Shown one piece after another: positions 1 through 64,000 of a stretch of DNA of 64,000 nucleotides. Positions within the stretch are counted from its first letter, which is position 1. Every line of letters begins with the position of its first letter. Made by a program: the position numbers and the translations under genes. The notes beneath the pieces are model-generated. The model did not search any database, was not told where the DNA came from, and saw only the letters and a program-made list of their open reading frames with translations. The stretch comes from Iphione sp. A-MEVVRFRX5. Taxonomy: Eukaryota. Where the stretch lies: assembly GCA_976226885.1 (NCBI GenBank), contig OZ320319.1:34410001-34474000 (forward strand). The letters run 5' to 3'.

Positions 1-681
1 ATCTAGCACTCCGTGTCCGTTGGCCCCCGACATCAAATATTGGTCTAATTGTGGGTTTCACCGATTTTCTCAAAACCCACTTTACTGACAGACAGTGAAT
101 AACTACCAAATTACTCCATCTTGCCTCTAATTAGAAATAGCCTAATTAAGAACCCAAATACCTTCTCGATGAATGGCGTTGTCATGGCAACCTGTCCACC
201 ATCTCCCCCTGAAACTTTTCTAATTGTCCTGATTTTGGCGATTTTTGCATCGATTTGACATTGAAATCAGCGAATGATAGTTTTTGGCAGTAAATGACTG
301 TAAGAAGAGGCGGAGCCAGAGTAGAAGATTTAATCATTCATCTCGTTTCCCGTCTCGACTCGGCTAGCCACTGACCTCCCTGCTAGCTAAAGAACCTCTA
401 CCGAAGGCGAATGACGCCTTGAAAAACACAAGGCAATGCATTGTCATCTGGAATCACAATAATTTTGCCGTTGTCACGCTTATAAAATTAGCTTGAATGT
501 GACTTCACTTCAATCTCCATCTCAGGCATTTTTCTAGCATGTGATTATCCTTTTTAGAATTTCAAATTTGAAATTGCTAATCGAACCGAAGACGACCAGC
601 GAGGTTTAGAATAGTTAGATGTTTGCTGAAATCCGAAGCGCAAGATGCAATTTATCACGGATCGGCCTATCGCACCTTTAA
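1..681. mobile_element. Right end of a probable non-autonomous TTAA-targeting DNA transposon (Kolobok-like); left end outside the window
   Basis: The sequence ends ...GGCCTATCGCACCT|TTAA (CCT 675-677, TTAA 678-681), the terminal pattern of Kolobok-type elements. The interior is non-coding and contains a GTTGTCATGGCAAC palindrome (178-191). The partner TIR is not visible. Confidence 0.35.
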
Positions 682-2149
682 GAATTACACTGAGGTGTGT
701 CGTCGGGGTGATACGTGCCATGTGCATACAGGCACATGTGTATACATATGCACATGAAAGTGTCGGGGGGGGGTTCCAGTATAGCAGAAATAACGTGAAA
801 GAGGCATGGGTGGAGTGGTTTTGGGTATATTCGGGGCTGTGATACTGCAGGGAGAGCTGGCTGGTGCGGGCAAGCCGCTAGGATAGGGTGAGGGTCGGGT
901 TAGGTGGAGCAAGCATGAGGTGTATACGATGGATCCAAGGCTCTACAGTCGGGTCAGGCAGAGTTCAGGAACGCCGGATCTCGGCTCCAACTAAACCCGG
1001 CGGTGTCACGCAGGGGGCAGGGCCACGATCCGGACACAGCCTGTCGGGCGGAGAAGGGCAGGCCAGCTGGGCGGGTTGTTATGTGGGCAAGGATGGGGGC
1101 GAATGGGCTTCGGACAGCACATGGAGAAGGGGTGAGTGGGATGGTCGGAGGCACAGGGCACAGAGGGCGGAGCGGGTTGCTGGTTGGGGAGTGGGTGAGT
1201 ACCAACAGACGCCATAGTGGCGGGTGTGGGCACGATTCGAGAAGGGTGAGGGAAAGTGCTGCACGCAGTCAGGGTTGAGGGCGGTTCGTGGAAGAAGAGA
1301 AATAGGCGCAGCCACCCCCACCTCAACCCCCCGCGTTGTACACCACCCCCTCAACCCGCCTAGCCCCCAGCCACCCGCACCACCTCCCGGGCCCCGGACG
1401 TGTGGGTATTTATAGCGGCCGTTACCCGGTGACCGGCGTCGGGGTCAGGCCCTACCCGTCCCGGCCCCCGGGGTCACCCAAACCCCACCAGTCAGGTCCT
1501 ATTGATTTACGTTCTCGTTTTATACCCTCGGTCAACATTATTCCATGCTTTCGTCTTCAACTGGCCGCCTGATATGAGCTTGTAGTTTGTCTTATCGTAT
1601 CAGTATGTGCCTTCCATTCAACCATTGATATCCTTCCTCTTGAGGGCCAATATTGCATTCTCGCCTTGCACTCGGATATCTCGAAACTCCGGATATATCG
1701 AAATGTTATCTAAGAAGTCTCTTGTAAATTTATGAATAAGTACACTTGATGGAATTACAGATGGAAAACTTATCAGTGTTTGAATGATTTCTCAAGTCTT
1801 GATACTATGTAGATAATTGAAACTCTAGACGATGTTGGTTATGCATAGAATTATGTCTTCAAATATGACAGGCAACCTGTCCGGATTCCTCCCTCTAATG
1901 GGATTTTAAACGCACTGAGTGATCTGCTGCACACATTTTGAGATAATATTTCATGGCTGCGGAAGATGTATCAGAAACGTATTTATTGGATAAGTGAGTA
2001 CAGGTACACGCTGCCTTTTTGAAAGGAGGGTGATGGCCCATTATAGACAGAGGCAGAGGAGGGGGTGGAGGAGGTGATGGCCGAAGAGCGTTATGTAGAT
2101 GAAGTATGATTAACCAACCTATTCAATATTTTCATCCCTAATTCCCGAC

Positions 2150-2600
2150 AGCAGATAGGGTAGGACCAAGAGGCGGGAGAAAAGAAACGCTGGGATAGTC
2201 GCTCGTCGCGCCTGCGCGCAGCACGCGGCAACATTTGTATTTATTGCCAATGATATTTATGCTTCGCAGAGAGTTATTTCCACCCCTAGCGGCAGCTGGA
2301 GGAGCTAATGCTGCTCGAAATCAAAGCTCAAACGGATCACGTGACAAACAAACGCTGAGTGATCGCGAATAAAGCGCACTTCGGCGGCGTATTTAGTCGG
2401 ATGTTAATCAGGACTCACAGACATGGGTTTCATATTGAATTTGATATACCGACAACAGTCTCATGTCGTGCTCCCTAGCGCCCATAGATCAGTGAATTGT
2501 CCGCCCCACCGCCAGAGAGAAAGGGGGAGAAAGTGAAAAAGCCCATCAAGAAAGCGAGGGAACGCCGGTGCGTCACCACGGCCAACTTTTAAATCCTCGT
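2150..2600 (+). promoter_or_regulatory. Probable NAB proximal promoter / 5' region (CpG-rich patch)
   Basis: CpG-dense stretch (e.g. GTCGCTCGTCGCGCCTGCGCGCAGCACGCGG near 2199) with a TCACGTGA E-box (2337-2344) and a GC-box-like CCGCCCC (2501), 200-650 nt upstream of the first coding exon. The TSS and the non-coding exon are not resolved. Confidence 0.35.
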
Positions 2601-2803
2601 TATTGTTGCGAACGAAGTTTCTACGTAAAAGACGGCCTTGTTTCGTTTTGCGCTCGGGCGCTGCGCATTTTGTAAATGACTTCTCATGTTGTAAGTGTAC
2701 ACGTGCACATAGCAGTGCTAATGTACAAGTAAGAACACAATGCCAAAACCAACTGAAATATTTTATATTTTACTGTTACAGGCATTTGAATTGCGGCGTT
2801 GCC

Positions 2804-2903
2804 ATGGCGACGACGCAGCCGACCAACCCCTCCGAACTGCAGCTCTACCGCGTCCTCCAGAGGGCCAACCTGCTCCAGTACTACGAGACCTTCATCACAC
2901 AAG
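2804..2903 (+). CDS. NAB: NAB coding exon 1 (start of NCD1)
   Basis: Acceptor TTACAG ends at 2781; GCCATGG Kozak ATG at 2804; [33 protein letters not shown]+G; donor G|GTGAG at 2904. Confidence 0.93.
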
Positions 2904-5900
2904 GTGAGACACCCAGGATATGGTGGGAGGGCGGGCTCCAGGGTTACACAAGGAAATAGGCGGAGGAGGAGGAGGAGGAGGAGGAGGAGGAGGAGGAGGA
3001 GGAGGAGGAGGAGGAGGAGGAGGAGGAGGAGGAGGAGGAGGAGGAGGAGATAGGCTACTGGGGCTGCACACGTGTGAGCAAGGACAGCATACACTGGTCT
3101 CCCCAATAGTTCCCCCCCCCCCAGTGTAATAACATTGGTCAGTATCGACTCGGCGGCGACTTGATCATAACGAAACCGAGAACCCTCGCTCGTGCACTTC
3201 AAAGTGAAAATGTAATTGGTATACCAGTACAATGCACACATCTCACTGTAAATGAATGGAATGCGTCTCCTTTGTATGTGATTTCCCATGTACATGTATA
3301 TATACATGTATACATGTGCGCACGCGTCTTACCATCGCTGTATTGTCAAACAGACGACGATGCGTACGAGTCGCGCTTGCAAATTAGATCTATCAAGTGT
3401 TTCGTGTATTTATCGTGAAAAAGACACGTGTATTCTGTTTCTCTTGAGTATTGAGTGTGGTGATAAAGTAGATTCATGAATGTATATCTTGGAATGTTAG
3501 TATAAATTCTATATGTCGTTTGTTGCAGAACGATAATGACTAAAAAAGAGAGACTCGAAGGACAGGCTAAGGAGACGTTCAGCGAATTCTTTCGTCTTTA
3601 CTTAATACGCCCTTCACAAAATGCTGATATTCTTATTTCATTCTAAGACTACACGGTCCTTAAGGGTTATTGTTTCCTAAATTGTATCGGCAGTGTTCCC
3701 TGTGTAATTTTCCATCAACCCTGGATTCCTGGCATTCATAAGAGAATAGGAATAATTATCCATCTGGTCGTCATGATTTCATTCTGTGCAACGATTATAC
3801 AGTCAGATTAATAAATTGTCTATTACATTCATGGGGGTTATTAACGTGCTATTGGTTCTTTTGTTAAGCATGCGTGACGAACAAAGAAATATGCTGCAGC
3901 TGGTTATGATAATTCTCTCGTTTGAGCATGCGCAAACACTAATAACGGGAACCTAATTATAAAACCACGCCTAGTTTGACAGAAATCACTTTTTGATTTG
4001 AAAAGACAAATAAAAATTGATGTGTGACGAGAGAAATAGGAATTGTGAAGGTTTTGCTTCTTATCTGAAGTATTTGCGCAGCCAGGGCCGGCCTGATGCA
4101 GCGGCGCAAATGAATTCGCGATAGTGTTTTATTCTGGTCGCCATAGAAACTGTTTCTTATGTTACGTCTTTAATAAAAGATTTGCTGTCATCTAAATATA
4201 TTACAGACCGGTTTTAGGTGCCTTTGCGTATATTGTTATTGTAATGTTGGCAGTGTTTCTGCTCAAGAGACAGCGTTATGGATCGAGAGAATTTTACACA
4301 TCTGAGACAACCCCTTCCCCAACCCCCCCCCCTTCTGCAAAGAGAGAAACCACGCAAGGAGTACCTGTCTAGAATTTAAGAAAATTAGCATGTTGCCATG
4401 GTAACAGTTAATGCATGAAGAAACCAAACCGCTCGTGTTTTGTATCTAATTAGTCGAACTCGCTCAGATTTGAAAGAATGTGTGTTTCTATTTGCCATCA
4501 GGCTTTGTTGCAGAGAGATGTTTTGCTCCACTGCAGAAAACAAGCTCAAAGAATCAATTTTCCTGTTAGGATGGCTCTTCTCGTTCGGTCTTGCCGCCAC
4601 TGCGATTTGTCGCCAGATTTCAATAGTGTCGACTTTGGAAGCTCAGCTTTTGGCCATGCATGGCTATTGTTTGTTCGAACCCTTCAAAAAGGAAACAATG
4701 GGTGATTTTTTTTACTTCACGTGAACAATATTGTTGTAGGGCTGTTCTCCTTATTGCGCTGAGCTTTTTAGTCACCGCGATTGATAAGTTTTTTAGAGAC
4801 TGCGATTAATAATAAGTGATTTCCAGGGCGTGTTTTCCTTAATTGCAGTGGGTCGACAAAACACTACCCGGCCCGACATTAATTCTCTCCCGATCATTTT
4901 TCTGGGAGAAAAATGAAATAAACTCAATAACTTCATCTTCTTTGGAAACTACGAAAGTTCTCGGAGTAATAGTTTTTGGTTTAATAATCAAGAAGATTAA
5001 GTTTTGTCTGTCATGTTCTTCCTGGAACTCAATGAAAAGCCAGAAAGACTGCCGAAGCTTGTAAAGACTCAAGTCTATTTTACCTGTGGCAATTTTCCAT
5101 GTTCTTGCTTCGAGCAAAACCCAAGAACGGTCCAATTGCCCCTTGATCTTTATCATTCATTTTGCATATTTAAGAAAAGGTCAGTATCTGCTTTACGAGG
5201 ATAGAGGTAAATACATAAGAAATACATGAGTAATCCCTGAGACCATTTCATTTTAACTCAAAGCCTGTCTTCGATGTGAATAGTCCCTGTAGTTTATGCA
5301 TTTAAGTACGTCACTTCTCTTATGTTCATTATGTGGCCTTCATATCATGCGCTATGGGGCATTTCAGATACGCCTCATGTTTTAATATGCAGCACAAAAT
5401 ATATATGCTTACAGGTAAATTTGCCGCCAAGTGTAAAATAACCCCGTTTGGACTGTCGCTATCTGAAACCAAGCGAAGTAAAATACCAATAATTATGTTG
5501 CGCTAGTGCAATATACAGACAAATTCTACATGCGTTTCAGTCGGTGTCATTTTCGCATTGGTTGTGGGTGTGTCTTATACTTCAGAATAAGCTATATGCA
5601 ATATGGTCAGCGGTGCGCCATACATACATGTTCATGCTCGCGCAGAATCCAGCCGATACCTATCTTATATGTACACAAGCATGTGTCCGTATCTTGGAGC
5701 AGCAATCACATACATGTACTGGTATACTGTGTATACGACTCTCTAGTCTTTCTACTAGGTTTCACAACAGAGATAAAGTACTCCAGTTAGGTAAATGATG
5801 GACAGATATGTTTATATACATGTATTTTTGTTTTGAGGAGCCTATGCCTTCACCTTCATATACATGTACATCGTTTACCCTCTACCATTCCTTTCACACT

Positions 5901-8900
5901 TTAGCTTTTCCCCTTCCACACCCTCCTGTATTCTCTGGCATTCCCAACAGACCGACCCTTAACTTTTCTAAAGCATGGTGATATCTGCAATGCCTTTTTT
6001 GGTGTTTCCTACTTCCCCATGCATATACAATGGGCTACATCATCTCTCCAGTTTTCATACTCCACTTCTTCCATACTGTCTCCTGCACCATTTCCTTGTT
6101 TTAAACTTTTATTTTTACTGGAGGGAAAATGCAAAAGAGTGTTTAGATCCAATTTAACACAATTTTCATACTAGAAACCCTTTTCTCATACTAGAGAAAC
6201 CCACTTCTCGTAATAGAGACCCAGTTTTCGTACCAGAGACGCAGTTCTCGTATTAGAGGATTGGCTCTTTTCCCTTTCCCCCATCGCTTCTTTCGGAGGT
6301 CCTCACCTACACGTCCTCGCGTCCTATAATCACTTGTATTTTCTTGCAGGCGGAGATGACGTGCAGCAGCTCTGTGAAGCCGGGGAGGAGGAATTCCTCG
6401 AGATCATGGCTTTGGTTGGCATGGCCAGCAAGCCGCTCCACGTGCGCCGCCTGCAGAAGTCTCTTCAAGAGTGGGTGGCCCATCCAGGTACAGACATACG
6501 TATGTTGACACTACCGCTCCTTGCTTGCTATTTGTTGTGACCGCGTGCTTTTGTATCAGAAACCGATCTGGACGTGCCTCTACGCCTGATTCGGAGTTGC
6601 TACTCATTTCTTGCTCAATCTTCAGTAGGCAACACTGGCGGCATCGCCGCCCGTTTCTCATTTGCTTATCCTGACATCAGGGGAAATTTGTCATTTTATT
6701 TCGACGATTGCGTTTCAAAAAACGAACCATCTCTGAATGTGAATGGGCTATTTTTCATCGAGTTAGACACGCAATAGATTTCCAATATAATGGAATCAAC
6801 GTCAATGCATTTGGTAATGTTTCATGGATGGGTCCCAACAGAGATGATGCCACGTTTCCCCGATCCTAGTGAAGAAAACCAACATGAAGTGGTTTTATTT
6901 ATACTAGAAGTTGGAGTGATTTGCCGTACCAAATCTGCCTCTAGAAAGGACACGAGAACCTAATACTCGAATATCGGGCTGTTGTTGAGGCACAACCGAT
7001 CGGTTTCTTTTCTATTTTTCGATCGTTTTTTTTCAATTCTTCCTTTCTTTTAAGAATTTAAATAACATTAATTGTATCCGAACTGAGGGGAACCTCTCTA
7101 CAATTGACCTGAGGAATGCTTTGCTTTCTGTAACATTTCATTCATGGTGTTTATACGTTGTTCTTAAATGTAGTGTTTTTGGGACACGTCTGGCAATTTC
7201 ATTATTCCCTTAATGAAAGATAGTATTTTTCTGATATTGTCAAATAGAATTAACCTTTCGGTGTGATTTGTATTTCTTCCGGTATTAAAAAAAGATACTG
7301 CGTCAAATTTAATTATACAGAAGGGTCGCTTTTCTCGGGATAATGTATCGCTCTGTGTGATTACCTTTTTCCGTCCAAAATGACCCTTGCTGATACTGTT
7401 ACAGGGCATTGCCACATTTTGACTGTCTTTCAGCACCCGTTGACACGAGCCTTTTGCTCTCGTCCTCCGTCCCGCCCGAGCTCCGTCAGAAAGTTCATCA
7501 TTTTCGCTCTTTCAGCGATGTTTCAGCAGCCGTTGGCGGCGCTGACCCCGCCCCCGGCGCCCCCTGGTAGCATCGTGGCGTCGGTGCAGGGCGCCGTAGC
7601 GGGCGCCGTGGCGTACGCCGTGCAGCAAGCAGCCAGCAGTACCGTCATCACAGCGCCCACCTGGAACCCACACCCGGCCACAGTCTCGCTCTCTGGCACG
7701 CCCTCACCCCCACCACCGCCGACCACCTCATCCGCCTCGTCGTCCGCCTCGACTGTCGGCCATCTTCATCACACGCCGCCGCAGTCGCAACAGTCCCTTC
7801 AGCAACAGTCGCAACAGTCGCAACAGTCGCAGCCGCCAGTCAGTGCGGCGTCCAGCGCGCCAATCGAGTTCGTGCCGTCGCCGACGCACTCGACGGGCGG
7901 ACTCGACACGCCTAAGAACAGTCCCAGCCCTAGCAACGTGAGTATGATGACGTCACAACCTACGTCATAGCGGGCAATGGTCGTTTCCAGGCTTAAATTC
8001 AGCGGTAAACATTAAATTAAAAGCCCTACCATAGGACCTTTCGGTAAACCATCGCCACGACATGAAAATCGCGTCTCGTTTCCCTATAGCCAGAACCTAC
8101 CATAGGCCATTTCACACGATCCCATACAACCCAGACATTGGCCAAAAAAGGCGTACTTCCGGTGCGTACATTGTCCATATATTTGAATGAATAAATTCAG
8201 TAAAGCGACAGTATATAAAATTGAAATGATTGTTGCTATAGAAAGAAAACATGATAGGATCATTTCCTGTAAATTAAACAGGTTAGGCTTAATAACTCTT
8301 TTATTATTACCTAAAATATACCTAAAGAAGGGATAGCCTCACTCTCACACAGGTGTTACTTGGGTTTTGACCTGATAAGCCGTGGTGTGTGATATTAGGG
8401 GATCTCTATTTTCGAATTATTCAGAAATAGTTAAATATTTGTTCTATAAGATTCTTTTTTTGCAGCGAAGGATTCACATTATACATTTATACATGTATTA
8501 TCTATGTAGTATTTCCTTATGGAAGACAAGTGAGCAAGTGTGCTCACTTCTAAGTCTTGTATATGAAAGAAGAACCTTACGAGGTTTGTGTTTCGGGAAA
8601 GCTACCTCTATTGTATACATGTATTAACAAATGAGTCAAAGTAGTTTTGGCAGTGTTAAACATTAGTAAAACTGCAAGCACTGGAATGTAACAAGTCTAC
8701 TACAGCGAACTCAACAGGAAGTACGTTTTGTCATTCCAAACCCAATGCATTATGGGATCGTCTGAAACACTCTGTAATCAATGTACGATAGCTGGTTACT
8801 ATGCAGTACATATTTGCAGTCACGTGATATGCAATCCTCTAATATATCTTGGGCTGCATGCATTCGACAAGATTTCCATTCGCAAACAGTATGCTAAAGC

Positions 8901-11900
8901 TAGTGGACGCTCCGTCCGCAGTTAATTCTGAGCTGACTTACGTTACACTTCATTTTAAACTATTAGTGCAACATCTAACGTTCGGCTAGTTCCCCTTCCT
9001 TAGGACGAAATCATTTTCATGACGTTCGCAAAAACACCCAACCTCGATGATAAAGACAAAAGACATCTCCCAGCAACCATCCCGCCACCATGACGACCGT
9101 TTCTTGTGCTTTCTCTGCGAGGCTGCTTCCGAACACGAGTCCCTGTTATAATTTTCGCTAGTTAATGATGTGTTATTGAATTTGAAAACTTTTGTCCAAT
9201 GAGCATCTCCTATGTCAACTTGCTCGTCTTTTTTACTCCAAAAGTCTGGAATTGACATAATTGACGCGAGCTAAATTAATAAAAACAGCGAGTTTTCCGA
9301 GGAGTCACGAAATGGGAATGTTTTACTTTGGAGATAAAGTGTCTTTCAGACAGTGGATTTTGTTACGCTCTGTTCCAGATTATTGGAAGTAAAAACACAA
9401 TTTCTGTGTTTTCAATGAGTTGACTCTAACTCTACTCCAATATCGGACTAAAATGGCAGGAGACCAAAAAGGATCTTAGTTTCTGGTGGAAATTTATTTT
9501 TGCAGGAAAAATTGACTAAAGGATCTTTTTGCCAAAGAAGCCTGATTTCTTCTCGTCCTCAACGTCAGAGGGAAAGAGGAGATAGAGACTGAGAAAGAGA
9601 TGCGTCTCTGTTGCATGCTTGCCTCGATACAGTGATCTCGGGAGGCCCTTTGAAGTCATATTTTAATTCACCTGAACCAATTTAAAACGATCTGTTTTTC
9701 CACAGTTCCTTAGTTATAACTCGATATGGACTCGTTCTGAGCGATGTGAAAACAAAGACTTTAATTCTGAAGGAAGAAATGCTTCAGCTCGATCATTCAT
9801 GGCCTTGCCCTCAACATTTTCTTTTGATTATCAATACCACTAACCGATGCTGTGCTGCTTTCTGTATAGTAATGGCATGTTGAAGACTCGAAATCGTAGA
9901 TTTAGGACGGGCGCATAAAATCCTGTTGATACAAACTTTCAACGTTGGTAATAACCAGACCAGTCGTTGGGAGTGCAGTGCTTTTCGTGCTATGAAAGTA
10001 AGCGCGCCGACGGCAGGTTGAAAAGTCAAAACTCTCTTTTTGAGCCCCCATCCCTTTGTAACTTTCAGTTTTCACCGTGTGCCACGACTCGGTATGATAT
10101 GCTTTTCTTTTGCGGCTGTTCAAATTGCGTGCGTCCTAGGTTAACAGGTGAAGACCTTACGTGTTTGCGAGGCTGTCACGCCCTGAGTGTGTGAGTTCGC
10201 TCATAGACGCCCCTCCCACCTACTCCCGCAGCAACTAAAGCACAGTATCATTCACGGCAGGTGAAAGACGACACTCTTCCAGTTGGAGTGATTAGTCCTT
10301 TACCTTCAATGGTGGTGGTTCGTCATTGCACATCTCCGTCCAACTGGCGCCATTCCCCCCAAAGTATTCCACGTTAGCAAGACTTTTAATTTTCCTGGGC
10401 TTCCCAGTGCTGTCTTATGTTAATTGAAGACAAAAGTGTAGACAACCTCCTCTTGCTTATGCTTATATTGAAGTCATCGTGAATGGCTCGGCTGAAGCGT
10501 GGTCCTATGAAATGCCGCTTTTAAGTGCACGCACTCTTATTTCTTTACGCCACTCTTAATGCAGGATGTGACGGTAGTGCTTTGATGTTTCTTTACCTGC
10601 GGAAAATACATCTACAATGGCATCCTTTGATGATTTGGGACCGTTTTGAAAAGTTCCTTGGAAAATACTTTCGAAATGGAGATAACTGTCTATTTTTCTC
10701 CATTAGAGTATTGTTTCTGCTAAAAAGTATGTCATTTAGGGAGAATTAATTGACATTGTAGACGTTTGTTTTAGGCTATCTAGTTTGTTGTCCTTTACGA
10801 TATGATCTGGCGCTCAGGCATGCTGGGAACCATCAGAGTGAGCGTCTCCAGGCCGCCATAATGCTCACTAAAAGAAGGAAGCCGCTAACAGAGGAGAAAA
10901 CTTCTTCTCTGAGGCTCTGCCCACTTAAAGTCACAGAGCGAGAAATCTAATGGGGGATGATGGTTCGGCTAAGGCAGAGACGGCCGCCATATGTGTTTTA
11001 CAGCAATTTGAATATTTGATGTTAATGACTTCTGGCGCGTGATGAAAGGTCAGCCTGCGCCCTCTTGTTGTCCTAAGACTGTGGTACGTTGTTCTAACAC
11101 CTACCGCTGTATCTTATTGTCTTATGCTTTTTTTTTATAAGTAAGGACTACTCTCATGCTTTTAATTCCAGCAATTCATGTACATAATATAACTAATAGA
11201 GGAGCTATTTTCAGAACCCTTATTTGTTTGTTTAAATTTAACATCCGAATCATTCTGATGTCATCTTCATCTCAAAACTAGATCAAAATACACTTACAGT
11301 CGCTTCCGGAACAACAACAACAACAATAGTAATATTCTGTTGAACTTTGGAAACGACATACCCATTTGAGGCGTCCATTTTTATGCTCAGCACATGTCTT
11401 ATTGGAAACTGGCAGCCATCACCAGGGCCTATGAGAAAACATAAATGTATGAATAAAGATTTATTATAGATCATTTTGCAAAGAACGAAAAGACTGAGAA
11501 CACTTGCTCGAGGCAAAGAGTCAAGTGACGATACATTCCCTGTGACAGTATTGCTATTAGTGCTCGAAGGTCCCAATCCACTATTTGCCAAGAGTCCTCA
11601 CCATATTTAAAAGTGATCCTTTCATAATCAAATGGGCGGCCAGGCTTGACGGCTGATCCTAGTGGCGCCACCATACGGGCAAGACTAGAGACGTCTTGAC
11701 ATGCGCGTCGCGGATGTCCGGTCAGAAGAAACACCGCTCCGGATTCGTCATAACTTATTAATGCATGAAACTCTGCGAACCCCTGAATTAAGATGTAGAT
11801 TTTGTGGCCCTGCCATCGCCTCTAGAATAAAGTTCACACGCCAAATGCATTAGTGGAATAATTACATCATGTTGAGTAGAGGGAGCGGGAAGAGAGAGAG

Positions 11901-14900
11901 GAAGACTTCTCTGACTTCCAAGTCAGAACTTAGACATTAGAGTTCCGACTCTGTTGAAATCGGTTTTCCTTCTCAGACACTATTTCTTTACATAGGAGTA
12001 TGGTCCGCAATCAATTAATGCTTAATTAACAACAGGATGACAAACCTCGTCCCGATTTTCTGCTAAAATCATTAAGACAACTTGTAATGCAGTGACAACA
12101 TCTAGCTAGTATCGCCTAATGATTTCTGACCTGTCACTTATGTTAGTACTCAAGAACTATAAATATAAAGACCACAACAAGGCACCGCAAATGGTCATGT
12201 TAAGAATTAAACTAGGGCAGACATTTTTGATATAACAGTACAGCGATATCCCCATGGGGGATCCTCCATTGATTGTATAAGAGTGATTGGCTCATTTTTT
12301 CCTTGTTTTAGGGGCTAAAGAGAGACACCGGTTCGCCAACTCCCATGCCTGTATTGACTGACGGCCAGATTAAAGCCATCGCCCAAGCAGCAGAGAGACT
12401 GGCGAAGTCCCTGCCGCCCCTCGACCCCAAACCGATGAACAGCAAGAAACAAATCTGCAAGGAAATCGAGGTAAACTCTCAAATCATATTGTTTTATTTA
12501 TATCGTCGTTAGTTCTCTATTTGTGGTTCATACAGTCGTCAAAGTGTCCACGGGGGGGGAGAGAAACGTTTCAAGGAATTGCCTCTGTGGTTAAAAGTAT
12601 CAATTTAAAATAGTCATTACCATTGACTCTGACGGCACGAGTGACACATGGAAGCATAATACACGTCTTCACGTTATTTTACTGCCCATCTGCATTACCT
12701 CAGACTTGTTTTCACTGCATCTGACAGGCAAACGCGACATTTTAATAAGATGTTACTCCCACGAAAACGCATCCCTAGAACAGCACGTTGTGTCGTCTAC
12801 AAACAGAAATTTAACTTTCCAACAGAAAACATTGTATGAAATGTCTCGAGTTATTCGTCAGCTGTGAGGATGATTAGATCTTCATTTTCATTGGGTATTT
12901 GCAGAATTTCCTCACTTGGGGAAATCCACCTATCCGCCTTTTGGTTGGTGTATTCTTCACATCAAGCCTTTGCATATTGTCTAATGTCCATGTATTCGTA
13001 TATGCATGCCATTTCTTTTGTCTGCCCACAATTTCCTTAATTTCATCTGTTTACCACTTGCGCCAATGGATTTGAAGGTGATTAGGTTGGGAGAAGAAGT
13101 GTCAGGTTTCTTATTAGCTTAAGTTTTACTGGTGTCACGAGCGTTTTTCCCTTGCGTGTTGTGACATTTAGAAAATGATCCAGATGGTAGTTTTTCATAT
13201 CAAACCAGCACCTGTCGCTCACCTATTCAGCTCTGATCCGGTTGCACACCCGCTAGAAAAAGATCGACGTTCAAAATAATAGACTAATTATGGAGAAAAA
13301 AAGAAAACTACCTGGACGGGAAAACACGGACTGGTTCTTTTGCAACTAAGTTTTATATTCAAGATCCTTTCCTGTTTCGGTCAGAGGATGGATTGTTTTC
13401 TGTAGTCGCCATTATGAAGACTGTTTTAGGTAATATGCTGAAAAATACAACGAGAAGCCTTTCGATGATTTTGGCGTTCGAATTGCCTCGGTGATTTGGC
13501 TTCTTTCGTGATGTTCCGCATATGGAACCTACTGTCAGTACAAAACACATTCACCAGTTTTTCCCACCTGCAAAGGTTATAACATTTTGGTGAGGTAAGC
13601 ATAGGCTTTGTTCAGGACACGCGTCCACGTAACTTTAAGTCTTCTTCATACCGATCAGAATGCACGTGCGATACATGTACAACAAAGGCAACAATTGTAC
13701 AGTTCCCTGTCCGCGATCTGATGACGATAGCGCTTAGGATCTGTTCCATATACCTCAAGGCGTCGAGGAATGAGCGGCCCTCTAATCCGTGAACCCCATC
13801 GTTTGTATGTAAATCAATGGTAGACAGTTACACCGTGGAACACACTACCAATATGGTCTTAATTACCCTTTCTTACAGCGCCCACACAGGGAGGCTGGGT
13901 CTGTTCTTTAAGCAATGGACTTTTTTTCTCCATGTGGAATGGAGCTTCCTAGGGAAGGAGGAGGGCTGGATCATAGAGGGGTAAGCATCGTGCCTGTATA
14001 TGGTCCCCCACAGCTGAATACGCGTGCGCGGACGTTCGACAGCAGCCACTTAAATAATGCTGATTCAGCTGCTTTGATCATGGCGCCGAGAGACCGGAAA
14101 TCGATGATTAGGATGTTGATGGCTGCATTAAAGGGGATTTTGTGCGCGGTAAATCGCACGGAAAACGGGCGAAAATGCAGCGTAGATACAGAAAGGGGAA
14201 TAGGAGGGATTGAATGGTAGACATGTTGTTTTACTGCAAAGGTGGTATCAGGGACTAAAGGTCGGCCTGTCCAATTGTGGCACTCTACGTGCCTGTTGCA
14301 CTGTGTCGTCGGGAGAAATGGTTCATTATTGATATTTAAAGCTATAGTTAACTTAAACGCATGCAGAATCAATTGATTGGGGAGGGTCATGGTTATGATT
14401 ACGCAGTTCTACAGTCGTATTGGTTTAACAAAACGGACTGATAATTATGTAAGTCTAGTAGAATTTATCCTACTAATTCCTTTTATTTTTTTAAAGAGGG
14501 TATTAATTACAAAGTTATCGGCCTTTAGGGCATTGGCGGAATAAATTGTCGCTAAGTGCCCTAGATAAACAGTACGACATGAAACTTCACTCACGGCTCA
14601 TCATGTCGCATATTTTCATTTTAAGTCGCATCGTTTCTTCAGCCATGGTTATATTGTAATCACATGCTAATCAGAACAGATCGTCACCTTGCCTATCAAG
14701 TCCATACTCTTGGGCCATGGCTTGTCGGTAATCAAGTCTGAGCAACCGACATTGACTCTGTGCAAATAGAGTATTACATGCCTAAAGCAGTTGGGCGTGT
14801 AAAAAAACGCCATCCTTACTGCAGATGGTATAAGGAGAACAAGGCAATATGACCGCTTTTTGTCGAACACGCGATCAACAGGAGAGCCTTTTTTGGTAGT

Positions 14901-17900
14901 CATCCACAAGATATGTCTATTTTTTTCGGGCAAACACTTCCACTCATGAATAACTAAGTGCTCTCACGCGGTTACGGTGCAATTAAAGTGGTTCTTATGG
15001 CAGGCTATATCCCCAGGGTGCAAAAAAGCCGAAACATAAAATTACATCCGCTGCGGCTTAAAACACCGACCGATGATAGCTGTATGACAGCGGATAATCA
15101 GTGTTAAAAAGATTGATATACCGCGGGGTACCCAAAGAAAGTGGCAACTTAATCTTTTGAAATCTCTGTTTAGATAATTGAGACATACAAAGAAATGCGA
15201 CTTAATATAATCGGGCGAACGGGCAAGTATTCGTTTAACTTTTCTGAACATGATGGGAACGCCCCCTTGGGAGCTAAAATAAAAAAAAGAAAAGGTTAAT
15301 GTATTAATGGAAAGGGATGTATTTTCTAGTGTCTCGACGTGCTCCTATCCGTACTTATTGCTATTATGAAAGAGTAGAAGGTGCAATAGAACATTTTCCC
15401 TCTACACTGAGAAAAATCCATAATTTCCTTGAAAGGAATACACATGCGTATCGCATTGAACAAATGGTATAGAAGTAAATATGATACTAACTAAATGCAT
15501 TACACAAACCTTGCTATGTTGAGAAGAGGAAGTACATGGAAATACTTTTGATATGATTTCTTACACGTGTGCTACAGAATGAGAGAAAGACTTACTAAGG
15601 GTTGGCGACATTTTTTTCGACTCATTGCGTCATGTCTGTTTTAATATTAAACCAGCTGCCAAGACAATCAATATGGCTGACTCGCTCCTCTAGTCGCGAA
15701 TCCATACAGAAACAGCAATATTCATTTTGTCGATTATTCCGGATCCGAGTTGATAAAACTCAGGACTGCCAGGCGGCGTGTAAAAAGAGAACCGAGGCGG
15801 GAGGAAAGGAGGGGGCGCGGGGGGGGGGGGTAGAGAAGAGGTGGTGGGTGGGTGGATGGCGCCAAGTCTCCCACAACCCCCTCACAACGGCCTCGCTCCA
15901 CTCCCCCTCCGGTTCCCTCGTTCGCCTACGATCGAGGCGTCACTCCCACTGCTGACTGGGTGGTGTTCGGATCACGGCGACCCCAAGTGTAGTAGCGCCA
16001 AACTAGCAACCTGCTCGCTGTTCATCCCAGTTGAGTGTGGCGCTTGTCGAGCAGGCCCAGGTATGAATTAGGTGCTAAATCACGGGCCTGTACCATTCCA
16101 TCGTATAACTTGTCCCGTTTGAAACATTAGAAAAAGACTGGGCAACGGCAGTTTCACTCGGGAGAAATGAACTTCTTATGAGATGATACGGAACACACAA
16201 ACACACATTCTGTCTCCCTGCACNNNNNNNNNNNNNNNNNNNNNNNNNNNNNNNNNNNNNNNNNNNNNNNNNNNNNNNNNNNNNNNNNNNNNNNNNNNNN
16301 NNNNNNNNNNNNNNNNNNNNNNNNNNNNNNNNNNNNNNNNNNNNNNNNNNNNNNNNNNNNNNNNNNNNNNNNNNNNNNNNNNNNNNCACACCCCTGATAT
16401 TTCATCCAGCCCTACTCTCATGCCTCACGAGCCTTATGCTTCATCTTATGATGGTCGAAAAAAATTTAATCCTCACACTGAATCCGACCGTGCGCAGACC
16501 CTTTTTATGGCGCTAAAATTAAATTCCCATTCAAAAAATGGCGTCAGGTTCCAACATCCGGGAGACGGTTGAAGAGAGCGAGGAGGAGGAGGAGGAGGAG
16601 GAGGAGGAGGAGGAGGAGGAGGAGGGGGGGGACCAGGAAGAGGCGGAGGAGACGAGCAAAAACACGTTAAAAAGTAAACAGAAAAGAATTGGCTGGGCCT
16701 GTTTCGTTTGTTGAGAGGAGGAGTGGCCCAGGATCCTGCTGGATCCCAGCCACGATGGATCTACTTTTTTATGGGCGACCGGTTTTACCGGGGTAGAGAG
16801 GCCCAACGAAAAAAGTGACCACAAGTGGGCTAAAAACACTTTTAAAAAAGGACAAGAGTAGCATCTAGGGCAGTCATGGGGCAGAGACATCAGAGCTCTG
16901 TCACCATAGTCCAGGGAGCGACTGTTAGAGCCCTGGGAGCGATGCCATCATCTAGAGGGGGAACAATGAATAAACAACATCTGTATTTCATGTACAATTA
17001 CATGTCTTACTCGACGTCGTAGATATTTTATCAGGATGAGGAGACATTTAAATTTGAAGAGAATTTCGGTGCCAGATATAGATAATATTTTTTACATAAA
17101 AGAAGGATGCAAAAGACAAAAGTTTCAGGCGAACATCGCGATCTTATATAGTTATTATCAGCAATCTTACTTTTAAAGCTGTGAGATTACCATTAAGATA
17201 GAAAAAAATCCCTTAGTGTCACTGTTCTTACTTCAGATTAAACAGGTTAGCCAAAGAAATTATATCGAAGAGCCTCTTTTTTGGGGTGTAATTATATTCG
17301 GTTTTACGAATAATAGAGAAGAACAGTGTGACACATACATCTACTAGTACACTGGAGACAAAGACAAACCAAAGTAAACCTGAAGTCTTACTGCCATGTA
17401 TATAGAAAATGTTAAGGGCAATGTTTGATACATTTATAATCAATGTTAGCTTTGCATGTGTTATCTAACATGAGGCATTTTGATATTCTCTACCTGGGAC
17501 TCCTGTTACTTCATCTTTGTTGTTGTCGATGACTGATCAGAGGGCAACAATAAGTTTAACACTTACACAGTATAAAGAACAACCTATCCTTCGTTAACCC
17601 TGCTGCTGCATGCATGTGGCCGTTTGCGCTCACCCTTTGTCTTCCCGCGCCACTTGATACCTAAAACTTTTTTGTCTCAATAATGATCCCCTGTTTGGCA
17701 ATATCCTTTTAGAATAAATGATGTCCGAAAAAAAAGTTACTGCTAACCCTGTCCAAATATATGGGTGGGAAAATTGAGTGCATTCTGTGCTTCTTTTCCT
17801 CTCGTGCTTACGTACTAATTAGGCCCCTGTCTGCCCAGGTCCCTTTTCAAACAGCTATACTGATTGGATAATACCCTGAAACGTCTTGAATCTTAATGAA

Positions 17901-20900
17901 TTGCTTTTTAGTAGTCACTGTTTTTAGGCTTTCGTTGGCGTTGGTTGTCATAGTACCCGTTCAGGGTGTTGTGTTTTAAGTTCATTGTTGTCAGTGAAGA
18001 TAACTCAAAATGACAAATGCCGCCTCATACTACAGAAACGTCATTGCCAGTTTGAATCGTCTTTTTCTTTAATCAGACACTACAGCGACTCCTCTTCCCT
18101 TATTATTAAGTGCGGATTAAGAGTAGTAGTAATATCAAAATATGTTACCTTCCTCCCTTCCCTGCCAGGTATAAATCATCCTACGACTGAAGGTAGAAAG
18201 GTGGAGTTGCTCTTGTCAAACTTTCTGCTCTTTTCGCTTCAAAGCTTGCTTAATGTTGATGTGAATTATATTTTTGCGACGCATACAATGACCAAGGAAG
18301 TAAACAATTACAAATGTGTAATGTGTCTAGGCATATTGTCATTCAATTAGGCAGTCCTTGAATAAATGTTATTTTCTGTTAAAGCCTTTCGTATAGAGAT
18401 GTTGAAGAAATTAGTTTTATTCTATCATTCTGCCATGTCGTAGATTAAGCTTTGAGTTGTGATGCGAAGTGCCACTCAATATTCACTTACTAATTACAGG
18501 AGGTCCATTTAATTTTTCATTAATGACATTCACTGTACCAAAGAGAGTCTGCCTTGTGTGTTCCCTATGTGAGTCGGCATGTGTTTAAAGTGCACATATA
18601 TGATGTATACTTCTAACGTGAATATAAAACACCTACATTGCACAAGAGAAGTTACTGACATTTAATAAGATGCTGATTAGGGATTAAACATAGCATTCTG
18701 TTATGGTTCTCAGCTTACTGTGACACTGGCAATTACTTCGATATCGTTTTCCTTATCGATGCAACATGATACTAGATGAACGCTCCATAAAATATAAGTG
18801 TTAACACAAGGCAGATCACTCGGGCTTAAATAGCATGTAATTCTAGTAGAAGCACTTACAGCTCAACCAGTCAAAATTAAGAATTTAGATTATTGAGCAA
18901 CTCTGGAACTGCATATTAAGTTCCAAATCCAAAGATACATATACACGTAAATGTACATACACATGAGAGTACACATAGATATAATTAATGCATATCGATT
19001 GAAATTGAAAGGCAGTCTTCGTGATCAACAACCAGAAATATGCAAAACAGCATTATGAATAATTGTACAATGTTGTATTTCTGTACACGTGCATGTACAT
19101 GTATACTAAAACAGTTCATACAATTATATTTCATGGAAATACATTATGGAAATATGTTCCAGATATGTTTACCTGTATCACATATAAATATAAATATGAA
19201 TGCACATTTAGGACGGTGAATATGTATTTAGCCCGGTGTATGGATTTCCCCCTAGTGAAGATGAGACACTATAAAGACAATTAAATCCGAGTATGACGCG
19301 TCAGACTCCCGTATGTGGTACCACGGAGGCGCCGTATGGGCGTGTCTGATCAACTTAATGGCGGCAGTACAAGTCTTTGCTCTGAGGCATAAACGATCGA
19401 AAACAAAGCCAAGGAACAAGAAGCCACCCACCAATAAGAATGAGTATTGGAGGAGGGTGAACAGGGCATTAAACTTGCATGTAGAAAGTCCAAGCGCGAA
19501 GGACCGGTGGCTCGGGCATGTTAGGAGGTTGTTCTAATCTAAAAGGTGGGTATAAACATTATGATTGAGCACTTGACATTGGCTGGGGCGAGGGATAAAG
19601 GGACAGATCGACAAATAGAAATTGATAGATATCCTGTGGAAAAGATTAGATCAACACCGAGAAGCTATGTATCAGCTGCATCCATAACGTTTGGTTTAGT
19701 CATATACATTTATATGTAGTTTTGCACCAAGGTAGATGCAGATTGAGAACGATAGAGAAAGTGTCACCAAGATACTGTCGAGCTGAAGAGAACTGTCGAG
19801 TTGAACAGCAGTGTATAAAACTCAATGAGAGGGACACACACACAGACGAACACACGCACAGCAGCCATGTCTGCGTAAACAATAGAACAATGGGAGCAAC
19901 TCACGGGAGCAACTTCAACAAAGGCCAGGCGGAGAAACGAGCAAAGGGTTGAAGACACCAAAAACGACTTCCAACCTCTTCCTCCTCCGACAAGCTCGGG
20001 TCTCCCGCTCTAATGATGCCCTCTCTCATTTGCATAATCACCTGCATTTCTTGTTGCGTTTCGCATCAAAAGTTCCGTTTGGCATCAAAAGAGTTGCGAC
20101 TGTTCTCTGGTTACCACCATTTCCTTCAGCGCGCTTTCACCCTCCTTATCAAATTCTCTGTGCTGCTGTCTAAGCTCTCGCTCCCTCTCACACCTTCTTT
20201 CAATCTATCCCGCTCCGTGTCTGTCTGTCCTTCCCTCTATCTGTCTCTCCTAATTTTTGCCTTGCAAGATACTACCTCATTCTCTCCAATATGGTGTCCA
20301 CATCTCATGTTCTCTCCTCTCGATACTGCTAGTATTATTTCTTTTGCCCTCCATTCACGTGTTCACTCATTCCTAGTCATTTTTCGTGCCCTTTCCCCCT
20401 TTCCTCTTTCCTTTAACCTACTACTGTCTACCCTAAAGTTTCCACGCGTTGCTCTCTGTAGGTGCTCGGCACCCCATCCGGAGGAGTTAGATTTTACAAA
20501 GTGCGCGATGTGGCGTCGAGAGCAGATTCACATTTTCATCAAATAAACATCGCGCCTGCGATATTGTAAATACAACGACCTGATACCGGAGGAAAGTCAT
20601 TGAGGGTGGGCGGCGTAGTGTTTTACCTCCCACTGCCAACCCGATTAAGGAGATGTGAAATTGCAAAGTCAAGAATACGAAACCGACGGAGATTGGAATG
20701 CTTTAATATGCACGATATTAGTCTTCTTTTCCGGCACGCTGAGAGCAAAACTTTAGACTGTGCACGGGCTAATTGTGGCATATCAAATTAACACAAATTT
20801 AATAATAAGTAAAATCGAAGCCGAATAATGAACCTTGGAGGTGCGAAGGCAACGATAGAATATCGCAATCCGGCGGCTCGACAGAGTCTGCATGTCGACA

Positions 20901-23900
20901 AAGCCAAATGAATTAGAGATATTTTTCATTTCAAACCTCTCGGAAAGTTTGCATAAAACTGTCCCATCTTAGTAATAACCTGGACGAAAAATTGAGATAT
21001 GAAAGATTCGGTGACAGCAACAAAACAGCACATAATGCTGCAAGGAAATATGGCGTCTCATTTGCATAACCTCGATTCGGTGAGTGCAAAAACAAGGCTT
21101 TTACTAGGTTTCAGGCTGGAACTTTGTATTTCACTTTCTCCCTGAGGAGCCGCGAGAGATTGGCTGAAAGGATTCGAGAAAAGATACCTTTTTGCGCTGA
21201 ATCTAAAACATAATGAGAGCCAGCGCTGTCAGTTATGTTGATGAGAGAGGGGTGGTTTTAGGTGCTAATTTATCCGGAAAGCTGTGTTTTGCAGAGAGGC
21301 GCTGTCGACCGTCTTTCATCCATAATGGCAGCTTTAAAAACGTGAACGAGGGAGAGAGAAAGAGAACGGGAGGGGTTGCAGCAGAGGGAGTGCTGCGATC
21401 TAAACGTGAAATGAATTCATAGCCAAATGCAACACTCATCCTTTTAATGAACGGTCCCTTTGGTTCTTGTTGGCCTGACACAGAGGCGTCTAGTGCTGTA
21501 TGGGAAAGCTTTGTATTGAGCACCTTTCTTCACTATAGGGTGTAGGCAAACCCTGCCCTCACTTGAAACAGACGTATGCATCTCACGCCTTGCCAATCAC
21601 CATCGAGTGTATCTCAATCACAATGAACGCCTGTCAAGTGCCTGTCTGTGATTGCTATATAGAAACAAACTTAACTACTAATTTAACCAGGCTTTAACCC
21701 CCCCCCCCAAAAAAAAAAGATAATATCAACGTTATGCATGTCGGAGTCCATGGCTTTGATATAGAGTGCAACCATACTGTCATTTCCCTTGCTGCTAACT
21801 GTGAGACCGACATTAAAATCTTTGTATAATTAAAAGCACATTAGGCTTTATGTGGCAGGTCTGGGCTCAATGAAGAACACATTAACATCCCTACCCGATC
21901 CCTGGGTATGACTAACCGCACATTATGTACCACTGACAATTGCAGATAAATACTAGCTTGCCTAGCGCTATCCAGGGTACAGATGTGCGGGCGAAGATTT
22001 GTTTTTCCTTTGTAAATTAATAAACCATCCGCGAATAATACGGCTGCGGGGTGGTTTATATCACGATATGGTATTTCGACTGCTCACTAGAGGGAACCAT
22101 GGTCCCGTCTTCTTCGACCCGTGAACATGGCAACCCTCTGATTGAATAATTTGTTTTCATTACAAAAATGCGCTGCGTCTTTGAATCGCCGGGATCAATC
22201 AATTATCAATTTGCCCTTTCTCAGTCGTCCTTCCTATTATATGACCGGTTCACAGGTTCGGAATAATTGGTTGTCACCCACCCCTCCCCTTCGTACTCAC
22301 TGCTGTCCTCTCGGTTTCATTCATTCTTTTCTTCCTTCCCCTTTCCAATCCATGTCTTCTGGGTCCCGACCAGTGCGACCCTTTCCATCAGTGGCGTTGC
22401 AGGTAAAATAGTCTCCATTAATATTTTTACTCCCATTAATATTTTTACCCACCGACTTCTGTGAGATGATTTATGTCCTAAAATGGCTTCATATGACCAC
22501 CTTATCAAACTACAAAAGCTGCAGCCAGAGTGTATTTTTGTCGGTGCCTTGCTCGTACCTCGCCGGCTCTGGCACTTTTTACTACTTTAATTTAAAGAAA
22601 ATTAATGATTTCCCTTGGAAGAATTTTCGAAAGCTGGGTGTGGGAAAAAGGCTCGATCTAAAACACAGGGCGTATTGCATGTCTTCAATATTCATAAAGT
22701 CCTTCGGTTTTTGTCAATCCCAGGTGCTGGGAGGTTGCTGAAGAGGTTTTTTTTTCTGACTGGGGCAAAGCGAAGGAGGAGGTAACTTCTGAGACCCCAG
22801 TCCCGACCCGAGCTCAAAGTGTGCAATTAAAATAGAAACGAGCAGATATGAGTAAGACCTCCCCGAGGAGAAAGGGTAGCTCGGATCACGGAGAATGTGG
22901 TATATTCCATAGATATCAGGTGGTGTATGCTTTTGATGGCCCTAATATGCAGTAAATTAGACAATTTGCCTGTCGCTAGGACACTCTCTTATACTACTTA
23001 TTCTACCCGTGGGGAAAGGGTCTTTTCATCATTTATACACTGTATACATGTCTTAGTAATCAGGCCCTTGGCTTGCACTGCAAAACAGCTTGTGTACTAA
23101 CTAGATACTTCTAAGACACCATCAAAGAGGAAATTAACTATTGAATAGTCTCACTCTGCTCTAAGTTGCACAAAGCCCAACCGCGTTTTAAACGTCCATA
23201 CAGACCTAAGTATCATCTACAGTTACGGACAATCTCACGCATAGAGACTCCCTCCCACGCACGCACGCAATAGATCGGCAGTGTTTGCACGCATGTACCA
23301 TTCTGCAGGCATGCATACAAAGGGGAGGGCCCCCCTCGACTCATTACCACACGAGGAATCCGTGGTTAAGCCGAGCTTAAATTAATAGGGACCAATCGGC
23401 GCGGTAATTACTACAGGGTATGCTTAAGTTGGTCGCACTGATCATCCGTACCATGTTTGAATAGAAGTGAGTAGCAGTGTTTCCCATTAAAAAACAATCA
23501 ACGGCCGGCCAATACCCCGGGTCCCCATGTACATAACACCCGATAAACGTGAATCAACCATTCATCGCCATCGACATTTAGCGGCCATAGTCACTGTAAG
23601 GCCTGGTTTCCATACATGCATGACCCTCTGTGTGTGTGAGTGTGCGTATTGCAAGTGTGGATCATTTTCAGCGAATACTCAATAATTTCACACACATACG
23701 CACTATATGCACAGCAGTATACAACAAAAAGCCTTTGAATCAGGTGTTTGCAAAGTTATTTCTTCACATCTGTTCACTTTTACTCACTTTTAGATAGAGC
23801 ATCACACATTTCCGCACATTTCTGCACACTTTCATCTTTTTGTGGCAGTTTTCCACATATTTTTCCATGAATTTTACCATTTTCAGGCTATTTTCCATGA

Positions 23901-26900
23901 TATTAGTTTGTTACTTGGTTTTTTTGCCATTTTCCATATTTTCTCCCTCAATTCACGCATTATCCTTCACTGTCCTTCATGGATGGTGAAGGACGCCCGT
24001 GTGCATGAGTCTGCGGAGCCTTCCATAAATAATTTTCATACACTGATATGCACCCAGACACCCATGGAAGGCTCTGCAGGTATGGAAACTGGGCCCAGTG
24101 TCTATCATGTTTTGTTTTCTATCCCATAAGACTTGGAATGATACATATTCTCTCTGGTGGCCATGATCACATGACATTGTTCCGGGAAATGGCTTTCTAT
24201 CATTTCTTTGAACATCTTTTTCGCTAGGACAGAGTATAAGAAGCAAACAGTAGTTATGAATGATATTTTGATTATTCCGATATTTTGGAATCTAAGTCCA
24301 GCTCACAATAATGACTCTTTTTTATTTGTTCGTTCAAAAATGACCGGCTCAGGTGATAGTACATGTATATACAGTGTATACTTATCAAGATCAAGTTAGT
24401 TTGACTAAGCTTTGAATTTCTAAAAAAAAAATCGATGAGGTATCGTTCTATACTGATTGACACCAGAGGACAATTAGTTGTCACCCAGTTGATAGACGAA
24501 CTTGGGTACATGTACATGTATATCGCAAACATTAATGAACATCGTTTCACTTCTGTACAAGTGCCTTTTTCTAATTCTTTGGCTTGCCCGTGCATACTCG
24601 GCTATCAAAGCACAACTCACACGGAAAACATGGAATCCGCATATCACATAGATTTTTGTAGCTGTCCTTTACACTGCTGGCGTGGGTGCAAGTAACGAGC
24701 TGTTTTGATCCGGTCTTAGCCTTGGCAACCGCCAGATTTCTACGAATCGTTTCCCTGTCCTCACTTACATAGACAATTGAGAGGTTTACCCCGTGAATGC
24801 CTAAAGCGCCGACCGTGAAATTACCACTCGCCGCAATTGGATTTTGATCAAACTGCGCCTTTGCTTGATAGGGCGCTAATGATACAGCCGGTAGTTATGT
24901 TGAAAGCGGTTTTGATTTATTTTGCCACCAGAAAAAAACTGACCAGCCATCGATCGAAGTACATCGACCCAAGTGCACTGTTTTAGTTGATGTCAGGGAC
25001 ATGTGTTTTTACAGCTTCATCTAACGGACGGGGAGAAAATTTCTAGTATGAACACTTTCATTATGGGGATAGGTTGACTTAAATGGACGTTAAGTGCTAC
25101 AGATTACTTGCTAGAGGGAAAAGAAGGCGTAGTGTTATACAGAGGAGTGTGGAGATCTGTTTAATAGAGGTAATTAAGGAGACATTGACGCGCATGTAAC
25201 TTAGCGGTCGTACACGTGAAACAATTGTGAGTCACTTTGAATTACCCTCTCCATGTTGGAAGGATAGATATGAATACGATTTATTTTTGAGCACCGCACA
25301 AAGAAATGTCCGGATTATTACGAATGCAACATTTTATGTCATTTATTTCACTTCTGAAACTTGTATCTTGCTTGTGCTTGATACGCTGTGTGCTATCTAT
25401 GCGATAGAATATATATTTTCATAAAGAAAGGTAAGGAAACAATATCTCACTTTAACTTTTTAAAGTTTGTCTCAGAAAATGTCTGTTTACATATATTTAC
25501 ATGAATTCATAAATATAGATATACATGTAATTACTTACGGTCATGTGATAGACGTCAGCCCTTGGTAAGACATCGTTTGTTGTCAGAGAGACACTTCTTT
25601 CAGTTTTGAGCCACTTTCATCAATTGAATAAAAGTGGGTAACTCCCAAAGTTATTCTATATGGAGTTGGCAAAAACTCATAATACGCTAAATGGGAAATT
25701 GTCCTGCCTAACAATAAAGAGGCCGATGCCAAATCGAAAATGTATCAGTGTCGTCTATTTTTTGTCTAACGCAAGGGCGTGGACCGCCAATGTGACACAA
25801 AGCTATAAAGACATGCAAAAAGTGTGGCAACTCTGGTTGTTAGGAAAAACTCTAAATGCGCCTTACTTACCTCGAATAGGAGTAGACGAAGGGAGATGGG
25901 GGGAAAAGGGGGAGTGGGATTCTTAAGACAAAACCTACTAGTCTTCAAGACCAGATATCAAAGTCTTCGTATTGTGGAATTTTCCATATGAGGACAAAAT
26001 CTCATATCAGCCGCACTGTCACATACGGCGATAGTAAAGGTCAAAAAGGACGCCGGTGGGGGAAGAAATGCAATCAAAGGCGTAAAAAGCGTGTAATTGT
26101 ATATGGCAGTTAGCCGAACAGAGTACCTCGACAGAGTTCAAGAAGCGAAGGTTTGGATGTTAAGAGATTGGATGAGAGCATGGGTGGGTCGTTACTTGCA
26201 TGGCTTTTGACAGTAGATCATGAAGTATACGTTGGCTATAACCAGGGTCCTACCCATAGCCCGTGTCACTCAAGCATCTCAAGGTCTGACTCCAGTTGCT
26301 GTTTTTTTCAGCACAGCAAGCAAACTTACAGATTTATGTACGGATATAATGATCACACTTTCCAGTCGTTTTTTAAGGTGCCAACATTGATGTTATTGTG
26401 TGCATACAAATGCCAAGTGTGTTCATATTTTCGTATGTATATCATCTGATTTTAACATAATCTGATCGATGCACATGAACAAGTAATACTTTTCATGACC
26501 GGCGTCATAAGAAACCAGCAGAATTAAGTCGTAATTCACAAATATGCAGGACACGCAAGAAAAGCCATATGAATTCATGTAAGCATGCATGAATTGGTAT
26601 TTTTTACCTCTGAGAGCCTTTCATGCCATCCGGGGAAGGGATACGTCACAAAGGCATTGACTCTCTCTACTGCAGCACATGGAGATGAGATGTCCATATT
26701 TTTCTTATTTTATCTGATGATACCGACATGTATAAAAGTTTGGGCAATGCGTAAGGATTTAGCTGAGCTAGATTTTGTTTCCTCAGTTGGATTCCCAGGG
26801 GGTGCGCCAGTCTCAAGCAGCCTCGCCCCATGAACAAGGTGTGCGGGCGGCCACACCGAATAGAGAACTAGGAGAGGAAGTTACGCGTCTAGGTAATGCC

Positions 26901-29900
26901 TTCCTCAAGTAAAAGAACAAAAAAGGCAGCGAACTCGTATTGCTTACACCCATGTAGTGCACAATTAAAATGGCAATATTGAATATGTTTCTCTGATGTG
27001 GGAGTCATGAGCCTGGTGGGGGATCCAGTGTTTCTATGACTCTTTTTTTCCCGGCTACCTCTCTTTCATATTCTTCTTACTCCTCCCGCTTTCGGTCGCA
27101 CTCACATCTATCGCTGGAGCGAAGTGCAAGTGTTTCCTGTGCGTCGCACTAAAACCGCGCACGGCGGAGTGCGCTACTCGCAGAAGGCGGTGGAGCCTTA
27201 AAAAGTGGGGGACCTGCGCGAGCTGCTCCGAGAGCTTTTTGGTCCAGGCCAGGCTGATGGAGTAGTGAAATCTAAAACAAGCGCGTTTGGTTTAATAAAT
27301 AACTAAAACTCAAATTCTGCTCGTCATAGTTAAGATTGCATGATAGTAAATGGAATGGAAGCGGGGGAGGAGGTAGAGAGGGTGCAACAAAGGTGGATGT
27401 TTGTTGGCTTGTGTGCGATCGGGAGGTGTCGTTTGTGGGTGGGTGCTTGGTCGTTGAGACGGCGCGAAACAGGCGCGCGCAGAAATCAGTGTAGAAATGG
27501 ATCCGCAGCCGGCTTTGGAAATAAAGAGATTACGATTCCTCTAACTTTTCACCGAGCGCCAACCTTAGATAGAACGCGCGCGTTAATTACATTTTTCGCC
27601 CGACGATCCTCCAGAATCCGCGCGGAAAGACCCGCGCCAGCCACTGCCTGCTAAATAAATGCGGCGTGCGAGCGGTATGCTTAGTGCCTTGAAAGACCTT
27701 TCTCCACTGTCTTTAGGAGAAAAGTTAACTGACACTAAACGGGCCCTCTTGTCCCCAGCCCCTCACTCACCCACCGGACGCCTATGCTTCATAGCATTCA
27801 TAATTCGATGGCTGTCCCCGAAATAAGGCGGGTCCGTGCTTAGCATAATCTACCCGGCCCTACCTGCCGGTCTCTCGTGGCCTGCTAAAGTTTGTTCTGT
27901 CTCCGCCTCCACTAGCTCCATTCAACGCCGGAGATCTTTTCCTCTAGTTTTCTTTTCTGTGCGTTTTTAGCCAACGCCGCTCGCCCAGATTTCCCGCATT
28001 CCCCGAGCTTCCACTCAATAATACATTGCTTCATTATCAGCGCAGAAAACACGAGAGTAATTAGTCAAGCCGGTTAAAACGATAATTTTCCAACCCTTCG
28101 CAGCGTTCGCCGTATTTTTGGCGACATTTTAGAGTTGAATTCTAGAGCGCCGTCGGACCATATTTGGGCAAATCTTCTGGCCCAACAAGAGGCGGCAGCT
28201 TCGAGTGAACAGCGCCGCTATTATTGTGTTTGTGGACGTCGGTGGGGAGAATTGTGGCGGGGAAAATACAAGACTGGGGTCATTAGCTTTCGCGGGGCTG
28301 AAGCTGTTACGAGCTTGATGTTTGAATTGAGCGACTTATTTAACCCTCTTGGTCTTCCTTTTACTCATACTCCAAAGCTACCTGTCCTGGCCTTCTAGCT
28401 TTCTTGCACGCTGATGTCACCCACTCAGCTGGATGCTATCTGATAATCCAGCGAGTGTAATATGCGACTTGTTCTGAGCTCTGTAGCTAATCAGTAGTAG
28501 TAAAGGGAAGTGTTGACATAATGACATGATGTCTTTCGTATTGAGCCGATGATAGGTTGTTACATAACGAAGTTGTAAATTGTTCATGCAGAGACTTTTC
28601 TTTCGAGATTATCGATGACTACCGGTGTATTTGTTTTCCACTAAATCGAATATGACCAAACTATGTTCATTTATGTAAAATATTACCCTATGTTACGTTG
28701 TATATATGAATGACATGCCTTTTGATCAGTCGATTTTTGTATAATTGTTGCTGAATAGGTCCCCTTGTTTCAGGACCTGCTTAGCATGCGGTCAGGCCAC
28801 CCAGAGCGAATGGACCTTCTTCGCAAGTACGCCGCAATCTATGGCCGCTTCGACTCCAAGCGGAAGAATGAGAAACCAATGTCCCTGCATGAGGTCAGTT
28901 CCTACAACTACATGTAGTTTTCTGCTCGTGCTTCTATGTTGTTCCACTGAGTTGATTATTGCCTTAATTTCTGGCTCGACACTACCCCTGGGCAGGTAAC
29001 TTAGCCTACTCCGGTCTAACACAAAACCTTCTCGGGCAATATTGATCAAAACTTGCCAGAATGCCTAAACATGGTGATCCTAGAGTGACAGCGACCGCCA
29101 AGAAACAGGAAGATTGGACGGCCGACTCAGCACTGATGGCCTGACAGCTTTGACGACTGCCGTTTGAGGACGCTGTCACCCGATCAGTTTCTTGGATTTT
29201 GGAAATGGATTTGCCAATCACTGGTCTGGCCTTTCTTTTGGGTCCACCCTGAAGGAAAAGTCAGATGGAGGCTTGCTGTGCTGGGGGGGGAGGGTGTGAG
29301 CTGTAGTGGGGTCAAATTAAGAAATTGGCCGCTGGCTGTCATTGCCCGGTCGACTGACTTCAGTCGTTATGGCTCAAAAGTGTCTACCCGCTGACTGGAA
29401 GCTTGTAGTGAGAGATGTGACTATTACATTCCATCGTAGTTGACATGGAAAGCTTGTCGTTCTTGGTGAAATAATACTAAATGACAAAGGCCGTCATTTG
29501 CCGGTCAAAGCTAAGAGGTTCAGTCTTATCGTACGATCCTGGTGAAAATAACCTTGCCACCACCATATGTCGCCATATACGTGATCGGCAAGCCTTCTGA
29601 CGATTTTAAGTCGACAGAAAGCTTGCTCTAAATGTCAACTTTACTAATGACTTGCTGAAACATACATTTGTTCAAAATACGGCGACGCTTCTTCTCTTTT
29701 TGATCCCATTAGCAGAGGTTAAGTTTATTAAACAGCCGGCACTTCTCGGAATGCAATCGGACTAGTTGAGATGAATTGAATGTTATCGTGTGAACCATGC
29801 CCTGACAAGTACCACAAAGAGTATAGGATAGACTCGTTGGTCGATGTACACGATGGTGTTAATTCGCAATTTTAAAAGCTTTGTTCTCAACGTTTGTCCA

Positions 29901-32900
29901 AATCGTTGGGCATGTGAATAAGATATCAGATTATTCCTTTTTTATGATTCATCGTGAAGCAAAGGGTGTTGTCACAGATGATTCACACGTAGCTAGAAGG
30001 TAACTGATTTGAGTCAGAATTTGAAACGCAATGTTCCTCGCTAAAAAAACTACCATTAAAATCATTAAAGTTCAGTGACTCAGCCTCCCTCAAGTGGAAA
30101 TAAAATGAAGGATTCTACCATTGTACAAACCTGCATTTCAAATACAGCAAGAATGAATGTCAGTTTGTCATTAAGCACACACATTTCATAAAATGCCATT
30201 AGCACATGGAAAGGAGAGGATCTACCACTGCTGCAATATGCCAATGAGATAGTTCATGCTGGATTTGCCAGGTGGCGCAGTTAGTCCGTTGCCTCTCCTG
30301 CTGTCCGTAGTCGAGTAAAATCCTAGCCATCTGGTGGCACAAGCCTAAAAAAGGAATAAGTTGAAGCAAAACAGAAGTGACGGCTAGCACGGACAGGCAA
30401 GTCCTCATAATTAAACAGGAGAGATTTCTCCATCTTAAGCAGTGATGTAAATACACAGTCCTAATTAAATCAGGGAAGTGTTGCTTCTTACTCAATCATA
30501 TCATAATATGGTCTTTTTGCGAGCGCTTCGGGCCGTCCAATGCAGTCTCATACGTCTATTTCCACAGCAGCCTTGTCTCAGCCGAATACGTACCAATAGA
30601 AAAGAATTTGAATCAACATCGGTGCTTCTATGTTATCATATTTTAGACAAAATATGAGGAGTAATTCATATTCATTGTTAGGCACTGCTCACACAAACAG
30701 TCAGACATCGATGTACATATCCATGAATTTTAATCTTCGACTCATAGAAAAATGTAGACGAAGGCTGAAAAAATCTTATGTATTAACTTTTCTGCCATAT
30801 ATCTGAAACCTGCTGCACAACGGAGGTTTTCACGGATCATGCTTACAACTCGATGCAAAGAGTATAGAAATGTCCGCATTTTGGCCATGATAACCTCCTT
30901 GTTAAGTAACTAGTTTGTAATAAACGTACGCTTTAAAGGCCTTTTTATGTAGAGAAAAGAGACACCCTGCCAAGGGCTTTACCAAACATTTCTCCGATAC
31001 AGGATTCTGAACGCGTAGTCCTCACACTGACACAGTAACTTATAACTTCTTTTTTTTGGCTTTTTTTTTCTCTAATTGCATGTGTAACTAAGCTGCGTCA
31101 CATTATACCTGTGCCTGCCTTCTCATACAAACAGCAACCGACACTCTAAGTAAGCCAGTGTTTAATCTCTCACGGTATCTCACATGGGACTGACCTTAAA
31201 TCTGTGACCCATTATTTCTATAAACAGATCTCGGTGAACGAGGCAGCCGCGCAGCTGTGTGCCCACATGCCATCGCTCCTGACGCGCCGAGAGGAGCTCT
31301 TCCCACTCGCCCGCACAGTTGTCCGCGACAGCGGCTACCAGTATGCCAAGGGCCACTCAAGGTGAGATGCTCGCAATAACTCACAGCAATTCACTGTCAT
31401 GACACACGGGCCTTTTAAAAGCTAATTGTTCTGCCCTCTGTATCTATTAGTATTCATGACAACCCTGAAGCCAAATTGTGTTTATCATGCGTATTTTGCC
31501 GGTTCTCCCGAGACAAATTGAGAGTGTCACGTGTGTTACTGGTTGCTTTATCCCGACACTGGTTGCTATGTTATATCCAAGAAACCTATGCCTTTTTTTC
31601 TGATTGCATTCAATATCTTGATTGATTTCCGACATAAACATCTATTTTATGGAAAGCAGCACTCGGCTGACAGAACCAAGGTAGACCAAAAACACTTTCT
31701 ATTTTAGCATGTTAAAATTCTTCTCCCATATTAACACTCTCCGTAGTTCCGTGAAAATATGCTTACGTAAGTGTTAATTGATGACAACTGGTGTAAAAAC
31801 GCAAACAAATGCAATCGGCTGAAGTGGATGAGCGCGGTATTAAGTAGCATCCACGTGCACTGAAAGCTTTTGTTTTTTCTCTCGCTTTGTTGTTTTTAAC
31901 TGTTCTTGAGTAACATACACGCGACTGTGCCAGTGCTTATACATCACTGTTGTGATTCATATATTAAATATTGATTCCCATACGATTTGTATTATAACAT
32001 AGCACCCTGTCTAAGATCTGGTAGAGGTAATCGCACTGTGTGAGATCATTCGCCCTTATTCATGTCTTTCGTCTTCAGAGCCCAAAACGAAGGACAGGGT
32101 GAACCTCCCGTTAAGCGCTCCAAAATAAGCATTCTCGGCAAGAAGAGCTTCAAATCCGAGCTCGAGAAGATCCATCAGGAGGTAGGTCCACAGGGGGAAC
32201 AGCCAGTTCTTGGTTTCTTATTAACGTCAGAAGGGTGGGTTGCAGTTGACGGAACAGCCAGGGGAAAAACACCGGAGCGTGGAGAAGCGACAAGAAAAGC
32301 TTTTAGAGCCGGCATTGCAGCAGCAAAGACAAAATTAATGAAGTATTGTGCAGCGCTTCGAGGCACTGGGACTTTCTTAATATTCGAATCTATTATGGCG
32401 AAAATCGGTAAAACTAAACGGAATATTAAATTGGCGTGTCATGTCGCTACATCTGTGGATCACATAGAAATGTGCCTACCCTGTATTTCCTGCTTCATTC
32501 TAGTAGCTATCAATGTTTGTGTTGTATTGGACTTTGCTCAGTTTCTCCCCAGTTTTATAACTTAATTATCAGTTGCGTAGTTTAAATTCTGGAAGCCAAA
32601 AGGTTCCATACCATCAGTTTCTCTCACTGATGCAAAACCCAAGGACATTTGAGATTGGATTCGAGATGCCTGATTGTCCATTTATTTGTGGTGTATAGCT
32701 TATAGGCAGATGGGATATGTATAGGTAGGGACAGGAAGTACTGAAATAAAATGGGGAAATTGAAACGCGTAAGAAAGAGGCAGTTGTGTATATACATGTA
32801 GTTGGTATGCGCCGCGGTGCGGATCTTTTCAAAAGCACGGACTTTTTCGCAGTGGATTGACGTAATTTTCTATGCCCGCCTTCCCTCGGCCGCTGCAGTC

Positions 32901-35900
32901 TCTCTTTCTCCCACCCTCACTTTGCTCCACAAACTCTCCGGTTTCCCCGACCCACCCAACGCGACCCGGGCTGGACCTTTTTACACTCCAGCCGCTTATT
33001 AAGAGATGTTTCACGGACGCCCGCGTGTCGTTTTGTCAACTCGCTCCTCTTGCTTCCAACAGGAGCGGCTGTCTGAAATTCACGCGAGCCTGAGTCAGAT
33101 CGCCGCCAAGCAGGAAGAGCTGAGGGCCCGGCTGGCCGAGGCCACCGGACCATGCCCGCTGGAGGAAGGGAGCGCGCCCTCCGCCAAAGGTGTACAGGCT
33201 GAGCTGGACACGCTCTCCGTGCAGCACCTGCAGCTAGTCACCGAGCAAGGGGAGATCGTACAGCGGCTGGCCAACAACATCAGGTAAGCCTACAGATGTA
33301 TACACGAACTAGCCGAGCAGCGAGAATCACATTCATGCTACAAAGAAACTTCTATCTGTCGAAAATAGCCGCTTTTTTCTACGTAGTAACTCCCTCACTG
33401 CTCATCACTCTTTCAACTCGCCCGCAACCCCAGAATGGATGATACAAAATACAATATACATGTACAATCATTCGTGCCCACCTCTGCTTCGCAGTGTTCC
33501 CCATATACGTATGATTAGGTTTCTTTGTATATATATACATGAACATTATACATGTATAGGTTAATGATCTTTCTTATACATGTACTGCATGAGTTTGACG
33601 TTCGTGATTTTTTCCGGCAGATTTTACATAATAATTTGCATCCTGTTTTACAAATTTAACAACCTGCTGTGTTGCTCTGGACAAATTAGCATGCTTTGTA
33701 TTTGGTATACATATTCGTACAGTCGACACATTCTGCTGATCGAACGAGTTTTTCTTCGCCTAAACCCCATTAAATCACAATTTGTAAGCCGATGATGAAT
33801 CCTGGTATCAAGACATACACACTGTACACGTATTAATTTACCACTGGGAGTTTTGTGAATCTGCTTTAATCAGGTCAATTAAGAAACTACACCTACATTT
33901 GAGGTGTTGCCTTCAAACGATAAGCCCTAGTTCTGTGTATGTGCGTCTAGAGACATAGGCCTATATTGTTTTGTAGACGGTTCATGAAGAGGACAATGTA
34001 TTCATTAGTGTACTAAAAGAAACTGGCGTGCTACCCATTTCACAGCGAACGGCGTCCTTTTGGCCATGCTATCATTTTACCGACAAGCTTCTAGACTTTC
34101 GTGGAATATTAGTTTTGGGCTTTCTTCCGTCTTTCTGAAACAAGAATCTAAATAAGAATCCTCTCCCTGTCGGATCTCCTTACCGCCACTCTGATGAAGA
34201 TGTGCTGGAGGCTGGGCTTTGGATCTAAGATTTTTGTCATCTTTATAATTGTTTTTATCCCTTTCCTTAGGATTTCACATCCAGAATCCCAATAAGGGAA
34301 TGTTTCTAATTAGATTTGCTAACAAACAGAGGGTGGGGTGAATAATTCGGATTATTTTCCTGAAAATCCTCTGTCAGGGCGTTCTTCTTGTTATGTCTAA
34401 ATTATTCTGCGTGGAATAGTGGGATTCGCTTCGAATTATTGCTATTCCAATAAATCCAAAGCAGGTACCAGTCATTTCGCCATCTGCCTTGCTCACTGCT
34501 TGTTACTTTTTGGCCCTTTGCGCATGCCATGATATTCAATGTACTGATGTCACGCCCTCCCCCTCTCCTCAAAACCCGAACTCAATAGTAACTTAACGCC
34601 GCTATTTTGGGGCCATGTAATACAGTTTTAATTAGATATTCTTGATAATTGTGAGTATTGAGATTATTTCGCCATTATCGGAGGGCGGGTAGGGGCCAAA
34701 GCGAGAAAACAAAAGCTGGCATTCTGTCATTGGTTTGTATTTCATCCGTCTCTATAATGAATGCGCCTGTGTAATACGGTTGGTTTTGTTCTAGGTATCA
34801 CGTGGGGAAAAAGTACAACCAAGGAGGCATCTCCGGAGATGATGAAACAGGTCGGTTTTTCCTTCCTCAGATTGCATCCATTTAAAAACTTGAAATTAAT
34901 CATGAAAGTTGGCTTTTTGAAGAGTTTTCAAACTCCTGTTTTGTAGAATAGAGACTTGACATAAAAGGATAAATTCGCTCTGACAAGTTCGGTTGCCGGG
35001 CAACGCGGCCATATTTCTTACGTTTTATCCCGCTTCGGAGCCTTTTCCATTTCACGAGAAATAACTAAAATAATATTGTCGTGTTAGAGATGAAATGCTT
35101 AAATGAATTATTCATGACATCACCGTGGAATTCTAGATATTCTACTAAAAGCTGCAAAGTAATTGCCGAGTTTCTCTTGTCGGGTTACGGTGGAGAACTG
35201 AAAGCACTCAACGCACGCTTTTCGAGCGACATAATCCTGTAGTAGATAGTTACTGTAGAGTGGTCTGACTATTGTGCAATATTCAATTGTGTAGTTGCTC
35301 ACCGTATTAACAGTGTGTATGGGATCCTTGTAGATGAGCTGTTCCTACCTTAACTCGTTCTCCCTCCCTCCCTCCCTCCCTCTTTGTCTGTCTGTCTGTG
35401 TCTGTTTGTCTGTCTGTCTGTCTGTCTCTGTCTCTCTCTCTCCCCTCCCCATAAATAGCAGTGGCACTACCCTATCTCCGGTTACATTGCGTGCTGAAGG
35501 ATGGCACAAATCACATTTTCCCCATCGTCAATTTGTTTTTCAGACTCCTCGAATTTGCCCAGCGGCGGGTCGTCGCCGAGAAACGGGACTGGTGATGCCG
35601 ATGACCTTGACTTCTACAAGGCCAAGGTCAGAGGCGAGGCCAAGGGCCAGCTGCAACAGACACTCTTCGACGAAGGCTTGCGGATAGCACAGCAGTACGG
35701 CATGTCCGACTTTGCCGAAGAACTGAAGGGACTGAAGCAGGGCAGTGACGACAGTAACCACGCCACGGAGAACGGCAGCAACAGTGGCGGCGGCAACAGC
35801 AGTAACAACAACAATGGCGACGACAAAGAGGACAGGGACAGCTGGCACTGCGATGCCGACATCGAGCGCAACCAGAAGTCCGCCTACAACCTGAGCAATA

Positions 35901-35941
35901 AGAATGGGAGCAACTCGCATGTGGCCATCGAAACAAGTTGA
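2804..35941 (+). CDS. NAB: NGFI-A-binding protein (NAB1/NAB2 homolog), EGR corepressor; 10 coding exons, 616 aa
   Basis: join(2804..2903,6350..6487,7516..7937,12312..12470,28774..28893,31228..31361,32079..32181,33063..33283,34795..34850,35544..35941) = 1851 nt, all GT-AG, phases 1,1,0,0,0,2,0,2,1 consistent. NCD1: [63 protein letters not shown]2: [15 protein letters not shown]...[13 protein letters not shown]...[21 protein letters not shown]-terminal [13 protein letters not shown]. Confidence 0.95.
2962..3048 (+). repeat. (GGA)29 microsatellite in NAB intron
   Basis: Perfect GGA run starting 58 nt after the exon-1 donor; it creates the spurious poly-R/G/L ORFs in the track. Confidence 0.97.
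6163..6260 (+). repeat. Degenerate ~20-bp minisatellite (about 5 units, CTCGTAxxAGAGACCC-like)
   Basis: Units TTTTCATACTAGAAACCC / TTTTCTCATACTAGAGAAACCC / ACTTCTCGTAATAGAGACCC / AGTTTTCGTACCAGAGACGC / AGTTCTCGTATTAGAGGA. Confidence 0.7.
6350..6487 (+). CDS. NAB: NAB coding exon 2 (NCD1 core)
   Basis: Acceptor TTCTTGCAG|; [45 protein letters not shown]; donor CAG|GTAC. Confidence 0.95.
7516..7937 (+). CDS. NAB: NAB coding exon 3 (Ala/Pro/Ser/Gln-rich linker)
   Basis: Acceptor CTCTTTCAG|; begins AMFQQP (the NAB GLFNQP-like motif after NCD1); ends SPSPSN; donor AAC|GTGAGT. Confidence 0.88.
12312..12470 (+). CDS. NAB: NAB coding exon 4 (start of NCD2); not in the ORF track
   Basis: Acceptor TTGTTTTAG|; 53 codons [53 protein letters not shown]; donor GAG|GTAAA; phase 0-0. 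Confidence 0.88.
16224..16386. other. Assembly gap (163 N)
   Basis: Run of N bases. Confidence 1.
16580..16624 (+). repeat. (GAG)15 microsatellite
   Basis: Perfect GAG run followed by a G tract. Confidence 0.93.
28774..28893 (+). CDS. NAB: NAB coding exon 5 (NCD2)
   Basis: Acceptor CCTTGTTTCAG|; [40 protein letters not shown]; donor GAG|GTCAGT. Confidence 0.94.
31228..31361 (+). CDS. NAB: NAB coding exon 6 (NCD2 end)
   Basis: Acceptor TAAACAG|; [44 protein letters not shown]+AG; donor AG|GTGAG. Confidence 0.94.
32079..32181 (+). CDS. NAB: NAB coding exon 7 (NLS-like PPVKRSK)
   Basis: Acceptor GTCTTCAG|; [34 protein letters not shown]; donor GAG|GTAGG; phase 2-0 fits the neighbours. Confidence 0.82.
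33063..33283 (+). CDS. NAB: NAB coding exon 8 (coiled-coil-like)
   Basis: Acceptor TTCCAACAG|; [27 protein letters not shown]...[18 protein letters not shown]+AG; donor CAG|GTAAG; GC3-rich codons like the other exons. Confidence 0.85.
34795..34850 (+). CDS. NAB: NAB coding exon 9 (56 nt, phase 2 to 1)
   Basis: Acceptor TTTTGTTCTAG|; (R)[18 protein letters not shown]+G; donor CAG|GTCGG. It is needed to bridge the phase-2 end of exon 8 to the phase-1 start of the last exon. Confidence 0.75.
35354..35445 (+). repeat. Compound pyrimidine-rich microsatellite (CCCT)n/(CTGT)n/(CT)n
   Basis: Visible tandem tetramers and dimers about 100 nt upstream of the last NAB acceptor. Confidence 0.85.
35544..35941 (+). 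CDS. NAB: NAB last coding exon
   Basis: Acceptor TTTGTTTTTCAG|; ...[42 protein letters not shown]...; TGA at 35939-35941. Confidence 0.88.
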
Positions 35942-38281
35942 CCTCGCGGTCGCCGTCGGCGCTTCGCCGCCTCCCGCTACTACTCGCCAAGTCTCTAAGC
36001 TGCTAAAACCCCGTACCCTGACCGTAACCTGCCCTACCTCTCTCCCTTTCCTTCTTCCACCAAACTCCTGTGTCCCTTCCCTGGGAAAGCCCACGGCTGA
36101 AATACTAGACCTTCAAGCATCCACTAACTGGGTGCCCAAGGTATTCTCATTGTATTTCCAGCGCACTTCGGACACGAACGCCTTCCATCGCTACGGTCTG
36201 GAGTTTGTGGAGATAGGGCAATACTTTATGTGATGCTGACTTAGTTGTATACATTGTCTTGTAGCAGAAAGGCATGGAATCTTTTGATCAATTCCAGCCT
36301 GCTTATCTGACTCTTTTGGTCAGGGTCTCAACATGAGCGGGGAGAGATTGTATTATTAGTATACAAAAGTGAAGACTTATATATTGATATATATTTATTA
36401 ACTCTGTATAGAACTGACAGATGGTGGGCAAAGAACGTATCTTTACTGTTGTAGTTTAGACGGTTTTGTGCGTGCGATGCCCGACTAGTGATGGTCATCT
36501 CGATCGTTCTGAATGTAGTGGCTCTGACCACGTGCAGGCCTCAAGGCCGGGCTCTAATGCGTCGAGCCGACTGCGACCGTCAGCAGAGGCGCTGGGATCC
36601 ACAGACAGAGCCATTTGGCACTGCTTTATCGGGATCGGCGGAAACCCAGCGAATCGGATAACGGAGCGTTGTTTATAATGGTTATTGTTTCAAACGAGGG
36701 CGGCCTCTGAAAATCCCGTAATTTAGGCGCGATCGATTAATCAGAAACATTTTAACCCCCTTACCCCCCCCCCCTCCCCGAACAGACACCAGCCCACTCG
36801 CCTGATCCTCCCCCATGACCCCCTTTTACCGGTGCCCGTCCACCCCCAAAGCGCCAGCCACCCGTTCGACGATTACGTTTCGGCGGATGTGGAGGCAAAA
36901 GAAAGCGGAATTCGACGCGGACGAAGAATCGGCACCGAAAACACGGCGCCGTGCCACGCGTCAATTAGACCCCTGTCAATCGCGTAATTCGGAAATATTC
37001 TAATTCCGAGGCAGATTCACTTTGCACGGGGTGCTGGGGCGGACAGCAATCTTGGGAGGAGGGTGAGTGCGACGGTTTTAGTGACGGAAACCGTCGTCTA
37101 GCCAAGATTTGTCGATTGTTGACCAGAGTTTCGTGATTTTCGCCTGCTTCTTGTTCACCACCTCACAATAGAGTATATATATTACACATACAAAGAAAGT
37201 ACCTCCAATACACCGACAGGTGTGCAGAAAATGCCTCAAACGTTGGGCGCCATGCTGCGGCCACTGGCGCCATTGTTGTTGATTGTCATTCTTAAGTTAG
37301 TGGTCAATCCTGACTATAGTTTGCTTACTTTACTTGAATATATTTCTGGTTTTTGGCAAAATTGTGTTCACCATCGGAATGCAAGATGAGTACCTCAGAT
37401 AGTTCTTCTTAGCTCATATTTTAGACGACAACCGACTGCCTCGAAACAGCACTACCCTCAAAGAATCTAGTGTTATATTATCATGTATCGATTGCGCATT
37501 TAGCATGGTCAAGTTACCGTATATATACGTATATCATAGGGTACCTCCGGCTGCCATAGCAACAAGCAAGCCTTCAAAAGGCACTCCTCATCATTATTGT
37601 GGCAGCTGTTTTGTGCTGTTCTGTATCTGTGTGTAGGTATAAGTATAGGGAGAGACCAGTAAGCTTATTGGATATCTGTGACAAGATCTGTGACGTCATA
37701 GTTCGCCTGGTGGACGTTTTACCAACTATTACCCCTCCCCCTACAACGTTGCTCCTTTGTTGTCTTGTCTTGCTTATCACGGTTGTCATGCTGTCTGGAA
37801 AACTGTATACACTTTGGCGCGATTTTGTGCGAATTTTAGATCGTTATAATGGTTCTTGTTGCAACAATATATGCTCAGGAGTCTGTGTAGTAGTCCCTAT
37901 TTTTTAGAAGCGGTCTACAACAATCCAGAGCCAGCCAAATAGGAAACATGCCTCAAGTTACAGGACCTCAGAAAGATAATTTGTTGTGGTTGCTACCATG
38001 TGGTATATGTAAGAGACATATGTTCAAGTCGTTTTGGAAAGTTTATAGTCTGCAGGAATTGTTCGAAGTTGTCATCACCAAGTGTGCAGACTTATTATAG
38101 ACTTAATATCAGCAAAGAGTTCCTGTTATTATAATTTTGAAAGATCAGACATAATATCAGTGGCATAGAGGTTGACGTTGTTTAACTTATTCATTTCCAT
38201 CAATACCTGCACAATTCGTTTTGAATGTGTTGCTGACGGACATTTCTAGAAAAGACTCTTCAGTTACCTGCTTTTCGATAG

Positions 38282-38540
38282 TGTAGTGCTGCTGCGGCAT
38301 GGCGCTCAGCTGCTGCATCCGGTGCAGCAGCTGCAGCGGCAGGGGGGTGCAGCTGCTGCATGCGGCATGATTTAGGCGGGAAATCAGAGAGAGGCTTGGG
38401 GTATATAAGGGGGATTTTGCCTTGCCAGTTGTTGTTCTTCGCTGGATACCTTACCTTTCACATCTTACTCTTGTTGAGCAATAAAGCTGACCTTCTTTAA
38501 CCTGCCGTTATGTCTTATTTGCGGAGTGGCAAACGCTACA
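38282..38540 (+). repeat. 5' LTR (259 bp)
   Basis: TGTAGT...CGCTACA; TATATAA 38402-38408, Inr-like CCAGTT 38425-38430, AATAAA 38480-38485; no differences from 48036-48294 found by eye. Confidence 0.97.
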
Positions 38541-40045
38541 TTGGTGGCAGCGGTGGGATTGAGGACCCACCGGCTGGTAGGAGACGTTCGGCAGGGAGAG
38601 GGGTGTCTGCACCTACGAGAGGAAAAGGGGTGGGACGCATAGCGCCTCCCCAAGACTGGGTTTCGAGTGAAGAAGAGACCCTGAGCTCGGACAGCGACAT
38701 CACGTTCGCGGAGATGGGCCGCAGAGGGACGGCCCGCAGCGGCACGGGTTCACCAGACCGCAGCGGCGATGCAGGACCATCGCACCGCAGCGGCACACTG
38801 GCTGACTGCCGCAGCGGATCTGGGGTCGCGAAGGGAGACTCGAGCGGGGTACGCCGCTGCGGCACCAACGCACCGCAAGGCCCCTCGGGCAGGGGGGCGG
38901 GAAGTGAACCGACCGGCGCCGCGGGCGCCGCAGCGGCCGGGGCCCCGCCGGTCCCGGGCCCTCGACCCATCCGAGGGGGTGCAACGGCCCGACCCCCAGT
39001 GAGCCCCAACCTGACTTCAACTGCGACGTCAACCCCCACCCCGTCCCCGACGGGGGCGACCGGGGGGGAAGGCGTGACACCGGCAGTACCGCCACACCAC
39101 CCCTCGGCGGGGGAGGAACTCGGCGCGGCGGAACCGGCCCACCTAGTGAGGGACTTGCTTTCGGAGCTCCAGTCAGCCCTCCGTCCACCGGCTCCGCCCC
39201 CTAAGCGATTCCATGTGAAGCCGGAGTCGTTCAACGGTAATGTACCGTTGGCGGAGTTCCTCCACCACTTCGGATTGGTGGCAAAAGCCAACCGCTGGGA
39301 GGAAGCCGAGCAGGCACTTCAGTTGAGTGTCTGCCTCCGCGGCTCCGCGCAGTCCGCCCTGCGGTCCGCAGCAGTGGACGTTACTGCGCCGGGAGCCTTC
39401 ACTCGTATCGTAGAGGTGCTTCGCCTCCGCTTCCAATCGGAGGATCGGGCAACTTACTACGAGCAAGAGCTAAAGCAACGTAAACAAGGGAAGGACGAGG
39501 ACGTACAGAAGCTCGCAGAAGAAGTGGAGCGGCTAGTCCGACAGGCATACCCGGAGGCGGAAGGGTCCTGGCTGGACCGAATGTGCCGCGACGCCTTCGT
39601 CTCGGCTCTTCGGGATGAACGGAGCCGGAGATGGGTGGTTCAGGCCAAGGCCCGGACCTTCCAATCTGCCATCTCGGAAGCGCTCCTGGCGGAGTCCTAC
39701 CACCGGGCCGAGAAAGAAAGGACATCCGGGGCTACAGCGAGCCGAGTGCATGCTGCGCAGACGGAGGCTCAGGAGGTTGCTGTAGCCAGCGCAAAACCCC
39801 CCCCCTCCTCTGGGCTGGAGAAAATCGAGAAGCTGCTGCTACAGCTACTGGAGCGACCGGTTGCGCCCTCAAGCACACCCTCTGCCGGAAAGAAAGGGGG
39901 GAAGAAGAACGGAGGCGAGGGCTGCTTCTTTTGTAAGCAGCCGGGCCACTTTAAGAGGGACTGCCCGGCACGGAAAGCGGCCGAGTCAGAGGCCACCCCC
40001 CCGACTCCACCGGAAAACGAGCAGCCGCCCGTCCCAGCGCAGTAG
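38510..40045 (+). CDS. gag: Gag (511 aa): disordered RSG/Pro-rich N-terminus, capsid-like domain, single CCHC zinc knuckle
   Basis: FHVKPESFNGNVPLAEFLHHFGLVAKANRW...LRGSA (gypsy capsid-like) and CFFCKQPGHFKRDC (CX2CX4HX4C). The first AUG after the TATA/Inr is 38510; an alternative Met lies near 38714. Confidence 0.93.
   Translation: MSYLRSGKRYIGGSGGIEDPPAGRRRSAGRGVSAPTRGKGVGRIAPPQDWVSSEEETLSSDSDITFAEMGRRGTARSGTGSPDRSGDAGPSHRSGTLADCRSGSGVAKGDSSGVRRCGTNAPQGPSGRGAGSEPTGAAGAAAAGAPPVPGPRPIRGGATARPPVSPNLTSTATSTPTPSPTGATGGEGVTPAVPPHHPSAGEELGAAEPAHLVRDLLSELQSALRPPAPPPKRFHVKPESFNGNVPLAEFLHHFGLVAKANRWEEAEQALQLSVCLRGSAQSALRSAAVDVTAPGAFTRIVEVLRLRFQSEDRATYYEQELKQRKQGKDEDVQKLAEEVERLVRQAYPEAEGSWLDRMCRDAFVSALRDERSRRWVVQAKARTFQSAISEALLAESYHRAEKERTSGATASRVHAAQTEAQEVAVASAKPPPSSGLEKIEKLLLQLLERPVAPSSTPSAGKKGGKKNGGEGCFFCKQPGHFKRDCPARKAAESEATPPTPPENEQPPVPAQ
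38542..38560 (+). promoter_or_regulatory. Primer-binding site, tRNA-Leu
   Basis: TGGTGGCAGCGGTGGGATT is complementary to the 3' end of metazoan tRNA-Leu(AAG/TAG) (...AAUCCCACCGCUGCCA-CCA); it starts 1 nt after the LTR. Confidence 0.88.
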
Positions 40046-40055
40046 GGCGGGCGGC
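40012..40055 (+). promoter_or_regulatory. Putative -1 programmed ribosomal frameshift signal (gag-pol)
   Basis: G_GAA_AAC in gag frame (40012-40018), a 5-nt spacer, then an 11-bp stem 40024-40034/40045-40055. The pol frame is -1 relative to gag and open from 39937. Confidence 0.72.
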
Positions 40056-40077
40056 GAACGCAGCAGAGACCCCCCTG

Positions 40078-43000
40078 ATGGCCCTGGCTTCCGCCGTGGA
40101 GGAAGAACCTTCGGTAGTCCTGGCGGGACGACGGCGGAAGGGCTGCAGCGGGGTGCTCCTGGAGGGGAGCTTAGCGGGAGTCTCGGTAGATTGGCTCATA
40201 GACACGGGGGCGTCGGCGTCCCTCTTGTCATCCCGGATATTCGAGACCTTGGAAGGGGTCCCGCTGGGACCGGTGGATGCTCGAGTATTTGGGGTGGATG
40301 GCGGAGCCTTACGGGTCCGAGGCTCCATTGAAGCGGAGGTCCAATTCGGACCAGTTTCGCTACCAGTTCGAGCAAAGGTAGTAGACATGGAGATCCCGGC
40401 GTTGCTGGGCCTGGACTGGCTAGACCGCTGGGGAGCAGCGGTTGACGCCAGGCTGGCCCAAGTTACGTTGAGACCTGGCCTTATAGATCGAGCGGCAAGC
40501 CTCCGTGCCCTCCGGGATCAGGAGATTCCGGCCGGGCAGACGGGCTGGGTCCAGGCGGAAGCGTGCGTGGGGAGCTTGGGCTCCCCGGAGGGAGTGACCA
40601 CGGCGAACCTCCGGTTTGAGGAACGCTCGGGGCTGCGGGTAGCCCAGGCTGTGGTCAAGCCCGAGGGAGGACGAGTGTGGGTCCCTGTATGGAACCCAGG
40701 TCCGCAGTTGGCGCGCGTTTTCGGGGGGACACGACTCGCAGAATATCAACCAGTGGATGTCCTGGCAGGCGCGGTCAGCGCTGCGGAAGAAGGAGTGGAA
40801 CAGGACGAGGCGGTGCAACTCCTACTCAGACAACTCCCCGAACACTTGTCCGCGGAGGATCGGGAACGTATCGGAGGCATGTTGCGGGAAAACAAAGAGG
40901 TGTTCCAAACAGAGAGCGGGCCCCTCGGCTGCAATCCTGAGGTACAGCATCGGATAGACACGCAGGGCCATCCACCCATCCGACAGAGGGCTCGGAGGCT
41001 ACCACCCCATAAACGGGCGGTGGTACAGGAAGAGATCGACAAGATGGTGGGGAAGGGGGTGTTGGAAGCCTCCACTAGCCCCTGGGCATCGCCATTAGTG
41101 CTGGTGCAGAAGAAGGATGGGGGTGTGCGCTTCTGCATCGACTATCGGAAGCTTAACCAGGTCACCAAGAAGGATGCATACCCGCTTCCCCGCATAGACG
41201 ACACGTTAGACGCGCTACAGGGCAGCAAGTACTTCTCCGCCATCGACCTGGCCAGTGGGTACTGGCAGGTCCGGATGGCCCCGGAGGACGCGGAGAAAAC
41301 GGCCGTATGCACACCTGTGGGGCTGTACCAGTTCCGGGTGATGCCCTTCGGGCTGTGCAACGCCCCATCGACCTTCGAGAGGTTGATGGAGGCCGTCCTC
41401 CGGGGTCTGGTGGGCCTGGAGTGCCTAGTTTACCTAGACGATGTGATCGTCTTGGGGCGGTCGGTGGAGGAAATGTGTGCCCGACTGAACACCGTATTCC
41501 GTCGCCTGCGGGAGGCGGGCCTGCGGGTCAAGGCAAAGAAGTGTCAACTGTTCCGACGGGAGGTGGACTACTTAGGCCATCGGGTGTCCGAGGAAGGAGT
41601 GGGGGTCGACCCGGAAAAGGTCCGGGCCATCGTGGAATGGCCTCGCCCCCGCTGCTCGGCGGAGGTCCGCAGCTTCCTGGGGCTTTGCTCCTATTATAGG
41701 AGCTTTGTGCAAGGTTTTGCCACCATCGCCTCTCCGTTGCACTCCCTCGCGGACAAAGCGGCCGAGTTCCGCTGGACCGAGGCCTGCCAGGAGGCTTTTG
41801 AGCGGCTGAAACTACAACTAGCCTCCACGCCAATCCTGGGGTACCCGGCCCCTCGTGGCCGGCTACTGCTCGACACCGACGCTTCTGACACCGGGGTCGG
41901 GGCGGTCCTCTCGCAGGAACAAGGGGAACAGGAACGCGTGTTGGCCTATGCCAGCCGTACTCTCACCCGCCAGGAGCGCAATTATTGCGTTACCCGAAGA
42001 GAGTTGCTGGCCGTGGTGTTCGCACTCAGAAAATTCCGTTGCTATGTGAACGGCCGCCAGCTGGAGATTCGAACTGACCACGACTCCTTGAAGTGGCTGT
42101 GTAACTTCCGGGAGCCTCAAGGCCAGCTGGCGCGCTGGTTAGAGGAGGTGTTCTGCCACGATGTGCAGATCAAGCACCGCCCTGGACGCCAGCACGCTAA
42201 CGCGGATGCCCTTTCCCGACAAGAGTGTAAACAATGTGGCCGGCGGGGAGAGGCCGAGGAAGAACGCGCCGCCGCCGTCGCAGTAAGAGGAGTGGTGGGA
42301 GGTCCCGAGCTGGCAGCGGCACAGAGAGAAGAACCCACGACGGCAGAATTACTCACCGCCCTCGAGGAAGGACAAGCTATTCCGGGTCTGCGCCTGGGGT
42401 TAACTTGGGAAGAGAGGCAACTGCGCTCGGAGGGGGATCGTTTGGCCCAGCGAGAGGGAATCCTGATCCGGCGCTGGGAGAGAGAGGACGGGCAGGTGGT
42501 GCCGCAAGCCTATGTCCCCAAGACGCTGCGGAAGGCCCTCTGGCAAGAGGCCCATGCAGGGGCTCTGGGGGGCCATTTGGGAGCGGAGAAGACCGGAGCG
42601 ATGCTGAGGATGCGTTGGTTCTGGCCAGGAATGTCGCGGGACATAGAGCGTTGGAGCCGGTGCTGCAAGGCCTGCCAACAACGGAAGGGGCCAGGGTGGA
42701 AACGCCGAGCCCCCCTACAGAGGCGCCCGGTAGCGGAGCCGTGGGAGATACTGGCTGTCGACATCTTGGGGCCACTTCCGATCACCACCCGCGGCCACCG
42801 CTATATCCTGGTAGTTGCTGACCACTTTTCGAAGTGGACAGAGGCCTTCCCCCTCGCGGAGGCCACAGCAGTCGCCACGGCCGAAGTGATCATCCGAGAA
42901 ATTGTATGCCGGTTCGGACCCCCCCGGGTCCTGCATTCCGACCAAGGCCGCAATTTCGAGGCAGCCCTGTTCGCAGAGGTGCTCCATCTGCTTGGAATCG

Positions 43001-46000
43001 AGAAGTCGCGCACGACCCCTTACCACCCTCAGGCAGATGGGGTGGTGGAGCGATTTAATCGCACCTTGGGGAATATGCTCGGGACCCTGGCGGAGGAGCG
43101 GCACCAGGACTGGGACCTGGCGTTGCCATTTGTGATGGCCGCCTACCGTGCGACCCCACACAGCGCTACGGGAGAGTCCCCCAACTGGGTGTTGCTGCAC
43201 CGAGAGGTCACCCTGCCGATTGAATTACGCTATGGACACCCAGGACCGACGCCGGTCGAACGGGGGGAGTATACGAGCAGACTGGAGGAGGAAGTTCGCT
43301 CCGCCCACGAGCGGGTAGCGACGCGACTCAGCCGCGTAGCCGCCCACCAGAAAGATTGGTACGACCGGAAGGTGCGTCCGCAGTCGTATCATGAAGGGCA
43401 GAAGGTGTGGCTGTTTACCCCGTTACGGAAAAAGGGCGTCTCCCCAAAACTACAGAGTTGGTGGGAGGGCCCGTGGGTAGTGGAAAAGGCACTGTCCCCA
43501 GTCGTGTATCGAGTCAGCCGGGCGAAGAGGAAACGGGTAGTCCACGCCGATCGGCTGAAGCCAGCCCACTTGGACCCACACATCACCTGCAGAGGTAGGG
43601 ATGAGCCGCTGCGGAACGACCCATGCCGCAGCGGCAATCCGACAGAGGGCAGCATGAGTCTGGCCAGGACCGCCACTATAAGTACCCTCCCCCTACCAGA
43701 CTCCCCCCCACGTCACGGTAGGCTACGCGAGGAACTTAGGATACCGCAGCGGCACAAGATCGTTGTCGACAAGGAAGACTACATACCGCTGCGGAACTAT
43801 TCCAAACTAGAGGGCGCTGCGGTCTACACTTCCGCCGCTGCTGTTGCATATCACGCTCGTGGCCCTGTATCGTTCGTCAAGGAGGTCAACTGGTTGAAAA
43901 TACCGGCATTTTCCGCCAGACAAGGGGTCTGGCCGCTGCACAGCTCCCCTAGGACTTCCGCTGCGCCTCGTACCCCTTCAACAATCACGCCCCACGAGGT
44001 GAGCTGTATTATTCATTTTGGCATGGGCGATATTACGGGTAAGCAAGCTAGACCGCGTTGGATTAATGGGCTCGGCCGAGCCGCAGCGGCTGTCAAGTAT
44101 GATCGAATTGTACGGGTTGGGGGTACCGCTGCAGAAGGGGCCACGTGGAACCGATTCTCACACGGCTATCTCTCTTCCGCAGCGAGGTGGGCGTGCCGCG
44201 CCGGCACCACGTGCAGCCGATTGATCCCGCTCCGCCGCGGCAGCACCCAAGCGTCACGAAGAAGTCCTACGCACCGCAGCGGCATATCCGACGGCACCAC
44301 CCGGTCGGCTAGTACAGAGAGGGTCCCCACCGTCGCCGCCGCAGAAGGACTTCCCGCCCTCCCTATACCGGCGCCCGCCGCAGCGGACCTCAAGAGTGCC
44401 ACCTCCCCGGGTCGTGCTGCAGCGGCACGGTCCACCGAAGTACGCCGTCGCAACCGCTACCCTCATCGTTCGTGGAGGAGTGAGCGGAGCCGCTGTGCCA
44501 TGGCAGAGGAAGGGTCTTCGTCCTCCTCGTCTCCCGCATCATCGCCCCCGTCTTCGCCGGAGAGGCCGGAGAGGCCGGACCAACCACGCCCCTTCGTCTG
44601 CCCCCTCTGTGGAGTGGGCTTTTCCCTACAATCCAACCTCAACCGGCACCACGGGGATGTCCACCTCCCAGAGGGCTTCGGCTGGTTGTGCCCGGTGGAA
44701 GCATGTGGTCAACAGGCATTCCACAGGCGCACGGACTGGAAGCGCCATCTTTTGCACGTTCACAGTCCCAACGACTTCTTGTTTACAGTAGATGTGGGCT
44801 ACTTGCGCTTCTGGGGGCTCAACCCGACCCGCGGAGAGCGCCGGCTGTGTCCCGCCAGCCTGGAGGGTGAGTTTCGCCGGCGGCAGAAAGTTGAGGCTCG
44901 AAACCGCCAACGAGAACGCCGGGCGGGGCTGGGGATCGGCGGCTCAGGCAAGACCAAGCGGAAGAAGAACACTGAGGGATGCAACACTACTGCCACTCCT
45001 AATCCGCCGCCGGCCGGAGGAGGGGATCCCGGTACACCCCTGCAGGACGAGAGGCCAACGGAACCTGGGCCGCCACCTACTGACGCCTCTCGACCAAGCG
45101 GAAGTTCATCAGCCGGGGGCGAGCCACAGCCCTCAACGTCCACCGGGACAGCGACGCCCGCCGGGTCGAGGGCGATCGGCGGCGAGAAAAAGAAGAAGAA
45201 GAAGAAAGCCTCCCGGCCGCAGGTCACCTCCCCAGGGGGGAAGCGGGCACGACGCCGCATGGGAGTGGTGGCCCGGGATTGGCAGGCGACTGCCCCTCAT
45301 TCGACGGGCCAGGCAGCCGCCCCCTCTTGTCATTGCTCCGCCAGCGCCCCTGGAGTGCGTGCAGTTACTGTAGCGGAGGGGACGGCACCGAGAGATGCGA
45401 CCGCCGGGGGCGGGCCCCGGACCCCCTTGGCCACTCCACCCACTACTAGCGGGTCCGAGAGAGACGGAACGTCTCAGGGAGACAGTACGCCAGCTGCGGC
45501 GTACTCTGGACCGGCGCTTCCGTCCCGCTATGAACGCGGGGTGGCGCGGCGCACCTACGGCCGCACGCCACCAGAGGTAGCCCGGCCGCGTACGCCGCCC
45601 CCGCCTCCCCGGGTGACCACACCAGGAGACATTGACCTCCCCGGGACGACCCACGTACGACGTCTCTTCGAGGACGAAGACGGGGAGCCTATTCCAACGG
45701 CTGACGATGCGGCACAGATATTGGTGTCCTTGGCTGGGCCGGCCAAGTTGTCACCCCTTCCACCTACGACAGGAGCCAGACCATCGATGGGTCGCGGTAA
45801 TGACCGTACGCCCGTGGGAGGGACTAGGCAGGTGGGAATTCGTGCCACCTTCCGCACCAAAGACAGCAACAGGGGTGCCCGGTCTCCCTCTCCGCTGCGC
45901 CGGCCCGGTCGCAGTCGTGGAGTCACTCGCCGCTCCACGCCCCCACGCCCCGGAGCGTGCCCGACCCCGCAGGAGGAGGCGGACCGGCAGTTAGACCTGC

Positions 46001-47895
46001 GCCTGGGGCCGGGATGGACCCGACCACCAGAAGACTCGGAGGTGGTAGATTTAGTTACCCCCCCGGGCTCACCAAAGGCCCCCCCGCCGAAGAAAACTAA
46101 GGCTGCCGGGGTAGGGACAACTCCGGGCAAGGACCATACCTCCACCGCCCAACAGAAACAGGACACAGCCCAGCTGGCGACGTGCGCCGAGGCCGACCCC
46201 ATCCCGTCTACCATGGGAGAGGAGGTGTCTTCGGCAGGGGAGGAGCTGAGCGATCACGACGCGACGGAATTGAAGGAGGTGCTGCGAGCCGTCCAAACGA
46301 TAGAGCCGCATGGGACCCCCGACCCGGCGGCGCCAAGAGCCCGGCCCGTCGCCCAGCCCACGACACCTGCGCGGGTGGAAGGGACCACTCCGGTCGCAAT
46401 GGCCGAACCAGAACCCCCGGGCGGAGAGGAGGCCGGAGATTCAGAAACGGAGTTGAAGGAGGTATTGCGGGTCACACAGACCCGGGCTGACACCGATGAG
46501 ACTCGCCCCACCCCGCGTACCCCGCCTGGTGTGCCCGTCCCGGAGAGACCCCTTCACCCTAGCCAGACACCTGGAACGCTCCCGGGGCTCGTGCGTCCAT
46601 GGGAATCAGCCCTCCCACCAACGGATCCGGGGCTCTCGGGGCCGAGTGCCCCCCCAGACAGCCTGACCGGCGCGCCGGTCGAAACGTCCAGGCCGGAGGG
46701 GGTAGGACCCGTGTCCGGAGAACAGGAGAACATGGCTCACCCGCCAGAGAGCACCGAACCGATGGAGACAGAGGGATCACCCCCGCAGGGGGCAGAGGGG
46801 CCTGTTTCGGCCCGGCCCCAGGAGGAGGCGCCACCTGAGGAGCCTACAGGACCATCTGTGGCGGGCCTGAGTCACCCTACGGAGGCGACGACAGAGCCGG
46901 GGGAGGACCTCGAGCCAATGGACACCGACCTGCCGCCCACGTCCACAGAGGAGACCACACAGCCCGCCTCAGTCATCGTAGCCGGTGGAAGAGAGGGCGA
47001 CGAACCCCCGGACGTGGCAGAAGAGTCGACCCCCTCGTCCCCCCAGACCGACCAGGTGGTCAGACCGACGGCACCGGTCGGGCAGACATCCCCGCCGGAC
47101 GACGGGTCGACCACAGCAGAAGACCCTGGTGCGTTACCCCGACTGGATGTAGGGATCGGACATTCGGACCACTTTATCCAGACCGACCCCCCCACACTTC
47201 CCCGTGAGGATCGTCCAGTGGCACCCGACAATGGTACGGCGACGGACCACGTATCAGCACTGCCAGGAGACTCGCCCCGGGACGAGCACAACCCTGGAGT
47301 ACCACCGGGAGGGAGTTCAGACCGGCCAGCGCCCTTGGGACCTCGCCTCCCACCACATTCTACGCCGGCTCGGCCCAGTGGGATTGGCGTCCGGCCGCCA
47401 CTAGGGTCTCCCCTCGCACGAGTGTCGCCGGCACCGGCTCCGGGAGGAATTCGGCCCGTACGTAGCCTGCTCAACTCGCCGATGCTCCAGGACATTTCTG
47501 GCCCGACTGCTCCGGAAGAGGAGGTACCTGACGCGGTGTACGCGTGGGCCGCGTCCCGGGTTATCTCCCCGGAATCGGCAGTGCCGGCCGGCTGGATGGT
47601 GTTGAGTAATGCGTCATCATTGGACTTGCAAGTTCTTACGCAGGGGCAGGTCAGAGTAGTGATCAAGCAAGTGGTGAGATTCCGCCGTTTGGGGGCCCCG
47701 ATCGCCGGCAGCTCCCTCTCGCGCTGGTATGGTAATCACGGGACAGTACTGACCAGGGGGCGGCCGGTGCGACGTCTAGCCTCCTGGCAGGAGGAGCCCG
47801 TAGAACTGGGAGGAGCAGATGTCACCATTAAAGAAATATGGACGGTATTTCTGAACGCCGAACAGCCAGACCTCGATTCACTGTCGTCGCAGTAG
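40078..47895 (+). CDS. pol: Pol polyprotein frame (2605 aa from the first Met; probably entered by frameshift): protease, RT, RNase H, integrase, plus an in-frame ~1,440-aa C-terminal extension
   Basis: Protease WLIDTG (DTG 40201-40209); RT FCIDYRKLN and YLDD (41431-41442); RNase H DTDASD (41872) and NYCVTRRELLAVV; integrase HHCC (42553-42675), D 42760, D 42940, E 43048; GPY/F WEGPW (about 43465); no stop until 47893. Confidence 0.96.
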   Translation: MALASAVEEEPSVVLAGRRRKGCSGVLLEGSLAGVSVDWLIDTGASASLLSSRIFETLEGVPLGPVDARVFGVDGGALRVRGSIEAEVQFGPVSLPVRAKVVDMEIPALLGLDWLDRWGAAVDARLAQVTLRPGLIDRAASLRALRDQEIPAGQTGWVQAEACVGSLGSPEGVTTANLRFEERSGLRVAQAVVKPEGGRVWVPVWNPGPQLARVFGGTRLAEYQPVDVLAGAVSAAEEGVEQDEAVQLLLRQLPEHLSAEDRERIGGMLRENKEVFQTESGPLGCNPEVQHRIDTQGHPPIRQRARRLPPHKRAVVQEEIDKMVGKGVLEASTSPWASPLVLVQKKDGGVRFCIDYRKLNQVTKKDAYPLPRIDDTLDALQGSKYFSAIDLASGYWQVRMAPEDAEKTAVCTPVGLYQFRVMPFGLCNAPSTFERLMEAVLRGLVGLECLVYLDDVIVLGRSVEEMCARLNTVFRRLREAGLRVKAKKCQLFRREVDYLGHRVSEEGVGVDPEKVRAIVEWPRPRCSAEVRSFLGLCSYYRSFVQGFATIASPLHSLADKAAEFRWTEACQEAFERLKLQLASTPILGYPAPRGRLLLDTDASDTGVGAVLSQEQGEQERVLAYASRTLTRQERNYCVTRRELLAVVFALRKFRCYVNGRQLEIRTDHDSLKWLCNFREPQGQLARWLEEVFCHDVQIKHRPGRQHANADALSRQECKQCGRRGEAEEERAAAVAVRGVVGGPELAAAQREEPTTAELLTALEEGQAIPGLRLGLTWEERQLRSEGDRLAQREGILIRRWEREDGQVVPQAYVPKTLRKALWQEAHAGALGGHLGAEKTGAMLRMRWFWPGMSRDIERWSRCCKACQQRKGPGWKRRAPLQRRPVAEPWEILAVDILGPLPITTRGHRYILVVADHFSKWTEAFPLAEATAVATAEVIIREIVCRFGPPRVLHSDQGRNFEAALFAEVLHLLGIEKSRTTPYHPQADGVVERFNRTLGNMLGTLAEERHQDWDLALPFVMAAYRATPHSATGESPNWVLLHREVTLPIELRYGHPGPTPVERGEYTSRLEEEVRSAHERVATRLSRVAAHQKDWYDRKVRPQSYHEGQKVWLFTPLRKKGVSPKLQSWWEGPWVVEKALSPVVYRVSRAKRKRVVHADRLKPAHLDPHITCRGRDEPLRNDPCRSGNPTEGSMSLARTATISTLPLPDSPPRHGRLREELRIPQRHKIVVDKEDYIPLRNYSKLEGAAVYTSAAAVAYHARGPVSFVKEVNWLKIPAFSARQGVWPLHSSPRTSAAPRTPSTITPHEVSCIIHFGMGDITGKQARPRWINGLGRAAAAVKYDRIVRVGGTAAEGATWNRFSHGYLSSAARWACRAGTTCSRLIPLRRGSTQASRRSPTHRSGISDGTTRSASTERVPTVAAAEGLPALPIPAPAAADLKSATSPGRAAAARSTEVRRRNRYPHRSWRSERSRCAMAEEGSSSSSSPASSPPSSPERPERPDQPRPFVCPLCGVGFSLQSNLNRHHGDVHLPEGFGWLCPVEACGQQAFHRRTDWKRHLLHVHSPNDFLFTVDVGYLRFWGLNPTRGERRLCPASLEGEFRRRQKVEARNRQRERRAGLGIGGSGKTKRKKNTEGCNTTATPNPPPAGGGDPGTPLQDERPTEPGPPPTDASRPSGSSSAGGEPQPSTSTGTATPAGSRAIGGEKKKKKKKASRPQVTSPGGKRARRRMGVVARDWQATAPHSTGQAAAPSCHCSASAPGVRAVTVAEGTAPRDATAGGGPRTPLATPPTTSGSERDGTSQGDSTPAAAYSGPALPSRYERGVARRTYGRTPPEVARPRTPPPPPRVTTPGDIDLPGTTHVRRLFEDEDGEPIPTADDAAQILVSLAGPAKLSPLPPTTGARPSMGRGNDRTPVGGTRQVGIRATFRTKDSNRGARSPSPLRRPGRSRGVTRRSTPPRPGACPTPQEEADRQLDLRLGPGWTRPPEDSEVVDLVTPPGSPKAPPPKKTKAAGVGTTPGKDHTSTAQQKQDTAQLATCAEADPIPSTMGEEVSSAGEELSDHDATELKEVLRAVQTIEPHGTPDPAAPRARPVAQPTTPARVEGTTPVAMAEPEPPGGEEAGDSETELKEVLRVTQTRADTDETRPTPRTPPGVPVPERPLHPSQTPGTLPGLVRPWESALPPTDPGLSGPSAPPDSLTGAPVETSRPEGVGPVSGEQENMAHPPESTEPMETEGSPPQGAEGPVSARPQEEAPPEEPTGPSVAGLSHPTEATTEPGEDLEPMDTDLPPTSTEETTQPASVIVAGGREGDEPPDVAEESTPSSPQTDQVVRPTAPVGQTSPPDDGSTTAEDPGALPRLDVGIGHSDHFIQTDPPTLPREDRPVAPDNGTATDHVSALPGDSPRDEHNPGVPPGGSSDRPAPLGPRLPPHSTPARPSGIGVRPPLGSPLARVSPAPAPGGIRPVRSLLNSPMLQDISGPTAPEEEVPDAVYAWAASRVISPESAVPAGWMVLSNASSLDLQVLTQGQVRVVIKQVVRFRRLGAPIAGSSLSRWYGNHGTVLTRGRPVRRLASWQEEPVELGGADVTIKEIWTVFLNAEQPDLDSLSSQ
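44500..47895 (+). CDS. ORF3-like cargo in the pol frame (1131 aa from GCCATGG): tandem C2H2 zinc fingers, poly-Lys NLS, Pro-rich linker, unknown C-terminal domain
   Basis: ZF1 CPLCGVGFSLQSNLNRHHGDVH (44599-44664), ZF2 CPVEACGQQAFHRRTDWKRHLLHVH (44689-44763), K7 at 45187-45207. A strong Kozak ATG lies at 44500; its use as an independent start is inferred. Confidence 0.7.
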   Translation: MAEEGSSSSSSPASSPPSSPERPERPDQPRPFVCPLCGVGFSLQSNLNRHHGDVHLPEGFGWLCPVEACGQQAFHRRTDWKRHLLHVHSPNDFLFTVDVGYLRFWGLNPTRGERRLCPASLEGEFRRRQKVEARNRQRERRAGLGIGGSGKTKRKKNTEGCNTTATPNPPPAGGGDPGTPLQDERPTEPGPPPTDASRPSGSSSAGGEPQPSTSTGTATPAGSRAIGGEKKKKKKKASRPQVTSPGGKRARRRMGVVARDWQATAPHSTGQAAAPSCHCSASAPGVRAVTVAEGTAPRDATAGGGPRTPLATPPTTSGSERDGTSQGDSTPAAAYSGPALPSRYERGVARRTYGRTPPEVARPRTPPPPPRVTTPGDIDLPGTTHVRRLFEDEDGEPIPTADDAAQILVSLAGPAKLSPLPPTTGARPSMGRGNDRTPVGGTRQVGIRATFRTKDSNRGARSPSPLRRPGRSRGVTRRSTPPRPGACPTPQEEADRQLDLRLGPGWTRPPEDSEVVDLVTPPGSPKAPPPKKTKAAGVGTTPGKDHTSTAQQKQDTAQLATCAEADPIPSTMGEEVSSAGEELSDHDATELKEVLRAVQTIEPHGTPDPAAPRARPVAQPTTPARVEGTTPVAMAEPEPPGGEEAGDSETELKEVLRVTQTRADTDETRPTPRTPPGVPVPERPLHPSQTPGTLPGLVRPWESALPPTDPGLSGPSAPPDSLTGAPVETSRPEGVGPVSGEQENMAHPPESTEPMETEGSPPQGAEGPVSARPQEEAPPEEPTGPSVAGLSHPTEATTEPGEDLEPMDTDLPPTSTEETTQPASVIVAGGREGDEPPDVAEESTPSSPQTDQVVRPTAPVGQTSPPDDGSTTAEDPGALPRLDVGIGHSDHFIQTDPPTLPREDRPVAPDNGTATDHVSALPGDSPRDEHNPGVPPGGSSDRPAPLGPRLPPHSTPARPSGIGVRPPLGSPLARVSPAPAPGGIRPVRSLLNSPMLQDISGPTAPEEEVPDAVYAWAASRVISPESAVPAGWMVLSNASSLDLQVLTQGQVRVVIKQVVRFRRLGAPIAGSSLSRWYGNHGTVLTRGRPVRRLASWQEEPVELGGADVTIKEIWTVFLNAEQPDLDSLSSQ

Positions 47896-48022
47896 GGAGC
47901 CTTTGGGCCGCGCCCTACGGTTGATGGTCACGGAAAATTGACACGGCTCGTCTTGGACTCTTTTTGTTGTGCATGTTACTTGGACGTTGTGTTGTTGACG
48001 CGCTTGGGGGCAAGCGCATCTT

Positions 48023-48035
48023 AAGAGGAGGGCAG
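48023..48035 (+). promoter_or_regulatory. Polypurine tract
   Basis: AAGAGGAGGGCAG immediately 5' of the 3' LTR. Confidence 0.85.
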
Positions 48036-48294
48036 TGTAGTGCTGCTGCGGCATGGCGCTCAGCTGCTGCATCCGGTGCAGCAGCTGCAGCGGCAGGGGG
48101 GTGCAGCTGCTGCATGCGGCATGATTTAGGCGGGAAATCAGAGAGAGGCTTGGGGTATATAAGGGGGATTTTGCCTTGCCAGTTGTTGTTCTTCGCTGGA
48201 TACCTTACCTTTCACATCTTACTCTTGTTGAGCAATAAAGCTGACCTTCTTTAACCTGCCGTTATGTCTTATTTGCGGAGTGGCAAACGCTACA
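48036..48294 (+). repeat. 3' LTR (259 bp)
   Basis: Matches 38282-38540 and is followed by the ATAG TSD. Confidence 0.97.
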
Positions 48295-51200
48295 ATAGAT
48301 TAAAGCTCGACCCTTGTTCCTGAACGAAGTTCAGTGAAAGCATTTGGCACCAGAAACCTTTTAGAGGATGTTTGATGACACTGTGTGTATTTCACTTGAT
48401 GAAGCTAATTTAAGATACTATAGAGTTCTCACCAGCTAAACTTTAGTAAGTGCGTTCCATTTTACACTCAATATGCATCAAAGATTGCCAATCCAGGGAT
48501 TTAGCTTTTGGTTTTTGAAACTGCAAAGGTTTTAATCTAAATTCACCTGGGAAATGTCAGCGTGCAGTGGTAATAATCTTAACTTAAGGTAAGGGGGAAA
48601 GTAAATATCAGAATCTACGAGGAATCTGTCAGATGTTGTATCTGTCCTTAGCTGGAAACTGTTTGCACTCAATGAAGAAAGCCACATTATTGCAGCAACA
48701 GTAGCGAGTATTTTGTCAGTTGCGCTCAACCTGCGCGGAACTACATCTCAGCGATGCGGTCTCAACATGATGAATCCATACAAAAAGGAGTTCTTGGTTG
48801 CCATGGCGACGCAATTTGAGAAAAAGGGTTGGAAACATTGTATTTTGTCACAATAAATGTTAAAACACTGTATTATATTAGCAGCGTTATCCAGTGTGAG
48901 AGCTTTTGGAGACTGTTGACGATTCCAATGTAATTTCTCATTTCGTTGCGCACACGCAGCGGAGGTTTACTGATTTTCTTCCTTCCGGTAAGACGCCACC
49001 TCACGGCACCAGTGGACATAGAAGTGCCTTGTCACGGTTTTGAAGATTGCCAACAGCCATATTAGCAATGGCGAAGAGAATCCAAGCTGAAAAATATGAA
49101 TTAACTGCAATAGCGGAATTCGGAGTTATCACATAGACGCTGTTTTCTATCTTGTGAAATGTTCCTTTGCCACATTTACAAATGCTTCGAGTATCGTCAG
49201 CATCGCGAGCCAAGATTGTGTTACTCCAGCTAAGTCAAGCATATCTTTCCTGTAGTATGAGATGTTTCAAATGTCGATTTTTATTTATTCCAGTCATTAA
49301 ATCCAACCTTCATTCAGTAGCACCATTCTTCCCATATCTGAATGCCCAAGGGACATTTCAAATATCCTCTTCAACTCAGTTCTCCAACACTAAATAAGAA
49401 TTTTTCTATTCAAGTGTGCTATCAAAATGTCCAGATGCTTGACACATGACCACTAGGTTTAAGGTGTGTACCTACCTCTGTGAACTGGACTTTCTTACAT
49501 CTTCAGATTGTGCCCTAACAGAAAACTCTTGCTTACTACTGCGCTATGGTTCAAGTTATCATACAAAACGGCTCGTATATTTTTCACGGGGATATTAGAA
49601 TTGTAAATAATTAGTCTTCATTACCCTGACCTCCTCGCTTGCTGTGTGATCAGTGCAGTCGATGCTATCTGCATCGGCTTTCGAAGTAAATGTTAGAGTT
49701 TAATGGGAATGGCCGGGTCTTCTTTTATTTCATCTTTGTGTTTGGTATAAAGTACCAAGTCTAGCAAGCGAGGATGGGAGTTATTGTGTACATACAGCAG
49801 TCATTCCTTATTGTGAGAATGCAATGTTTTTCATATTCAACAAGTGTTATGACGTTTGTCTCGCGATATATTGTGTTTTGGTCAAATGATGTTGGTTGTG
49901 GCGTACTTCACCCATCGGAAGTGATCGGTTTCTCTATCGAAGTGATCATTGCTTAGAGAAATACCGCTGGTCCATTGTTCAGTTTTTCTTAATGAAATCG
50001 CAAAGCACACCTAATCTTTTTGAGGTAAGATAGTTAATTCGTAGTTCTACGCTGCTTGCGTATTGGAACATGAAAGATTTATCATTTTGCCTAATAAAAT
50101 ATTTACTGAAAACCCATCTATTGTCTCTGAATACCGGAGACCGATACATTAACCTGCCATTCCATTATCATAAAAAGAGTGCATCGTAGTAAAGGACAGT
50201 TATGCCTTAAGGAAGATTTTCACCTCTGCAAGGTACGCCTATTGTGTTACTGTAAGTCAATAGTATATAGAGGAATTTCATTTAGTGAGGACTGTTGACA
50301 ATGCACGTGAAAACATTTCTATGCGGCAACCATCATGCTTTGTATTATTACATAATTTTCTAATCATTTGTCTATTATCCTTCATCGAGCCAAACTATCA
50401 GACGTGCAACGCGTGGTCCTATCATGTATGTTCACCCATTATACAGAATGCCGATCGACAGACAGAACGTTGAGAATAAATATATGTAATATATTTCAAA
50501 TGGTCGTCCAGTGGTTTCCTTTATATGTGTTTGGATCACCACACTTATCTTCATCCATGCATTCATGTAAGATGATATCCAGAAATCGAAAAAATCTATA
50601 TATGCACATTTTGAGAATTTGACGAAACACGTGCATAGAGCATTTCTTGATCTGGCCCATCTTTTTGTCACTATGATCGTTTTAATCCTTATAATTATAA
50701 GGACAAACCCCCCAAAATGCAACGTGTCATATCGCCTCACTATACAAACAGATACACTGCACATGAACACGTGTATCCCCCATAGTATGACAATCGCCAG
50801 GGTGTTCTTCCTTGCATTGCTTCTAGATAGAAACTTCACGCCAACGGGCACTGATCCAAGGAGGACCTGGTTTTGTACGGAAGCCCAAATAGACACAAAC
50901 TTAATTTTCTCTTTTGATAGTGAAACTAAATCGTGTTTGTATGAATAGGAAATTTAATGCGTTTTTGAAGAAGAAATAATTAGAAAGGCCATACTCATCA
51001 ACTCAGGTTGCAGTTGACATAATTTTCACTACTTTACAATGAAAATTATTTCATCATGTTTATATAAACCGATCCAGTTTACATCATAGAGTGAGAAAAA
51101 CACACATGCTGCTACCATTTCATTATAAACTATGCATTTTCATTGACTGTCTACAGAGGATGTCTTCTGTTTCACACACTTGAGCGCCCCAGTTGAAGGG

Positions 51201-52899
51201 AAAGAAACACTGAATGGTTGACGGCTGACTTCCAAACTAGCAATGCCCGGAGGCTATAGTTTACAGGTTAAATTCGTGACACCTGATCAAGTAATAAAGT
51301 GCATCACAAATCTTACGGTGCATTACAAATGCCTTTTGAATAGTTCAGCATACCACCACCGATGCATCCAGGGATATCTCCTCGGCATGCACCCTAAACA
51401 GGCGAACAGTCTTTTTTGACTTGGTTATACGCTGACTTTGAGGGGCATGCATACCTTGAAAATTGTTAGGTCGTACAGCTAGATATGCGAGACCCTGGAA
51501 CGTAATGGGCTGGATAAATTCATATCCAAGACAGCGTAGAAGACAACAAAGGGGTAAAGACGACCTTACAGTGAGAGGATTACAACTGACAGAAGAGATT
51601 TTAAATCCCAGATGTTTGATATAAACTGTACTAATATGTATTGGCATTGAAAAGAAATAGTCTTTGAGATAAATATGCATATGCATCAAAGATTTTTTAC
51701 AAATCCTATTATTTGCTGAATCAAAAGGTACAGATTCTAGGCACATTGTAAGTGTATACATTCGTTCGCTTTAGTTTGGTCAACGACAAGTATTTTTTTC
51801 ATCAGTTTCTCAGTCCATAGGCCTCTTACGTCACTTCATAATCTAAACCGTCATACTGTTTTCACGCTTTCTTGAGGAATATCATATTCCGAGGAAATCT
51901 AATTAAACAAGGTCTGATTAGATTGTGATCCCTTGTGCTTATGCCCATCGCGAGTTGTTGTTTCGGATTCAAATTTTAAAAAGACACTGTGCAAAAGTTT
52001 GCTCTTTTTAGCGACTCGAGACGGGAGCACGCAATTGGAGAGTGCAATTAATACTGCCGGCTTGCGTTGGAAACCCATCTGAGATCTGGATCGATTTGAT
52101 TGAATTTGGAAACTTTTCCATCTACAAAACGTCTTGAAACAGAATATTGCCGAAAATCAGCTAGGCCGAAAGAAGCCGTGAATCCATCCTACTCCCCCTG
52201 CGACTGCTATTGCAGATGAGGCGGTGAAAGAATTGTGCATCTGCAACCATCTGCTCTATGAGCGGTCTGCGCAGGGTCTGCATTCAAATCAGAAATATCA
52301 ATGTTCCGGAAAATGATGAAATACCTGATCAATCGGTTGCAGTTTTCTCATACGCCTGGTCAGGAGACACATGTTTTACACGCGTTAATTTATAAATGCA
52401 GGCACAAGATACATTGTAACATAACGTGGAATTTTCCATTCTCCTCTTACCTTCACGGCCGTGTTTTTTTTTTGACATAGCACTGTTGCGACAAAATACA
52501 CATGGATAGCGGCAACACGAAGGAGACACAGAAGCTACAAAATCATTAAAAAGACGAGCGTTAGAAAACAGCAAGAGCGGAAATCCATTTAATATACATA
52601 TATGTGATATATCTATACTCTCGGTTTATAGTTTTATATAATGACACGTCACATGTTAACACAATCACACATGTGTCTTTTTTACTCCCCCATGGACTCC
52701 CTGCACGCGAGTTACATGTGTATGCATACTGCATCGTCGTATAAGTGCAGTAATTTCCACTAATCGTAGAAATTAGTAGCCGTGGGTTCCAAAAGCTGCA
52801 TGGTGTAGCATTGTGCAGTGCAGCGGGACAACAATATAATGGCCAGTTCTCTCCACAAGAAAACGTTGCTGCACTACGGGCTGCTGCACCACGTGGAAC

Positions 52900-53260
52900 C
52901 GCGCTAGGTTCCCTTGGAACAGGTGGCTTAAAACAAGATGCACCTCGGGACGGTGCAGGCTATGTTTCAGCAATCAAGATGGCGTCCTGATCGAACGTCC
53001 GATGTGAATACCCTCGTTATCGGGAGCGATACCGGACACTCAAGCCGCAGGACGACGCGCAGTAATGGCCAGGCTGTTGCCTGAGATGACACGTGACTTT
53101 GACGTCATAAACGTGCATGCGCCTCGCCGCTGAGATTAAGGAACACCGGGAAGTTGTGGACAGGTAGCAACTAGCGCCCGCAAGCCACGTCAACCGGCTG
53201 CGTGGTGGGTCCCGAATAACGGCACAAGGTGGCGCTATGCTTGGCGGTAAGAAATCTGTG
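52900..53260. promoter_or_regulatory. Promoter-like CpG-rich patch
   Basis: YY1-type CAAGATGGCG (52975-52984), CACGTG (53090-53095), full CRE TGACGTCA (53100-53107), NRF1-like GCATGCGC (53115-53122), donor-like GCG|GTAAGA near 53246. Confidence 0.4.
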
Positions 53261-55574
53261 CACAGTCACCGAGAGGGAAACGTCTAAATACGTCCTGCAT
53301 TCAGTGGTGTTGGGCATGTTACATGACAGACAAGTCTTAGTGGTGCTAAGAAAGAGCACTTCGGTGCCAGGCTTTGTAACATGAACCTTCGACCGAACAG
53401 TAAAAATGAACGTCTATGAAAAGCTTGAAAACTACAACCTTTGTAGTCACGCTATTCTCTGAAGCACCATCCAACAAAGTTAAATTCACCGTCAACTCCT
53501 GTTTTGTAACCCCGATGGACGTAAACTTCTTTTAGTCGAGCGACGTTTGTATCTTATAGGTAGTTTCAATGCATGTGCGCTTCTTTCAGATTTAGCTTTC
53601 ATGTCAACTGTTCAGGTAGTTTGTATGATTTGAGCATGATGCGTGTATCATTGTTCCTTGAACGTTTTGTCAAAGAACTGCTTTGCGTAGTTTTGATGTT
53701 TTAGGGAGTAATCTATTACCGACCTGTTTGAAAGCGAGGGTTTGTTATACCGTCATTTTCCCCGTTCATCCTCCGTATTTAAGAAAAAACCCCTTTGAAA
53801 ATTCCTGCGACACATTGCACATACGATACGTTGAACTGTATAAATGCAAACTCCTGTAGTTGTCGACGGTTTTGTTTGATATAGAAGTTTAGGGAGAATG
53901 TTGAATCAAATATAACCATTCAGAGTGCGCGGTGTTTATTCAACTACAATGCATTTACATAATACAGACGCATACAGGCACTGGAATGGACATAGACCTA
54001 AAGAAATTACATGTACAGGAAATATACAAATAATACAATCATATGAACAAAATAAACATTTAAATGTTGTTCAAATTGGCAATGTATTTTACGTTAAAAC
54101 ATCTCTGGCTGATGGATTTGCATTGAAAGATGCAGATATGATTTTTTTATCTCTATTGAAAAGCATTGGAAAGTACGGATGCGGCAAAAATAGAACGTGG
54201 GAAATCATGTGCAGAAGGGTCTTGTTGCTTCACATTATTTAACCATTTAAAACCCCGGAACCTGACAGTTCCCATAATATCTTTAGGTCTCCTTTCGGTA
54301 AATCAGACCCAAAACATGCATAAAACTGCGACTGAGCAATTGCGTATTGAAATTACATACGCAAATTACAAAGCTACATTTTATCCCGAATGATTTATGC
54401 CTTAGAAAACTACATCCCATTGCATTACAAAACTAATAGTATGATTAAAATTCGAACATATGTAATAAGTACAATGTACACGGTTACATGCACTTATATC
54501 CTTACAAACACTGAATAAATATCTACTACACTATCAAACTCAGGAAAAGGGGTGCAAGGATTTCAGTTATACATATTTGCTAGTGAAAGCATGAGGATCC
54601 AGTTTTAGGGTATTTAAGTGTACCGTACGCAGTCTATACACGAGCATTTGAAGAAGGTCGAACCTGTCCCACGTACACCATATCTGGCTCTTAGAAACCC
54701 TATCTGAGCATACTACTCACCCAGTCAGCATTAATGAAACTTTTGCAGTGTTGGTCTATTTGAGTTTGCTCCAGTTATAATAAATTTGATCCAGGTGATA
54801 AACTTATTGCAGGGGAAATCTATCTGTTCTTGAAGCAGCTGATGACTGTACACATTCTTTTTCTTAACCCTCTCCCCTTTCTTCCCCTTCCCCTCATTCA
54901 TCTCTGTTTTTGATCTTCTTTTGCCTTCCTCTCTACTGGTCTTCTCTCACTCACGCCCTCCTTTTCTACCCTTCCCTAGTGTTAGATTATAGACCCCCAG
55001 AAATATTTATGTCTAATTCAGTTTTCATTTTATATGATAATGTATGTACCTACAATTGATATGTATGAAATGATTCAAAACATATACAATAATTATAATA
55101 GTGACAACACAGTGTAAAGATAAATAAGAATATATTTTATATGCAGTTTCAAAGTACAGTTATAGATGAATGTGAATGTTGATATATATGAAAATGTATT
55201 TTGTGAAGGAGTTTCAGTATTTCCTGTAAAATGTCAATGGCAAAAGGAGTATTCAATACAAAAGAAGTAAAGCATAATTCCCTTTAAACAAAAGCCTTGA
55301 ATAAAAGACCTTTGCATGCAGGTCTATTCAGGCCTTGAGCTACATCTATTGAGAAAAGCTTTAACAGCCAGACTCTCTAACCAACTAGGTTCCCTTTCTC
55401 CACAGCCAGGCAAAAAATAAAGCCATTATTATTCTAAAAACCAACATGAAAAATATTTTAGGTGGTCACACCAAAATATTCACCTTACTACAACAAGAGT
55501 AAACCTGGTTCTAATATGAGAGAAACCCTACTTCAGGTTTTAGAACCCTTTAGGCTAGGGTAGCCCCAGGGGTT

Positions 55575-55975
55575 GACCCAGATACACAGTGAGAGAAAAA
55601 CAATACTCATTTCAACAAGAAAGCATTTTAAAAAGGTTTGACAAAATACGCACGTTAATAAAACCTTAATAAACATGACTCCAACATGAATGAAATCCCA
55701 GTTTTGGTTCTAAAACCTGTAGCCTAGGGTACACCTCCTAGGTCAGGTCCTAATGCCTATAGCCTAGGGGAAACCCAGATATACAACCTGACGAAAACAA
55801 TACTCATTTCAACAAGAAAAATGTTTTCGAAAGGTTTTGCAAGATATTCACCTTAATACAGCCATAGTAAGCATGGCTTTAACATGAATGAAACTCCAGA
55901 TTTGGTTCTAAAGCATATAGCCCAGGCTACACCTACCAGGTAGGTTCCAGTGCCTATAGCCCAGGGAACACCCTT
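55575..55975 (+). repeat. Degenerate two-unit tandem duplication, period about 197 bp
   Basis: AAAACAATACTCATTTCAACAAGA recurs 197 nt apart (CAATACTC at 55601 and 55798); AACATGAATGAAA and TTGGTTCTAAA also recur at about the same spacing. Confidence 0.75.
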
Positions 55976-56216
55976 ATATACAGCACAATGATATACTCAG
56001 TCTCACATCCAGAATAAGTCACAAAAACACAGTGAACAAAAATATTTACAGCACTTACCTGCAGTCCCTCAACAACATTTTTAGTCAAATATTATACACA
56101 TTTTATAAAATAAAATAAGAATTCACAGTAGTTCAGAGCATTGCCACGTCGAAAACCTAAAATAAAATAAGAAGTTCAAGGTAGCGTAGAGCACTGACCT
56201 TCAGTCCTCCCTCTCC

Positions 56217-56803
56217 TGTCAGCTCCCAGGCACAAGTGAGGGGCCTTAACCATTGTAGCTATGGAGCCAAACAAACCCAGCTGGGCATATAAGTAGCCCC
56301 CTTTCTCCAAACAAACCAGTCAGGCAGAGGGAGTCAGACAAGCAACACCACCAGGACCAGTCTCCAGACCAGGAACCTTGCCAGGGTAGGACCACTGACA
56401 CTCAGGACAAGCACTTTGAAGGTAGAAACTACACTTTAGTTTTCATGTTACTGAAAACTCTGTTTGCCACCATTATTGATTGTTGCCATATTTGATTGAA
56501 ACTGCTGGACAAACTTGTTGAACTGCTATTACCACTACTATTTTAATATTGGTTGAAACTACTGGACATTTTGGTGAAGTGCTGGTTTATGACTGACTAT
56601 ATTTCCCCTGCCAGGCTACATATTGCCTAAACTACTAGTGTATTACATTGACTTTAGTGACTCTGCCACATGGTTTATAGATTACTGCTGTCAGAAGGGA
56701 GGTAGTCACCCCTTGTGTGCTATTCTCCAATAAATATATTACAGTTTAAATGCACCAATCTACTGGCTTTTATATACACCTACAAGAACTGAACATTGCA
56801 ACA
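56217..56803 (+). mobile_element. Possible old solo-LTR-like sequence
   Basis: TGTCAG...TGCAACA with CATATAAG near 56287, CAGT initiator-like sites and AATAAA near 56729; no TSD, PBS or PPT could be confirmed. Confidence 0.25.
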
Positions 56804-59800
56804 TTCTATGAGATATCTAAGCTTATTCAGTTGAAAGAAGAAGAATTCAACAGCAATAAGAGCATATTTATTCCTCACCTAGCCAATGCATAATATCTCT
56901 AAAGTACTTATAAGAATATCAAGACTCAGTCCCTAATACACTCTATATCAAGAAAGACTTTATAAGAAGAGCCAGAAAGAAGAGGACATCATTTTGACAC
57001 CTGAAACAGGAAGATCCCATGAGATCATTTGACAGGTAAAAGAACACTCTCACCCTTTGCTTCCCTACAAGTCCTTGAGCCTGTCCCTACCTTCATATCT
57101 ACACTGTCCCCTTAGAAGAGGACCAAAGAAGAGGAGGTTGTCATATCATCATTTGTCATCATTCCGAAGAAGTGTTGTGTAGATCTCAAACTTACATTCA
57201 TCTGCCGGTGCCATCATATCATCCAGTCCTTTCCATCTCCCTCCCCTTCTATTTCCTTCCTGTATATGTCTTTTTTCCTCCTGACCATTTCATCTTTTTC
57301 GTGACTTTCTCTTTTCCTTCCTTTCTATGTCTGTTCCTCATCCTGTCCGGCAATCCCAGTAACCAGAAAGAAGCACGGTGGGCACGGCATAGTCGAGGTC
57401 CAGACCTCAACTGACAACGTGTAGGCCATGGCTGCCCTCAAAGCAGTCTGAGCAGTATTGACGACCAGCAAGTGGCCATCAGCCTTGTACCAACATTGGG
57501 GTTACATTAGGGAATGCGAACAGAGTCCAGATGACAAGTTTTAGAATCGTGTTAAATTAATTTCTCCTGGTATTAGGTTAGCCTCTTAGAGGCCCTCCCC
57601 TATGGCCCACTCAGGAAATATCGAATCCCGCAAGGCTTGCCAGCATCATCACTACAACCCACCATTAAGCAACGAAATACTCATCCCTGATTCAGACTGA
57701 ACAGAGAACCCATTGAACGCAGGTAAGCGGGAGGAGGCAAGGTCTAACAGGAGGAACTTGGTGTTTGAAACGCGCGAAAACGAGAATGTTTTTGGGCCTG
57801 TTGTACAGTGTTGTATTTATAACAACCAACCCTACGACCCTGGGTTGTAATAAGTATCAAGGAACTGTTACCCTCCCGAGGGTCTGATGGCTGGACAGCT
57901 CTAACAGTGGTTGTCACACTTTCAAACACCCATGAAAAAGACGTTGGGCTTAGTGATTACCTAGGGCTGTTGTTGAGGTTTGGTAAACTGCATAGCATAT
58001 ATTTTCATTACATTATTTCTTGACATAAAAATAATTCAATTTAGACTAAGATAATGGGGTGGAAAGTATATAGTGTAATGATAAGCATGTACTCAAAAAC
58101 CTGCACATTTCATGCAATGGTTCAAGAGTTTATAGATCCAAAAGATCACGACGAATGGTCAGATCGTCAGACAACATCCCCCCCCCCCGAGATAAGGGAC
58201 TAAAGTTCAACTTTTAGACGTCTGGTATTTTGTTTTACCATTCATCGAATGTTTTCAGATTTTTTATCTATTGGCCATTACAAGCCGTGATGTTTCCCAG
58301 GTTTCAGTATTAAGGTTTAATTTTTTTTTAAAGTATACTATTACCACGGCCAACCATGTTAAAACTACTCTCCTAGTACCACACAGGACAGGCCAGGCAT
58401 GAGAGAACGGCAGTATTGCAAGGGTATCCCATGCTATGGTCGTAGACAGTGCATATTTGATCATTTTAGAGCTGAAGAAGAGTTATGCTAGCGGGTAGCA
58501 GACTTAATAGTATACAGCAGCTGCCACAGTGTGTGATGCAGATGATGGTTTGGCAACCATAGTAATGCTTGAGAAGAATATCAGAGAACATACCACCAAC
58601 TTTGGAGCAGCCTCAGCTAATCCCCAGATGGTCGTGGAGATCCAGTCCCCCCTGGCTAAGGTCACCTACTTTGCGAAGCCAGGAAGGCTTCCTTACGCTG
58701 TTCTTCATGTCCGATCTCCGGAACGTGGACACCATCAAGGACCACTTCGGGTCCACATAGATATATTCTTCTGCGTTGGCGGTACTGTTTCATAGCATCT
58801 CGCACAGCACCCACCCACCTAACTTCATCCCTTTCAGATGTGGCACGGTACTCTCTTCCATGGCTCTCTGTTTTTCCTATCATACCATATTATACAACTT
58901 GAAGTAATCAACTGCGAGTTAACTCAGAGGACGTTTATTCCTAGGCTTTCCCTCTGGCTTGATTGACCACTGTGACAAGAAGGGTTCTGTACCCCTCAAT
59001 TGCGGTGGTGTTTGATGAGACTCTGTCCCCTGCCTTGTGGCTGGATTTTATTGGTAGAAATGTGACTGAGGGAAAGGACAGATGTGAGCATTAACATGAC
59101 ATGGGGCTTGTGGATGCTCCCTGCAGGGCCCGCCTCCTCAAGCACATCACAACAAGGCGATCTATCTTGTCTAGTCGCGTTCACCTCAACCCGTTTCCTC
59201 TTTTAGCCCGTAATAACTACGCTTATTCCTATTAGACCTAACGATAGATTATTTATTATAATGCAAAAGACAGTGTAAGAGACAGAAAATATATCCCAAC
59301 ACCCACAAGAACAGGAGGCAAGTCGACTTTGTATATGCAAATGGGCTCGAGCCATTGGTCCCTTGTCATATTAGGTTTGTCTAGTCATCAAGTGGAGCAC
59401 AGAGGCAACAACAAACCACACAAAAGCCAGTGTCGTAGGGCACCTGATGGGTATTGGATGGACAGAGACATTCTGGCACCAGCCTCGGACGCTAAGGTCA
59501 CACGTAATGTGCTTAGGGCAAACTGGCTAGTTTCACTTGAAACAAAGTTCTCAAAATTGTCTCTTGATTTTGTGTGCAGTTTGACTGGCCGATGTCAAGG
59601 GCGATAGATTTTACAGCGCTTAGACCCATAAGAATACCGGAGAGGCCTGGTGTATAGGGATTAGTGAAGTTAGGTGAGCACCTAGCATATGCCACAACAC
59701 GTCTATTTATCTGCACTAACTGAGGGATCCTGTCCCTATTGCTCTCAGCCAATAGACCTGGGCAGGAGTGTTTGTGGAGTTCGGGAGGAACCCATAAATG

Positions 59801-60700
59801 ATGATTCTCAATAGGCTTAGGAGGGCTCAGAAGACCTAAATACGTACTGCCTAAGGTCCTGTAGAGAGAAGATTGGAGATTGGCAGCTGGAGATTGGCAG
59901 CTATCTGATCCTACCTCCAGAAAGTCTAAATGTCTTTGGTACGAACAAATTCAACAAAGAAAAGACTATCATGCACACTTCTGCACAATCATAGACCATG
60001 GACTACACGTAATTTTCTTCTTGCACCATGCTCACGTAGGGTATTTGCAGTGAACCTGTTGTCTCCACTCCCTACTAGCAGTGTACATAATGAGGCTGCA
60101 CATAGGTAGAATGTATGTGCATCATCTAACTGTTGAGAATCACACACGGTCGGTCCACTGTAACCGGATGCTCCATAACCAAATGATATAACTGAATGCT
60201 CAGAGGCAAAACCAAATGATATTCAAATGGAGCATTTAATATTCTGTTTTCGAATTTTTAAAAATAAATGCTTGGTGTTGTGGTAGACAAAGCTGATTTA
60301 TAACTCCATTTACGAATGGCTGAGTGTATGCAAGCATGACAATTAGTCTTACTGGGTCAGGCATCCAGACCTCAGAAGCACTGTGAAAAAATCACAGCGG
60401 TAAGACTGAGTGTGTACTGAATGAAAATTACTGAATCAACAGAGGGCCATGCCAGGCAGGCATCAGGGCTTCACAAGAACTGCAAACACAATGGATTAGG
60501 TGAGAATATTTTCAAAAGATTTCATCATCTCCTCTCTGTAGTTGAGTTTTACTTCTGACGCCTTCTGCTAAAATAATATATCAAAGAGATAGGTGCGATT
60601 GTATCATCTCCAACGATCATTAGGATGTAGCCTTAAAAAATGAGGTGTATTCCACACTGATTTCACATGTTCCAAAGCTTGCATACTAAATGTGCTCAAG

Positions 60701-61790
60701 ATGTCTCAACAATCCACCAAGTGCCGACGTCCAGGGATAACCAACACACAGGAGAAAGAGATATGTGCTTATAAGAAGGACCAGCTATGTATGTTTTACA
60801 CACAACTTATGTCACTTCACTGAATCCTGGGGTATTTCTATTGGCAAGATAAAGGTATCCAATATTCCGAATAGGTCAGAGCACTGGCTGCAGTTACCGC
60901 ACAAAGAGAAGCGCAGACAGAGTATGTCCTGTTGTCATTTGGGAAAGCAGCTAGGCCTAGATGTTTTGGCAACCAGTTCAACCCTTCTATCTTGTCCACT
61001 ATAAACATAGTGCGCATGCTTAGGTGACATCGACTATCTGGGGTGACATCTTAGAGACCTGAAACTCCAGGACCAAGAACCGGAAAAGGAAATATTTGAT
61101 CCTATGTGTTAATGCCACTGGCCACATCTGTCAGATGTACTCAAACCTGAAGATCCACAACCTACCACCCGATACAGCCACCTGCAGTCTTTAAATGCAG
61201 GAATAATACCCAACTTCAAGTGCCACTACAAGAAACTGCTAGTCAAGCACTTCATCCAGTGCATTCAGGATGAGAAGGCTGCTACTGTGGATGTAAGGAC
61301 CACCATCTGCATGATAGTGATCCCTGGGCTACAGTTACCCCTACCACCATCAAGAACTGTTGGAGTCACACAAACATCCTACCTGATCTGACAAGTGAGG
61401 AAGATCCAGAGGAGGGTCTACCACTCGGGGAGTTGCGGTAGGAGATGCCAGGAGAGGAGGTGACAACATAGGACTATGCCAGTGTGTACAAACTGGGTGA
61501 AACCACACTGGAGATATCCACAGACTCAATCATGAAGCTATTGGGATGGTCTCAGATACCTAACACTGGGTATCTTGGATCTTATGAGCCTGAGCCTCGA
61601 CCAGAGCTAGAGCCTGACCCTCTAGAACAGTACAGGAACTGGAGTTGGCTATTAGGTTCTGGGAGGACAAAGGTGACAGAAAAGCAGTGGATACCCCGAG
61701 GGGCCTGCTGCATAAAGGCCAGGCTGAAGTATCCAAGACTCAAGTCCAGAAATCATTTTCCGGTCCACTTGAAATATCTCAGCTTAACTT
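60701..61790 (+). pseudogene. Degraded, internally deleted pogo/Tigger (CENP-B/TIGD-like, DDE_1) transposase
   Basis: Frameshifted pieces: MSQQSTKCRRPGITNTQEKEICAYKK and WGISIGKIKVSNIPNRSEHWL (N-terminal HTH); FGKAARPRCFG (60938-60970); RKRKYLILCVNATGH..SNLKIHNLPPDT (61081); HLQSLNAGIIPNFKCHYKKLLVKHF; PWATVTPTTIKNCWSHTNIL. Multiple stops and frameshifts. Confidence 0.82.
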
Positions 61791-64000
61791 AATTGATTAC
61801 GATGTGATATGCATGTATAATATCTATTTGTGATATTTATTTATGATGCTGTATGTATTTCTGTATTTGAGCAAGGATTTTGGTAAAACAACTTTTTATT
61901 TGCATTTTTTATTCATTTCTACTTTTATGATTTGGCCTTCTGAAATGACCTCTGTAACAGTTAGAACAGATTTGACTCCCTTTTGTTCATGCCAAAAATC
62001 ATTATTAATCTTATAATACTTTACCTATATTTTACTATTATGCAACATATCCACACAGGAGATGCTAGTGTGCCTAGCTCAGTTATTTTCTATACCCGAA
62101 TGGACTCCATATAATGATATTAGCTGAAACCATCCCTGCCCTTCATAAAGCGCGGGCTGACTGTATACACAAGCTAAGGATGCAGCACAACTGGAAATGC
62201 AGTCATCAGAGCACAGAACACACTAGCAATTCTTAGGCTCCTCGTTTTTATGCAGCAATATCAAAACAGCAAGAGGTTATTATGAAACCTTCCACACTCT
62301 CACTGACCCCAGTCCTCATGCATTTATGCTCATTTTTGATTTATGTGATAAACCCTTTGCTTTCACTCCTGACTCGAATTAGAGAGACTAAGCTAGATGT
62401 GTTTTCGCCTCTGCCTTGTAATGGATAAATTGGAGGGATGAGTAGAGTGAGGTGAGTATCATCTTCACGTCAACATCCACTGCTTTAGTTGCCTATGATA
62501 ATGCACTTGGTCACTTTTGTGGACACAACCTCTCCCAAGCTGTGATGCTTAAAGACATGTGACATGGAATATATAGTTGCCACACGGAGCACAAACTCCG
62601 GAGATATTAAGCCCAAGTACATGTAATAAAATGCGGCTTGACCATCATTGGAAAGTTCAACTGCTGCCTAACCTGAAGGAAAATACACCACAATGGTGGC
62701 TATAGACAATTGGCTGACGTTTGCCCGAATCAACACAGTGTCTTAGCTGCGAGAAAAAAATGCAACCAAAATTACTATATCATGGGTTTCTGGATTGTAA
62801 CTTCCTTTGGTACGTAAAGCCCACAGAGAGTATAAATGTTTCCAGCGGTAAGTTAATTTCATGCATAGATGCGTATGCATGTTGCATTTGTATCCAAGTC
62901 CGTCTCTCCATTCACACTGATCGCCTTATTAGTTACATACGCCTACATAAATCTAGTGATAATATGAGAGAAAAGAAGTCTTTTGTAAAACGATATGACA
63001 CTTATAAAACTATCGATGAAGGACAAAAGTAAAGTTGTAATAAAGCTGCACTTTCTTCTAAATACAAAATTTGGCAGCAATACGTCATTATCCCGAGTAA
63101 AACCCGTTTTTATGTTTACAGAGACAGGAAGCATATTCCCAAAGAGAAGATAGCATTGGTTAATAACGTATAGCAAAAGGTGACCTTCACTCTATTCTCC
63201 TGTTAAGACACTATTTGGTAGGCTTATTACTCTACTCTGTCCACCTGCAATTATAACTAACTTCCATTCCGTTTTTCGGTCTGATGCTATCTGTTGGTGT
63301 GTCTGTTTTATGTGTCTTTGTCTCCAGCACCGTTCCTATCTCTGCGTGTTGTGTTGTGTGTCTCTCCGTATGTCTCCTCATCATGTCCCCTGGCAACAGT
63401 GGATGCATATTTCCATAAGGTTTCAACATGGTCCGTTTGAAACGGATGCTTGCCCCAAAAAGTAATAAGCATTTCTAAGACGAATTGAAATGAATAACAT
63501 GGTGTTTTCCGGCGTGAGAAATATGGAAAACAGGAAGATTTGTTTCCATAACTCGAATTTCGTACGGAGCTAGCCGGTATGAGCACGGTAAGATTCCGAA
63601 AAAAAAACACAGGAGAATATATTACAGAAAACATGAGGCACTTGTGGATAATATTACAACTGATATTGAAGAGTGCTGCATATGAAGTGTCTATATGTCA
63701 TATTTTTGAAATGAATATAGCAAAGAAATTACCCTTCGTGATACTTGGGAGCTATTTTTTACGGACAATTTCAACTGGGCAATTAAAACAGAACGTTTTA
63801 TAGCAATTTCAATTTTCCTTAATGACTTGTAGCTCCACCGTTCGACAAAACGTTTATTTTTATCATCGTTCTCATTTAGTGTCTGCAAAATTATATCCTG
63901 AATAAAATAGGTGATGGCTGATTCAGATTTCATCCATAATGCCTTTTTGATTCAATATTAAATAATTTTGTATACAGAGGGTGGCAATATGATACCAGTC

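What the first reader, a model, noticed from the sequence alone, without database searches (positions are those of the whole stretch)
38734..44386. Thirteen copies of palindrome CCGC(A/T)GCGG in two clusters; the half-site matches the element's own zinc-finger code
Seen: perfect copies start at 38734, 38758, 38785, 38809, 38854 and 38928 (just 3' of the PBS), and at 43606, 43626, 43744, 43786, 44081, 44274 and 44378 (between integrase and the zinc fingers), with near-matches in the LTR. I found no perfect copy in the PR-RT-RH-INT core. A rough expectation at about 65% GC is below 1 copy per 10 kb. In the second cluster the motif occupies all three reading frames (PLR/PQR, RSG, AAA), which points to a nucleotide-level constraint. 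Established code: ZF2 helix (-1 R, 3 D, 6 R) predicts GCG, and ZF1 (6 R, 3 N) predicts GAN, giving 5'-GCG-G(A)N; each arm of the palindrome reads GCGG, followed in several copies by A. Inference: the sites form inverted dimer-type binding arrays for the element's own finger protein, i.e. a self-contained regulatory circuit analogous to the Su(Hw) array of Drosophila gypsy but with an element-encoded factor. The alternative is RNA dimerisation or packaging palindromes.
Basis: partly seen in the sequence, partly recalled or inferred. Interest (0 to 1): 0.82.

Follow-up and report, generated by a model that had tools for sequence, protein, structure and literature searches.

The report
Conserved palindrome arrays in a retrotransposon
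A young Gypsy-type jumping gene keeps about fourteen copies of the short palindrome CCGC-N-GCGG at two fixed places, near its two promoter-like regions, and evolution has preserved the DNA letters rather than the encoded protein, so they are probably docking sites for a regulator, possibly the element's own zinc-finger protein, although no binding was tested.

Summary
Observation confirmed. All 13 copies are at the stated coordinates. Shuffles give 0.27 (dinucleotide) and about 1.1 (synonymous-codon). The real motif is CCGC-N-GCGG with a free centre; a 14th copy, CCGCCGCGG, starts at 44232.

In four sibling subfamilies 73-85% identical, the arms are 90-95% invariant against 46-54% background. 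Both cluster regions show relaxed protein constraint (dN/dS 0.5-1.1) and lowered synonymous change, so the constraint is on nucleotides.

The element (38282-48294) is an intact Ty3/gypsy copy whose pol continues in frame into a strongly conserved two-finger module. GCGGCA half-sites also lie upstream of the LTR TATA box. Two palindromes lie 50-70 bp upstream of an invariant internal TATA block ahead of the finger ORF's ATG.

Three other finger-bearing families in this genome put their own GCGG-based hexamer (GCGGCA, GCGGAG, GCGGCT) at the same places. Finger 2, predicted to read GCG, is invariant; finger 1 varies.

Best reading: DNA binding-site arrays serving two promoters, with the element's own fingers the leading but unproven binder. 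The finger code fits only GCGG; the predicted A follows in 4 of 13 copies. An RNA-level role is not excluded.

The scan reported the same idea before on other DNA of this genome, for GCGGAG families.

The parts
38278..38281 (.). Target-site duplication ATAG (5' copy); the 3' copy is at 48295-48298
   Evidence: Read directly from the sequence
38282..38540 (+). 5' LTR, 259 bp, TGTAG...CTACA, identical to the 3' LTR
   Evidence: 100% identity; ends read
38294..38367 (+). U3 half-sites: GCGGCA at 38294, 38336 and 38362, within CTGCTGCGGCA, CTGCAGCGGCA and ATGCGGCA. They lie about 108, 66 and 40 bp upstream of the TATA box
   Evidence: the block is conserved across subfamilies
38402..38408 (+). LTR TATA box (TATATAA); the AATAAA poly(A) signal is at 38480-38485
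   Evidence: invariant in all subfamilies
38542..38559 (+). Primer-binding site TGGTGGCAGCGGTGGGAT, the exact complement of the 18-nt tRNA 3' fragment ATCCCACCGCTGCCACCA. It contains GCAGCGG
   Evidence: Assignment to tRNA-Leu is from memory
38510..40045 (+). gag ORF (511 aa, CCHC knuckle). It starts in U5 and reads through the PBS
38734..38936 (+). Cluster 1: six CCGC-N-GCGG sites starting at 38734, 38758, 38785, 38809, 38854 (centre T) and 38928
   Evidence: arms 90% invariant against 46% background; 0 of 20000 random sets; dN/dS 0.57-1.1, low dS
40078..47895 (+). pol ORF (2605 aa): protease, RT, RNase H and integrase to about 43564, then a 1430-aa tail in the same frame
43606..43634 (+). 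Site pair CCGCTGCGG and CCGCAGCGG, 20 bp apart and 50-70 bp upstream of the internal TATA. Their centres (T and A) do not change in the sibling copies compared. As RNA they could form a 10-bp stem
43677..43694 (+). Invariant block TATAAGTACCCTCCCCCT: candidate internal TATA promoter
   Evidence: identical in all 16 copies of four subfamilies. Three of the four families compared have a TATA-like box 780-950 bp upstream of finger 1
43744..44425 (+). Rest of cluster 2: sites at 43744, 43786, 44081, 44232 (centre C), 44274 and 44378, plus the decayed site CTGCAGCGG at 44417
   Evidence: arms 95% invariant against 54% background; 0 of 20000; dN/dS 0.5, dS 0.54-0.67 against 0.9-1.1 in integrase
44500..44502 (+). 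Conserved in-frame ATG (CCATGGC) that could start a separate finger protein
44593..44763 (+). Two C2H2 fingers. Finger 1 helix is LQSNLNR and finger 2 helix is RRTDWKR
   Evidence: dN/dS 0.02-0.04
44764..44930 (+). Conserved extension after finger 2 (TVD..F.G.NPT..CP), followed by an arginine-rich helix
   Evidence: helix at model residues 96-119, pLDDT about 94
48023..48035 (+). Polypurine tract AAGAGGAGGGCAG
48036..48294 (+). 3' LTR

Best explanation
CCGC-N-GCGG is a cis-acting nucleotide element kept by selection. In this family it is the palindromic form of a GCGG-core motif (extended half-site GCGGCA) that finger-bearing Ty3/gypsy elements of this genome place at three spots:
- in U3, upstream of the LTR TATA box;
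- in the first 400 nt after the primer-binding site;
- around a conserved internal TATA box between integrase and the finger ORF.

The most likely mechanism is double-stranded DNA binding sites for a sequence-specific protein that co-regulates the LTR promoter and an internal promoter for the accessory gene. Each palindrome would offer two outward-facing GCGG half-sites with an uncontacted central base. Two two-finger molecules could sit back to back on it, as yeast ADR1 does on its palindrome.

The leading candidate for the protein is the element's own two-finger module. That would make a positive feedback loop like the foamy-virus Tas, LTR and internal-promoter system.

What is shown: enrichment, purifying selection on the arms, placement relative to the TATA boxes, family-specific motif versions, and strong selection on the fingers.

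What is inferred: the sites act as DNA, the internal TATA block is a promoter, and the fingers are the binder.

My odds: real cis element 0.9; acts as DNA binding sites 0.55; bound by the element's own fingers on DNA 0.35.
For: Enrichment and selection:
- 13-14 copies against 0.27-0.75 expected. The excess survives synonymous-codon shuffles.
- Arms are 95% (cluster 2) and 90% (cluster 1) invariant across four subfamilies, against 54% and 46% background. None of 20000 random sets reached this. The centre varies among A, T, C and G.
- The cluster regions have dN/dS 0.5-1.1 with reduced dS. Integrase and the gag core have 0.05, and the fingers 0.02-0.04.
- The spacing spectrum is sharp. This family has 14 copies with a one-base spacer and at most 3 at any other spacing.

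Placement:
- Three GCGGCA half-sites lie upstream of the LTR TATA box.
- Two palindromes lie 50 and 70 bp upstream of an 18-nt invariant TATA block.
- A conserved CCATGG start lies ahead of the fingers.

Families compared, as copies per kb in U3 / the integrase-to-finger spacer / the gag-pol core:
- W (this family): GCGGCA 15 / 7 / 1.2
- X: GCGGCA 25 / 7-9 / 1.7
- Y: GCGGAG 15 / 10 / 2.7
- Z: GCGGCT 25 / 24 / 1.4

One host genome therefore holds different motif versions, which fits a factor that diverges together with the element.

Fingers:
- Finger 2 residues Arg-1, Asp+3 and Arg+6 are invariant, with code GCG.
- Finger 1 keeps Asn+3, and Arg+6 in intact copies, but varies at -1, +1, +2 and +5.
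- The invariant finger matches the invariant 5' half of the site and the variable finger the variable 3' half, in the correct antiparallel polarity.
- The fold model has pLDDT 81. Its best structural matches are DNA-bound tandem fingers (CTCF, Tramtrack, ADR1), although the E-values are weak. ADR1 also matches both fingers by sequence.

Outgroup and precedents:
- Relatives from another organism (loci L067 and L068) have the same PBS but no finger module, and lack the motif.
- Precedents are ADR1 on a palindrome (PMC6769490) and Tas binding both the LTR and the internal promoter (PMC4929722, PMC8670036).
Against: - No binding, transcript or transcription-start evidence exists. No sequencing run was listed.
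- Most palindromes lie downstream of the presumed start sites, inside transcribed and coding sequence.
- The code predicts GCGGAN, but the dominant half-site here is GCGGC. A follows in 4 of 13 top-strand half-sites and in none on the bottom strand.
- Finger-1 residues do not track the last two bases in a way the code explains. Q-N-R goes with both GCGGCA and GCGGAG. QSNLNR goes with both GCGGCA and GCGGCT.
- Only four families were compared, and they are related, so co-occurrence of fingers and GCGG motifs is confounded by descent.
- The spacer differs between families: one base here, five in family Z, and a head-to-head arrangement in family Y. This is awkward for a fixed protein dimer.
- The linker between the fingers is not the canonical TGEKP, and finger 2 has one extra residue.
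Confidence: 0.45

Rival explanations
1. RNA-level element. The palindromes act in the genomic RNA, and perhaps in a subgenomic RNA. They could be duplex-forming sequences for dimerisation, packaging or long-range folding. Or they could be sites for an RNA-binding protein, for example a Rev- or CERV-like export factor made from the post-integrase ORF, which carries an arginine-rich helix next to the fingers.
For: - Eleven of the 14 sites lie in presumably transcribed leader-like regions.
- The three centre-T sites each sit next to a centre-A site and could form perfect 9-10 bp stems. Region 43590-43810 folds with z = -3.2.
- The 43606/43626 pair is the one pair of adjacent sites whose centres are complementary (T and A) and never change.
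- Families Y and Z have true hairpin-capable versions: 6-bp arms with a 5-nt spacer, 7-bp arms with a 15-nt spacer, and one 13-bp stem.
- The extended motif is strand-biased: GCGGCA occurs 16 times on the plus strand and 6 on the minus strand of the element counted without its 3' LTR.
- r(CCGCAGCGG) is used in the literature as a self-duplex model with an A-A mismatch (PMC4493008).
- Cer1 CERV shows that a post-integrase accessory protein can control genomic RNA export (PMC10309623).
- The fold model has a long arginine-rich helix after the fingers.
Against: - A one-base spacer cannot form a hairpin on its own.
- Both arms are conserved as sequence, with no compensatory change anywhere.
- Centres change without a matching change in a partner site. 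Column 498 goes from T to A while column 444 stays A.
- Cluster 1 does not fold better than shuffles (z = -1.5).
- The same half-sites are arrayed upstream of the TATA box in U3 in all four families, which is the classical position of DNA sites.
- No Rfam family matches.
Confidence: 0.3
2. Binding sites for a host transcription factor or insulator protein, recruited by the element as gypsy recruits Su(Hw). The element's fingers would have another role.
For: - The placement and selection evidence is the same as for the best explanation.
- Precedent: twelve Su(Hw) sites lie in the gypsy 5' leader (PMC2374998).
- Relatives without fingers from another organism also carry dense arrays of other short motifs in their LTRs and after pol. 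Arrays therefore do not need an element-encoded factor.
- The finger code fails at the fifth base.
Against: - Four families living in one genome use different extensions of a common GCGG core. A single host factor would be expected to hold the motif constant.
- I could not name a host factor with this specificity.
- Only one copy of the motif occurs in the 54 kb of host DNA in the window, in AT-rich sequence.
Confidence: 0.2
3. By-product of coding or composition. The copies would reflect Arg-Ser-Gly or Ala-rich peptide repeats, GC-rich codon usage, or decayed trinucleotide repeats.
For: - Five of the six cluster-1 sites share one frame (RSG/RCG) and lie 24-27 nt apart, which suggests a tandem-duplication origin. 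One subfamily-D copy has a further 27-nt duplication.
Against: - Synonymous-codon shuffles never reach the observed counts.
- Cluster 2 uses all three frames.
- Centre changes alter the amino acid (RSG to RGG, PLR to PQR) while the arms stay fixed.
- dN/dS is 0.5-1.1 in these regions.
Confidence: 0.03

Closest known systems
Su(Hw) binding-site array (gypsy insulator) of Drosophila gypsy
   Same: About a dozen copies of a short motif are clustered just downstream of the primer-binding site of a Ty3/gypsy element, separated by variable spacers, and bound by a zinc-finger protein (12 sites in 340 bp; PMC2374998).
   Different: - The gypsy array is non-coding, AT-rich between sites, non-palindromic (YRYTGCATAYYY) and bound by a host 12-finger protein.
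- Here the sites lie inside gag and pol coding sequence, are GC-rich palindromes, recur in a second cluster and in U3, and the binder is unknown.
Foamy-virus Tas transactivator with LTR and internal promoter
   Same: - A retroelement-encoded DNA-binding activator whose response elements lie both in the LTR and in an internal promoter ahead of its own gene (PMC4929722, PMC8670036).
- Here the same GCGG-based sites lie upstream of both the LTR TATA box and an internal TATA block ahead of the finger ORF.
   Different: - Tas is not a zinc-finger protein and shows no homology.
- The host element is a complex retrovirus, not an LTR retrotransposon.
- Activity of the internal promoter and transactivation are untested here.
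Yeast ADR1 on UAS1 of ADH2
   Same: A two-finger C2H2 DNA-binding domain of which two molecules occupy a palindrome symmetrically (PMC6769490). ADR1 matches both fingers of this module by sequence (E = 4.5e-4).
   Different: - UAS1 is a 22-bp palindrome with TTGGAG-type half-sites.
- ADR1 is a cellular factor.
- The match reflects the generic finger fold, not orthology.
Cer1 CERV of C. elegans, and the Rev/RRE logic
   Same: A Ty3/gypsy element whose long reading frame continues past integrase into an accessory regulator needed for the element's own expression (PMC10309623).
   Different: - CERV acts on nuclear export of the genomic RNA, comes from a spliced mRNA, and has no C2H2 pair.
- No repeated cis motif is described for it.
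Retroviral dimerisation sites and Ty1 PAL sequences
   Same: Short GC-rich palindromes in the 5' part of the genomic RNA, in Ty1 even inside the gag ORF (from my own knowledge).
   Different: - Those are single, perfectly self-complementary sites exposed in loops.
- Here there are 14 copies with a non-pairing centre, a second cluster 5 kb downstream, and related half-sites in U3.

Membership tests
Ty3/gypsy LTR retrotransposon | Identical LTRs ending TG...CA, a target-site duplication, a PBS next to the 5' LTR and a polypurine tract next to the 3' LTR | tested here: met
   259-bp LTRs 100% identical, TGTAG...CTACA, 4-bp duplication ATAG, an 18-nt PBS, and the tract AAGAGGAGGGCAG
Ty3/gypsy LTR retrotransposon | gag with a CCHC knuckle; pol in the order protease, RT, RNase H, integrase | tested here: met
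   Pfam: zf-CCHC, RVT_1, RT_RNaseH, Integrase_H2C2, rve and Integrase_p58_C, in that order
Leader array of transcription-factor or insulator sites (gypsy Su(Hw) type) | Many copies of one short motif clustered downstream of the PBS | tested here: met
   Six sites in 203 bp, starting 175 nt after the PBS
Leader array of transcription-factor or insulator sites (gypsy Su(Hw) type) | The array lies in the untranslated leader and matches the Su(Hw) consensus | tested here: not met
   The array lies in the gag reading frame, which is open in the subfamilies checked. The motif is unrelated to YRYTGCATAYYY
Leader array of transcription-factor or insulator sites (gypsy Su(Hw) type) | Protein occupancy of the sites | not testable with these tools
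   No binding data are available
Self-encoded transactivator with internal promoter (foamy-virus Tas type) | An internal promoter ahead of the accessory gene | tested here: inconclusive
   An 18-nt TATA block is invariant in four subfamilies, and three of the four families have a TATA-like box at the equivalent place. There is no transcript evidence
Self-encoded transactivator with internal promoter (foamy-virus Tas type) | The same response elements in the LTR promoter and the internal promoter | tested here: met
   The family-specific GCGG hexamer is enriched 6- to 18-fold in both U3 and the spacer, relative to the gag-pol core, in all four families
Self-encoded transactivator with internal promoter (foamy-virus Tas type) | The accessory protein binds those elements and activates transcription | not testable with these tools
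   Only a partial code-based prediction is available (GCGG)
Classical DNA-binding tandem C2H2 fingers | C-x2-4-C-x12-H-x3-5-H spacing with the conserved hydrophobic core | tested here: inconclusive
   Finger 1 is canonical. Finger 2 has 13 residues between the second Cys and the first His. Pfam zf-C2H2 scores 19 bits, below the 25.2-bit cut-off. The PDB phmmer search hits many DNA-binding fingers
Classical DNA-binding tandem C2H2 fingers | A TGEKP-type linker between the fingers | tested here: not met
   The linker is LPEGFGW, with P-x-G-x-G-W kept in three of the four families and G-x-G-W invariant
Classical DNA-binding tandem C2H2 fingers | A fold and finger arrangement like DNA-bound tandem fingers | tested here: met
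   AlphaFold2 pLDDT 81. The best Foldseek matches are CTCF-DNA complexes, with rmsd about 3.1 A over 61 residues, but E is only 0.05
Classical DNA-binding tandem C2H2 fingers | The code-predicted site (GCG GAN) equals the repeated motif | tested here: inconclusive
   GCGG matches in every site. The fifth base is A in 4 of 13 top-strand half-sites and 0 of 13 bottom-strand half-sites
RNA dimerisation or packaging palindrome | A perfectly self-complementary sequence in the 5' leader, presented in a loop | tested here: not met
   The centre is A-A or otherwise mismatched in a self-duplex. Predicted folds put the sites in stems, not loops
RNA dimerisation or packaging palindrome | Compensatory changes that keep pairing | tested here: inconclusive
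   The arms are nearly invariant, so covariation cannot be seen. One adjacent T/A pair keeps complementary centres and another does not

The most novel reading that the evidence does not exclude
A large group of Ty3/gypsy retrotransposons in this animal genome carries a private transcription factor. It is a two-finger protein made as a pol fusion or from an internal promoter, and it recognises GCGG-core sites arrayed at the element's LTR and internal promoters. The protein and its sites co-diverge between families (GCGGCA, GCGGAG, GCGGCT; spacers of one or five bases), so each family would activate only itself. That would be a Tas-like autoregulatory loop in an LTR retrotransposon, and a natural experiment in the co-evolution of zinc-finger specificity.
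Probability: 0.35. Interest if true: 0.85.

Novelty: new variant of a known kind. Interest (0 to 1): 0.6.

Why it matters
Arrays of factor-binding sites in retroelement leaders are known, as are self-encoded transactivators in complex retroviruses. I found no description of a Ty3/gypsy retrotransposon with its own sequence-specific C2H2 factor and matching sites kept by selection at two promoters.

If that reading is true, it shows how a mobile element can escape dependence on host factors. It would also give several naturally diverged finger-and-site pairs, which are useful for testing zinc-finger recognition rules.

Even if the binder turns out to be a host protein or the RNA itself, the result has value. 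Nine-base islands that are 90-95% invariant, inside coding sequence that is otherwise nearly free to change, are an unusually clean case of a cis element overprinted on an open reading frame.

Tried and rejected
Searches and jobs that gave nothing usable:
- Sequencing runs: none was listed for 38541-44500 or 43500-44700. Start sites and splicing could not be examined, and read laying was not used.
- Word-indexed protein search for long polyproteins sharing the finger region found nothing at E <= 1e-5.
- The exhaustive HMMER search with the finger module was swamped by generic multi-finger proteins. No specific relative could be recognised among the 150 proteins listed.
- Pol relatives are at most 56% identical, from arachnids, insects, fish and a sponge. 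The two closest, fetched from an ENA assembly (loci L067 and L068), have the same PBS but no finger module or tail homology and no CCGC-N-GCGG.
- Homodimer prediction for the finger module gave no verdict. It counts neither for nor against.
- ESM Atlas search of the conserved C-terminal domain of the tail gave no usable hit.
- Rfam found no family in 38000-48500.
- A literature search for the 9-mer returned primers and a CAG-repeat duplex model only.

Ideas considered and rejected:
- Codon or composition artefact.
- A peptide-level RSG motif. Cluster 2 uses three frames, and changes at the centre alter the residue.
- Extra tRNA-annealing sites. The PBS shares GCAGCGG with the motif, but the centre varies freely and only 7 nt are complementary.
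- Self-targeted integration by an integrase-finger fusion. The flanks of this copy and of three young siblings carry no GCGG-type site next to the LTR.

Splice donor and acceptor candidates were seen (GTGAG near 38999; a pyrimidine-rich AG ahead of the ATG in family Y), but I did not test them.

Full report
1. THE OBSERVATION

CCGCWGCGG occurs at exactly the 13 stated positions. One unrelated copy lies at 15048 in AT-rich host DNA.

The element runs from 38282 to 48294, has 64% G+C, and sits in a genome of about 42% G+C. Expected counts inside it are:
- 0.27 from dinucleotide shuffles, maximum 3 in 1000;
- 0.3-1.0 from Markov models of order 1-3;
- 0.41 (gag) and 0.72 (pol) from shuffles that permute synonymous codons and keep both proteins, with maxima of 3 and 4 in 1000, against 6 and 7 observed.

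The word is the commonest 9-mer of the element. The frames are as stated.

Three corrections apply:
- The centre is free, and a 14th copy, CCGCCGCGG, starts at 44232.
- C, not A, usually follows GCGG (9 of 13 copies).
- CTGCAGCGG at 44417 is a perfect site in sibling copies, including the three that are 100% identical to this one over the stretch compared.

2. THE ELEMENT

It is an intact Ty3/gypsy copy with these features:
- identical 259-bp LTRs (TGTAG...CTACA) and a 4-bp target duplication, ATAG;
- a TATA box at 38402 and AATAAA at 38480;
- an 18-nt PBS at 38542, the exact complement of the tRNA 3' fragment ATCCCACCGCTGCCACCA (I recall this as tRNA-Leu);
- a gag ORF with a CCHC knuckle;
- pol with protease, RT, RNase H and integrase, ending near 43564;
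- a polypurine tract at 48023.

The pol frame continues for 1430 residues. It holds a conserved in-frame CCATGG start at 44500 and two C2H2 fingers at 44593-44763. The host genome is 1.18 Gb in 89 contigs and carries many copies.

3. SELECTION ON THE MOTIF

Copies in the same genome fall into four subfamilies that are 73-85% identical across cluster 2. The sites stand in the same alignment columns.

With one representative per subfamily:
- The eight arm positions are 95% invariant in cluster 2, against 54% for the surrounding columns.
- They are 90% invariant in cluster 1, against 46%.
- None of 20000 random sets of 9-mers reached either value.

The centre changes among A, T, C and G, even where this alters the amino acid (RSG to RGG, PLR to PQR).

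Codon analysis agrees:

| Region | dN/dS | dS |
|---|---|---|
| Integrase | 0.05 | 0.9-1.1 (comparisons with subfamily A) |
| gag core | 0.05 | 0.5-1.1 |
| Spacer, integrase end to ATG 44500 | about 0.5 | 0.54-0.67 (comparisons with subfamily A) |
| Cluster 1 region | 0.57-1.1 | 0.2-0.66 |
| Finger module | 0.02-0.04 | 1.5-1.9 |

Both cluster regions are therefore weakly constrained as protein but constrained as nucleic acid.

4. WHERE THE SITES STAND

U3 holds three GCGGCA half-sites, about 108, 66 and 40 bp upstream of the LTR TATA box. Two of them lie within one-mismatch versions of the palindrome.

Cluster 2 begins with two perfect sites, at 43606 and 43626. They lie 50-70 bp upstream of TATAAGTACCCTCCCCCT (43677-43694). 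This block is identical in all 16 aligned copies, while its flanks vary.

A TATA-like box is found 780-950 bp upstream of finger 1 in three of the four families compared. The remaining sites lie between this block and the ATG at 44500.

The layout is thus the same twice: a few sites upstream of a TATA box, then an array in the first few hundred bases downstream. Other first-stage notes on this genome proposed internal promoters ahead of finger ORFs in other families. Here that idea rests on conservation only.

5. OTHER FAMILIES

The finger module has thousands of relatives in this genome (3349 first-look candidates). I could fetch three further families whose finger modules are 47-51% identical to this one: X (loci L061, L062, L066), Y (L063) and Z (L064, L065).

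All four families share the same PBS. The count of CCGC-Nk-GCGG peaks sharply:
- k = 1 in this family (14 copies), in X (5-7) and in Y (5);
- k = 5 in Z (10-11 copies), with none at k = 1.

Each family has its own GCGG hexamer, concentrated in U3 and in the spacer before the fingers. The table gives copies per kb, both strands.

| Family | Hexamer | U3 | Spacer | gag-pol core |
|---|---|---|---|---|
| W (this one) | GCGGCA | 15 | 7 | 1.2 |
| X | GCGGCA | 25 | 7-9 | 1.7 |
| Y | GCGGAG | 15 | 10 | 2.7 |
| Z | GCGGCT | 25 | 24 | 1.4 |

Family Y corresponds to the GCGGAG elements reported earlier by this scan.

Two relatives from another organism (loci L067 and L068) have the same PBS and pol 52-56% identical. 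They lack the finger module, lack the motif, and carry other arrays.

6. THE FINGERS

Across families the following are invariant:
- the finger-2 helix residues Arg-1, Asp+3 and Arg+6;
- the G-x-G-W core of the linker;
- a 35-residue extension after finger 2.

Finger 1 keeps Asn+3, and Arg+6 in intact copies. It varies at -1, +1, +2 and +5: LQSNLNR, QPSNLRR, QKQNLRR, HQSNLNR.

By the established recognition code, finger 2 reads GCG and finger 1 reads GAN, giving 5'-GCG GAN. The invariant finger thus faces the invariant GCG, Arg+6 of finger 1 faces the invariant fourth G, and the variable finger faces the two variable bases. The polarity is correct.

The code fails in two ways. The fifth base is C in three of the four families, and the finger-1 residues do not explain the differences between families.

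The AlphaFold2 model has pLDDT 81. It shows two classical fingers, a beta hairpin and a long arginine-rich helix. Its best structural matches are DNA-bound tandem fingers, at weak E-values. ADR1, a two-finger protein of which two molecules bind a palindrome (PMC6769490), matches both fingers by sequence.

7. READING

Most likely (0.55) the sites work as double-stranded DNA sites that serve the LTR promoter and an internal promoter. The element's own finger protein is the leading candidate binder (0.35 overall). The reason is that families sharing one host genome have diverged in the site in step with the one variable finger. This resembles the foamy-virus Tas, LTR and internal-promoter loop (PMC4929722, PMC8670036).

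An RNA-level role (0.3) is not excluded. Its support is:
- T-centre and A-centre sites are adjacent and can form 9-10 bp stems;
- 43590-43810 folds with z = -3.2, although cluster 1 gives only z = -1.5;
- families Y and Z have true hairpin-capable versions;
- the arginine-rich helix and the Cer1 CERV precedent (PMC10309623) would fit an export factor.

A host factor (0.2) fits the gypsy Su(Hw) precedent (PMC2374998) but not the family-specific versions of the motif. A coding or composition artefact is rejected.

8. LIMITS

- There is no expression or binding evidence.
- Only four related families were compared.
- The N run at 16224-16386 was left untouched.

Noticed in passing
window 38510-38560: The gag ORF starts at an ATG inside U5 and reads straight through the primer-binding site (peptide IGGSGGIED). 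The ATG and its first codons are kept in the four subfamilies checked; the frame stays open for 497-511 residues in the better-preserved copies.
   Followed up: partly
window 38542-38559: The PBS is the exact complement of the 18-nt tRNA 3' fragment ATCCCACCGCTGCCACCA listed in PMC12025293, and it contains GCAGCGG, 7 of the 9 bases of the motif. I take this for coincidence, because the motif's centre varies freely.
   Followed up: partly
window 38305-38362: U3 holds conserved CAGCTG-containing palindromes (GCAGCTGCTGCA, three times). A GGGCGGGAAA box lies about 30 bp upstream of the TATA box. Both are distinct from the motif studied here.
   Followed up: no
window 44764-44930: After finger 2 comes a 35-residue stretch with residues invariant across four families (TVD, F.G.NPT, CP), then a long arginine-rich helix (EFRRRQKVEARNRQRERR). 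The helix looks like an RNA-binding arginine-rich motif or a nuclear localisation signal.
   Followed up: partly
window 47320-47892: The last ~160 residues of the tail form a domain conserved between families (49% identity to family Z, 38% to family Y). It has no Pfam or ESM Atlas match. Two ELKEVLR repeats lie upstream of it.
   Followed up: partly
window 44417-44425: This copy reads CTGCAGCGG where sibling copies, including the three 100%-identical ones, read CCGCAGCGG. Lost sites in older copies mostly show CG-to-TG or CG-to-CA changes.
   Followed up: partly
L053 (subfamily D), cluster 1 region: A 27-nt tandem duplication adds one more CCGCAGCGG site, so cluster 1 grows by tandem duplication.
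   Followed up: no
L068:5443-6232 and 13728-14398; L067:12615-12902: Related gypsy elements from another organism (ENA ERZ25767047) have the same PBS and no finger module. They carry other arrays: TCACGCNTG repeats in the LTR, an 18-bp unit repeated 38 times after pol, and 64-bp repeats containing the palindrome CTGCCA-N-TGGCAG.
   Followed up: partly
L063:6180-6450 and 6734-6990: Family Y has about 100-bp and 81-bp tandem repeats between integrase and the fingers. They contain head-to-head GCGGAG...CTCCGC palindromes and one 13-bp-stem hairpin made of a CCGCAGCGG / CCGCTGCGG pair.
   Followed up: partly
window 16224-16386: A run of 163 N (assembly gap or masked).
   Followed up: no
window 15048-15056: The only CCGCTGCGG outside the element lies in AT-rich DNA with no related context. 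I take it for a chance match.
   Followed up: yes

Follow-up and report, generated by a model that had tools for sequence, protein, structure and literature searches.

The window (the whole 64,000-nucleotide stretch of DNA analysed) holds a Ty3/Gypsy retrotransposon whose integrase runs on, in the same open frame, into a selected "cargo" protein with a pair of C2H2 zinc fingers. The best reading of this arrangement, predicted from sequence, is that the element encodes a self-activating circuit resembling that of the foamy viruses; its probability is put at roughly 0.5. That the cargo is, in one way or another, a regulator binding the DNA of its own element is probable: activation or relief of silencing is an even bet, and repression is rather unlikely.

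The element is a Ty3/Gypsy LTR retrotransposon by its LTRs, primer-binding site, polypurine tract, target-site duplication and gag/protease-RT-RNase H-integrase order. It is complete (38282-48294): the 5' LTR (259 nt, TG..CA; 38282-38540, + strand) is identical to the 3' LTR (48036-48294, +), an ATAG target-site duplication (unstranded) lies at 38278-38281 and again at 48295-48298, and the primer-binding site (38542-38559, +), which we take to be of the tRNA-Leu type, and the polypurine tract (48023-48035, +) are both present. Identical LTRs and an open frame bear out the first-pass annotation, which had called the element young and intact. The 5' LTR contains TATATAA at 38402, AATAAA at 38480 and, in U3, TGCGG half-sites at 38293 and 38361. 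Gag (38510-40045, +) has a CCHC knuckle and a weak Retrotrans_gag match; its first ATG lies inside U5 (38510-38560) and its frame reads through the primer-binding site. A U5 ATG coding M..LRSG/LRNG is visible in the LTRs of all lineages of the family but F, whose 5' stretch ended early. Pol and cargo occupy a single frame of 2,646 aa (39955-47895, +), -1 relative to gag; GGAAAAC in the gag/pol overlap (40012-40018) is probably a -1 frameshift site. Protease, RT, RNase H and integrase (H2C2, rve, p58_C/GPY-F) follow in Gypsy order (40162-43563, +; Pfam), from protease to the p58/GPY-F end at residues 70-1203 of the frame. The nearest database Pols are ~45% identical in integrase, several of them labelled "412-related" by their sources. 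A host gene of the NAB (NGFI-A-binding) type has exons nearby (2800-31362, +), with NCD1 SAM pieces near 2819-2905 and 6316-6486 and NCD2 pieces at 28771-28899 and 31222-31362; the Gypsy element lies ~7 kb beyond these exons. A degenerate repeat with a period of ~198 bp is also found in the window, as are two long microsatellites of GGA (55472-55948, 2958-3050, 16581-16625).

Integrase ends in VHADRLKP at 43540-43563 and the frame stays open for a further 1,443 residues, much as first annotated (a GPY/F end followed by about 1,440 open codons). The remaining five frames across 43570-47895 contain 22-48 stops apiece, and of 2,000 base shuffles made for each tail segment, 0 to 0.9% leave a frame without stops. 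The two fingers (44599-44763, +) and the basic runs downstream are located where they had been claimed. Finger 1 (CX2C..HX4H) occupies 44599-44664 and finger 2 (CX4C..HX4H) 44689-44763, with LQSNLNR and RRTDWKR at helix positions -1..6; the eight Cys2His2 ligands are invariant in all 13 representatives. Pfam zf-C2H2 picks up finger 1 only, at an E of 2e-4 that is under the family cut-off; a profile search with the finger domain matches solved C2H2 proteins, and an AlphaFold model (mean pLDDT 86.9) folds both fingers, followed by a hairpin and a long helix of 25 residues. Ligands, profile matches and predicted beta-beta-alpha fold together make this a C2H2 zinc-finger pair. Next come a conserved extension comprising the beta-hairpin and long basic helix (44764-44922, +) and the basic runs KTKRKKN (44950-44970) and K7 (45187-45207; both +), which are candidate nuclear localisation signals. 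Short islands (RTY, RRLF, LGPGW and VVDLVTPP; 45547-46101, +), maintained across lineages A-F, punctuate the disordered part and presumably resemble cyclin-docking and SUMO-interaction motifs. An acidic, Pro/Ser/Thr-rich disordered region (45955-47484, +), net charge -46, is a candidate activation region.

What the first-pass annotation took for a hydrophobic C-terminal block is real, and it is better described as a conserved, folded alpha/beta domain of no recognised family (47485-47853, +): the last 120 residues are modelled confidently (pLDDT 84.8) and are present in 13 of 13 representatives. Foldseek returned no match to this model at E<=0.001. The best VIA match (Z 6.8, rmsd 4.2, 102 residues aligned) is below the level at which it would mean anything; the leading VIA folds are phage tail-completion and ferredoxin-like. 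Nothing significant emerged from Pfam or PDB sequences, the best Atlas score was 0.79, and the only two matches of the domain's profile to 1.84 billion representatives are unrelated repeat proteins. In chromoviruses and errantiviruses the extra module after integrase is, respectively, a chromodomain and an Env. As had been noted at first pass, the cargo has neither a transmembrane stretch (best 19-residue hydropathy 1.04) nor, in a Pfam search, an env or chromodomain family. Errantivirus is rejected on the missing env family and transmembrane helix, and chromovirus on an integrase C-terminus in which Pfam sees no chromodomain.

The finger domain matches at least 150 places in the genome. Fifty elements were fetched, the first 20 from DNA matches (omitting nine of the top 30, mostly more decayed ones) and the later 30 picked for long frames, so that the sample overstates intactness. 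Among the 30 best DNA matches, to which long-frame selection does not apply, 20 have the fingers in frame with integrase (19 recognised by pattern, plus L013), and 21 of the first 41 loci are open from protease through the C-terminal domain. The fetched elements fall into eight lineages, A-H; identity to the window copy, where matched, is 78-100% in RT, 35-100% in the finger domain and 34-100% in the C-terminal domain. Identity within LTR pairs is 93.5-100%, with no difference at all in 11 of 39 pairs, which implies that several lineages moved recently. CpG observed/expected is 0.52-0.86, as would suit an invertebrate. A search for finger-less Gypsy elements among 30 loci matching the integrase C-terminal domain (PF22938) returned the cargo family in 29, and the family may therefore dominate Gypsy elements of this type in the genome. 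Several lineage-E copies adjoin GCAT/ACAT sites at their start (L191, L195 and L198, at the 5' LTR), and the F copy sits within a 768-bp duplicated flank (L186/L196).

Is the tail a protein under selection or a passenger? In six pairs of copies, dN/dS is 0.03-0.06 in pol and 0.17-0.35 in the disordered part; in the finger domain it is 0.01-0.11 in five pairs, the sixth being saturated, and in the C-terminal domain 0-0.06 in five, with the sixth again saturated; the linker gives 0.36-0.66. Three additional pairs agree with this pattern, and the overall linker range is 0.36-0.69. Values this low mark the tail as a selected protein. The comparison of sibling copies proposed at first pass thus shows a frame that is kept and fingers with dN/dS <1, and shows neither a stop behind integrase with a neutrally drifting tail nor fingers peculiar to one copy. 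A recent, unselected host capture in the window copy retains virtually no probability. It is refuted by a family of eight lineages and no fewer than 150 copies, by dN/dS values well under 1, and by the same finger pair in a sister Pol of different source. In the pairs L181 vs L182, L187 vs L190 and window copy vs L044, synonymous divergence is far higher in cargo than in pol (E1/E2: 0.21 in pol vs 1.7-2.4 in cargo), which suggests that pol has been swapped by recombination, with cargo and 3' end travelling together.

That sister is P0023, one of 85 long Pol relatives, with the same layout and a 1,152-aa tail containing the finger pair (E 5.6e-13 against the family profile, in a 90-protein set). 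RT-RH-IN trees place it beside the cargo family with SH-aLRT of 99 and 97 (quick trees, with a long branch), and its fingers, searched against the genome of the window, find the cargo family as best matches. In six other Pols (P0022, P0026, P0028, P0030, P0032 and P0037) the frame continues past integrase into one C2H2-like finger, each with a Met ahead of it, and a tail that is acidic; the five placed in the tree lie in a clade distinct from the cargo family. A further protein match to the finger region, P0003, proved to be a host finger array. The finger region matched nothing among shorter proteins, its Atlas matches are generic C2H2 clusters, and scanning metagenome contigs and viral contigs for the finger pattern gave 83 and 19 candidates, respectively, none confirmed; 66 metagenome loci with a related integrase, on contigs many of which end early, match neither the finger pair nor the C-terminal domain.

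The first-pass annotation also described a disordered linker, and the disordered region is where it had been placed. Overlooked were promoter- and splice-like DNA signals in the 310 codons with which the tail opens. This stretch (43564-44499, +) appears to serve two uses: it is an open frame, and it contains seven CCGC-W-GCGG palindromes together with a predicted promoter, intron and leader. In the window a predicted internal TATA box (CTATAAG, 43677-43682, +) is followed by a predicted 184-nt intron (43999-44182, +; GAG|GTGAGC ... TCTTCCGCAG|) within which three upstream ATGs lie; the first ATG beyond it, GCCATGG at 44500, opens a predicted stand-alone ORF of 1,131 aa (44500-47895, +). The residues that are conserved in this otherwise drifting linker (EVS/EVR/QVS; SSAAR) are those that splice consensus sequences encode. 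A VAGGTRAG donor is found in 38 of 38 scored copies (38 of 41, the other three dropped because either the LTR pair or the end of integrase was not located); 29 of the 38 have TATAA upstream of the donor (all of A, B and D, and 0 of 9 in C), and in 28 of these 29 the interval from TATA+25 to the donor is free of ATGs. In 12 representatives TATAA/TATATA occurs eight times in 13.4 kb of linker vs three times in 63.8 kb of pol and cargo (2 and 1); strict acceptors number seven in linker and one each in pol and cargo, and donors 10 in the linker's 13.4 kb, one in 29.6 kb of pol and seven in 34.2 kb of cargo. All seven representatives with a TATA-like box have an ATG-free predicted leader (chance 0.002-0.21 each), and the five introns among them contain 1-5 ATGs each. 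The signals vary: lineages G and H have CCAAT and a TATA-like box and no clear intron, and lineages C and E have the donor and lack TATAA. Predicted intron lengths are 3n+1 in eight of eight representatives, with acceptors picked by eye and A-D coordinates one codon off; this pattern partly follows from shared descent. Splicing would close the pol frame ahead of the cargo ATG, so that one fused frame would become two genes. Given TATA box, donor, acceptor and ATG-free leader, the cargo is likely also a gene of its own, with a predicted internal promoter, an intron and a start at 44500.

A predicted intron kept in 38 of 38 scored copies raises another matter: the element has to export its RNA unspliced. 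RNA binding is known for some C2H2 fingers, and the cargo might be a Rev-like factor that sits on the clusters in unspliced RNA and either promotes export or prevents splicing, allowing the genome to be packaged with its intron. Just such a role is described, in the accessible portion of PMC10309623, for CERV of Caenorhabditis elegans Cer1, a nuclear protein from a spliced mRNA, encoded at the same position, that acts in genomic-RNA export; it takes in exons from the gag frame and has a possible C4 finger. Compared by description, no C2H2 pair or DNA motif is given for CERV in that portion (PMC10309623). Three features of the cargo family make an RNA factor unlikely nonetheless: 1) In the targeting and RNA ALTERNATIVES, linker RNA structure was no higher than in shuffles (z -1.1), and only three of 28 200-nt windows, in C1 and D1, fell under -2. 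2) The motif lies on both strands and also upstream of the LTR TATA box. 3) The invariant finger residues are at DNA-contact helix positions.

The motif in question is TGCGG. When every 5- and 6-mer is scored by the lowest enrichment that it reaches in any of seven representatives, TGCGG comes first in U3 and, among 6-mers, TGCGGC comes first in U3, 5' gag and linker. The linkers of the seven hold 10-23 TGCGG against 3.2-5.4 expected, an excess that survives synonymous recoding in six of seven and involves several frames and both strands; pol and cargo are at expectation, the cargo of D2 excepted. Held-out lineages conform in U3 (observed/expected 6/1.1 in F, 2/0.3 in G, 2/0.1 in H) and show a linker excess at p 0.03-0.06, values that are not independent, since the lineages share ancestry. 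In the window, 13 of 14 CCGC-W-GCGG palindromes lie within 5' gag (six of them clustered at 38719-38936, unstranded) and the linker; U3 contains none, and its two half-sites vs 0.6 expected are not significant alone (p about 0.1). Half-sites form inverted repeats whose spacing differs by lineage (1 nt in A-C, 5 nt in D, 4-5 nt in G), which suggests a dimer: the cargo protein would probably bind TGCGG in that form.

Do the fingers read the motif? All 13 representatives have R-1, D3 and R6 in finger 2, and 11 of the 13 have N3 and R6 in finger 1. The C2H2 recognition code, which we assume to hold for these fingers, predicts the target GCG-G(A)N. TGCGG would fit, with a match at GCGG and a weaker one at the next base: the base 3' of GCGG is usually C, where N3 predicts A. 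The two finger-1 exceptions, without N3/R6, make up lineage E, in which finger 1 is relaxed (dN 0.26-0.28 vs 0.04-0.07 in finger 2). Lineage E also has no TGCGG excess anywhere (0 and 0 in U3; 4 vs 4.9 and 6 vs 4.3 expected in the linker); its U3 is rich in GTGCA, a departure from the code, though finger 2 is kept. In the pol tree E is nested, as sister to C, and a constraint placing it outside is rejected (p-AU 1.5e-4); a cargo-only tree does not separate C, E and the rest, and the E group was named after the tree had been seen. Lineage E is thus one natural experiment, read from sequence, with the outcome in the predicted direction: finger-1 contacts and TGCGG clusters are lost together. These clusters and their joint loss lend indirect support to the first-pass idea of a nuclear DNA-binding autoregulator or anti-silencer.

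The reader of the motif could, of course, be a host factor, with the cargo a selected nuclear protein directed at other targets, for instance chromatin proteins or the silencing genes of the host. GC-rich motifs are common as host sites, the motif matches the recognition code imperfectly and the co-change is that of a single lineage. A host reader is nevertheless improbable: the motif is lost exactly where the finger-1 contacts are lost, and half-site spacing is lineage-specific.

A further alternative, also put forward at first pass, keeps the cargo on integrase, where it would steer insertion in the manner of a chromodomain. The in-frame fusion, kept in 20 of the 30 best DNA matches, speaks for it, as do the 28 linker lengths (750 to 1,875 nt, all in frame, mostly measured in continuous frames) and the linker's dN/dS below 1. 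The insertion sites speak against it. The duplications at 39 of them follow N-T-A-N, 36 having T at position 2 and 36 having A at position 3; the DNA there is AT-rich, and neither GCGG (1.4 per kb within 200 bp vs 4.0 per kb in host DNA of the window) nor TGCGG (0.7 vs 0.86) is enriched. Flanks that lack the motif argue against guidance by the fingers and lend no support to the first-pass proposal of targeting by them, and the own-gene signals would be superfluous; such a module is distinctly improbable.

How might the self-activating circuit, as the preferred reading, run? The predicted internal promoter would, at a basal level, give a spliced mRNA read from ATG 44500, and hence cargo protein, which, probably as a dimer, would bind the TGCGG clusters of U3, 5' gag and the internal promoter. 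It would then raise its own output first and that of the LTR next, as Tas does in foamy viruses (PMC7390438, in the part available). Unspliced RNA would give the Pol-cargo polyprotein, which, more speculatively, may carry the regulator into the nucleus with the new copy; that particles deliver the regulator, or that the long RNA is shielded from decay, is guesswork. Self-activation by itself does not account for a linker kept open in frame; that it is kept open implies that the Pol-cargo form is also selected. Internal-promoter transcription, splicing, DNA binding, dimerisation and activation over repression we infer. That a complete circuit in the style of the complex retroviruses evolved in an env-less animal Gypsy lineage, comprising an internal promoter, a spliced mRNA for a C2H2 transactivator whose C-terminal fold is new, sites coevolving with the fingers, and a splice switch that also sets whether the activator travels on integrase into new copies, is a tentative proposal, somewhat against the odds.

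The same gene and the same DNA target could also serve a repressor that binds the clusters at both promoters and limits family expression and copy number: neither the motif nor the own-gene signals reveal the sign of regulation, some clusters sit downstream of the LTR start, and an island that we take to be SUMO-interaction-like is present in nine of 13 representatives. It is the large acidic Pro/Ser/Thr region, and a family still expanding (11 of 39 LTR pairs identical), that make activation the better guess; the two-promoter layout, moreover, parallels a positive loop already known (PMC7390438, as far as its accessible text goes).

In that loop a second promoter near the foamy virus 3' end drives Tas/Bel1, which binds sites in U3 and in the internal promoter, a circuit that the accessible text calls unique to foamy viruses (PMC7390438). 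If the self-activating circuit holds, the likeness lies in an internal promoter that drives a regulator with sites in both promoters. The differences are that the cargo family, read from sequence alone, is env-less Ty3/Gypsy, with a C2H2 regulator in frame with pol, and that one motif is common to both promoters here, whereas Tas sites are described, in the part of PMC7390438 available, as little related. Membership of Spumaretrovirinae is rejected: there is no env gene to hold the internal promoter.

Precedents exist for each part: besides Tas and CERV, there are the internal promoters of Tor elements and the anti-silencers VANC and TnpA. The Gypsy-like Tor3b/4b of Oikopleura have a third gene driven by an internal promoter, which, by the available text (PMC4402516), encodes a membrane Env; the window cargo has no transmembrane stretch. 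VANC (VANDAL) and TnpA (Spm) are transposon-encoded, sequence-specific anti-silencers that act on clustered motifs in cognate copies; as described in the portion consulted, they belong to plant DNA transposons, have other DNA-binding folds and have demonstrated demethylation (bioRxiv 10.64898/2026.08.24.746577), and the word "retrotransposon" is absent from the main text of that paper. Extra ORFs of other Gypsy elements encode a GDSL esterase, a DEDDy exonuclease, a coiled coil or unknown antisense products, and no C2H2 pair was found among them in the accessible parts of PMC5408684, PMC7998251 and PMC7264820. Searchable full text, which takes in few subscription papers, yielded no description of a Gypsy-encoded C2H2 regulator.

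What would it mean? In this family a retrotransposon appears to turn C2H2 fingers, best known as host weapons against retroelements, to its own use. If the reading is true, this Gypsy element of invertebrate type would show that simple LTR elements can independently evolve an internal-promoter circuit of the foamy type, and the circuit could explain the continued activity of the cargo family. Its eight lineages, with their different fingers and motifs, are a ready test of the co-evolution of a factor with its sites.
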